Assembly (NCBI GenBank): GCA_965227885.1
Contig: OZ245781.1
Coordinates: 5,640,694-5,672,693, forward strand
DNA from: Candidatus Azotimanducaceae bacterium
Lineage (GTDB): Bacteria > Pseudomonadota > Gammaproteobacteria > Pseudomonadales > Azotimanducaceae
Reading direction: 5' to 3'
Length of the DNA stretch: 32,000 nucleotides
In this document: piece by piece, positions 1 through 32,000 of the stretch
Layout of the letters: each line of letters opens with the position of its first letter
Numbering within the stretch: position 1 is the first letter of the stretch
Notes under the pieces: generated by a model
Told to the model about the DNA's origin: nothing
Databases searched by the model: none
What the model saw: only the letters and a program-made list of their open reading frames with translations
Position numbers and translations under genes: made by a program

Positions 1-1
1 T

Positions 2-322
2 CTATCCGAGCCAGATTCGTACGAAGGCGGCGAGCTGGAACTGACCACGCCGTCGGGTAGTCAGGCCATCAAACTGCCCGCCGGGTGCGCCATCGTTTAC
101 CCTAGCGATCACCTGCACGCAGTGCTTCCGGTCAGCAGCGGTGTTCGCCTGACCGTCGTCGGCTGGGTGCAGAGCCGCATTAAATCCAGCGAGCAACGTC
201 AACTGTTGTACGAGTTGGGCGACGTCACCCGCCAAATAGAAGCATCATCGAATACCACATCAGACGCGCTGACACGGCTGAAGTTTGTACGCAATAACCT
301 ATTGCGCATGTGGTCTGATTAA
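2..322 (+). CDS. piuC: Fe(II)/2-oxoglutarate-dependent hydroxylase, PiuC/YbiX (PKHD-type) family, 5'-truncated by the window edge
   Basis: The frame starting at nt 2 is open from the window edge to TAA at 320-322. The translation ...YEGGELELTTPSGSQAIKLPAGCAIVYPSDHLHAVLPVSSGVRLTVVGWVQSRIKSSEQRQLLYEL... matches the C-terminal jelly-roll end of PiuC/YbiX hydroxylases as I remember them. The ORF track shows only the internal-Met part, 122..322. Confidence 0.7.
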   Translation, partial: LSEPDSYEGGELELTTPSGSQAIKLPAGCAIVYPSDHLHAVLPVSSGVRLTVVGWVQSRIKSSEQRQLLYELGDVTRQIEASSNTTSDALTRLKFVRNNLLRMWSD

Positions 323-1341
323 CGCCAGCCCGCTCTGTCGTAGATCTGCACCGCCTCAGCCTGATTCTGTCCTAAAAGAACTGCGTTGATCTTATCTTCA
401 ACAAAGTCACTTCCCAACTGTTTAATGGGACCCCGCGTTTCACCCACCACCGGATACTCATTGTTCCCTTCCGCAAACAACCCTTGCGCAAAATCGCTGG
501 TCAGATATTCCATAAACTTGATGGCATTTTCTTTGTTGGGTGCAAACTTGGTGATACCGGCGCCGCTGACGTTAACGTGCGTCCCGCGCCCTGCCTGATT
601 GGGGAAAACAACCGCCAGTTTGTCCATGACCTCTCGCGACGCAGGGTTTGAGCTCGCAAGCCACCGCCCCATGTAATAGGTGTTGGCAATCGTCAGACCA
701 CACTCACCGGATGCAACCGCCGTCAGGTTAGAGGTGTCGTTGCCTTGTGCACTGCGGGCAAAATTCTCGACCACGCCACCGGCCCAGGCCTGGGCTTCGT
801 CAGCGCCATGGGCATCGATCATGGACGCAAGAAGCGACAGGTTGTAGATATTGGAAGAACTGCGCATGCATATCTGCCCTTTAAGCGCCGGGTCTGCGAG
901 TTGTTCATAGGCGTTGATTTCTACCGGCACGCCACGTTCTTTGTTGTAAACAATCACGCGGGCACGCTTCGACAATCCGAACCAGTGCCCCTCGGGTTCG
1001 CGCAGGTTGGCGGGTACGCGCGCGGTCAGCACTTCCGAGTGAATCGGTTGAAATACACCTTTGGATTGTGCTCGCCACAACCGGCCCGCATCCACCGTGA
1101 TCAAAATATCTGCCGGTGAATACTTCCCCTCGTTCAGGATACGTTCGATCAAAGCGTCACTGCCTCCTTCGATCAGGTTGACCTGAATACCGGTTTGCTC
1201 AGTGAAGCGCTCATAGAGGGTGATATCGGTGTCGTAGTGTCTTGCCGAGTAGACGTTGACCACTTCTGCACTGGCACTTGCGGCCCACACGACGCTCAAC
1301 AATACCGCCACCCAGCGACGGGGATAGGAGAAAAACTTCAT
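319..1341 (-). CDS. Fe(3+)-type ABC transporter periplasmic substrate-binding protein
   Basis: Start trimmed from the ORF-track start (1461) to the ATG at 1341. This gives MKFFSYPRRWVAVLLSVVWAASASAEV, a typical signal peptide. The mature part (VYSARHYDTD..., IICMRSSSNIYN-like, NQAGRGTHVNVSGAG) resembles FbpA/AfuA/FutA-type iron-binding proteins. It lies downstream of the ATPase gene on the same strand. Confidence 0.85.
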   Translation of the reverse strand: MKFFSYPRRWVAVLLSVVWAASASAEVVNVYSARHYDTDITLYERFTEQTGIQVNLIEGGSDALIERILNEGKYSPADILITVDAGRLWRAQSKGVFQPIHSEVLTARVPANLREPEGHWFGLSKRARVIVYNKERGVPVEINAYEQLADPALKGQICMRSSSNIYNLSLLASMIDAHGADEAQAWAGGVVENFARSAQGNDTSNLTAVASGECGLTIANTYYMGRWLASSNPASREVMDKLAVVFPNQAGRGTHVNVSGAGITKFAPNKENAIKFMEYLTSDFAQGLFAEGNNEYPVVGETRGPIKQLGSDFVEDKINAVLLGQNQAEAVQIYDRAGWR

Positions 1342-1358
1342 AACACGTTTCCAATGTA

Positions 1359-1396
1359 ATTCTAACAGAGCTAAATCTAACTGAGAATTATTCTCA
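1359..1396 (-). promoter_or_regulatory. Fur-box-like 7-1-7 palindrome overlapping a predicted sigma70 promoter for the binding-protein gene
   Basis: TGAGAAT-A-ATTCTCA at 1382-1396, against the Fur 7-1-7 consensus TGATAAT-n-ATTATCA. The 19-mer ACTAATGAGAATAATTCTC matches GATAATGATAATCATTATC at 14/19 by hand alignment. On the minus strand, -35 TTCTCA (1382-1387), a 17-nt spacer and -10 TAGAAT (1359-1364) lie 17 nt upstream of the ATG at 1341. Confidence 0.5.
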
Positions 1397-2437
1397 TTAG
1401 TTTGAATCGCGAAAGTACACGAGTACTCCCTGGGAGTCAAAAGTGACTGCGACCCGGCCACCGATCTCCAGGTCTGGTTTTGTTGCGAGCTTCACCCTCA
1501 GCCGTTCACTACCGGCCTGGAGGATCACAAGATAATGGTCACCTAGAAAACGAACGTCTTCGACGACCGCACCAGCTTTTTCTGAAGGCTCAATGTGTGC
1601 GCTCCCCGGCCGCACAATCACATCACAGGCTCCAGAAGTAATGGTCGTACCTTCGTTTCGAGGCACGGTCATGGAGCCAAACGCTGTCTCAATCTTGTCT
1701 CCAGAGACAGTCCCGGTGATCGCTTCGGTGTCGCCAAACAGTTCTGCCACAAAACGGTTTGCAGGCTGCCGCCAGACCTCCTCCGGTGTGCCGATCTGCA
1801 CCACTTCATGATCGCCGATCACCACCACTCGATCGGCCAGTTCCATTGCTTCCTGCGCATCGTGTGTCACCACAATAGCGGGTACCCCGGCCGCTTTCAG
1901 TGCCAGGCGCGCGTCCTCCCGCAGCTGTCGTCGCAAGGTGCTGTCGACACTGGCAAAGGGTTCATCCAGCAGCATCAGCCGCGGTTTTGGTGCAAGGGCG
2001 CGTGCCAGTGCCACGCGTTGCTGCTGCCCGCCCGACAGCGTATGCGGGTAGCGATCGGCAAGCGCACCCAGTCCCACAGCTTCAAGCTGTTCTGCAACCC
2101 GTTTGCCGCGCTCGCCTGCCGTTAGATCGGCAATACCAAAACTGACGTTCTCACCGATTTTCATGTGTGGGAAGAGCACGTGATCCTGAAACACCATGCC
2201 GAAGCGGCGTGTTTCTGGTGGCGGTTCTCGACCAGGTTCAGCCAGGACTTCACCGTTGAAGCTGATGCATCCAGCCTGCAGAGTTTCCAACCCCGCAACC
2301 ACGCGCAACAGCGTGCTCTTCCCGCTGCCCGAGGCACCCAGGAGACAAACGATCTCACCGCTCTCAACCACAAGGTTGATGTCGCGCAAAACTTCGGTTT
2401 TGCCATACCGGTGATGGATTGATTCGAGCACTAACAT
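1397..2437 (-). CDS. ABC transporter ATP-binding protein (iron(III)/polyamine importer type, FbpC-like)
   Basis: Walker A GASGSGKST, ABC signature LSGGQQQRVALARAL, Walker B LMLLDEPF, and a C-terminal TOBE-like regulatory domain. The 346-aa ORF has a clean start, MLVLESIHHRYGK. Confidence 0.9.
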   Translation of the reverse strand: MLVLESIHHRYGKTEVLRDINLVVESGEIVCLLGASGSGKSTLLRVVAGLETLQAGCISFNGEVLAEPGREPPPETRRFGMVFQDHVLFPHMKIGENVSFGIADLTAGERGKRVAEQLEAVGLGALADRYPHTLSGGQQQRVALARALAPKPRLMLLDEPFASVDSTLRRQLREDARLALKAAGVPAIVVTHDAQEAMELADRVVVIGDHEVVQIGTPEEVWRQPANRFVAELFGDTEAITGTVSGDKIETAFGSMTVPRNEGTTITSGACDVIVRPGSAHIEPSEKAGAVVEDVRFLGDHYLVILQAGSERLRVKLATKPDLEIGGRVAVTFDSQGVLVYFRDSN

Positions 2438-2497
2438 CTTGAGACTGGCGTTGGCCTCTGCAATAGCAGCGGGCGTTTTAGCGTAGAATGCCCAACG

Positions 2498-4180
2498 ATG
2501 ACAACCCAGGTACCGAAATTAACTGCTGAGCGGAAACTGCTCTTCCCCCGATTTTCGGTCTGGTCCACGGGGGCACTGCTGATCGCTCTGCCGGTTGCCG
2601 TGCCGATCATCGCGATTATGCTGACCTTCTTTGCACCCGCCAGCGAGGTGTGGCTGCATCTCCGCGAATCGGTGCTGCTGGAATACGTTCTGAACACCAC
2701 AGGACTTTTGATCCTGGTCGGCATTGTCGTCGCACTCTTTGGTCTCTCCACAGCGTGGCTGGTCGCCACCCAGGAGTTCCCTGGCCGCAGATGGATGACC
2801 TGGGCGCTTTTGATCCCTATTGCGGCGCCGGCTTATGTGGTCGCCTACGCCTACGCGGACCTGCTGGCATATACCGGTCCAATCCAGAGTACGCTGCGCG
2901 ACCTGGGACTGGCCGACGGGCCTTTGTTTTCCATCAGATCTCTGCCAGCCGCGGCCTTAATCCTCGGAGCAACGCTCTACCCCTACCTCTATCTCTTTGC
3001 GTTTAACTCCTTCAGTCAGCAGGCACAACCGCTCACTGAAGCCGCGCGCACGCTGGGTGCAAATTCCAGGAGCGCCTTTTTTCGTGTCGCCCTCCCGCAT
3101 GCCAGACCCGCAATTGCAGGGGGCATTGCCCTTGCACTGATGGAAGCTGCGGCGGATTTTGGGGTTGTCGACTTTTTCGGCGTGCCCACGCTCACCAATG
3201 GCATTTTCCGCACCTGGTATGCGCAGGGAGAACATCAGGCTGCGATGCAGTTGGCGGGCTGGCTCTTTGTGGTGGTGGCCAGCCTCGTGGTGCTGGAACA
3301 GCTGGCACGACGGGGCTCGCATGCCAATCCGGTGTCGCGCAACACGCAAGCCCCCCGCCGCAAACAATCCAAAGGCGTCGGCATTCTCTGCCTGGTTGTC
3401 TGTCTGATTCCATTTACTCTGGGCTTTGCGCTCCCGGCAAGCGTACTTCTCTGGCACACCGTCACCGTCGGCGATCCGCTGATGGGATCGCGATTTTTCG
3501 GTTATATCGGCAACAGCGTGATGGTCGCAGGCATCGCAGCAATCGTCGCGACCTTGTGCGCCGTGTGGCTGACATACGCGGTGCGCCAGAACCAAACTAC
3601 CAACAAACGCGTGCTCTCCATCAGCGTGCGCATCGCCACCCTCGGCTACGCTGTACCCGGTATGGTCCTCGCCGTCGGCTTGATCGGGCCGCTCACCGAT
3701 CTGGACAAGTGGCTGGCTGAGAACGTAAATCCCGTACTGGGTTTGCCTGGCGGTTTACTTCTGACTGGTTCGGCGGCAGCCCTTATCTTCGTCTACCTCG
3801 CTCGATTCCTCACCGTGGCATACAACAGCTGCGAAGGTGGCATGGCCCGCATCCATCAACACTACGATGCGGCCGCCAAGAGCCTGGGCGCCAAGCCGGG
3901 ACGCATACTAGCGCGCATCCATACCCCGATTATGACGCCCACAATCCTGACTGCTGTGTTGCTTGTATTCGTCGATGTGGTGAAGGAGTTACCCGCCACT
4001 CTGATCCTGCGTCCATTCAACTTCGAGACGTTGGCGACCAGGGCTTATCGCCTGGCATCAGATGAGCGTATTGCTGAGGCATCAACCGCCTCGTTGCTCA
4101 TTGTGGCTGTGGGTTTGATTCCTGCAGCGATGATTGCCTGGCAGAATTTCGGGCGATCAGATCCTGAGCGAGGCACCTAG
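2498..4180 (+). CDS. Iron ABC transporter permease, fused two-domain (FbpB-like)
   Basis: 560 aa and highly hydrophobic, with two repeated permease halves each carrying an EAA-like loop (TEAARTLGANSRSAFFRVALP and DAAAKSLGAKPGRILARIHTP). It is divergent from the ATPase gene. Confidence 0.9.
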   Translation: MTTQVPKLTAERKLLFPRFSVWSTGALLIALPVAVPIIAIMLTFFAPASEVWLHLRESVLLEYVLNTTGLLILVGIVVALFGLSTAWLVATQEFPGRRWMTWALLIPIAAPAYVVAYAYADLLAYTGPIQSTLRDLGLADGPLFSIRSLPAAALILGATLYPYLYLFAFNSFSQQAQPLTEAARTLGANSRSAFFRVALPHARPAIAGGIALALMEAAADFGVVDFFGVPTLTNGIFRTWYAQGEHQAAMQLAGWLFVVVASLVVLEQLARRGSHANPVSRNTQAPRRKQSKGVGILCLVVCLIPFTLGFALPASVLLWHTVTVGDPLMGSRFFGYIGNSVMVAGIAAIVATLCAVWLTYAVRQNQTTNKRVLSISVRIATLGYAVPGMVLAVGLIGPLTDLDKWLAENVNPVLGLPGGLLLTGSAAALIFVYLARFLTVAYNSCEGGMARIHQHYDAAAKSLGAKPGRILARIHTPIMTPTILTAVLLVFVDVVKELPATLILRPFNFETLATRAYRLASDERIAEASTASLLIVAVGLIPAAMIAWQNFGRSDPERGT

Positions 4181-5019
4181 CCGGTAAACGCTGTCGGCGC
4201 TGCCGGACACTTCACCGTCACACGCTCACCCTTTCTCGACTCTGGATAGTAGTCCCAGACCGCGTGGTGGTGGACAGCTCGGTTGTCCCACAGCACTACA
4301 GATTTCTCATACCAGCGTACTCGGCAGTGGAAGCGAGTGTTTGTTTCAATGTGTCGATAGAGCATGTTCAAGAGCGCATCACTTTCGAATCTGGAGAGCT
4401 CGTTGATCTTGTCGGTGAACGGCTCGTTCACAAACAGTACCGGCTTGCCGGTATCCGGGTGCTGGGTTACCACAGGGTGGCTCGCCTGCGGATAGGTCTG
4501 GCCTGGCTTAGGTTCATAGCCATAGTGGCGGAGATCCTTGAACCCGTCGTGAAACGCCGTGAGGTTCTGCAATAATCCCTGCACAGGCTTTGACAAGGTT
4601 GCGTACGCTTCCTGCATGTTTGCAAAGAGCGTATCACCGCCTCCGCTGGGTGGCACTTCGGTAATATAAAGCGCAGAGGCCATCGGGGGCACAGGTTCAC
4701 AGGAGAGATCGGTATGCCACGACTCGCCGTTGGCCACATCTGTATCTGCGGTGATGTTGATGTTGAAGATCTCAGGGTCTCCAGGAAACCCGAGCTCGGT
4801 TTTCGCCGGATGGGTTTGCAGTTCGCCAAATAGTCGGCCAAAGGCTTTGTGCTCATCCCGCGTCATCTCCTGATCACGAAATACCAGCACCAGATGCTCT
4901 TTGAAGGCCGTTTTAATCTCATCGACGGCCTCATCCGAGAGGTTGGCGAGATCAGCACCCTGCACCTCGGCGCCGAGCTTCGGGGTTAAAGGATCAACGG
5001 TAATGTGTTTGTAGGTCAT
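4177..5019 (-). CDS. TauD/TfdA-family Fe(II)/2-oxoglutarate-dependent dioxygenase
   Basis: 280 aa with the WHTDLS iron-binding His-x-Asp motif, GGDTLFANM, a distal His (HHHAVWDY) and RVTV near the C-terminus. These are typical of taurine/sulfonate dioxygenase relatives. Confidence 0.85.
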   Translation of the reverse strand: MTYKHITVDPLTPKLGAEVQGADLANLSDEAVDEIKTAFKEHLVLVFRDQEMTRDEHKAFGRLFGELQTHPAKTELGFPGDPEIFNINITADTDVANGESWHTDLSCEPVPPMASALYITEVPPSGGGDTLFANMQEAYATLSKPVQGLLQNLTAFHDGFKDLRHYGYEPKPGQTYPQASHPVVTQHPDTGKPVLFVNEPFTDKINELSRFESDALLNMLYRHIETNTRFHCRVRWYEKSVVLWDNRAVHHHAVWDYYPESRKGERVTVKCPAAPTAFTG

Positions 5020-5028
5020 TTTTCTGAT

Positions 5029-5556
5029 TCAGGTTGCGCAATACTTGGGTTCCAGATCCAGAACCTTCAACAATCTGCCAAAGCCGATGTACTGGCCGAT
5101 CATCATGCCCAGCTCCAGCACCTCGGCATCGCTGAATTCTGACTTCAGCTCGGCAAAAAATTCGTCGTCTATGTCATGGTGGCTCACGGCCATGCGTTCC
5201 GCGTACTCAACCGCCAACGCTTCACGACGGGAGAAAGAATTGGTTTCAGCGTCCAACTCTGACACTTTTTCTTCGGTCAATCCTTGTTCCATCGCCGATG
5301 GAAACCGGACGTTCAGTCACGTGAAACAGTCATTAAGACGGGCGATTTTGAGCCGCACCAACTCCTTCAAGTCACCTTCAACGATGCCGCCCTGATGGGC
5401 CGGATAATAAAACGCGTAATACGCATCAAACATCTCCGGCAGGTGTGCAACTGCGCGCAGGGCCGATGCGTCGGTCCCGTTCGCTTCTATCGCTTGTATC
5501 TGCTCCCGCTTATCCGCGGGCAGTTCCTCATCTGAAAGTAGATGTATGCGTGCCAC
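5029..5556 (-). CDS. AhpD/carboxymuconolactone-decarboxylase-family protein with a single in-frame TGA at the CxxC position (candidate selenoprotein, alternatively a nonsense pseudogene)
   Basis: Track ORFs 5317..5556 and 5029..5292 are in the same frame and are separated only by TGA (5319-5317) plus 8 sense codons. The joined product is 175 codons. It reads ...LVRLKIARLNDCFT[TGA]LNVRFPSAMEQGLTEEKV..., which aligns with the CMD-family core (l-a-a-N-x-C-x-y-C-x-x-x-H...G-l-t-e-e-e) with TGA at the second Cys. The start is GTG at 5556, preceded by AGGGGA. Confidence 0.7.
5280..5310 (-). promoter_or_regulatory. SECIS-like mRNA hairpin immediately downstream of the in-frame UGA
   Basis: The mRNA reads UGA CUGAAC GUCC-GGU-UUCCAUC-GGC-GAUGGAA-CAA-GGAU. 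There is a 7-bp perfect upper stem (5303-5297 with 5293-5287) and a G-rich apical loop GGC starting 21 nt after the UGA. A 4-bp lower stem sits across a 3x3 internal loop. Confidence 0.4.
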
Positions 5557-5671
5557 GCTTGTCCCCTGCCTGTATCGTCGAGAACAAGCGTAGCGTATTT
5601 CGCCGCGGCTTACCTCACGACATCAATAGAGGTGGTGTGACGCGAACAGTTGAGCGAAGTTTTATAAAGAT

Positions 5672-6550
5672 CTAACTAAGTGATGAGTCGACGCGCTTTC
5701 TTCTAGCCCAGATGAGCCCGAGCAAACCCGCACCGAGAAGACCTATGCTCGACGGTTCTGGAACCTCAACAGGATGATCTGGCAGTACAACGAGACCTCC
5801 ACCACTGAAATTGGGTCCGATGTCCAACTGGCTGAAACTGCTACTGCTTAGCGTGCCGTCTAACAGTTCCTGAAAACCCGCGAAACTTGCGAGAAACACT
5901 TCGCTCCCACCCTGTCGGTCGTCATCGGATTCGAGCAGCAACTGGTAGTTCATCCCATCGTAGGCAAGACCTCCCGCACTGAAATTGGGTCCGATGTCCA
6001 ACTGGCTGAAACTGCTACTGCTCAGCGTACCGTCTAGCAGGTCCTGAAAATCCGCGAAACTTGCGAGGAACACTTCACTCCCACTCTGTCGGTCGTCATC
6101 GGATTCGAGCAGCAATTGGTAGTTCGTCCCATCGTAGGCAAGACCTCCCGCACTGAAATTGGGTCCGATGTCCAACTGGCTGAAACTGCTACTGCTCAGC
6201 GTACCGTCCAGCAGGTCCTGAAAATTCGTGAAACTTGCGAGGAACACTTCACTCCCACTCTGTCGGTCGTCATCGGATTCGAGCAGCAACTGGTAGTTCG
6301 TCCCATCGTAAGCAAGACCTCCCGCACTGAAATTGGGTCCGACATCGAGCTGACTGAAGGTGCCACTGCTTAACGTACCGTCTAACAGGTCCTGAAAATC
6401 CGCGAAACTTGAGAGGAACACTTCACTCCCACCCTGTCGGTCATTATCGGATTCGAGCAAGAAATGAATCGGTCCCGCGTACGAGATGGCGGGTACTGAC
6501 AAGAAAAGCAAGGTACCGGCGAGTTTGAGGAGCTTGGTTCGAATGTTCAT
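5672..6550 (-). CDS. PEP-CTERM-anchored secreted repeat protein (exosortase substrate)
   Basis: N-terminal signal peptide MNIRTKLLKLAGTLLFLSVPAISYA. The C-terminus VPEPSSIGLLGAGLLGLIWARRKR has the PEP motif, a TM helix and a basic cluster. The body is four tandem 58-aa units. SD GGAGG lies 4 nt before the ATG. Confidence 0.85.
   Translation of the reverse strand: MNIRTKLLKLAGTLLFLSVPAISYAGPIHFLLESDNDRQGGSEVFLSSFADFQDLLDGTLSSGTFSQLDVGPNFSAGGLAYDGTNYQLLLESDDDRQSGSEVFLASFTNFQDLLDGTLSSSSFSQLDIGPNFSAGGLAYDGTNYQLLLESDDDRQSGSEVFLASFADFQDLLDGTLSSSSFSQLDIGPNFSAGGLAYDGMNYQLLLESDDDRQGGSEVFLASFAGFQELLDGTLSSSSFSQLDIGPNFSGGGLVVLPDHPVEVPEPSSIGLLGAGLLGLIWARRKRVDSSLS
5790..6463. repeat. Four tandem near-identical 174-bp (58-codon) coding repeats
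   Basis: The marker string ctgaaattgggtccga recurs at 5805, 5979, 6153 and 6327, exactly 174 bp apart. The units encode LLLESDDDRQsGSEVFLASFxxFQDLLDGTLSSSSFSQLDIGPNFSAGGLAYDGTNYQ with only a few substitutions. Confidence 0.95.
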
Positions 6551-6661
6551 ATAGCCTCCGAGATAAAAAGATAGGCCAGTCTGACTTTAAATAGGCAATA
6601 AACATGCCATGAAAGTTAGGTATCCGAATTCAATGGGTTGCCGCGTTCACGCCATTCCAAA

Positions 6662-6681
6662 CTGTAAAATATTATTTACAG
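6662..6681. promoter_or_regulatory. AT-rich inverted repeat CTGTAAA-N6-TTTACAG upstream of the PEP-CTERM gene (candidate operator)
   Basis: Perfect 7-bp arms at 6662-6668 and 6675-6681, about 112-131 nt upstream of the ATG at 6550. A further TTTACAG copy lies about 30 nt away in the same intergenic region. Confidence 0.3.
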
Positions 6682-6774
6682 AACAGTTTTTTGCGTGTCA
6701 TCCTTTTTTACAGTCAACTGGCAACGCCCTCTCCATCTCTCTGCCGGATCGGGGATAAACGCTGCATTCGTATG

Positions 6775-9378
6775 TTATCCGTCGAGGTTCCCAACTACCT
6801 GGGCAAGGTTTTGCAGTCGCGCAGTTTCGCGCTCACCAAGGGCCTCCTTTGCCGCCTCATAGTGCGCTCGCACCTTGGCTGTATCGCCTTTCATAGCCGC
6901 CAGGTACGCCGCTTCTATCTGCACCAATCCATCCTTGGGCTGCGCTTCAAGGGCAATCCCAACCCAACTCTCCACTTGCGATAGATCGACCCGGTTGCGG
7001 TACACCTGACTCAAGGTGGTAGCAGCTTGCGCCAACATCACGTCATTGGACGCCTGGCGTGCGGCATCGACCACCGCCCGCAGTTCCGCCACGGCCTGCG
7101 CCTCCTCACCAGACGCGAGCTTGATTTCAGCTGCTAGGCGGTTCCGCTCGAGAGTGAAGTTAGGCAGTTGTCCCACTTCGATCGTGTTTGCGACTGTTTG
7201 CAACATGGCGTCGGCTTCCGTGAGCTTGTCCTGCGCCATCAGCGTTCGCGCCACCCCCAGCATCGCTCGCACCTGGCCATAGATACGGCCGCCTTCTCGG
7301 TCCAGCGCCAACGCGTCTTCGTATAGCCTTTTCGCTTCATCGTGCTGGCCACTTTCAGCAGCATAGTGGGCTTTAAAGTTCAACGCAGTGGCATAAATTT
7401 CCAGTTCCGTCTGAGCATAATCACTGGCCAGTACCTCATCCGCCAGCACGTCCATATCTGCTACCCGACCCATGGACCAATAGAGGTTTGCGCGTCGCAT
7501 CTTGGATTTGATCAGACCCGGCGCGTCACCAATGCGCTCGCGCAGGTCTTCCGACTCCTCAAGATAGGCGAGCGATGCCTCCAGATCCCCAAGTTGAGCA
7601 CTGGCCCAACTCAGGTTGGACAGGGCGATGCCCTCACCTCGAGCGCGCTGCATGGCGCGGAAGTTCGCAAGGCCCTGGCGGTATTGGGCGAGCGCCCCTT
7701 CGTAGTCACCGGCGTCCGCATACGTGTTCCCTATGGTAATAAAAAAGTCCCCTGGGATGAGTTCGATGCCCGCATCGTTGTAGGCGGTGAGGGCCTGCCC
7801 AAGAAGCTCACGAGCCGCCAGGGGGTTGGCTCGCGCACGTTCCAGAATGGCGGAGTTAATCAACAGCACCGCGCGACGCTTATGATGTTCGCCGCGCACA
7901 GCTGCAGCCAACCCTTCCTCGTAGTGGCGCTGCGACTGATCCAGATCGCCGGTCAGGTCGTTGATAACGCCCAACTCATTTGAAAGCATGGCGATGGCCA
8001 GATCGTCCTCTTTGGCTTTGGCGTCTTCCAACAGGCGGAGATTACGGGTTTGAGCGCCTTCCAGGTCTCCCAGATTGCGCATCACTACACTCAGTTCGTA
8101 GTTCGCCCAGAAGTTGTCCGCGTCCGCATTTGCGGCAACTTCCAACAAATCCTTGGCCCGACCGAGATTGCCGGAGAGAAGTTCGTGCATGCCCCGAGCA
8201 AACGCCTGGTCAACAAAGACATCGCCTGTGCTGGGCATCGCTACGTCACCGGGCGCTTCTGGCTTGAGCGTTTGTATCAGGTGCTGACCCAACCTGCGCA
8301 CAGCACCCGCGGGAGTTGGCGCGGTAAACACGGGTAAATCAAATGTCTGCCCATCATCCGCATAGTAGCCCTGTGCCTCGTAATCACCGCCACGCTGATA
8401 GAGCGCGACACCCACCACCATTTTCAACCCCTCGGTCCTCGCCAGCAGTTCCACGGTTTCGGCGTCCAGGATGGGAGGCTCATTGCCGTCAGCACCGTTG
8501 GCGCTGTTCAGCATGCTCGCGGCAGGCACCGTTGGCAGGTCGACGCCCGTAAGCTGGGTATTCAACAGACTCATCATGCCAAGGCGTACCCAATCCAGTT
8601 CCGGATTTTCGGTCGCATTCACAACCGGAAGGACACCTATTCGCGTGACCGTTTCCTCATTCACGGCGGTTGTATCGCGAAAGTTCCATGCCAGCGAGAG
8701 CACCAGCGCCAGCCCCAGGACGCCGATCGTCCACCCTTGCACACCACCCCAACCTTCCTGGGATTTCAGCCGCCCTCGCGAGGGCAGTTCGCTGCGCAAG
8801 ACCAGTCCACCCGGGGTGGCTTGGTAAAACCAGGCGAACAGCAGGACCAGCGGGAAGCCAATCAATGAAATGCCAAGTAATGCCTGCTGTGGCCAACGAT
8901 CCCACTCGAAAGCTTCCCAGACCATGGCAGCAGCCTGATTGATCAGCCACGCGCCCGCTCCATAGGTAGTAGCGACCCGCAGCAAAGAGCGACGTCTTTC
9001 CTGCGCATCGATGGCTGACTCGGTGGCTGCAGACGGCTCAACCAAACGCACCTCGCCGACAAAGCGATACCCCTGACCATGGACAGTTTTGATGTACTGC
9101 TGGGTATTGGCATCGTCGTCCAGCGCCTTCCGCGCTTTCATAACCGCTCGGGTGAGCGCGGCCTCCGTGACTATGGTGCCGGGCCAGACGGTTTCCTGTA
9201 ATTCGTCCTTCGAAACCGTGCGGTGACGCTCCTGAATCAGAAAAATAAGCAGGTCAAAGGCGCGCCGCTGGATTTCCACCGGCTCATCCGCCTTAAAAAC
9301 CGCTTTCAGCGACTCGCTGACACGAAAATCGCCAAACTCGTAAGTTTCTGATTTTTCTATAGTTTCTTGTTCTGTCAC
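6775..9378 (-). CDS. CadC/OmpR-type winged-helix transcriptional regulator with transmembrane segments and a large TPR-repeat C-terminal region
   Basis: The N-terminus FGDFRVSESLKAVFKADEPVEIQRRAFDLLIFLIQERHRTVSKDELQETVWPG...YIKTVHGQGYRFVGEV is a trans_reg_C-type wHTH. Hydrophobic helices follow (AWLINQAAAMVW, ALLGISLIGFPLVLLFAWFY, WTIGVLGLALVLSLAW). More than 400 aa of TPR-like repeats come after. The start is GTG at 9378. Confidence 0.85.
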   Translation of the reverse strand: MTEQETIEKSETYEFGDFRVSESLKAVFKADEPVEIQRRAFDLLIFLIQERHRTVSKDELQETVWPGTIVTEAALTRAVMKARKALDDDANTQQYIKTVHGQGYRFVGEVRLVEPSAATESAIDAQERRRSLLRVATTYGAGAWLINQAAAMVWEAFEWDRWPQQALLGISLIGFPLVLLFAWFYQATPGGLVLRSELPSRGRLKSQEGWGGVQGWTIGVLGLALVLSLAWNFRDTTAVNEETVTRIGVLPVVNATENPELDWVRLGMMSLLNTQLTGVDLPTVPAASMLNSANGADGNEPPILDAETVELLARTEGLKMVVGVALYQRGGDYEAQGYYADDGQTFDLPVFTAPTPAGAVRRLGQHLIQTLKPEAPGDVAMPSTGDVFVDQAFARGMHELLSGNLGRAKDLLEVAANADADNFWANYELSVVMRNLGDLEGAQTRNLRLLEDAKAKEDDLAIAMLSNELGVINDLTGDLDQSQRHYEEGLAAAVRGEHHKRRAVLLINSAILERARANPLAARELLGQALTAYNDAGIELIPGDFFITIGNTYADAGDYEGALAQYRQGLANFRAMQRARGEGIALSNLSWASAQLGDLEASLAYLEESEDLRERIGDAPGLIKSKMRRANLYWSMGRVADMDVLADEVLASDYAQTELEIYATALNFKAHYAAESGQHDEAKRLYEDALALDREGGRIYGQVRAMLGVARTLMAQDKLTEADAMLQTVANTIEVGQLPNFTLERNRLAAEIKLASGEEAQAVAELRAVVDAARQASNDVMLAQAATTLSQVYRNRVDLSQVESWVGIALEAQPKDGLVQIEAAYLAAMKGDTAKVRAHYEAAKEALGERETARLQNLAQVVGNLDG

Positions 9379-9381
9379 GAG

Positions 9382-9420
9382 AGGTCAGGAAAAGGTCACA
9401 AAAAGATTGTGGCCGGGTCA
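9382..9420. promoter_or_regulatory. Helically phased direct repeats AGGTCA / AGGTCA / GGGTCA in the divergent regulator / globin-methyltransferase intergenic region
   Basis: AGGTCA at 9382-9387 and 9393-9398 (11-bp spacing), and GGGTCA at 9415-9420 (22 bp further on). Direct repeats at about one helical turn are the usual target geometry of OmpR/PhoB-type winged-helix domains. Confidence 0.3.
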
Positions 9421-9476
9421 GGACTCATAAACAGTCTACGACGAGACTTCCATCCAAGCCAGTGAGGAGGTTAACC

Positions 9477-10613
9477 ATGCACACCACCGTCAGCCTGAAC
9501 GAAACACAACTAGCGGCAGCCACAGAGACATTGTACGCACTCATGTTGGGCGATGATGACTTAAGCCCGTTTTTTGACGGTATGGACGTCGGCAAGATCG
9601 AACATCGTCAGCGACAGTTCTTGAGTCTTGTCATCAATGGTTCACCTGAAAGTTCTCAGGTAGACCTTCGCAAGGTGCACGCACCGCTGCTCGCTCGCGG
9701 CTTAAACCACCACCATTTCGACAAAATGCTTGATCACCTGGAAACCGCACTCGAAGAGGCTGGGGTCGACCCTGCAACTCGAGCTGCACTCGGTGCCCGG
9801 GTGGAAGCGTATCGCGAGGAAGTCCTCGGCGATGACTACACCCACTTCCCTATAAAGGAGAAACCCATGTTTGGACGCATCACCATAGCGCTCTACGCAA
9901 TCGTCAGCTACACCATAGGCATGGCGACTCTGGTCTTTTCAGCCGCCTGGATGGGCGGCTTTCTGGTGCCAACCCCACTGGACGCACCGGCCAGCTTTTC
10001 GGTCTTAGCACTGCTCGCGAATATCGGGCTTGTGGTTATGTTCGGGCTGCAGCACTCGATCATGGCCCGGCCTGCATTTAAGGCAAAGTGGACCAAAATC
10101 ATTCCGCCCGCTGCCGAGCGGTCTACCTACATCCTCGCATCTTCCATCGCGATGTTCGCCATGATGTGGTTCTGGCAGCCCTTGGGTGTGGACATCTGGC
10201 GTCTGGACGGCGCGGCTGCAGTCGCGCTCTACGCCCTCTTCGGGGTCGGTTGGGTCATTCTTGTGAGTTCAACCTTCTTCCTCAACCATTTCGATCTCTT
10301 CGGTCTGCGGCAGGCATGGTTGAACTTGCGGGGAATGCCCTATACCCACGTGCCTTTCGCCACCCCTGGTTACTACCGCTGGGTGCGCCACCCGATCTAC
10401 GTCGGTTGGCTGGTTGCAATCTGGGCTACCCCTACCATGACGATTTCCCACCTGGTGTTTGCGCTTGCGACCACGGTCTACATCCTGGCGGCCATCCCCA
10501 TGGAAGAGCGTGATTTGGAGGCAATGTTGCCTGAGTACAAGGATTACAAAGCCACCACACCCTCCCTCGTCCCGCGACCACAGACCAAAACACCAAAAGA
10601 ATCTGTGGCTTAA
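9477..10613 (+). CDS. Fusion protein: N-terminal truncated hemoglobin (group I 2/2 globin) plus C-terminal MddA/ICMT-like polytopic membrane methyltransferase
   Basis: ATG at 9477 is preferred over the track GTG at 9462, because GAGGAGG sits 6 nt upstream. Residues 1-120 carry trHb hallmarks (TLYALM B10 Tyr, SPFFDG, QRQFL, KVHAPL proximal His, FDKMLDHLETAL). Residues about 131-378 are hydrophobic. They carry LQHSIMARPAFKAKWTKIIPPAAERSTYIL, NHFDLFGLRQ and YRWVRHPIYVGWLVAIWATPTMTISHLVFA...MEERDL. These match methanethiol S-methyltransferase (MddA) / isoprenylcysteine carboxyl methyltransferase-fold proteins as I remember them. Confidence 0.8.
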   Translation: MHTTVSLNETQLAAATETLYALMLGDDDLSPFFDGMDVGKIEHRQRQFLSLVINGSPESSQVDLRKVHAPLLARGLNHHHFDKMLDHLETALEEAGVDPATRAALGARVEAYREEVLGDDYTHFPIKEKPMFGRITIALYAIVSYTIGMATLVFSAAWMGGFLVPTPLDAPASFSVLALLANIGLVVMFGLQHSIMARPAFKAKWTKIIPPAAERSTYILASSIAMFAMMWFWQPLGVDIWRLDGAAAVALYALFGVGWVILVSSTFFLNHFDLFGLRQAWLNLRGMPYTHVPFATPGYYRWVRHPIYVGWLVAIWATPTMTISHLVFALATTVYILAAIPMEERDLEAMLPEYKDYKATTPSLVPRPQTKTPKESVA

Positions 10614-10658
10614 GGCTGCCAGCGCTCGCCAGCCCTTTCTTCCACTCACCCGCCCAGG

Positions 10659-10692
10659 CCCGCTCTTCCTCCCAGGAGAGCGGGCTTTCTCA
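10659..10692 (+). terminator. Probable intrinsic terminator after the globin-methyltransferase gene
   Basis: CCCGCTCTTC / GGAGAGCGGG forms a 10-bp GC-rich stem (one G-U pair) with a 6-nt loop, followed by CTTTCTCAATT. The T-tract is weak. Confidence 0.45.
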
Positions 10693-10774
10693 ATTGTAAA
10701 ACTGTTGTTATGCGCGCAAACTTTTTGCCCGCAAGCTTCGACATACCAATCAACCCGGTAATAACAACAAAGAA

Positions 10775-11323
10775 ATGCTAGGTACGGTGACGGATGAAAC
10801 CTTAGTAACACGCGCATTGGCGGGTTCTAACGGTGCCTGGACAAAACTGGTGAAGAGGTATGAAAAACGCGTGTACAACTACGCTCTGAGAATGGTCGGA
10901 CACCCCGATGATGCATTTGATCTCATGCAGGAGGTGTTTGTCGGCGTGCACAGGAATCTTGGCAGTTTCCGAGGCGATGGCGCGTTCCCGGCATGGCTCT
11001 TTCGGATTGCCAGCTTTCGCTGCACCGACTATCTGCGACGTCGCAAGCATCACGAAGAGTTTGATGATGAACGCGGTTTCCTGAACGGTTCACCAGGACC
11101 CGAGGAACAGACGTTTACCACACACGCCAACCAGCAGATTACACGCGCGCTGAACACCCTACCGGATGATCAACGCCAGGTTGTGGAATTGAAATTTTTT
11201 CAGCATTTCACGTTCGAAGATATAGCAGGCCAATTGGGTATATCACCCAACACCGCCAAAACCCGCTTGTACAGTGCGCTGCGCAAGCTGAAACAGCACG
11301 AGGGTCTTAGAGATGCGCTGTGA
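10775..11323 (+). CDS. ECF-family RNA polymerase sigma-70 factor
   Basis: 182 aa. The region 2 motif DAFDLMQEVFVGVHRNLGSFRG...FPAWLFRIASFRCTDYLRRRK and the region 4 motif QRQVVELKFFQHFTFEDIAGQLGISPNTAKTRLYSALRKL are both present. Confidence 0.9.
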   Translation: MLGTVTDETLVTRALAGSNGAWTKLVKRYEKRVYNYALRMVGHPDDAFDLMQEVFVGVHRNLGSFRGDGAFPAWLFRIASFRCTDYLRRRKHHEEFDDERGFLNGSPGPEEQTFTTHANQQITRALNTLPDDQRQVVELKFFQHFTFEDIAGQLGISPNTAKTRLYSALRKLKQHEGLRDAL

Positions 11324-11963
11324 AGAAGTAAGTGAACTACTCATCGAATACGCGGAAGGTACGCTACCGCCGGATGTTGCCGCCCAGGTAGAAGCGGCTC
11401 TGCCCGGCTGTGATCAGTGTCAGGAAGATCTCGCGGCCATAATGGAATTCCGTACCATGGCATCCAGTTGGCACGATGAGGTTCCTCCCGCCTGGAAGAT
11501 TCCGGAGGTCAGCAACCAAAGCGCTGGCATCGGCGATTTTCTGGAAGGCTTTCGCCAATGGTTCCCAACGTTTGCTTCTGCCACAGCTTTAGTTCTGGTC
11601 GCTGTCCTGTACGCGCAAACACCAGCGCAGACGGGTCAGCTGCCATCCGGGCAGATGACCGACTATGAATCTCTGCCGCAGTTGCCGACCGCAACTCAGG
11701 CTGCATTTGACTCAGCGCTGGAGACCAACCGAGAACAACGTAAGCAGGAACTGACCACTCTGCTGGAAATGCTGACCGCTGAGATGAACCGGCGGTCGCT
11801 GGAAACGGAAGAGAGTATGCGTTTCCTAATCTCCTCACAAATAGAAGAACAACGCGAGCTGGATCAACTGTATCGCCAGGTTGATGCCCTTCTGAAAGAC
11901 GGACAGGCCAGCGTCGACCAGCCCGCAACCGAGACGCCGCAGGCCGAAGGAGTAAACCAATGA
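11313..11963 (+). CDS. Anti-sigma factor (zf-HC2-like N-terminus, single TM)
   Basis: It overlaps the sigma gene by 11 nt. The N-terminus is MRCEEVSELLIEYAEGTLPPDVAAQVEAALPGCDQCQEDL, followed by a TM helix FPTFASATALVLVAVLYA and a periplasmic C-terminal part. Confidence 0.75.
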   Translation: MRCEEVSELLIEYAEGTLPPDVAAQVEAALPGCDQCQEDLAAIMEFRTMASSWHDEVPPAWKIPEVSNQSAGIGDFLEGFRQWFPTFASATALVLVAVLYAQTPAQTGQLPSGQMTDYESLPQLPTATQAAFDSALETNREQRKQELTTLLEMLTAEMNRRSLETEESMRFLISSQIEEQRELDQLYRQVDALLKDGQASVDQPATETPQAEGVNQ

Positions 11964-12823
11964 AGCCAATCGCCTGGTTAACCATTTTTGTCTGGCTGTT
12001 CAGCGCCAACGCCGCCGCGCGCGACATTAATGACATCGAAGCGCATCAGCGTGAGACTCGTATCGTTGCCGATGTCATGCGCTCAGCCTTGCGTCAGGAA
12101 CTGCGCCAGGATGTCCGCGTCACCAACGTCTCGGCGGAGTACCTGCCGAAACAGGGCGTGCTGCTGTCCGTTACGCTGAACACCCCGTGGCTTAAAATCG
12201 ACGAAAGCGGCGAGCCGCACTTCGAGTTTCACGGCAATATTTCGCTGCCCGAAATCCCCGCGATGGTGAACAACATCCTGCAGGACCTGCAGATCAACGT
12301 CGCCCCTTACGAACCGGAAGCGCTGGAAGAATTGCGCGATTTGCGCGAGGAGCAACGTGAGCTTCGCTCTGAAGCGCGGGAGACTCGCGCGGAACTCAGA
12401 AGCGAGCGCAGGGAGCTGATCCGCAGCGAAGGGGATCATGAGCGCGAACAGATCGAAAGTGAAATTGCGCGTCTGGAAGAACAGCTGTCCCGCATCGACG
12501 CGCACTATGATCAGCTGACCGCCGAGATCGAAACCCAGTACCAGCGCATGCGTGAAGTCCGCGACGTAGTGCCTGCCGTGCCCACGCCTGTCACCCCGCA
12601 ACCGCCCCAGCCGGTGAATGTCGAAGAGGTGCTCACCCAGGCGGTCTGCGACTACGGCTCTACGCTGAAATCGCTATCGAGCCAGGAGTTTCTGACGCTG
12701 GCGGTGCGCAAGGGTAAGTCGACAAGCTACTACGCCTTTCGCATGGAACACGTGGATGCCTGCAACAAAGGAAATTTGAAAGTGCCCCGCCTACTGGAGC
12801 TTGCTTACCAGTACGAAGGCTAG
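11960..12823 (+). CDS. Secreted hypothetical protein with a highly charged coiled-coil segment
   Basis: ATGA overlap with the anti-sigma stop, and SD GAAGGAG 7 nt upstream. Signal peptide MKPIAWLTIFVWLFSANAAA. The central segment REEQRELRSEARETRAELRSERRELIRSEGDHEREQIESEIARLEEQL is coiled-coil-like. I recognise no family. Confidence 0.6.
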   Translation: MKPIAWLTIFVWLFSANAAARDINDIEAHQRETRIVADVMRSALRQELRQDVRVTNVSAEYLPKQGVLLSVTLNTPWLKIDESGEPHFEFHGNISLPEIPAMVNNILQDLQINVAPYEPEALEELRDLREEQRELRSEARETRAELRSERRELIRSEGDHEREQIESEIARLEEQLSRIDAHYDQLTAEIETQYQRMREVRDVVPAVPTPVTPQPPQPVNVEEVLTQAVCDYGSTLKSLSSQEFLTLAVRKGKSTSYYAFRMEHVDACNKGNLKVPRLLELAYQYEG

Positions 12824-12854
12824 GGTTTTCGCAGTCAGCCAACAGGCAAAGAGC

Positions 12855-13682
12855 TTAGCCGTCTTCCTCGTCATCGATGAGGTCCCGATAGGCACGCATG
12901 TGTCTTAGCGCACTCACCTCATCCCCCTTCAACTCGCAGATGCGAGCCAGGTTGTAGTGGGCATCAGGGATGGCTGGGGCTTGTTCATAAAAATCGGCGG
13001 CCTTGCCGGTTTCGTCCAGCTCATCAAACACAGTGCCCAGGTTATAAAACGCCAGCTGATGCCCGGGGCGGGCAGTGAGCGCAAGTTCATAGTGACGCTT
13101 GGCGTGTTTCAGATCGCCGCGTAGCTGGTACAAACGACCCAGGTTCACATGGGCATCCGCATTCTTCGGGTCCAGGCGAATGGCTTCCTTGTACGCATCC
13201 GGCGCCTTTTCAGGCTCTACCTCTTCGAGGTCCAGCCCCAGGTTGTACCATTCATCGCTGTCCAGGTCGCCGTTCTGTGCATCCAGGACATGGCGTTCAG
13301 CAATCTCTTCCACCTTGGCGATGGAAAGCTCCTGAGTACCGAAATCGAGCGCCGCCTGGCCGGTTTCCACTTCCCACACGTGGTTATCATCGCGCACAAC
13401 CACGTTGGGACCGTTGGCATAGATGCGCACGGAACTTAAAGACTGCACCTGTGAGAGTTCGGCTTTCAGTTTGACGAGCGCGCGATAGGTTTTGCGCACG
13501 CTGACGTTAGCATCGAGAAGACCTTTTGCGGTGCGAAGCAGCACCACGTCCTGGAACGAAAAGCGGAACTCGCCGCGTTCCCCACGCCCAGGGCTGACCA
13601 GCTTGCGCCGCACGTAGTGCCGCACCTGGTCGGTGTTCATGCCAATCAGATCGGCTACTTCTCTAGTGGTGTAGCCAGCCAT
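12855..13682 (-). CDS. MerR-family HTH protein fused to C-terminal TPR repeats
   Basis: The N-terminus YTTREVADLIGMNTDQVRHYVRRKLVSPGRGERGEFRFSFQDVVLLRTAK is a MerR-type HTH. The C-terminus has TPR units (WYNLGLDLE..., AHVNLGRLYQLRGDLKHAKRHYELAL, AFYNLGTVFDELDE..., AHYNLARICELKGD). It starts 26 nt downstream of the ku stop on the same strand. Confidence 0.85.
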   Translation of the reverse strand: MAGYTTREVADLIGMNTDQVRHYVRRKLVSPGRGERGEFRFSFQDVVLLRTAKGLLDANVSVRKTYRALVKLKAELSQVQSLSSVRIYANGPNVVVRDDNHVWEVETGQAALDFGTQELSIAKVEEIAERHVLDAQNGDLDSDEWYNLGLDLEEVEPEKAPDAYKEAIRLDPKNADAHVNLGRLYQLRGDLKHAKRHYELALTARPGHQLAFYNLGTVFDELDETGKAADFYEQAPAIPDAHYNLARICELKGDEVSALRHMRAYRDLIDDEEDG

Positions 13683-13708
13683 CGGGTCTAGTGCTCAAAG
13701 TAGTGGGG

Positions 13709-14578
13709 TTATTTAGCCTTTGATCTAGATTTAGATTTTGCCTTGGTTGCGCTCGGCTTTCTACTGGCACGTGCCGCCGTTTTGCGTTTTCCGCCGGATT
13801 TTCCATCCCCTTTGCCATCCACAGAGGCTTTGAGTGCCTCCATGAGATCGACAATCTTGTTCTCTTCGGCCGCCTCGGTGGGCACGCTGATTTCCTGGCC
13901 GTCAATTTTCTGCTGAATCAGCTCCATCATGCGTGAACGCACCACATCCTCGTACTGGTCAGGCTGGAACTCTTCATTAATCCGTTGCTCAATGATTTTC
14001 ACCGCCAGATCGAGCTCTGCCGCTTCCACCTCACAGGGCTCCAGAGGCACATCCTCAAAACTTCTGAGCTCGTCCTGGTGCTTCAACTGCTCCATAACGA
14101 GTCCATCGCCCATGGGACGCAGCAGCACCAGATGGCTTTTGCCACGGGCCGCATAACTGGCAAGGGCTGCCCGCTCGGTGGTGGCCAGCGCTTCTTTCAA
14201 GAGGTGATAGGAGCGAGCTGCACCTTTATCCGGGCCCATGTAGTAGACCTTGTCGATGTAGATGCGCTCTATCTCTTTTAACGGAACAAACTCTGCGATA
14301 TCGATGGCGTTGGTGGATTCAACGTTCATCGCTTTCACTTCGTCCTGGGTGAAGGTGACAAATTGGCCTTTAGCAAATTCGTAACCTTGCATCAGTTCTG
14401 AGCGCTCAACCGTATCGCCCGTATCGGCGGCCACGTATTGCTGTTTTACGCGGGAACCGTCTTCGGTCAGATAGTTGAAACGAATCGCTTTGGTGGAATC
14501 CACCGTGGAATACAGTTTGATCGGAATGGAAACCAGTCCGAATGAAATGGTGCCGGAACCAATGGCTCGTGCCGCCAT
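13709..14578 (-). CDS. ku: Non-homologous end-joining protein Ku
   Basis: MAARAIGSGTISFGLVSIPIKLYSTV... is the canonical bacterial Ku N-terminus. The protein is 289 aa with a Lys/Ser-rich basic tail. SD AGAGGAGG lies upstream. Confidence 0.95.
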   Translation of the reverse strand: MAARAIGSGTISFGLVSIPIKLYSTVDSTKAIRFNYLTEDGSRVKQQYVAADTGDTVERSELMQGYEFAKGQFVTFTQDEVKAMNVESTNAIDIAEFVPLKEIERIYIDKVYYMGPDKGAARSYHLLKEALATTERAALASYAARGKSHLVLLRPMGDGLVMEQLKHQDELRSFEDVPLEPCEVEAAELDLAVKIIEQRINEEFQPDQYEDVVRSRMMELIQQKIDGQEISVPTEAAEENKIVDLMEALKASVDGKGDGKSGGKRKTAARASRKPSATKAKSKSRSKAK

Positions 14579-14606
14579 AACAACCTCCTCTTGGCAGGGG
14601 GAGCGA

Positions 14607-14635
14607 AATATAGCCTAAGGTTAGCACCTTGACAA
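14607..14635 (-). promoter_or_regulatory. Predicted ku promoter with a dyad (AAGGT-tagc-ACCTT) in the spacer
   Basis: On the minus strand, -35 TTGTCA (14630-14635), a 17-nt spacer and -10 TATATT (14607-14612). The spacer contains the inverted repeat 14617-14630. The same TTGACAA core reads as TTGACA on the plus strand towards ligD, but no good -10 follows there. Confidence 0.4.
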
Positions 14636-14680
14636 ACACTCGTACGCGCGTGATTTTGCATTTTTAGGAGCGAAAAAAAC

Positions 14681-17185
14681 TTGGCAAATCAGGCAAATCC
14701 GCAGCTGTCGACCTATCGGGACAAGCGTGACCCCACGCAAACCCCCGAGCCGTTCGGGCGGATACACATCCCTGCCACCGGCAAACTCTTTGTCGTGCAG
14801 CAACATGCCGCTTCGCACCTGCACTTTGATCTGCGGCTGGAGCTGGGTGGTGTGCTGAAGTCCTGGGCAGTACCCAAGGGGCCCTCGGACGACCCTGCGG
14901 ACAAACGTTTTGCCGTGGAGACCGAGGACCATCCGCTCGACTACGCAGATTTTGAGGGTGAGATCCCTGCAGGTAACTACGGCGCGGGACAGGTGATCGT
15001 GTGGGACCGCGGCACCTATGTAGCCAACGAACCCTTCGAGCGCGGCTTTGAGCGCGGCAAATTGTTGTTTGAGTTGAAGGGTCACAAGTTGAAAGGCACC
15101 TGGACCCTGGTGCGTTTAAAAACCAAGGACAGCACCGGCAAAGAATGGCTCCTGATCAAAGAGAGCGACGCCTACACCTCGGATAACGGCCCCACTTACC
15201 AGCATCATTCTGTACTGAGCGGTCTCACCGTTGAGCAGTTGCTGAAACCTGCAGGCAAAACCGGTGCGCTCACGAGAGCACTCAAAAAACTACCCGGCAT
15301 CAAGCAAGCGCCTATCGCCAAGGTCTCTACCAAACCCATGCTCGCCACCGCGGGCGAACCCAACGTGCGCAAAGGCTGGATCTGGGAACTGAAATACGAC
15401 GGTTATCGCATACTGGCAAAAAAGGCCCACGGCGAAATCACACTGATCACCCGCAATGGCCTGAACCTGAGTGATCGCTTTCCAGAGATCTGCCAGGTGT
15501 TGGCGCATCTACCTGCCGAAGAATTCATTCTTGACGGCGAACTGGTGGTTAACAATCATCTGGGACGCCCTTCATTTGCGCTGATGCAGCAGCGGGCAAG
15601 ATCCACCTCTGCACACCTCGTCTCAGCTGCTGCCATTGAGCTGCCGGCCAGTTACTACGCGTTCGACCTGCTCTATCTCGAGGGTGTCGATCTGCGCGGG
15701 TGCAAGCTCACCGACCGGAAAAAGATACTCAAGACTCTGCTGCCACCGCAGTCGGCGCTCATCTACTCAGAACATATAGAGGGTAAGGGACCGGAGACCT
15801 ACAAGACCGCCAAAGAGATCGGCGTTGAGGGTGTGGTGGGCAAACGCGGGGATGGTAAATATCAACACGGTCGCAGCCAGGATTGGGTGAAGGTACGCCA
15901 TAACCGCACCACCGAGTTTGTGGTGGTCGGTTGGTCTGGCAGCCGCTCGAACACGAAGGATATCGGCTCGCTGGCCCTCGCTGAGTATCGAGGTGCCAAG
16001 CTAAGTTTCGTCGGCAACGCCGGTTCTGGACTATCAGGCGCCCTGCGTGAACGCCTGGCAAAAGCATTGAAGCCCCTTGCACGCAAATCCACTCCTCTCG
16101 ATGAAATGCCGGAGCTGACAAAAGAAGTTCACTGGGTGCGTCCCAAGCTGGTGGTGGAAGTCGCCTATGCCGAGTACACGCCCTACGGGCACCTTCGCCA
16201 CCCCAGCATCCAGCGACTGCGTGAGGACAAGGAACCCCAAGAATGTATCGGGCTTTTCGACAGCGTGGAAACCACCGAGATTGCGGCTCCCGCACCCGAA
16301 AAGGTGGTGGTTACCAACCCCGACAAAATGTTCTTTCCCGAGCCCGGCTACGTGAAGTCTGATCTGGTGGACTACTACCGGGGTATTGGCAAGTGGATGC
16401 TACCCCACCTGGCAGATCGTCCAATTGTGATGACCCGCTACCCTGATGGTGTAGACGGAAAATCTTTTTACCAGCGAGACGTGCCGGACTATGTACCGGA
16501 TTGGTTGCGGCGTGAGGTGCTGTGGAGCGAATCCACCGAGCGCGAAGTGCACTACTTTATTCTCCGCACCGACGAAGACCTGGCCTATCTCGCCAACATG
16601 GGCACCATCCCCATCCACATGTGGCACGCCACCATCAACGACCTGGATCATCCTGATTGGTGCGTGTTGGATCTCGACCCAAAGAGCGCGCCCTTCAGCG
16701 ATGTGATCACGCTTGCACTTGCTATTGGCGAGCTCTGCGATGAGGTGGGCTTGCCCGCCTATCCCAAAACCAGCGGCGCCAGCGGTTTACATGTGCTCAT
16801 CCCGCTCGCGCGGCAGCTTACCCATGATCAGTCACAGACTCTGGGAGAACTTCTGGCCAAGGTGATCGTGGACCGGTATCCGGAGATCGCAACCATCACC
16901 CGTCAGGTGCGCGCTCGGGGTAGCAAAGTCTATGTGGATTACCTGCAGAACGGGCACGGACGTTTGATTGTGGCTCCGTTTTCAGCCCGCGCGGAGCAAG
17001 CAGGCAGCGTCTCCATGCCTTTGAAATGGTCCGAAGTGAACAAAGGACTGGCCAACCACAAATATCATCTCGGTAACGCCGTCGCACGCATGAAGCGGTT
17101 AAAAGAAGACCCCACCGCCAATATGCTGACCGATGAACCGGACCTTCTGGCCGCGCTCGCGAACTTAAGCGAGATACTCGACTGA
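14681..17185 (+). CDS. ligD: ATP-dependent DNA ligase D, three-domain form (phosphoesterase - ligase - polymerase/primase)
   Basis: PE domain: YRDKRDPTQTPEP...FVVQQHAASHLHFDLRLELGGVLKSWAVPKGPS. Ligase domain: adenylation motif ELKYDGYR. Pol domain: VTNPDKMFFPEPGYVKSDLVDYY...IVMTRYPDGVDGKSFYQRD...KTSGASGLHV. The only in-frame start upstream of the PE motif is TTG at 14681, 10 nt after AGGAG. Confidence 0.95.
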   Translation: MANQANPQLSTYRDKRDPTQTPEPFGRIHIPATGKLFVVQQHAASHLHFDLRLELGGVLKSWAVPKGPSDDPADKRFAVETEDHPLDYADFEGEIPAGNYGAGQVIVWDRGTYVANEPFERGFERGKLLFELKGHKLKGTWTLVRLKTKDSTGKEWLLIKESDAYTSDNGPTYQHHSVLSGLTVEQLLKPAGKTGALTRALKKLPGIKQAPIAKVSTKPMLATAGEPNVRKGWIWELKYDGYRILAKKAHGEITLITRNGLNLSDRFPEICQVLAHLPAEEFILDGELVVNNHLGRPSFALMQQRARSTSAHLVSAAAIELPASYYAFDLLYLEGVDLRGCKLTDRKKILKTLLPPQSALIYSEHIEGKGPETYKTAKEIGVEGVVGKRGDGKYQHGRSQDWVKVRHNRTTEFVVVGWSGSRSNTKDIGSLALAEYRGAKLSFVGNAGSGLSGALRERLAKALKPLARKSTPLDEMPELTKEVHWVRPKLVVEVAYAEYTPYGHLRHPSIQRLREDKEPQECIGLFDSVETTEIAAPAPEKVVVTNPDKMFFPEPGYVKSDLVDYYRGIGKWMLPHLADRPIVMTRYPDGVDGKSFYQRDVPDYVPDWLRREVLWSESTEREVHYFILRTDEDLAYLANMGTIPIHMWHATINDLDHPDWCVLDLDPKSAPFSDVITLALAIGELCDEVGLPAYPKTSGASGLHVLIPLARQLTHDQSQTLGELLAKVIVDRYPEIATITRQVRARGSKVYVDYLQNGHGRLIVAPFSARAEQAGSVSMPLKWSEVNKGLANHKYHLGNAVARMKRLKEDPTANMLTDEPDLLAALANLSEILD

Positions 17186-17255
17186 TTTGCGTTCTGGCCC
17201 AGGCTGCTGTTCGCCAGTTACAATGGTGCCATGATGTATGTGATGAGCTTCTATC

Positions 17256-18038
17256 GTGTCCGGCCGCAAGCGCCGGACCAAAAGACGCGCTGAACTTTCC
17301 CAACACTTTCTACTTGCCGCACCTGCTGCAAGCCTTGTTCAAGCGACGTCTGTCTCTTCGTCTGATCTTGTTGTCGAGATTGGCCCAGGCCGTGGTGCGC
17401 TGACAAAACCGCTCCTGAAACGTGCAGGGCGCGTAATCGGCGTAGAACTGGATAAATACCTCGCAACGCGGCTGGCAGAAGATCTCGTGAAGGCCGACAT
17501 TGTGCACGCGGACTTTTTAGACTTCCCCCTGCCCCAAGGTGACTATTCTGTTGTCGGCAATGTGCCCTACTCGCGTACGACGGAAATCATCGCAAAGCTC
17601 GTCACCGCACCCAATCCGCCCAGGGACGCGTGGCTGGTGGTTCAGCGCGAGCTTGCGCAGCGGATGTGCGGACCTCCCTACGGTAATGAAACATTATGGT
17701 CGCTGCGCTTAAAGCCCGGTTGGCATGTGGAGGTACTGGCACGACCTCGAAAGACAGATTTCAGCCCCCCGCCGTCGGTGGAATCTGCATTTCTGCACTT
17801 GAGCCATCGTGCCCGACCGCTAATCAACGTTGCTCAGCAAGGCGCCTTTGAGTCCTTGATCAGGGAGGCCTACGAGCATCGAGGATCGATCTCTTCAGCG
17901 CTGCGCAGCACTCTGAGCAAGCCGCAGATTCGCCGACTTGGCACGGACCTTCATTTTCAGCCAGATAGCCCGTCTGGCAGCCTCTCCTTCGAGCAATGGC
18001 TCGGCATTTTCCGCTGGATACAGCAACGCAACGCGTGA
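17256..18038 (+). CDS. rRNA adenine N6-methyltransferase, Erm/KsgA superfamily (Erm-like size and layout)
   Basis: 260 aa. LSQHFL corresponds to GQNFL, and VVEIGPGRGALTKPL is SAM motif I. Also present are VIGVELD, HADFLDFPLP, VVGNVPYSRTTEII (the NxPY catalytic motif) and AWLVVQRELAQRM. The GTG start is the first start after an in-frame TGA at 17244-17246. Confidence 0.65.
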   Translation: MSGRKRRTKRRAELSQHFLLAAPAASLVQATSVSSSDLVVEIGPGRGALTKPLLKRAGRVIGVELDKYLATRLAEDLVKADIVHADFLDFPLPQGDYSVVGNVPYSRTTEIIAKLVTAPNPPRDAWLVVQRELAQRMCGPPYGNETLWSLRLKPGWHVEVLARPRKTDFSPPPSVESAFLHLSHRARPLINVAQQGAFESLIREAYEHRGSISSALRSTLSKPQIRRLGTDLHFQPDSPSGSLSFEQWLGIFRWIQQRNA

Positions 18039-19207
18039 TTTCGCTACTGGCACTTAGGCGCGTGTTGGTCCAAGATCCGCTTTTAAGAGAACAGAGAAAC
18101 GTAAGGTTTCGGGAAAATTCATTGGAAGCTGGCCTTGAGGGCAGTCTGACCCTATTGATCGTCTTTGCGGCGGTCTCCATTGTGTTTTCATTCCTGTGTT
18201 CTATTGCCGAAGCGGTGCTGCTCTCCGTATCGCCCTCATACCCCGATGCAATCAAAGAAGCACACCCGAAAGGGGCAAAATCACTCAGTGGACTGAAGAA
18301 CAATATCGACCGTCCTCTGGCCGCCATTCTCACGCTGAACACGCTGGCCCATACGGCGGGTGCAATCGGCGTGGGGGCCGAAGCCGGTCAGATCTGGGGC
18401 AGCATCGGCGTTGGTGTTGCGTCTGCGATCATGACCATCCTGATTCTGATCGCCTCGGAGATTATCCCCAAAACCATCGGTGCCGTGTACTGGCGTCAAC
18501 TGGCAGTGCCCGTTGCCTTCAGCGTGGATCTGCTGATCAAGCTCGTCTACCCGATTGTCTGGTTTGCAGAACTCACTACCCGTGCATTTGCAAAAACAGA
18601 TGCGGACCCGATCACCCGCGATGAAATTGCTGCCGTGGCTGAGATGAGCAAGGACTCTGGCGAACTCAGGGTGATGGAAAACCGCATCCTCAAAAACCTG
18701 TTGCAACTCGACACGCTGAAAGTAAACGACATCATGACGCCCCGGACGGTGATCATCGCGGCACCCGAAACGATGTCTGTGCAGGATTTTCTGAAATCTT
18801 ATCCGCACGTGCCGGTCTCGCGGATTCCGATCTACGACGGCACCATCGACAAAATTACCGGCTTTGCGTTGAAGTCGGATATCCTGCTGGCGCAAGCCAG
18901 CGGCGAACCGAACAAGAAGCTGGCGAAGCTACGACGCGAGCTCAGCGCGATTCCCGCTACCGCATCGTTGAACACAATGTTCGAACACTTCATGGAGCGA
19001 CGGGATCACCTGGCGCTGGTCGTAGATGAGTACGGCGGGACTGACGGCCTGGTCAGCATGGAAGATCTGATTGAGACGCTGCTCGGGATCGAGATTGTCG
19101 ACGAGGCAGACGTTGAAGAAGACATGCAGAAGCTCGCGCGCAAGCACTGGGAGCGACGCGCAAAAGCACTGGGGCTTGAACTGAGTCCAGATGGGGCTGG
19201 GGAATAG
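17996..19207 (+). CDS. CNNM/DUF21 transmembrane domain plus CBS-pair protein (hemolysin/CorC-related putative ion transporter)
   Basis: A hydrophobic DUF21-type N-terminal half (LTLLIVFAAVSIVFSFLCSIAEAVLLSVS, PLAAILTLNTLAHTAGAIGVG, SEIIPKTIG) is followed by two CBS motifs (VNDIMTPRTVII..., HLALVVDEYGGTDGLVSMEDLIETLLGIEIVDE). The start is uncertain: ATG at 17996 overlaps the upstream gene by 43 nt. In-frame GTG 18062 or TTG 18122 are alternatives. Confidence 0.8.
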   Translation: MARHFPLDTATQRVISLLALRRVLVQDPLLREQRNVRFRENSLEAGLEGSLTLLIVFAAVSIVFSFLCSIAEAVLLSVSPSYPDAIKEAHPKGAKSLSGLKNNIDRPLAAILTLNTLAHTAGAIGVGAEAGQIWGSIGVGVASAIMTILILIASEIIPKTIGAVYWRQLAVPVAFSVDLLIKLVYPIVWFAELTTRAFAKTDADPITRDEIAAVAEMSKDSGELRVMENRILKNLLQLDTLKVNDIMTPRTVIIAAPETMSVQDFLKSYPHVPVSRIPIYDGTIDKITGFALKSDILLAQASGEPNKKLAKLRRELSAIPATASLNTMFEHFMERRDHLALVVDEYGGTDGLVSMEDLIETLLGIEIVDEADVEEDMQKLARKHWERRAKALGLELSPDGAGE

Positions 19208-19304
19208 CAGATTAGCGTTCGCTATAAAGTCAATTTGAAGCCTTGATAGCGTCACACACAGACACTAGGTAGGTGTCCCAGAAGCCCCCACCAAAAATCC
19301 TTAC

Positions 19305-19919
19305 CTAGCTCGATTCTAAGAACTCTTGCGCGAGAAAGAAGCCCGCATCTGCTGCCTCTCTAATCAGCGCCATCCCCGCGGCACGACTTTGATCGAGGAT
19401 CTGGTTGCCTTTTACAAACATCGCCTCAGGGTGCTTGGACACAACAGCGCGGTCTAACCACTTTTCGTACTCCTCGTGATTTTCCTCAAGCCCGCACCAA
19501 CCATATTGGTATTGAGTGGCTAAATGGAATTGAGCCTCTGCGTGTCCTCCCTGCGCTGCAGCGCGTATGAGTGAAATCGCTTTTGTTTCGTCGATGTTGG
19601 TGTGATTTCCATACTGATAAATCTTGCCAAGTGCCAAAGATGCATTCAAATCGCCTTGTTTAGACTGTTTGTCTAGAAGCACCCTTTGCCTTCTAAACCA
19701 GAATTCAGAAGTTGAAATACTAGTCTGTACTCCGTCTCCAGTACTATAAATCAGACCTAAATAAACGCACGCCTGAGCTTCCCCATGATCCGCTAGTTCA
19801 CGAAACATTTCGATCGCGCGCTTCATCTCATCTCGCTCATAAGCCTGTACCGCACGATCAAACGAGGCTTTGAGCTCACTGTCGCTAGTAACAGACAAGG
19901 GAATTAGAGGGACGTACAC
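19305..19919 (-). CDS. Sel1-like repeat (SLR) protein, no signal peptide
   Basis: Repeated A-x-x-W/Y-x-x-A-A-x-x-G-x-x-x-A-Q-type units are present (HGEAQACVYLGLIYSTGDGV; GDLNASLALGKIYQYGN; ISLIRAAAQGGHAEAQFHLATQYQYG; GMALIREAADAGFFLAQEFL). GTG start with AAGGA upstream. The sequence is visibly more AT-rich than the flanking core genes. Confidence 0.8.
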   Translation of the reverse strand: MYVPLIPLSVTSDSELKASFDRAVQAYERDEMKRAIEMFRELADHGEAQACVYLGLIYSTGDGVQTSISTSEFWFRRQRVLLDKQSKQGDLNASLALGKIYQYGNHTNIDETKAISLIRAAAQGGHAEAQFHLATQYQYGWCGLEENHEEYEKWLDRAVVSKHPEAMFVKGNQILDQSRAAGMALIREAADAGFFLAQEFLESS

Positions 19920-19957
19920 TTCCGTCCTTACACTTGATCATCCGACCAGAAATCGTC

Positions 19958-20509
19958 TCACCAACCATATAGCTCTACGTTACCTTTTTCGTCTTCTACT
20001 TGATGCGTGATTCCCTCAAACAGGACGTAGTCGACGCGTAACAACCCTAAATCTTCATATTGCTTGTCCGCCACGTGAAATAAGGCAATGGAGCCTCGCC
20101 CATAGTGAGCGATCACCTTCAAAAGCCCTAGGTCCGTCAATCGCTCCACTACTTCTATTCTTTCTGGCGTCCCTATCGAGCAAGGCAACAACCCTCGCAA
20201 CTTTTCGTAATATCTCGATGGCTCAGTAGCGTCAGACAATAGAGTTTTCTTGCAGTGATGCTCGTGTAAATAAGATTGGCTTGCAGCTACTTTGATACCG
20301 CTAGATTCCAAGCAAACTGATAACTGGGTTAGCCATTCTTTGTCGTTTCCGACACCGGAGTACATTTGTTGATGAGCAATCGTTGGTGCTGTAGGTCCTA
20401 ACAATGTAGCCAGAAACTTCTCAGCGTTGACTCTGACCTCCTCTTCAGAGTACTTTTCGGCCCATAGGCTAATCGGTAACATCGCAATCACGAACACTAC
20501 CAACCTCAT
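19958..20509 (-). CDS. Hypothetical exported protein, candidate cognate immunity protein for the RHS C-terminal toxin
   Basis: Its ATG overlaps the RHS stop codon (ATGA at 20506-20509). N-terminal signal peptide MRLVVFVIAMLPISLWAEK. The gene is AT-rich. I recognise no family. Confidence 0.6.
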   Translation of the reverse strand: MRLVVFVIAMLPISLWAEKYSEEEVRVNAEKFLATLLGPTAPTIAHQQMYSGVGNDKEWLTQLSVCLESSGIKVAASQSYLHEHHCKKTLLSDATEPSRYYEKLRGLLPCSIGTPERIEVVERLTDLGLLKVIAHYGRGSIALFHVADKQYEDLGLLRVDYVLFEGITHQVEDEKGNVELYGW

Positions 20510-23500
20510 TGGACTATCACCGGCAACGGATTGGTAGGAGATGGGTTGTACTGTTTTAACCGTTGCAAGAATGGTCCAGTGTTCGGGTCAGAGAGACCAA
20601 TGCACCCGATTGTTCCAGGCGCATTGCCATCTGCATGTAACCCACACCTTCCTGTTCCCCCCTGACTGGCTAGCGTGCACCGTGGCTGACCAGTAGTCGG
20701 GTCTATCGGAACCGGAAAGTGCGGCACAAGAGGCGAAAACCAACAGTTTCCCGTTCGATCGCAATAGGCCGATTGAGCTGGCGTTACTGGCGGTGCAGTA
20801 ATCGTGTAAATGCCGTCAGGAGTTGGACCATTTAACAGGTTTGGATTTGGTTGACTAGGAATTCCACTATTCGCCGGATAAACGGTGACGTTTTGCCCTT
20901 CTTCACCTGATACCCAGCTGAGCTGCTGCTTCGAGCGATCATAAACCAAGTACTCAACAAGACCGTAGATATCCATTCGGCTTAGCGGATTTCCGATAAC
21001 ATAGCTATACCGATTAAGCCCCCCGTTGAGGCCAATCGGATCACTCTGCGTATACCTACCAAGTGGAGCGTCATACGTCCTAAAGTAGTTGTAATACTGT
21101 CCAGTTTCCATATCGAAATACTGGCCTGGAAATCTCAGATTAACTGTGACATCCGTCATATCTCCATCGGGATCTTCATTCGGCGCAGCCGCTCCAAACG
21201 GATCGCTATCCCATCGCCACACAATGGTGCCGTTAGAGTTCGTCCCTAGCCGTGGCGTACCTAAGTGGTCCGCGTGCAACCAGGTCGTGATACCGCCCTC
21301 AATTTGTGCCAGTGGCACACCATCAATATAGACATACTCTTTCAAGGCAGTACCGTTGTTGTACTCCCCAATCAACGTACCGCTCTGATCAAACACATAG
21401 TCGATATCTGAGCCACTGGCGACCTTGTTCACCCGCTGCCCAAGAGCGTTGTAGACATAGGTAGCCGTGAGCGTGCTGTTGTCGGTGACCGTTGCAACTC
21501 GGCCCATCTGATCATAGGTATAGGTCCGGCTACCGCCGCCATCGGTCAAGCGGTTACCAGCTGAATCATATGTGAGTGCGGCACCAGATTGAGATACCAA
21601 TCGATTGTCGTTCGCACCGTAGGTGTGGCTTTGCGTAATGCCACTCTGTGTTTCACTCAATCGATTGCCGACGGCATCGTATGTGTAGGTAACTTGAGCA
21701 GACCCTGGAAGTGTGTAGTCGTCCAATCGATCCAGATTGTCGTATCCAAACGCTTCGTTGCCACCAGGCTTGCTGAGCTGAGTGATGTTACTCACCGCAT
21801 CATAGGTGTATGCCCAAGATTCATTGAGACCACTGCTCGCCACTGTTTGGAGGTACGGCGCCAACGCTTTGGTCTGGCGCCACCATGTCTCGTCCTCTTT
21901 GAGGAAGACACTGACCGAATCCTTCGTACGGAGCGCACGCACCGCTGTTGCTGCTAAACGTTCGTTTGTCATCGGCTGAAGCACGGGGACACCATCGGGA
22001 TCCAGTTGATAGAGCGAGAACTGCTGAGCAGGCTCGTCGTAGAGTGCAATCAGTGTCCCTGGTGTTAGCCACCGGTCCAGGTTGTTAGGCAGCTGCTTGC
22101 CTTTCACTTGCACCACCGGCGGTGGTTCTTCGCCCTGTCGGATGCGCTGGCGAATATCGGATACACTGAGCGCATGATGGAAGAATGCTACTTCGTCAAC
22201 GTTTCCGTCCACGGGTTTGCTGCTGTAGCCCATCAGATAAAAATCAGTGGTCACTGAGTGAGCGTTGACTGTTGGCAATGTAAGAGAACTGTCCAAATCT
22301 CCATCAATCCAGATTTCCAACTTGCTGCCGCGTCGGACAAACGCACAGTGGCGCCATGTATTGTCATCCAGATTGTTTGCGTTTGAGCAGAGTCGATATC
22401 CTGAAAGGTTGGCGTCACGGAAGGTGAGATGTCCTACATTGGTCGTAGTGTCGCATCGGTTAATGAAAAGGTATGGACCCCAACTGCCATTGCGAATACC
22501 GCCAAAGTTGCGGTTCGAGCTGGTATTAAATTTGAAATACCCTTCGATGGTGTAGTCCGCTGAAGGAGACAGAGCGGGATCGTTCGGCACCTGGATCCAA
22601 GCACCATTGAATAACACACTTTCACCGGTCGTGATCGCACCTGCCTGGGCTTGGGTGTACGTCCCATAATAAGAACCATTGTGGTTATTGCCAGATACAT
22701 CCGACACCGTGCTTGTGACGTCATCCATTGGCCAATGAGTGATTGGAGTGTCAGCTGCAATACTGGCCGCATAGCCAAGTGGATTCAGTCGCGGGTCTGT
22801 ACCGGCGACGTATTCGTCATAGGCTGTGGCGCCGTCGCCATCAACATCTGACGTAGCGTCATTGGCATCCTCGGGGTCATGAAAAGTGGCTATCTCGTGA
22901 TGAGTAGGCACACCGTCATTGTCTTTGTCACCCATACTCATAAAGCGAGCGACGATTTCTCCCTGGGTAAGGGAACGGGACGTCAACGCCACGCTGTCCA
23001 TGGTGCCCTCCACATCCCACGAGTGGTAGTAGTGATCCATGATGTTGAGCGGCGCGTAATTCACTAAGGACGGTCCCGCGTAGGGCTGCGCATCCTGAAG
23101 CTCTCCGTCTACCCAAAGCTCAAGATTACCGCCGCGTCTTGTTGCTACAACGTAGTGCCACTCTCCACGAGCAAGATCATCGCTTTTGGAATACACGTTG
23201 AACTGATTGTCCTCCACAAACTTGATCTTTCCTGAGCCTGTGGTACGAATCTGCCAACCGTTATGCGTCATCAAGTTTTTCATGCCCACCAACAAACCAG
23301 TGCCTTTGGTGGTCCACTTCGCGAGAAATTCGACCGAATAGTCCCCAGAGAAGGCGAAGCGACTGTCGTAAGCCACCGAGACCTTACCGTTATCAAAATC
23401 GACCGCAGAACCCGTTGGGAGCGGGCTGGACGAGCTAAGCGTATGTGTACCTTGATAGGAACCATCCAGGTTGTTCGACGTTTCATCGGTTGCTGTGCTA

Positions 23501-25272
23501 CCAGACGTCTCATCAAGCTTCCAGAACGCGAGCGGGGAACCTGCCGTGACTGCAGAGCCATAGCCTGCGTCATTCACAAACGGGTCGGTGTTTGCGAGAT
23601 ACTCGTCATAGTTGCTGACCCCGTCGCCATCAATGTCGCTGACCGCATCTGATGCATCGTTCGGATCCATCCCCATCGTGGTTTCCAGAGCATCGCTCAA
23701 CCCATCACCGTCGCTGTCAACGAAACCAGGGTCGGTGATGTTCACCGTCACCGTCGCGAAGTTGGAAGGTCCAGCGCCATCCGAAACCTGGTAGGTAAAC
23801 GAATCCACATAATCTGTAGAACCGGAAGGGCTGTAGGTGATGGTTTGGTCACCATTGATCGTGACAGTGCCATTGGTGGGCAAAGTGACGTTCGAGACCG
23901 TTAAGGTGTCGCCATTTATATCGCGGTCGTTGGCGATGACATCGATCGCAACGTCCTGTCCGATATGAGTTGCGGCCGTGTCTGAATAGGCGACAGGGGC
24001 TCCGTTGTGGCTGTCGGTGAGTGTGATGTTGTTAATGCGCCCTGCCGCGTCATAACTCCGCGTCTGAAAAGTACCGTTGCCATAGTTAAGGGCACTCAGC
24101 GCGCCACGCCCGTCAAACTGCGTGGCATCAACCAAATACTCCGTCACACTCGCGAGCGTATGGTCGACGGTCAGGACTCGTCCCAACGCATCGCGTGGGG
24201 TGTCCACTACCCTGCCGCTCGGGTAGGTGGTGCTGGTGACCTGATCCAACAAATCGTAGCTGTAACTCACCGTGTAGGTGGTCCCGGCGATCACCCGCGT
24301 GTCCTGGGTGGCGTTGCCCCGGTCATCAAACGTATAAATGGTTGAACCTGACGCGTCGGTGAAGCTACTGAGCCGTCCTAAGGCATTCGCGCCACTATCA
24401 TAGGTGTAGGTGATGTTTTCTGCCGGTCCGGCCGGGTACGCAATTGAGAGTAAACGGTTGAGCGCATCGTAAGAGTAATCAGCAACCACGCCCCGCGCGT
24501 CTGTTTGTTGCGTTAGATTTCCGGCTGCATCGTAAACGTAGGTGGTGGTACCTGCATCTGCACTCACTTCCTGGATAAGGTTGTCCAACCCGTCATAAAC
24601 GTAGGTTGTTACCACGCCCCTGGGGTCCGTGACGCTGGTCAGGTTACCCCGGGCGTCATAGGTCTGTTGTGTCACCCCGCTGGCAGCGTCGGTCGCGGAA
24701 GAAATCTGCTCAAGCGCGTCGAATGCCTGGGTTGAAGATCGCGACAGCGCATCCGTCGTCTCGTCCAAGTTGTCATTCAGGTCGTAATCGTACTGTGTGG
24801 TGTTGGTAAGTCCGTCGATCACAGACCGAAGTCGACTCAGCTCGTCAAAGGTCTGACTCTGGCTCTGAATGAGCGTCCCGCCAGGCCCCCTGGTGTCCGT
24901 TTGTGTAATATTACCGTCTGCATCCAACGTGTATTCCACACGACCATCCGCACTGTCCTGCATGGCTATCAGGCGTTGTGCGGCATCGTATTCGTAGGTG
25001 ACAAAGGCACCCGTGGGGAGGTCCATGCGGGTGATCAACCCCGCCGCGTTGTACGCGAATGCTGTCGTTACATCGCCCTGGCTCGATTTGACAGTGCGCG
25101 AGATCAGCCTGCCTCGTGCATCGTAGGAAAGCTCGGTGCGCAGATCGTTTACATCGTCAAGAACGGTGGGTAATCCGCGCGCGTCACGGCTGATCACTTC
25201 GGTGACGTGACCTAAGGCATTTGTGACTGTCGTCAGGTCCGGCTCTACCTCATTAACGGGGGACACCGGCAT
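20506..25272 (-). CDS. RHS/YD-repeat protein with cadherin-like, TSP3-like and two LamG domains, an RHS core and a Tlde1/DUF2778-like C-terminal toxin domain; 5'-truncated and IS-interrupted, with the apparent start inside the IS inverted repeat
   Basis: There are dozens of YD repeats (YxYDxxGNL/R). [16 protein letters not shown] is cadherin-like, and DSDGDGLSD...[13 protein letters not shown] and DKDNDGV...[13 protein letters not shown] are calcium-binding TSP3-like runs. Two LamG/ConA-like modules are present ([42 protein letters not shown]). The RHS core is [11 protein letters not shown]...[60 protein letters not shown], followed by a 150-aa CT. The first 10.7 codons ([11 protein letters not shown]) are encoded by the IS left inverted repeat. 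Confidence 0.9.
   Translation of the reverse strand: [1588 protein letters not shown]
25233..25240. repeat. Target-site duplication, left copy (TCAGGTCC)
   Basis: This 8-bp string directly abuts the IS left end. It is identical to 26553-26560, which abuts the right end. Confidence 0.85.
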
Positions 25273-26552
25273 TCATTAAACTGATTTTGCGAAGATCATT
25301 TAATGGAGATAACACCGATGTCCCACCTAGGTAGGATCATAGGCATAACTGACCTTGAGGTCGAACGGGTTGATCGTGAGAAAGGCATAGAGGTGTATGC
25401 GAAGCCGACGAAGCGACCGGCGTGCATACATTGTCATAGCAAACAGGTTGTGATCAAAGCGACGAACCAACGGACCTTGAAGCACACACGTCAAGGCAAC
25501 CAGGTCATGACGTTGCATCTGGCTGCTCCGAAGTATTACTGCGCCCGGTGTAATCGTTACTTTTGTCATCGTTTTAAAGGTGTTCGACCTCGATATCGTG
25601 CTTCTGAAGCGTTTCGATACGAAGTGTTTGAAGCACACGACGGCGGTGTGACACAACGCAAGGTGAGTCGCACCCACAAGATCAGTTCAAGCACCACAGA
25701 ACGTTGGTACCAGAGTCAGTGCGAACTCAGAAAGTCTGAGATGATGAATCAACCTTGTCCGAAAGTACTGGGCATCGATGAACACTTTTTCACGAAAAAG
25801 AAAGGCTTTGCCACGACCTTTGTGGATCTCAAAAATCACAAGGTCTTTGATGTGAAGTTAGGACGCTCGGAACCGAGTTTACGCAGCTATTTACGGGGTT
25901 TGCCGGGTAAAGAGGCGGTACAGGTCGTTGTGATGGATCTGTCTGAGACGTATCGATCTATTGTCAAAAGATACTTTCCTCAAGCCACGATCGTTGCGGA
26001 TCGGTTCCATGTCATTCGCCTGGTCAATCAACACTTTTTAAAGGTCTGGCAAGACCAGGATGCTGAGGGGAGAAAAAACCGAGGGTTACTGAGTCTTATG
26101 CGTCGACATGCCTGGCGTTTATCTGAAGAACAACAACAGAACTTAGAACGCTATCTGAGTGACTATCCAGTCCTCAAAGAGCTCTACGATGTGAAACAAA
26201 GACTGGTTCGCTACTTGTTGTTAAAAACGTTGAACCGAAAGACCGCTAAACGGCAATTGCCTGGCTTTCTCAGACTCATCGAACAGTTGAGTGCCAGCCC
26301 CCTTAAAAGGCTGGCACACACCCTTCAGTCCTGGCTGGAACCCATTGTCGCCATGTGGCGGTTTAGCAAGAGTAATGGCATCACAGAGGGCTTCCACAAC
26401 AAGATGGAGATGATGAGTAGACGAGCTTACGGCTTTAGGAATTTTGAGAATTATCGGTTGAGGGTGTTAACTCACTGCGGGTGGGATGGCATCATCAATC
26501 GTGTATAGGGAGTTTAACGAATGCCGGTATCCCCCGTTAATCGGGTAGAGCC
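25241..26552 (+). mobile_element. ISL3-family insertion sequence (1312 bp)
   Basis: 41-bp terminal inverted repeats at 25241-25281 (GGCTCTACCTCATTAACGGGGGACACCGGCATTCATTAAAC) and 26512-26552 match at 37/41 positions. They flank a single transposase ORF. The 8-bp direct repeats are as expected for ISL3. Confidence 0.9.
25303..26508 (+). CDS. ISL3-family transposase
   Basis: 401 aa with an N-terminal zinc-finger (CIHCHS...YYCARCNRYF), LGIDEHFF, VVMDLSETYRS, IVADRFHVIRL and ITEGFHNKMEMMSRRAYGFRNFENYRLRV. This is the typical DDE_Tnp_ISL3 motif set. Confidence 0.95.
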   Translation: MEITPMSHLGRIIGITDLEVERVDREKGIEVYAKPTKRPACIHCHSKQVVIKATNQRTLKHTRQGNQVMTLHLAAPKYYCARCNRYFCHRFKGVRPRYRASEAFRYEVFEAHDGGVTQRKVSRTHKISSSTTERWYQSQCELRKSEMMNQPCPKVLGIDEHFFTKKKGFATTFVDLKNHKVFDVKLGRSEPSLRSYLRGLPGKEAVQVVVMDLSETYRSIVKRYFPQATIVADRFHVIRLVNQHFLKVWQDQDAEGRKNRGLLSLMRRHAWRLSEEQQQNLERYLSDYPVLKELYDVKQRLVRYLLLKTLNRKTAKRQLPGFLRLIEQLSASPLKRLAHTLQSWLEPIVAMWRFSKSNGITEGFHNKMEMMSRRAYGFRNFENYRLRVLTHCGWDGIINRV

Positions 26553-26560
26553 TCAGGTCC
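26553..26560. repeat. Target-site duplication, right copy (TCAGGTCC)
   Basis: Identical to 25233-25240 and directly abutting the IS right inverted repeat. Confidence 0.85.
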
Positions 26561-26588
26561 CCATTGCTATCGTAGGCGACTAAAAATA
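26553..26588 (-). pseudogene. Displaced upstream remnant of the same RHS reading frame
   Basis: Removing the IS and one TSD copy joins ...ATA TTT TTA GTC GCC TAC GAT AGC AAT GGG GAC CTG ACG ACA GTC..., giving (I)[20 protein letters not shown]. This is a perfect YD repeat continuing the RHS frame. The frame has no start codon and runs straight into the tRNA. Confidence 0.6.
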
Positions 26589-26665
26589 TGGCGCGCCCGG
26601 TAGGACTCGAACCTACAACCCCCAGGTTCGAAGCCTGGTGCTCTATCCAGTTGAACTACGGGCGC
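26589..26665 (-). tRNA. tRNA-Arg (anticodon TCG)
   Basis: Minus-strand 77-mer GCGCCCGTAGTTCAACTGGATAGAGCACCAGGCTTCGAACCTGGGGGTTGTAGGTTCGAGTCCTACCGGGCGCGCCA. It has a 7-bp acceptor stem GCGCCCG/CGGGCGC, a D arm GTTC/GAGC and an anticodon stem CCAGG/CCTGG with loop CTTCGAA. The T arm is GTAGG-TTCGAGT-CCTAC, and CCA is encoded. Confidence 0.9.
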
Positions 26666-26724
26666 GTGGGCGACGAATGGTGCACTAACCCCGGGGCCAA
26701 TTCAACATGTGATAGGCGCTGCAG

Positions 26725-28260
26725 CTACACGTTTCGCGCTGAATGTGGTGCCCACTCATCCTTCCAGGGCTGCGCCTTTTCTAATTCATAGGCAAGCGCC
26801 AGCAGCAACGCATCTTGTCCCCTTGGGGCCATGAAGTGACTGCCAATGGGCAGCTTCTCCTGGCTGAATCCAAGTGGTACCGACATGGCCGCATACCCTG
26901 CAACATTCGCCAAGGGGGTGTAAGACACATACTCGAGCACTTCTGGATACATCACATCAAAATCTGCGATTGGCGATTGTTCCCCCGTTTTGGCCGCAGG
27001 GGTTTTCAACACCGGGGATAACAGCACATCGAAGTCGCCGAATATCGCCGGGTTGGCCGTTGCCTGGGTAAGCCACTGAATGGCATTAGGAACTGCCGCC
27101 TGACCTTTGGCGTCTGCAATAGCTGCCAGTCCCATGGTCCAGGGTTCAAGAAACTGTGCAGGATCGCGACCCTGGTCAACAAGCATATCGCGCGCCATCT
27201 GGGGTCCTTGCGTCCAGATCGCCATAAACTCATCCATCATTTGATGGCCATCGATCATAAATTTGTGTTCGGCTACTTCGTGGCCGAGACCGCGTAAGAG
27301 CTCAGCCGTGGCTTGAATGCTGGCTGCCACATCCGGATGCGGTGCTTCACCAAAGTGGTTATCGATGATAAGTCCGATCTTCAAACGCTCGGTCAGGGGT
27401 GCCTGCACGTACCCCGCCGCAGTGGGGCTTGGGTTTTCATAAAGCGACATCAGCAGCGCTGAATCTCGCACTGTGCGAGACAGCGACATCCGCACAGCAA
27501 TACCACCGGGCAGGCTGGGTGTCGAACCGCGCGGGCTGCCCATACTGGGTTTCAACCCGAAAACACCACAATTTGATGCAGGGATGCGGATACTGCCACC
27601 GCCATCAGAACCGCTGGCGACCGGTACCATACCCGCAGCAACAACTGCGCCCGCACCGCCACTGGAGCCGCCGGGACTGTGCTCAAGTGACCAAGGGTTT
27701 TTGCACGGACCATGCAGCACGGTTTCGGTAGAACCGATCAGACCGAATTCGGGCGTCGCCGTTTTGCCGAAGATGTTCATACCCGCCGCTCTGAGCGGCA
27801 CCACAGTCGGGTCGTCCTGGTCGGCGATAGTGCCTTGGAACATACGTGACCCGCGATCCATCGGGAGGCCAGCCACTTCCGCGAGATCCTTCACAAGATA
27901 AGGCACGCCATACAAAACGCCTTCGGGCTTACCGCCATTTGCAAGCGCTTCCGTCTGCTGCCTGGCCAGATCGCGCGCACCCTCAAAATCCGCAGCCACC
28001 ACAGCATTCAGGATCGGATCCAATCTCTCTATTCGCTCGATGGTTGCATCCAACACTTCCAGGGGCGAGATCTGACCGGCACGGATTAACTCCGCCTGGG
28101 CAACCGCGTCAAGGTCCAGTGGATCAATATTGCCCGGGGGTGATGCCGCTGCGGTAGCAGCCTCTGCCGTCTGCTCTGAAGGCTGGTTGCACCCAGGCAA
28201 CGCCAACGCACCCGCGCTCACCCCCATGCCTTGAATCAATCTGCGTCTGTTCGTCGTCAT
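26725..28260 (-). CDS. Amidase-signature family amidase with a Tat signal peptide (possible lipoprotein)
   Basis: The N-terminus MTTNRRRLIQGMGVSAGALALPGC has a twin-arginine motif and LPGC. The AS signature is GGSSGGAGAVVAAGMVPVASGSDGGGSIRIPAS. AGGAGG lies 8 nt before the ATG. Confidence 0.9.
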   Translation of the reverse strand: MTTNRRRLIQGMGVSAGALALPGCNQPSEQTAEAATAAASPPGNIDPLDLDAVAQAELIRAGQISPLEVLDATIERIERLDPILNAVVAADFEGARDLARQQTEALANGGKPEGVLYGVPYLVKDLAEVAGLPMDRGSRMFQGTIADQDDPTVVPLRAAGMNIFGKTATPEFGLIGSTETVLHGPCKNPWSLEHSPGGSSGGAGAVVAAGMVPVASGSDGGGSIRIPASNCGVFGLKPSMGSPRGSTPSLPGGIAVRMSLSRTVRDSALLMSLYENPSPTAAGYVQAPLTERLKIGLIIDNHFGEAPHPDVAASIQATAELLRGLGHEVAEHKFMIDGHQMMDEFMAIWTQGPQMARDMLVDQGRDPAQFLEPWTMGLAAIADAKGQAAVPNAIQWLTQATANPAIFGDFDVLLSPVLKTPAAKTGEQSPIADFDVMYPEVLEYVSYTPLANVAGYAAMSVPLGFSQEKLPIGSHFMAPRGQDALLLALAYELEKAQPWKDEWAPHSARNV

Positions 28261-28278
28261 GCTACCCCTCCTGATGTT

Positions 28279-28911
28279 CTACTCGTCCCGGCTCTCGATC
28301 ATAGCAGCCATCGCTTGCGCGTCGTCACTTGCGAGACCACCCAACCCATCAATCACACCTTGTCGATCTGCCTCGCTTCTGTTCTGGCTGACCTTCCACT
28401 TACCCGCCATTTCATCTATGGGTATCTCTATGCCCACCAGGCGCCGAACCAGGTTATCCGTGAACTCTTTCGGGGCATCCGCCACCGCCCAGGGTGCGTC
28501 AAAGCTGGCTTCCATCTGTGTGGTCAGGTCGTGCAATTGGGCAGCGATCCAGTCCGCCTCCTGGATCGCTCGCGGTATACCGCGCACATGTACCACCGCG
28601 TAGTTCCAGGTAGGCACCACTTTGCCGTGTACTTTTTTACTCGGGTACCAGGACGGTGAGACATATGCCTGCGTACCCTGGAAGACCACCAGCGCCTCTT
28701 TATCGTCTTCGAACTGCTGCCAAACAGGATTTGCCTGAGGCACATGGGCGCGCAATGTGGTCGCGCCATCATCATCTACATCCAGCACAAAGGGGATGTG
28801 ATTCGCTTCAAGGGAGGCGCCTTGGGTGACCAGGAGGCCGAGTGGATGCGCGCGAATCAACGCGTGCAGCACTTCGGGCCGGACTTCTTCAAACTGGGAT
28901 GGTGTGTACAT
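28279..28911 (-). CDS. PaiB-family FMN-binding putative negative transcriptional regulator
   Basis: Start trimmed to the ATG at 28911, because MYTPSQFEEVRPEVLHALIRAHPLGLLVT is the typical PaiB N-terminus (MYxPxxF...). The protein is 210 aa. KWKVSQNR is present near the C-terminus. Confidence 0.8.
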   Translation of the reverse strand: MYTPSQFEEVRPEVLHALIRAHPLGLLVTQGASLEANHIPFVLDVDDDGATTLRAHVPQANPVWQQFEDDKEALVVFQGTQAYVSPSWYPSKKVHGKVVPTWNYAVVHVRGIPRAIQEADWIAAQLHDLTTQMEASFDAPWAVADAPKEFTDNLVRRLVGIEIPIDEMAGKWKVSQNRSEADRQGVIDGLGGLASDDAQAMAAMIESRDE

Positions 28912-28992
28912 GATGAGCGCCACAGTAACGCAACACCCCCGCAACGCAACCTGGCACATTCCGAAATGCGGCCTATGCAAGTGCGATGATCG

Positions 28993-29634
28993 TCATTGGA
29001 CTGATGCGGCGTCGAGCCTAAGATTCATGGCTGAAATACGTGCGTCCAACATATGGGCCTGCACTTCAGGATCGCCGCCACGAGCAAATTCATCGCGGCT
29101 GAATGCTGCCTGGGCGACAATCAGTTCTTGTCCCTGCTTCGTCTGAACCAACACAGATTGGTGACCCGGGGTGTGGCCAGGTGTCGCTAGCAATTGAATG
29201 CCCTCAACAAGCTCTGCATCCCCATCCACCGCCACTATCTGGGCACCAGGAAAATCGAACCACGCCTCGATCGTGTATTGACCTGCACGTGCCACCAAGA
29301 GCTCCGCTTGTTGCACGAAAAAATGGGCACGCTTGAACAGGCTGTTGTTGCCACAATGGTCGAAGTGCAGATGGGAATTCACAACCAACGCCACATCGTC
29401 TGGCGTGACCCCGAATTCAGCGAGCGCATCAGCGATGGGGTTTATCTCCGGGGCAAAGGTTCGCTCGATGTACGTATGACCTGATCCCACGCCCGTATCA
29501 ACCAACACAACTTCTGTGTTCCCGAGGATGAGACACCCGTAAACCGGGATGCGCGCATCGGCGAAGCTCGGCGGGTTGTACTTACCCGCCAGGTTCACCT
29601 CTGCCAGCCGCAGCGGGTGTACTGTGTAGCCCAC
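28993..29634 (-). CDS. MBL-fold metallo-hydrolase, N-acyl-homoserine-lactonase-like
   Basis: SHLHFDHCGNN (the HxHxDH zinc motif) and ATPGHTPGH are present. The protein is 213 aa with a GTG start. Confidence 0.85.
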   Translation of the reverse strand: MGYTVHPLRLAEVNLAGKYNPPSFADARIPVYGCLILGNTEVVLVDTGVGSGHTYIERTFAPEINPIADALAEFGVTPDDVALVVNSHLHFDHCGNNSLFKRAHFFVQQAELLVARAGQYTIEAWFDFPGAQIVAVDGDAELVEGIQLLATPGHTPGHQSVLVQTKQGQELIVAQAAFSRDEFARGGDPEVQAHMLDARISAMNLRLDAASVQ

Positions 29635-29656
29635 TCGGTGTTCCCAGGAGGTGCGC

Positions 29657-31345
29657 CTAACTACGCATCAAAACGCCGGGGGTCGCTCCCGTGTGTTCAT
29701 TGTGATCCAGCAGCACCTCGCCAGCCACGATGGTTTTGCTGATGCCTTCTGCCACCTGCTTCAAGCGCTGCGCACCTGCAGGCAGGTCATGCACCACCTC
29801 AGGCATCGCAGGCCCAACGGTGTCGGGATCAAGGACCACCAGATCCGCATCCATACCCTCACGTACAAGACCTTTATTATGCAAGCCCCACATCGTTGCG
29901 GTGTTGTAGGTGATCTGGCGCACCGCTTCTTCAAGCGACATCGCTTCCTTCTCGCGCACCCAATAGCTCAAGAGATGGGTTTGCAGGGAACTGTCCATAA
30001 TCTGCGAGACGTGTGCGCCGGAATCGGAGAACGTCACAACAGAACGCGGATGTTTCATCATCTCCAGCACATGGTCCTGATCTTCGTTGGCGATCGGCGT
30101 GCGGAAGAACATCTTCAGATCTTTTTCCAGCGCCATGTCGAGCATCAGTTCCACCGGGTCGACGCCGCGTTGCGCTGCTATGTCCGCCATGGACGGTTTG
30201 TCGTAAACCATGTCGTCCATGGGGAACACATAGTTCCAATCAGGTGGACGCAGCTCCGCACCGACGATCCGCGGTCCGGTGTACTCCTGATTGGCTATCT
30301 CCACGAGCTTGGCGCGCAGCTCCGGATTTTCGAGTTTTGCCTTCTGTTCTGCCAGCGGCAGCGAACGAATGTCACGCCACACATCCCAGTTGTCATACGG
30401 GAGGTTACTTTCAAAGGAGAGAATGTTGTTCAACGCCCGGCTGTGCACCTGGGCAAACATGCGTCCACCTGCAGCCGCTGTTTCGTCCAGCAGGTCGAAG
30501 TAGGGACGCCAGAAATCCGGTGCCACTTTGACACTGAACATACCCCAGGTTTGCGTTACCCCGGATTCGACAGCCAGGTCGCGCAGACGCTCGTGATACT
30601 CGCGGATACGCTCCGGGTCGCGTCCGGGCGCCTCACCGGCAAGCTCAAATACACCCTTACCTGTCTCACCGACCGCATTCACAATCGCACGCACTTCGTC
30701 CCAATTGGCCAGACGACTGGCGACAGGACGGTCATCGGCGGTCAGATGGTTGAACGTGCGCGACGTGGAGAAACCGATGGCGCCGGCTTCCATGGCCTCT
30801 TTCACCGTGTGCTGCATCAGACGGACGTCGTCTTCATTCGCCTCATCGGTAAACGCGCGCTCGCCCATGGTGTAAGTACGCAGCGCCGAGTGGCCTATGT
30901 AACCGGCGTAGTTGATGCCCTTGGGCAGCGCATCCAGCGCATCCAGATATTCGGGAAATGTCTCCCAGCTCCAGTCAATGCCGGTGAGCATGGCTTCGCG
31001 GGACAGATCTTCAGCACGTTCCAGATTTCTGAAGACAAAGTCGGCGTCTTCCTGCTTGCAGGGTGCCAGTGTGAACCCGCAGTTACCCATCACCACGCTG
31101 GTCACACCGTGGTAGCAGCTGCATGAACCGATCGGATCCCAGAACACCTGCGCATCCATATGTGTGTGGCCATCGACGAAGCCGGGGGTCACCACCTGCC
31201 CTTCGGCATCGATGGTTTGTTTGGCTTTTTCGTTCACACGACCGATTTTTGCAATACGCCCATCCTGGACAGCAACATCAGCCCGATAACGCGCACCACC
31301 GGAACCGTCCACAACCACGCCATTTTTGATCAGCAAGTCGTACAT
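29657..31345 (-). CDS. D-aminoacylase (N-acyl-D-amino-acid deacylase), amidohydrolase superfamily
   Basis: MYDLLIKNGVVVDGSGGARYRADVAVQDGRIAKIG...VTPGFVDGHTHMD is present, along with the later metal ligands and ITYNTATMWGL..RGLVREGMDADLVVLDP. The protein is 562 aa. Confidence 0.9.
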   Translation of the reverse strand: MYDLLIKNGVVVDGSGGARYRADVAVQDGRIAKIGRVNEKAKQTIDAEGQVVTPGFVDGHTHMDAQVFWDPIGSCSCYHGVTSVVMGNCGFTLAPCKQEDADFVFRNLERAEDLSREAMLTGIDWSWETFPEYLDALDALPKGINYAGYIGHSALRTYTMGERAFTDEANEDDVRLMQHTVKEAMEAGAIGFSTSRTFNHLTADDRPVASRLANWDEVRAIVNAVGETGKGVFELAGEAPGRDPERIREYHERLRDLAVESGVTQTWGMFSVKVAPDFWRPYFDLLDETAAAGGRMFAQVHSRALNNILSFESNLPYDNWDVWRDIRSLPLAEQKAKLENPELRAKLVEIANQEYTGPRIVGAELRPPDWNYVFPMDDMVYDKPSMADIAAQRGVDPVELMLDMALEKDLKMFFRTPIANEDQDHVLEMMKHPRSVVTFSDSGAHVSQIMDSSLQTHLLSYWVREKEAMSLEEAVRQITYNTATMWGLHNKGLVREGMDADLVVLDPDTVGPAMPEVVHDLPAGAQRLKQVAEGISKTIVAGEVLLDHNEHTGATPGVLMRS

Positions 31346-31454
31346 AACCCCTACCCTCTATCTGTTCTCGTAACCTCTCTGGGCCCTATCTTAGCACCAT
31401 CACCTTGACGTGGTAGGATCGCGCTTTTCCTAGACAGTCACCGAGCTACGTACA

Positions 31455-32000
31455 TTGTCCGTCGCCATATCAAGCGAGCACCCAAGACTCGCCTACACGG
31501 TTCATGAGGGCCAAGGCCCCTACCTGATTCTGCTGCACGGCTTTTTGTCGTCACAGCGCCAGTGGCTGTTAAACACCGCGGCGTTGAGTAGCATTTGTCG
31601 TCCCGTCACCGTCGATCTCTACGGTCATGGTGCCTCACCTGCCCCCGAAGACCCGGAAAGTTATACGGTTGATCACTACGTTGCCGAGATCAAGCTCATT
31701 CAGGAACAGCTGGGTGGGGAGCCCGCTTATCTGTGTGGCTACTCGCTGGGCGCCGGAATCATGATGCGATATGCACACACCTATCCTGAAACCGTGCGCG
31801 CACTGATTATCACCAACTCCCAATCTGGTTTCGCCAGCCCGGAGCTGATCAGCGAATGGCAGTCCGGGGCGGCAAAAAGCGCCGAAGGCATCCTCACCAA
31901 GGGTAAGGCTGCCATCCGCAAGATTGCGGTACACCCCCGTTTTGCCAAGCGGCTACCGGACGTCGTTTACAAGGTGCTGATGGAAGACGCGGAGTTGCTA
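31455..32000 (+). CDS. Alpha/beta-fold hydrolase, 3'-truncated by the window edge (not in the supplied ORF track)
   Basis: My own translation from TTG at 31455 is open to the end of the window (182 codons). It reads LSVAISSEHPRLAYTVHEGQGPYLILLHGFLSSQRQW...DLYGHGASP...AYLCGYSLGAGIMMRYAHTYPETVRALIITNS. The HG oxyanion motif and the G-Y-S-L-G nucleophile elbow are present. An in-frame TAG at 31431-31433 closes the frame upstream. Confidence 0.75.
   Translation, partial: MSVAISSEHPRLAYTVHEGQGPYLILLHGFLSSQRQWLLNTAALSSICRPVTVDLYGHGASPAPEDPESYTVDHYVAEIKLIQEQLGGEPAYLCGYSLGAGIMMRYAHTYPETVRALIITNSQSGFASPELISEWQSGAAKSAEGILTKGKAAIRKIAVHPRFAKRLPDVVYKVLMEDAELL

Follow-up and report, generated by a model that had tools for sequence, protein, structure and literature searches.

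In AhpD proteins, the active site carries the signature E-x11-C-x-x-C-x3-H, and in the Mycobacterium tuberculosis enzyme it is the second Cys that serves as the attacking nucleophile. AhpD-like selenoproteins were described in the Sargasso Sea in 2005, as 'AhpD-like 1' (COG2128, CxxU) in GOS in 2008, in BSepDB and in a 2026 review, the last of which assigns them to TIGR01926, and metagenomes of marine and aquatic origin contain them in abundance. For the bacterial SECIS element (bSECIS), the published criteria are an apical loop of 3-9 nt on an upper stem of 4-16 bp, a G within the first two positions of the apical loop, a distance of 16-37 nt between the UGA and the apical loop, and a minimum free energy (MFE) of -7.5 kcal/mol or lower (PMC13188914).

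Here we analyse a gene from a 32,000-nucleotide stretch of DNA (the window) that very probably encodes one 175-residue CMD/AhpD-like protein, with the UGA at codon 80 decoded as Sec (Table 1). Translation of its frame gives 79 codons, a TGA, 95 further codons and a stop, and gene callers report the halves as separate ORFs of 79 and 87 aa. The window contains 21 TGA sites flanked on each side by 60 or more open codons, and only this one combines a real coding frame with a SECIS-type hairpin. The N-termini of the homologues likewise read M-[AS]-R-I, and the full-length alignment fits the GTG start. A sequence-only reading of the same DNA had proposed that two ORFs in one frame are parted by this TGA alone, that the joined product is CMD/AhpD-like over its whole length and that the TGA falls on the redox-active second Cys (C-F-T-[TGA]). 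Our translation agrees with the first point; a match to Pfam CMD (PF02627, 28.5 bits against a gathering cutoff of 23) together with end-to-end alignment to homologues of ~180 aa bears out the second, and alignments with homologues and PDB chains, which place Cys at that position, bear out the third.

Table 1. Features of the selenoprotein gene and its surroundings (positions in the window)
Feature	Position	Strand	Remarks
AhpD-like/CMD selenoprotein CDS (very probable)	5556-5029	minus	528 nt, 175 aa; GTG start 5556-5554, TGA stop 5031-5029
Shine-Dalgarno-like AGGGGA (putative)	5562-5567	minus	5 nt 5' of the GTG; read from the sequence
Cys77 codon TGT	5328-5326	minus	first residue of C-x-x-U; 12 residues after Glu65 (E-x11-C)
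In-frame UGA, very probably read as Sec80	5319-5317	minus	aligns with second Cys of CxxC
Arg84 codon CGG	5307-5305	minus	fourth codon past the UGA; at the His position of AhpD E-x11-CxxC-x3-H
Bacterial SECIS element (predicted)	5310-5280	minus	fold, covariation, bSECIS criteria
SECIS lower stem	5310-5307/5283-5280	minus	joined to upper stem via a 3x3 internal loop
SECIS upper stem	5303-5297/5293-5287	minus	7 bp (8 bp in most orthologues)
SECIS apical loop GGC	5296-5294	minus	first base is the 21st nt past the UGA
Cys173 codon TGC	5040-5038	minus	in C-terminal E-P-K-[YF]-C; alignment
TauD/TfdA-family Fe(II)/2-oxoglutarate dioxygenase	4177-5019	minus	Pfam 3.7e-60; starts 9 nt past the selenoprotein stop

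The protein resembles the described AhpD-like selenoproteins in being of CMD/AhpD type with ~180 aa, in its CxxU motif and its many Cys homologues, and in having, just downstream of the UGA, a bacterial SECIS whose small loop carries a conserved G; this likeness is one of description, not of alignment to the reference sequences AACY01418594 and MCB9421940.1. It differs in its response to the profile to which the family is assigned, scoring 32.9 bits on TIGR01926 ('peroxidase-related enzyme'), where the cutoff is 81.8. Likewise it fell short of the cutoffs of NF053654 ('YciW-related (seleno)protein', 64.4 vs 310) and NF041047 ('GSU3128 family (seleno)protein', 19.9 vs 110), which are related selenoprotein-containing CMD families distinct from the present protein. 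Fragments of orthologues bear the JGI label 'alkylhydroperoxidase family enzyme', which we take to be the name of COG2128. Because AhpD-like CxxU proteins have been catalogued since 2005, the gene is not a new type of selenoprotein; it adds to that known family a member that is well supported but ordinary.

Solved structures place the protein within the same fold family. An AF2 model was made of a Cys homologue (P0010) that is 47% identical to the window protein, and it shows a single all-helical fold across the whole length, including the UGA position (pLDDT 85.9), with the CxxC at the N-terminus of a helix. In Foldseek, this model matched 2oyo, 6k40 and 2prr with a probability of 1.00 and a TM of ~0.72 over 169-186 columns. 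These belong to the 'peroxidase-related' AhpD-type proteins of ~185 aa (2oyo, 2prr, 2pfx, 3c1l and the D. radiodurans AhpD 6k40), to which the all-helical match is full-length; all of them are Cys proteins, and in sequence they are profile matches at 15-21% identity. By sequence, the solved structures closest to the window protein (E ~2e-8) were CMD proteins of PA0269 type (2o4d, 2ijc and 7xw1, 'AhpD from P. aeruginosa'), whose C-A-Y-C-x3-H aligns over C-F-T-U-x3-R within residues 54-162, spanning the UGA. Their length is only 145-165 aa, the N-terminal ~50 residues being absent, and they have His where the window family has Arg84. The debrominase Bmp8 (6ohi/6ohj), a thiol-dependent reductive dehalogenase of the CMD family, was a more distant relative, with a Foldseek E of 9e-4 and a TM of 0.68 to the P0010 model and a weak sequence-profile match at 16-18% identity; nothing at the present locus indicates halogenated substrates. 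The redox cysteines of the CMD fold are capable of chemistry other than that of peroxides, as Bmp8 demonstrates. With the canonical M. tuberculosis AhpD (1knc; Foldseek E = 4.3, TM 0.45), the kinship is at the superfamily level only.

The residues preceding the UGA are Cys77, Phe78 and Thr79, giving the motif CFT-U, and both Cys77 and Glu65 are invariant in the homologue alignment. Among the loci of related species (GTDB species), with amino acid identities of 54-78%, the codon is TGA in all 80 genomes, and it is also kept in 76 further metagenome homologues; from these TGA forms we recovered 140 distinct downstream sequences, codon counts being made over 144 forms. In more distant homologues, TGC stands instead of TGA, in motifs such as C-Q-T-C. 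The column is Cys in the database homologues P0008-P0039 and in seven Cys-form DNA loci, and the PDB alignment sets the CAYC of solved CMD structures over CFT-U, so that the UGA corresponds to the second Cys of CxxC. Judged from nearest-neighbour identities, Sec and Cys forms are interleaved: the Cys form P0023 is 78% identical to a Sec form (L090) and 63% to its nearest Cys form.

The rest of the active site keeps Glu65-x11-Cys77-x-x-Sec80 with an invariant Arg84 at the His position, and since Arg84 replaces His, we describe it as a variant of the AhpD signature. A further thiol, Cys173, lies in a C-terminal motif found in 84 of the 144 forms by a loose motif count; this Cys is conserved among the Sec forms of the present clade, whereas the nearest Cys forms do not have it. 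Cys173 may act as a resolving thiol or as a partner thiol.

Directly 3' of the UGA, the sequence-only reading had placed a hairpin with a 7-bp stem and a G-rich loop beginning 21 nt past the UGA, and both folding and coordinates agree with it. With a 3-nt loop on a 7-bp stem, GG at the head of the loop, a gap of 20 nt to the UGA (5316-5297, the same in all aligned forms) and an MFE of -11.8 kcal/mol over 5310-5279, the element falls within all four of the published bSECIS limits. Compared by these structural criteria with the E. coli fdhF-type/consensus bSECIS (bSECISearch), it is alike in being a stem-loop inside the CDS directly 3' of the UGA, with a small G-containing loop at a spacing within 16-37 nt, and different in that its apical loop is a GGC/GGG triloop. 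The energy of the isolated element corresponds to z = -2.2. The 7-bp core alone reaches -7.0 kcal/mol, short of the -7.5 threshold, which is passed only with the lower stem, and in a 71-nt context the hairpin is not significant (z = -0.06). The energy of the single sequence is thus weak evidence, and the case for the element therefore rests on covariation.

In the covariation test, 92.9% of the cells were paired, compared with 40-59% when the partner was slid. Double compensatory changes were found at six of the eight stem pairs (118 cells in all), none of 500 shuffles reached the observed pairing and covariation values, and RNAalifold recovered the same helix independently. The stem register was kept in all 140 distinct TGA forms, 136 of which retained at least seven of the eight pairs, and the 47-nt fold is at or below -7.5 kcal/mol in 130 of 140 orthologues. 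The apical loop begins with G in 140/140 TGA forms and with GG in 137/140, alignment column 39 being invariant. The stem persists though the hexapeptide that it encodes varies (FPSAME, LLQGAE, YASATR). It is gone in six of the seven Cys forms, where only 1-4 of eight register pairs remain or the core MFE is -0.9 kcal/mol; the exception, L086, retains seven of the eight pairs, and the stem is therefore not strictly limited to TGA forms.

A conserved stem past a stop codon could also assist read-through that needs no selenium, with a standard near-cognate tRNA (Trp, Cys or Arg) decoding the UGA and neither SelB nor Sec involved. UGA-C is a leaky termination context, and a C follows the UGA in 127 of 140 TGA forms; moreover, searches over small parts of the genomes returned no Sec machinery. 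We nonetheless hold this explanation to be improbable. The UGA coincides exactly with the column of a catalytic Cys, for which Cys-form homologues exist, and Trp or Arg at the redox position would wreck the chemistry of the CxxC. The hairpin has the specific bSECIS geometry, its small apical loop lying at 20 nt and invariably opening with G, and the AhpD-like proteins are an established Sec family.

The searches for Sec machinery covered small parts of the genomes concerned. In the window, ARAGORN and Rfam found no tRNA-Sec and only a tRNA-Arg, and Pfam annotation of the rest of the window gave no Sec genes; the part of the 6.13-Mb contig covered, in which none was seen, came to ~38 kb, or ~0.6% of the source genome. 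ARAGORN reported zero tRNA genes in 60 related loci, which are a tiny fraction of each genome, and tblastn with approximate E. coli SelA, SelB and SelD queries had no match in 1.08 Mb of relatives' loci, again tiny genome fractions. Because ~0.6% of the source genome was covered, we treat this null result as uninformative, not as negative.

The 95 codons after the TGA, reported as open by the sequence-only reading, are not only open but under purifying selection. In this part, pN is ~0.24 and pS ~0.77 (saturated), and dN/dS relative to the closest relatives is 0.07-0.15, equal to that of the part before the TGA. All 144 TGA forms have Arg84, for which they use various synonymous codons; it is also invariant in the Cys forms and precedes any restart codon. 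From these ratios and from an invariant Arg84 ahead of any restart, we conclude that the downstream frame is translated.

In principle, protein synthesis might instead start afresh after the TGA, the two halves being made separately, the second from the ATG at 5292, and assembling into one CMD fold. The window does have this in-frame ATG (Met89) nine codons past the TGA, and public catalogues carry ORFs of 79 and 87 aa. We consider such a split gene highly improbable, since 63 of the 144 TGA forms have no in-frame ATG, GTG or TTG within 24 codons past the TGA, protein-level conservation covers the stretch from the TGA to Met89 (Arg84 in every form, Leu81 in 123/144), and the ATG itself belongs to the conserved stem, within its 3' arm.

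A recent TGY-to-TGA nonsense mutation that killed an ordinary Cys-type CMD gene, the alternative raised by the sequence-only reading, would need one base change to give the identical sequence, and gene callers do cut the gene into two. This pseudogene explanation has next to no chance of being correct: the TGA is common to all the species genomes and the additional metagenome homologues, with synonymous sites saturated, selection on the downstream codons is as strong as upstream, no further disruption was found in any orthologue, and the loci are 140 distinct sequences, not assembly copies of one. Conservation of the TGA and downstream selection thus refute that alternative, and together with a covarying hairpin that is lost in most Cys forms they support the proposed decoding of the UGA as Sec. 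A reassigned code (TGA as Trp or Gly in the source organism) has a negligible probability, since the W carried at the Sec position by seven database homologues (P0001-P0007) is TGA in the DNA and stems from a code-4 gene call, and TGA serves as a normal stop codon for 8 of the 24 genes in the window and, in 44 of 82 orthologues, for the present gene. The pseudogene, split-gene and altered-code explanations were accordingly rejected on the conserved TGA, downstream selection and translation, hairpin covariation and the use of TGA as a stop.

In the surroundings of the gene, the sequence-only reading had noted an operon with the TauD-family dioxygenase. The two are adjacent, and here the TauD gene is probably co-transcribed with the selenoprotein gene. 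As a feature of the system the pairing did not hold: a TauD orthologue lies directly downstream in one other species only (L008), L025 having no more than a distant paralogue, and TauD is therefore a lineage-specific neighbour that belongs to no conserved system. Among 82 loci no neighbour family proved to be conserved, the commonest occurring in 16 of them, and a scan for promoters and terminators over 4000-5800 gave nothing beyond the shuffled expectation.

Taken with Sec decoding, these features suggest how the protein may be made and what it may do. Read as Sec, codon 80 would complete the redox motif Cys77-Phe-Thr-Sec80. The predicted SECIS hairpin, with a 12-nt spacer, an upper stem of 7-8 bp and a GG-first triloop 20 nt past the UGA, would be expected to recruit SelB-GTP-Sec-tRNA(Sec) as the ribosome arrives at the UGA. 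The product would most likely be a small oxidoreductase, based on a thiol and a selenol, of the AhpD type known as 'peroxidase-related', in which Sec80 would take the place of the second CxxC Cys, Cys77 could form a selenenyl-sulfide with it, and the relay His of E-x11-CxxC-x3-H is swapped for the invariant Arg84. No new mechanism is revealed by this. The locus does illustrate how an RNA-structure constraint shapes a coding sequence, in that the stem is kept although the hexapeptide varies.

For annotation, the consequence is that public records are wrong for this AhpD-like gene and for essentially every orthologue, which appear in public catalogues as paired short unnamed ORFs, as fragments of ~96 aa or as code-4 translations with an active-site Trp. 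No curated NCBIfam model matches the subfamily, and the 140 sequences with their covarying SECIS would support making one.

No Cys form occurs among the 80 species, which are uncultured aquatic Pseudomonadales (Azotimanducaceae/OM182, Halieaceae-like). A bolder reading, which we think unlikely, is that these proteins form a distinct, unmodelled E-x11-C-x-x-U-x3-R subfamily in which Sec is fixed, the lineage is selenium-dependent and Cys is inadequate for the chemistry. If so, these abundant heterotrophs would depend on selenium, and the enzyme would carry out a chemistry that is poorly served by Cys and might not be peroxide reduction; a Bmp8-like reductive reaction dependent on a thiol or selenol would be one possibility, and in this lineage the neighbouring dioxygenase of TauD type could be coupled with that chemistry. 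Our literature search on Sec use in OM182, Halieaceae and Azotimanducaceae found nothing. Through its very probable Sec80, the gene indicates that selenocysteine is used by a large group of uncultured Pseudomonadales from aquatic habitats.

From its sequence and that of its relatives, the AhpD-like (CMD) gene is in all likelihood decoded with selenocysteine (Sec) at its in-frame TGA, as the sequence-only reading had proposed. What speaks for this is a UGA conserved at the catalytic Cys position, a downstream frame that is translated, and a stem-loop that is conserved, covaries and has canonical SECIS geometry. The gene spans 176 codons in one frame, interrupted by one stop only, and runs from M(GTG)-A-R-I-H-L-L to N-D-C-F-T before the TGA, and from L-N-V-R-F-P-S-A-M-E-Q-G-L-T-E-E-K to E-P-K-Y-C-A-T and a final TGA (5031-5029) after it. 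ORF listing and public gene calls divide it into ORFs of 79 and 87 aa; translation bore out the proposal that these are a single frame interrupted by a lone TGA. The joined protein, with Cys placed at the stop, passed the threshold of Pfam CMD PF02627 (28.5 bits versus 23), confirming its predicted family.

Features of the AhpD-like gene and its surroundings (window positions)
Feature	Position	Strand	Basis or score
AhpD-like gene	5556-5029	-	translation
In-frame TGA (Sec80)	5319-5317	-	translation
Base after Sec-UGA	5316	-	
SECIS lower stem	5310-5307 / 5283-5280	-	folding
SECIS upper stem	5303-5297 / 5293-5287	-	folding
SECIS apical loop GGC	5296-5294	-	folding
Cys173 codon	5038-5040	-	alignment
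TauD-family dioxygenase	9 nt downstream of AhpD-like gene	-	3.7e-60
PEP-CTERM-type protein	5672-6550	-	weak Pfam match
Tandem repeat array	5793-6459		
Globin-domain protein	9462-10613	+	
ECF sigma / zf-HC2 anti-sigma pair	10775-11963		
Ku	13709-14578	-	
LigD	14681-17185	+	
RHS region	19305-26665		
RHS-repeat / LamG / cadherin-like protein	20506-25272	-	
ISL3 transposase	25303-26508		
tRNA-Arg(TCG)	26589-26665		

Aligned with the TGC forms and with solved CMD proteins (C-F-T-U-L-N-V-R against C-A-Y-C-V-N-M-H of PA0269 and P. aeruginosa AhpD; 2o4d, 2ijc, 7xw1), the predicted Sec80 falls on the second Cys of the catalytic CxxC, where the TGA had been placed. The AhpD active-site signature is E-x11-CxxC-x3-H. 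Glu65 lies 12 residues ahead of Cys77, as in this signature, and where the signature has His, Sec and Cys forms of the family alike carry an invariant Arg. The AlphaFold model of a Cys homologue 47% identical to the window protein (P0010; pLDDT 85.9) is all-helical and matched the ~185-residue "peroxidase-related" AhpD-type structures 2oyo, 6k40 (D. radiodurans AhpD), 3c1l, 2prr and 2pfx over its whole length (TM about 0.72), with Bmp8 debrominase more distant and M. tuberculosis AhpD a marginal match (E = 4.3). The UGA therefore lies inside a single domain, one that a 79-residue product would be unable to form. The window protein fell below the cutoffs of TIGR01926 (32.9 bits versus a curated 81.8), NF053654 "YciW-related (seleno)protein" (64.4 versus 310) and NF041047 "GSU3128 family (seleno)protein" (19.9 versus 110), and is within the CMD/AhpD superfamily but outside every currently modelled subfamily. 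The window's Sec-form clade and the more distant Cys forms (P0033-P0039) conserve Cys173, near the C-terminus in the motif E-P-K-[YF]-C; it is absent from the nearest Cys forms (P0008-P0031) and may act as a third redox-active residue.

In a database search, the joined protein matched full-length homologues with C-x-x-C at the TGA position (45-53% identity), seven full-length entries with C-F-T-W (53-58%), two N-terminal fragments terminating exactly at N-D-C-[FD]-T, and ~35 fragments of ~96 aa that begin just past the TGA position (65-72%). The "W" is TGA in the DNA, mistranslated by gene calls under genetic code 4, and public protein catalogues carry Trp at the Sec position of these seven entries (P0001-P0007, e.g. 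L002:170-721); one of them (P0007, 299 aa) was translated past its true terminal TGA into a fusion with the following gene (PF07978). With each species represented by a single genome, a scan gave 80 loci with 54-78% protein identity to the window gene, nearly all from uncultured Pseudomonadales (among them Candidatus Azotimanducaceae, an OM182 bacterium and a MAG of Halioglobus); in all 80, the codon that follows C-x-x is TGA. Cys forms were also used to seed a scan of metagenomes, which yielded another 76 TGA forms and three TGC forms; with four Cys-form loci fetched singly, the final set comprised 140 distinct downstream sequences of the TGA form and 7 of the Cys form. Orthologues, the suggested check, carry TGA rather than TGY in every species locus and in these 76 metagenome forms. 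The base after the UGA (column 19 of A2, a gap-free alignment of 77 sequences) is C in 127 of the 140 forms and invariant in A2, in part because of the CTN codon for Leu81; a weak termination context may also have been selected for. Four Pseudomonadales-type genes (L018, L028, L072, L078; 55-68% identity, same SECIS) lie on contigs in MAGs labelled Klebsiella pneumoniae, Desulfobacterales, Cryomorphaceae and Limisphaerales, likely through mis-binning or mislabelling rather than horizontal transfer.

Other readings of the interrupted frame fared poorly. Two separate polypeptides would agree with the public gene calls, and the window gene has one candidate restart codon; this reading fails, since Arg84, four codons past the TGA and five ahead of that codon, is invariant in 144/144 TGA forms through several different Arg codons, and 63 of the 144 have no in-frame ATG, GTG or TTG in the first 24 codons past the TGA. 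The sequence-only reading had itself raised a nonsense mutation in a recent pseudogene, which would leave the same in-frame stop. Nei-Gojobori comparison of the window gene with 81 other recovered TGA-form genes gave median pN 0.28 and pS 0.78 upstream of the TGA and 0.24 and 0.77 downstream of it; amino acids are conserved despite saturation at synonymous sites, and dN/dS to the closest relatives is 0.07-0.15. This purifying selection downstream of the TGA excludes a recent pseudogene. A reassigned genetic code, as in the code-4 calls, is excluded because these organisms use TGA as an ordinary stop, ending 8 of 24 window genes and 44 of 82 orthologues of the AhpD-like gene itself.

Sec decoding is further supported by the hairpin, whose proposed position was recovered by folding. 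Single-sequence energy was unimpressive in a 71-nt context (z = -0.06) and modest for the isolated hairpin (-11.8 kcal/mol, z = -2.2); the case is carried by comparative evidence. In A2, the helix (columns 31-38/42-49) has standard pairs in 92.9% of cells, versus 40-59% with the 3' partner slid by 1-3 columns, and both sides change at 6 of 8 pairs (118 cells in total). None of 500 shuffles matched the observed pairing or covariation score, and RNAalifold returned the same helix without prior input. Stem variants among the 140 forms include UUUCCAUC/GAUGGAAA, UACGCGUC/GACGCGUC, CUUCUGCA/UGCAGAAC, UUUCUGUC/NACAGAAA, AUCCCUUC/GAAGGGAC, CUCCUUCA/UGAAGGAC, UUUGCAUC/GAUGCAAG, UUUGCAGC/GCUGCAAC, UACGCACC/GGUGCGUG and UUUCCGUC/GGCGGAAA, all in one register, with at least 7 of 8 pairs in 136/140. 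The encoded peptide varies with the stem (FPSAME, LLQGAE, YASATR) while the stem is kept, and the RNA structure itself is therefore under selection. The first loop base is G in all 140 forms, and the loop begins GG in 137. The published bSECIS consensus has a 3-9 nt apical loop with G in its first two positions, a 4-16 bp stem, a UGA-to-loop distance of 16-37 nt and an MFE of -7.5 kcal/mol or lower (PMC13188914); the window element lies within all four constraints (3 nt, 7 bp, GG, 20 nt, -11.8 kcal/mol). Among the 21 window TGA sites with at least 60 open codons on each side, only 5319-5317 combines a real coding frame with a SECIS-type hairpin.

Five of the 7 Cys forms keep 1-4 of the 8 register pairs, and L172 is essentially without a stem (core MFE -0.9 kcal/mol). 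L086:1501-2049 (metagenome contig Ga0193699_10000001) has TGC, yet in the SECIS register it retains the GGC loop and 7 of the 8 pairs of the stem, and may carry a fossil SECIS from a recent Sec-to-Cys switch. The Cys form P0023 is 78% identical to the Sec form L090 versus 63% to its closest Cys form, consistent with repeated Sec/Cys exchange.

By analogy with established bacterial Sec insertion, SelB-GTP-Sec-tRNA(Sec) would bind the apical part of the hairpin and deliver Sec when the UGA enters the A site. The product would alternate between selenol/thiol and Cys77-Sec80 selenenyl-sulfide states and, as other AhpD-type proteins do, reduce peroxides or disulfides.

The contig (6.13 Mb) belongs to a metagenome-assembled genome. 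A PEP-CTERM repeat protein lies upstream of the gene, with TauD and then an ABC transporter downstream. The proposed operon with TauD holds as adjacency but is not kept: across 82 loci, only L008 has the orthologue immediately downstream (72% identity), L025 has a distant paralogue there, and no neighbour of the AhpD-like gene is conserved, the commonest family occurring in 16. The TauD "operon" is therefore a local arrangement outside the system. The upstream neighbour is a secreted 292-aa protein with a PEP-CTERM-type C-terminus; it is made up of a 174-bp (58-aa) unit repeated 3.8 times in tandem at 92% identity, a sign that the array has expanded recently. Elsewhere in the window, the globin-domain protein adjoining the ECF sigma/anti-sigma pair, at 378 aa unusually long as truncated globins go, may be a fusion or sensor, and divergent Ku and LigD form a bacterial non-homologous end-joining module. 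The 1588-aa RHS-repeat protein, its end overlapped by 4 nt by a 183-aa ORF without a Pfam match (a Sel1-repeat protein is next), resembles a polymorphic toxin accompanied by an immunity gene; the adjoining ISL3 transposase and tRNA-Arg suggest an island inserted at the tRNA.

AhpD-like CxxU proteins were described as a new selenoprotein family from the Sargasso Sea metagenome, with 27 sequences and a SECIS figure (PMC1088965), and in GOS they belong to the most abundant marine families of selenoproteins, as "AhpD-like 1" (COG2128, CxxU; 299 Sec forms, 902 Cys homologues) and "AhpD-like 2" (pfam02627, CxxU; 70 Sec forms) (PMC2398784); BSepDB and a 2026 review also list them. The window gene appears to work like these proteins and, compared by published description, very probably belongs to their family. 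The modest new points are the His-to-Arg variant of the signature, the fixation of Sec in all 80 species sampled across a radiation of uncultured Pseudomonadales, and the near-universal mis-annotation of the gene. It is a solid, well-documented example, no surprise to a specialist and of use for annotation.

Follow-up and report, generated by a model that had tools for sequence, protein, structure and literature searches.

A YkuD-fold toxin tip and its candidate immunity partner at the end of a truncated RHS gene

The stretch of DNA analysed here (the window, 32 kb in full) probably holds the 3′ portion of a locus for an RHS polymorphic toxin, in which a YkuD-fold thiol peptidase would form the toxin tip, an exported partner protein would neutralise it, and the present copy would be a remnant. 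The fold of the tip, its invariant residues, its linkage to the partner and the truncation of the gene are direct results of this work. L,D-peptidase tips on RHS proteins are known from the literature, and the interest of the locus lies mainly in the partner, a convincing candidate for an immunity protein of the periplasm whose family is unannotated. The features of the RHS gene on which the argument is built are the following.

20506..25272, (-) strand: RHS/YD-repeat open reading frame as now read, 1588 aa (Pfam, NCBIfam)
20509..20958, (-) strand: C-terminal toxin tip, YkuD-fold (L,D-peptidase) domain, residues 1439-1588 (Pfam, AF2, Foldseek)
20959..20973, (-) strand: end of the RHS core, D-I-Y-G-L (residues 1434-1438), a variant of the DPxGL boundary that precedes RHS tips
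20635..20637, (-) strand: predicted catalytic His1546 (tip residue 108), invariant in 58 sequences
20602..20613, (-) strand: T-I-G-C (residues 1554-1557), counterpart of [S/T]-H-G-C in the alignment, with Cys1557 as predicted nucleophile

The reading frame matches the Pfam families RHS_repeat (E=1e-55), RHS, Laminin_G_3 (twice), Big_9/Cadherin and TSP3_bac, and the Rhs_assc_core model (TIGR03696) covers residues 1357-1438 with 73.5 bits (cut-off 32.5). Among the characteristics of RHS polymorphic toxins, the YD/RHS repeats, the associated core, the DPxGL-type boundary, the tip and an adjacent downstream gene are all present; the N-terminal region is incomplete and lacks an export or loading determinant. 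The boundary reads DIYGL here, with Ile replacing Pro, and DPFGL, DPLGL or DVFGL at the same site in the relatives. A previous sequence-only reading of this DNA had proposed that the last 150 residues, after NPLSRMDIYGL, form a distinct domain, which is borne out, as the RHS core ends at residue 1438 and a separate YkuD domain follows. The segments that it had quoted, VYPANSGIPSQPNPNLLNGPTPDGIYTI and GRCGLHADGNAPGTIGCIGL, are present, and the frame, when recomputed, places the codons of Cys1557 (20602-20604) and His1546 (20635-20637) where it had located them.

The tip matches Pfam YkuD (PF03734) with 26.6 bits, above the gathering threshold of 23.4, over profile positions 3-130 of 146. As this match (E=1e-5) lies above a curated cut-off, the resemblance goes beyond chance, and YkuD matches were also obtained for 45 of 58 tip relatives (best E 2e-10). 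An AF2 model built on the 58-sequence alignment reached a pLDDT of 93.8 and a pTM of 0.87; with an alignment of two sequences the pLDDT was 36, so that a good model is obtained only with the larger set. When this model was compared with the PDB by Foldseek, the nearest structures were L,D-transpeptidases and L,D-carboxypeptidases (Bd1075, YkuD 1y7m, LdtMt1, Csd6, Pgp2 and DpaA), with Bd1075 at E=8e-5 and a TM of 0.59, and all matches with a probability of at least 0.95 (ranks 1-20) were proteins of the L,D-transpeptidase fold. Two other candidates, an angiopoietin fibrinogen domain from a single-sequence PDB search and GGGWT from a weak NCBIfam match, both concerned the GIYTIT...YCD stretch and were rejected as compositional.

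Across the 58 relatives, the sole invariant columns are H108, T116, G118 and C119 of the tip (His1546, Thr1554, Gly1556 and Cys1557). The His aligns with that of IHG in the solved L,D-transpeptidase 8da2, and TIGC aligns with its SHGC, which supports the proposal that His1546 and Cys1557 form a YkuD-like catalytic centre. Taken with the structural model, these results indicate that the tip adopts the YkuD beta-sandwich of L,D-transpeptidases and is a cysteine peptidase with an invariant His/Cys pair. The best matches in sequence and structure are housekeeping YkuD-type enzymes (1y7m, LdtMt1, Csd6, Pgp2 and Bd1075), whose catalytic motif aligns residue for residue with that of the tip. Nevertheless, the tip differs from them in several respects. 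Its motif is H-x7-T-x-G-C, whereas that of YkuD is H-x(14-17)-[S/T]-H-G-C-h, so that the loop between the His and the S/T has 7 rather than 14-17 residues. The second His of SHGC is replaced by a variable residue (Ile here), and the Arg/Asn that follows the Cys is absent, the motif reading T-I-G-C-I-G; as a consequence of both departures, the activity could differ from that of the canonical enzymes. Finally, the tip lacks a peptidoglycan-binding domain and is found at the end of an RHS protein with a partner, rather than as a standalone periplasmic enzyme.

As the YkuD family consists mostly of housekeeping enzymes, the domain might be an L,D-transpeptidase fused by chance to an RHS protein, with an unrelated secreted protein of 183 aa next to it. 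We regard this as extremely improbable, since the domain lies immediately after the RHS cleavage boundary, where toxin tips sit, its relatives are C-terminal RHS tips or follow an HPNCxC motif, the partner accompanies the toxin in nearly all loci (see below), and the GC content of the cassette is below that of the core. The relatives themselves come from an exhaustive search with the tip, which gave 92 clusters at E≤0.001, mostly metagenomic, and in the majority of these the domain is found at the extreme C-terminus. A word-index protein search returned one relative, so the toxin family is visible only by the exhaustive search, and a genome scan returned one distant locus. Several relatives are RHS/YD proteins of 1075-2576 aa that carry the domain right after DPxGL, and in some (P0019, P0021 and L003) the HPNCxC motif precedes it instead. 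The N-termini of six full-length RHS relatives read as putative Sec-type signal peptides, and PAAR is not among the Pfam families listed for four of these six.

The tip family corresponds to the “Tox-LD-peptidase” class, which Zhang, Aravind et al. reported in 2012 from RHS-repeat proteins, together with its linked immunity genes, and which is listed as trafficked by T2SS (Sec), T6SS or TcdB/TcaC (PMC3482391). Like the tip studied here, this class combines the L,D-peptidase fold with H, S/T and C as conserved residues, lies at the C-terminus of RHS proteins and is followed by an immunity gene; the signal-peptide-like N-termini of the full-length relatives would fit its Sec class. Consequently, the suggestion that such a tip, when delivered by an RHS protein, would make a distinct combination does not stand, as this class and the Rhs-DUF2778 fusions reported in 2020 precede it.

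The tip had also been likened to Tlde1/DUF2778, and it could in principle be a true Tlde1 effector that relies on a type VI secretion system for its delivery. Tlde1, or Tae5 (DUF2778, PF10908), is a T6SS effector of Salmonella with Tldi1 (DUF2195) as its immunity protein and shares the fold superfamily of the tip; it is toxic only in the periplasm, depends on H121 and C131, and shortens tetrapeptides to tripeptides (PMC9638812). The authors of the 2020 study of Tlde1 reported that the His-to-Cys spacing is shorter in DUF2778 than in YkuD, and this is also the case here: Tlde1a has H-x6-S-x-G-C and the tip H-x7-T-x-G-C, which makes a spacing of 10 residues between H121 and C131 and of 11 between His1546 and Cys1557. 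Additionally, weak Tlde1_dom matches were found in 25 of the 58 tip relatives (best E 9e-9), some DUF2778 domains are borne by Rhs proteins, as the tip is, and the Rhs-DUF2778 fusions lie next to PAAR genes. Tlde1a has two disulfides, and the tip has four extra Cys (C66/C72 and C94/C105) that are compatible with disulfide bonds and would suit an oxidising compartment. The two partners, Tldi1 and the 183-aa protein, are both signal-peptide proteins.

By contrast, other results place the tip outside DUF2778. Its PF10908 score of 12.7 bits falls short of the 30.1 required, yet it passes the YkuD cut-off, and none of ten relatives checked singly reaches the PF10908 cut-off (best 28.5 bits). The profile of the tip family matches Tlde1a (7uo8) at E=8.8 (9.5 bits) and the L,D-transpeptidase 8da2 at E=0.001, and the 50 Foldseek matches listed for the tip do not include Tlde1a. 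In the 32 kb window there are no secretion-system genes, with no T6SS, PAAR or VgrG, and the full-length relatives, with their Sec-type N-termini and no PAAR among the families listed, point in the same direction. The partner is unrelated to DUF2195 in sequence, and it lies downstream of the toxin, whereas the immunity gene of Salmonella Tlde1 lies upstream. Hence, the L,D-transpeptidase fold and the short His-Cys spacing of the earlier comparison hold, as profile and structure searches with residues 1439-1588 confirm, and membership in DUF2778 does not; we consider delivery of a true Tlde1 effector by a T6SS clearly unlikely and retain the reading of the tip as a YkuD-fold peptidase.

This reading leaves room for more than one chemistry. 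Instead of trimming tetrapeptides, the same fold might act as an L,D-endopeptidase on 3-3 cross-links or detach Braun lipoprotein as DpaA/LdtF do. Hydrolysis of cross-links was proposed for Tox-LD-peptidase by Zhang et al. (PMC3482391), DpaA (8ikr) is among the structural matches of the tip, and the tip motif departs from SHGC[IV][RN]. In the subclade to which the tip of this window belongs, an additional 8-13 residues flanked by Cys are inserted ahead of the catalytic His and could alter the shape of the substrate cleft. However, the best structural matches are Csd6, an L,D-carboxypeptidase, and Bd1075 and Pgp2, which we take to be L,D-carboxypeptidases as well, and Tlde1, the only characterised toxin of the fold, is a carboxypeptidase and exchange enzyme. 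Such alternative chemistries therefore seem rather unlikely, and we prefer a Tlde1-like activity. In the mechanism that we propose, Cys1557 would be the nucleophile and His1546 the general base within H-x7-T-x-G-C. In an intact relative, the tip would be enclosed by the RHS shell and cleaved off at the boundary. By analogy with Tlde1, which acts in the periplasm, we infer that the tip is toxic in the periplasm of the target cell, where it would attack peptidoglycan stem peptides at the bond that follows their third residue, most likely by L,D-carboxypeptidase or D-amino-acid exchange activity. Such an activity would deplete the tetrapeptide donors needed for cross-linking.

The 5′ side of the gene explains why the present copy is described as a remnant. 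Upstream of the RHS sequence, the following features were found.

25233..25240, no strand: left copy of an 8-bp target-site duplication, TCAGGTCC, read from the sequence
25241..26552, (+) strand: ISL3-family insertion sequence of 1312 bp, with a transposase at 25303-26508 (DDE_Tnp_ISL3, E=6e-62)
26553..26588, (-) strand: right copy of the duplication (26553-26560) and last remnant of RHS coding sequence, from translation with the insertion sequence removed
26589..26665, (-) strand: tRNA-Arg (TCG), found by ARAGORN, at whose 3′ end the RHS remnant stops

The RHS gene is a 5′-truncated remnant interrupted by an insertion sequence. The inverted repeats of the ISL3 element (25241-25282 and 26511-26552) are 42 nt long and 90% complementary, and its best matches, at only about 69%, are in Legionella plasmids. 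As the annotated ATG of the RHS gene (25270-25272) is located inside one of these repeats, the N-terminus of the reading frame is not native: codons 1 to about 11 (25241-25272) derive from the insertion sequence, and native RHS sequence in the frame extends only over 20506-25240. When the element is removed, the remnant at 26553..26588 completes a YD repeat, VAYDSNGDLTTVTNALGH, and abuts the tRNA gene. Residue 15 of the present frame aligns with residue 607 of a full-length relative (P0005); compared with that protein, the frame lacks about 590 residues at its N-terminus, among them the export signal and the beginning of the shell. The remaining repeats abut tRNA-Arg, and the ISL3 element would have been inserted later, supplying the apparent start codon.

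It could still be argued that the 1588-aa frame works as an exported toxin in its present form, with its start supplied by the end of the insertion sequence. The frame is uninterrupted for 1588 codons, the same truncated arrangement is present in a second, 6.1-Mb assembly (L002), and outward promoters can occur at ISL3-family ends, so that the still-open frame may be expressed to some extent from that end. Nevertheless, we give this reading very little credence, since the frame lacks the signal peptide and the beginning of the shell, its first 11 codons are insertion-sequence DNA with no Shine-Dalgarno seen upstream of the ATG, the repeats run into a tRNA gene and secretion genes are absent nearby. 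With about 590 N-terminal residues and the export signal lost, the repeats abutting tRNA-Arg and the start derived from an insertion sequence, the strain probably cannot deliver the toxin. Consequently, the term “RHS-delivered”, used before the 5′ truncation and the insertion sequence had been noticed, is probably untrue of this copy. The remnant cassette may be kept for its immunity gene or as recombination stock.

The candidate immunity gene lies directly downstream of the tip, and a Sel1-repeat gene follows it.

19958..20509, (-) strand: candidate periplasmic immunity gene, 183 aa, whose start overlaps the RHS stop
20459..20509, (-) strand: predicted Sec signal peptide of the partner, MRLVVFVIAMLPISLWA, judged from hydrophobicity
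19305..19919, (-) strand: Sel1-repeat protein, 204 aa, 38 nt downstream of the partner (Pfam Sel1, E=3e-10)

The ATG of the partner overlaps the TGA of the RHS gene in an ATGA (20506-20509), and its predicted signal peptide has a mean Kyte-Doolittle value of 2.77 over 12 residues, so the earlier description of the next gene as overlapping, 183 aa long and provided with a signal peptide was right. A hydrophobic N-terminus is common to all complete homologues. In 10 of the 11 loci examined, the gene that immediately follows the toxin is a homologue of the partner, and this linkage persists even where the toxins share as little as 39% identity. Homologues occupy this position in L001, L003, L004, L005, L006, L013, L014, L015 and L016; an unrelated gene takes that place in one locus (L017). 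The ATGA overlap is found again in L001, with 75% identity for the toxin and 42% for the partner. A profile of five partners recognises the downstream gene in L013 (84 bits), L016 (75), L015 (50), L014 (38) and L003 (24); BLASTP between the partner and the L003 protein was negative, and the 24-bit match of the latter was obtained with a profile built without it. As for the third gene, its GC content is low, like that of the cassette, and no Sel1-repeat gene was seen after the toxin-partner pair in the other loci; its membership in the cassette is doubtful.

The family of the partner had not been recognised from the sequence, and databases give the same answer: there is no match in Pfam, NCBIfam or PDB. 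Word-index protein searches with the partner returned one and then four relatives, and a metagenome scan with the partner alignment returned none. Ten members of the family (the partner and nine homologues) match neither DUF2195 nor any other Pfam family. Pfam includes an Imm57 model, and these ten members match neither it nor Imm16/DUF2750 at E≤1. Imm16/DUF2750 and Imm57 are the immunity families listed for Tox-LD-peptidase, Imm57 having a conserved D, SE and C (PMC3482391). The partner family, by contrast, has no Pfam match and has E, C, C and S as its invariant residues; compared with Imm57 by description, it may yet prove to be the same family. No sigma-70-like promoter was found in a scan of positions 19200-21400, which therefore gives no evidence of independent expression of the immunity gene. 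The partner would be translationally coupled to the toxin, exported by its signal peptide and, as we infer, protective in the periplasm of the producer, where it would neutralise the toxin, probably by binding.

We tentatively suggest, as a possibility somewhat short of an even chance, that these partners (about 170-200 aa, with a signal peptide and two invariant Cys) form an undescribed family of periplasmic immunity proteins, dedicated to a “short-loop” clade of YkuD toxins that would stand between housekeeping L,D-transpeptidases and DUF2778 and would be carried by Sec-exported, not T6SS-loaded, RHS proteins of environmental Gram-negatives. If so, the question is raised of how the toxin crosses the outer membrane of its target.

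For annotation, the lesson of this locus is that an interrupted remnant that abuts a tRNA gene should not be labelled as an intact toxin. To our knowledge, the T6SS effector Tlde1 is so far the only characterised case of a cell-wall toxin with the L,D-transpeptidase fold, and the locus opens access to a second, sequence-distinct clade of L,D-peptidase toxins on RHS proteins, with a linked partner family that no database names. Such a conserved pair of toxin and inhibitor could show how a protein blocks enzymes of the L,D-peptidase fold, which would be relevant because L,D-transpeptidases allow bacteria to bypass the inhibition of cross-linking by beta-lactams.

The product of the RHS gene contains RHS/YD repeats (Pfam RHS_repeat, E=1e-55) and an RHS-associated core at residues 1357-1438 (TIGR03696), whose last residues, ...NPLSRMDIYGL, end at 1438 and leave a C-terminal tip. 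The sequence-only reading had placed the tip, its two catalytic candidates and the overlapping partner gene correctly.

Features of the RHS locus (window coordinates)
20506..25272, minus strand: RHS ORF, 1588 aa encoded
20958..20509, minus strand: tip, the 150 residues remaining after the RHS core
20635-20637, minus strand: codon of tip His1546, predicted catalytic
20602-20604, minus strand: codon of tip Cys1557, predicted nucleophile
19958..20509, minus strand: partner (candidate immunity) gene, 183 aa, ATG overlapping the RHS TGA
25241-26552: complete ISL3 insertion sequence, 1312 bp, inside the RHS remnant
25303..26508: ISL3 transposase (DDE_Tnp_ISL3, E=6e-62)
25241-25282 and 26511-26552: ISL3 inverted repeats, 42 nt
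25233-25240 and 26553-26560: target-site duplication, 8 bp, TCAGGTCC
26589-26665: tRNA-Arg (TCG), its 3′ end meeting the RHS YD-repeat coding sequence

The cassette lies below the core in composition, with a GC3 of 0.46 in the tip versus 0.60 in the core and a GC of 0.465 in the immunity gene; lower GC is usual in RHS tips. Additionally, an internal block between repeat regions (RHS residues ~416-1040, window ~22150-24030) contains Big_9/cadherin-like, bacterial TSP3 and two Laminin_G_3 domains, and a Laminin_G_3 domain is likewise inserted at the same general place in the full-length RHS relative P0005. The block might serve in adhesion to target cells.

It had been proposed that the tip resembles the Tlde1/DUF2778 cell-wall toxins, which have an L,D-transpeptidase fold. 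An hmmscan search with residues 1439-1588 supported the fold but not membership of that family: against Pfam YkuD the tip scored 26.6 bits (E=1e-5), above the cut-off of 23.4 and over positions 3-130 of the 146 in the profile, while Tlde1_dom (DUF2778) gave 12.7 bits, below its cut-off of 30.1. The AF2 model reached a pLDDT of 93.8 and a pTM of 0.87 with 58 relatives (pLDDT 36 with a 2-sequence alignment), and its best 20 Foldseek matches in the PDB all have the L,D-transpeptidase fold. Matches include Bd1075 (E=8e-5, TM 0.59), B. subtilis YkuD, LdtMt1, Csd6, Pgp2 and DpaA; Tlde1a is absent among the 50 PDB matches listed. Similarly, the tip-family profile matched the Ldt 8da2 at E=0.001, aligning IHP...T-x-G-C over IHG...S-H-G-C, and Tlde1a (7uo8) only weakly (E=8.8). 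Consequently, we consider the tip a YkuD-fold peptidase.

The spacing between the catalytic candidates is H-x7-T-x-G-C in the tip clade, far below the canonical H-x(14-17)-[S/T]HGC and near that of Tlde1a (H121, S128, G130, C131; PMC9638812); such shortening is typical of DUF2778 according to the Tlde1 authors. Since a YkuD match above the cut-off is combined with a short, Tlde1-like loop and a Tlde1_dom score below the cut-off, the clade behaves as an intermediate, YkuD by the Pfam criterion, Tlde1-like in loop length and outside PF10908.

A word-indexed search of 5.8 billion proteins returned a single close relative of the tip, P0001 (75% identity), and an exhaustive HMMER search of 1.84 billion representatives returned 92 clusters at E<=0.001, 13 of them at E<=1e-10. 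In most of these 92 the domain stands at the extreme C-terminus, and several relatives are long RHS/YD proteins in which it comes straight after a DPxGL boundary (P0005, 1704 aa; P0046, 1428; P0048, 1075; P0069, 1600; P0088, 2576; P0093, 1934). Together with the position after the RHS core and the partner linkage, these RHS-borne relatives uphold the reading of the tip as a toxin. In a 58-sequence alignment, the sole invariant columns are H108, T116, G118 and C119 (tip numbering), and S31, G32, P47, G49, Y51, D67, W73, P109, G115 and G121 are nearly so. YkuD is matched by 45 of these 58 relatives and Tlde1_dom, weakly, by 25; none of ten relatives tested individually reached the Tlde1_dom cut-off. 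In the window subclade, Cys94 and Cys105 flank an extra insert of 8-13 residues, and there is also a C66/C72 pair. Both pairs may be disulfide-bonded, which would be consistent with periplasmic action; Tlde1a has two disulfides.

Other architectures were also observed. In P0019, P0021 and locus L003, an HPNCxC motif replaces the DPxGL boundary. In L003 (a Pseudodesulfovibrio MAG contig), the related domain at 46-702 follows a KACxxC...HPNCxC motif without an RHS core and appears to be split by a frameshift into two ORFs in different frames; 0.8 kb downstream (1483-2031), a second ORF carries the same motif with another C-terminus, so that the pair looks like a polymorphic-toxin array. In L007 (234-4895), a contig from a groundwater metagenome, the RHS ORF ends within the core (...DPIGLRGVNAH*) and a related tip resumes ~450 nt later as its own ORF, followed by the immunity gene. 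Either the gene has been disrupted here or the tip is an orphan module.

The partner has a hydrophobic N-terminus, MRLVVFVIAMLPISLWA, and no matches in Pfam, NCBIfam or PDB sequences. In L001, whose toxin is 75% identical to that of the window, an orphan tip begins at the RHS boundary, and the gene after it, again joined by an ATGA overlap, encodes a protein of 194 aa with 42% identity to the partner (E=1e-47). Family members also follow the toxin in L004/L007, L005 and L006. A profile of these five members finds the gene directly 3′ of the toxin-bearing RHS in L013 (84 bits), L016 (75), L015 (50), L014 (38) and L003 (24), with no match downstream of the toxin in L017. A homologue thus follows the toxin in 10 of 11 loci, with toxin identity falling as low as 39%. 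All complete members have signal-like N-termini, and E58, C66, C86 and S98 are invariant. As had been suspected, the family is unrecognised: its ten members match no Pfam family, DUF2195 (Tldi1) included, and no solved structure, and its profile retrieved only four clusters in the word-indexed protein search. The earlier proposal of an exported immunity protein therefore has good comparative support, and the partner is probably the cognate one, of an unannotated family, with protection as its presumed function.

The toxin-bearing RHS of L017, P0093, additionally contains a transglutaminase-core domain, and the 202-aa gene after it (8294-8902) is not matched by the partner profile, a hint that this toxin clade may have a further immunity family. 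In the window, 38 nt 3′ of the partner, there is a 204-aa Sel1-repeat protein (19305-19919, minus strand; GTG start, without signal peptide) whose gene has a GC of 0.485, low like the cassette. It is absent after the toxin-partner pair in the other loci, and could be unrelated or a second immunity-type gene.

The toxicity of Tlde1 is confined to the periplasm and depends on H121 and C131; the enzyme trims tetrapeptides to tripeptides and also carries out D-amino-acid exchange (PMC9638812). By analogy, the tip would act in the periplasm of the target, where its thiol would attack peptidoglycan stem peptides at the bond following their third residue, and the partner would inhibit the toxin in the producer's periplasm. 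Other bond specificities are conceivable, among them that of a 3-3 endopeptidase, proposed by Zhang et al. (PMC3482391), and that of a lipoprotein amidase like DpaA, one of the Foldseek matches. The N-termini of full-length relatives read as signal peptides of the Sec type, and the Pfam matches listed for four of these relatives include no PAAR family; delivery in this clade is therefore probably not by T6SS.

The window RHS gene itself is a 5′-truncated remnant. Its ATG (25270-25272) and first ~11 codons lie within the left ISL3 inverted repeat, so that the end of the element supplies an in-frame start and the truncated gene looks intact. When the element, whose nearest plasmid relatives are ~69% identical (Legionella adelaidensis), is removed in silico, the frame stays open for nine further codons, which complete a regular YD repeat, VAYDSNGDLTTVTNALGH, and then meets the tRNA-Arg. 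There is no integrase near this junction. These observations suggest that ~1.8 kb at the 5′ end was lost before the IS arrived, through an old event that was either a deletion or linked to an island boundary. As residue 15 aligns to residue 607 of P0005, whose N-terminus reads as a signal peptide, ~590 residues are missing, and functional RHS delivery is improbable for this copy. A second assembly (L002, 6.1 Mb) has the same arrangement.

The 32-kb window contains no secretion machinery; outside the RHS locus it encodes ordinary metabolic functions, Ku/LigD and an ECF sigma pair. Ku (289 aa) and a full-length LigD (834 aa; phosphoesterase, ligase and primase-polymerase) form a divergent bacterial non-homologous end-joining pair (13709-17185), separated from the RHS locus by a few kilobases with rRNA methyltransferase and CNNM genes. 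A 292-aa protein (5672-6550, minus strand) has a PEP-CTERM sorting motif at its C-terminus (E=7e-8), implying an exosortase system and, therefore, a Gram-negative and probably exopolysaccharide-producing host.

A distinct toxin/immunity combination had been envisaged. L,D-peptidase tips on RHS repeats, linked to Imm16/DUF2750 and Imm57, were already catalogued in 2012 (PMC3482391), and C-terminal DUF2778 domains on Rhs proteins have been reported in 11% of genomes with the Tae7/Tlde1c family; consequently, the general combination was already known. The partner family, without Pfam match, may be new if it is distinct from Imm57, and the short-loop YkuD toxin clade outside PF10908 may be newly defined. 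The window locus is, in any case, a decayed copy of a known toxin type.
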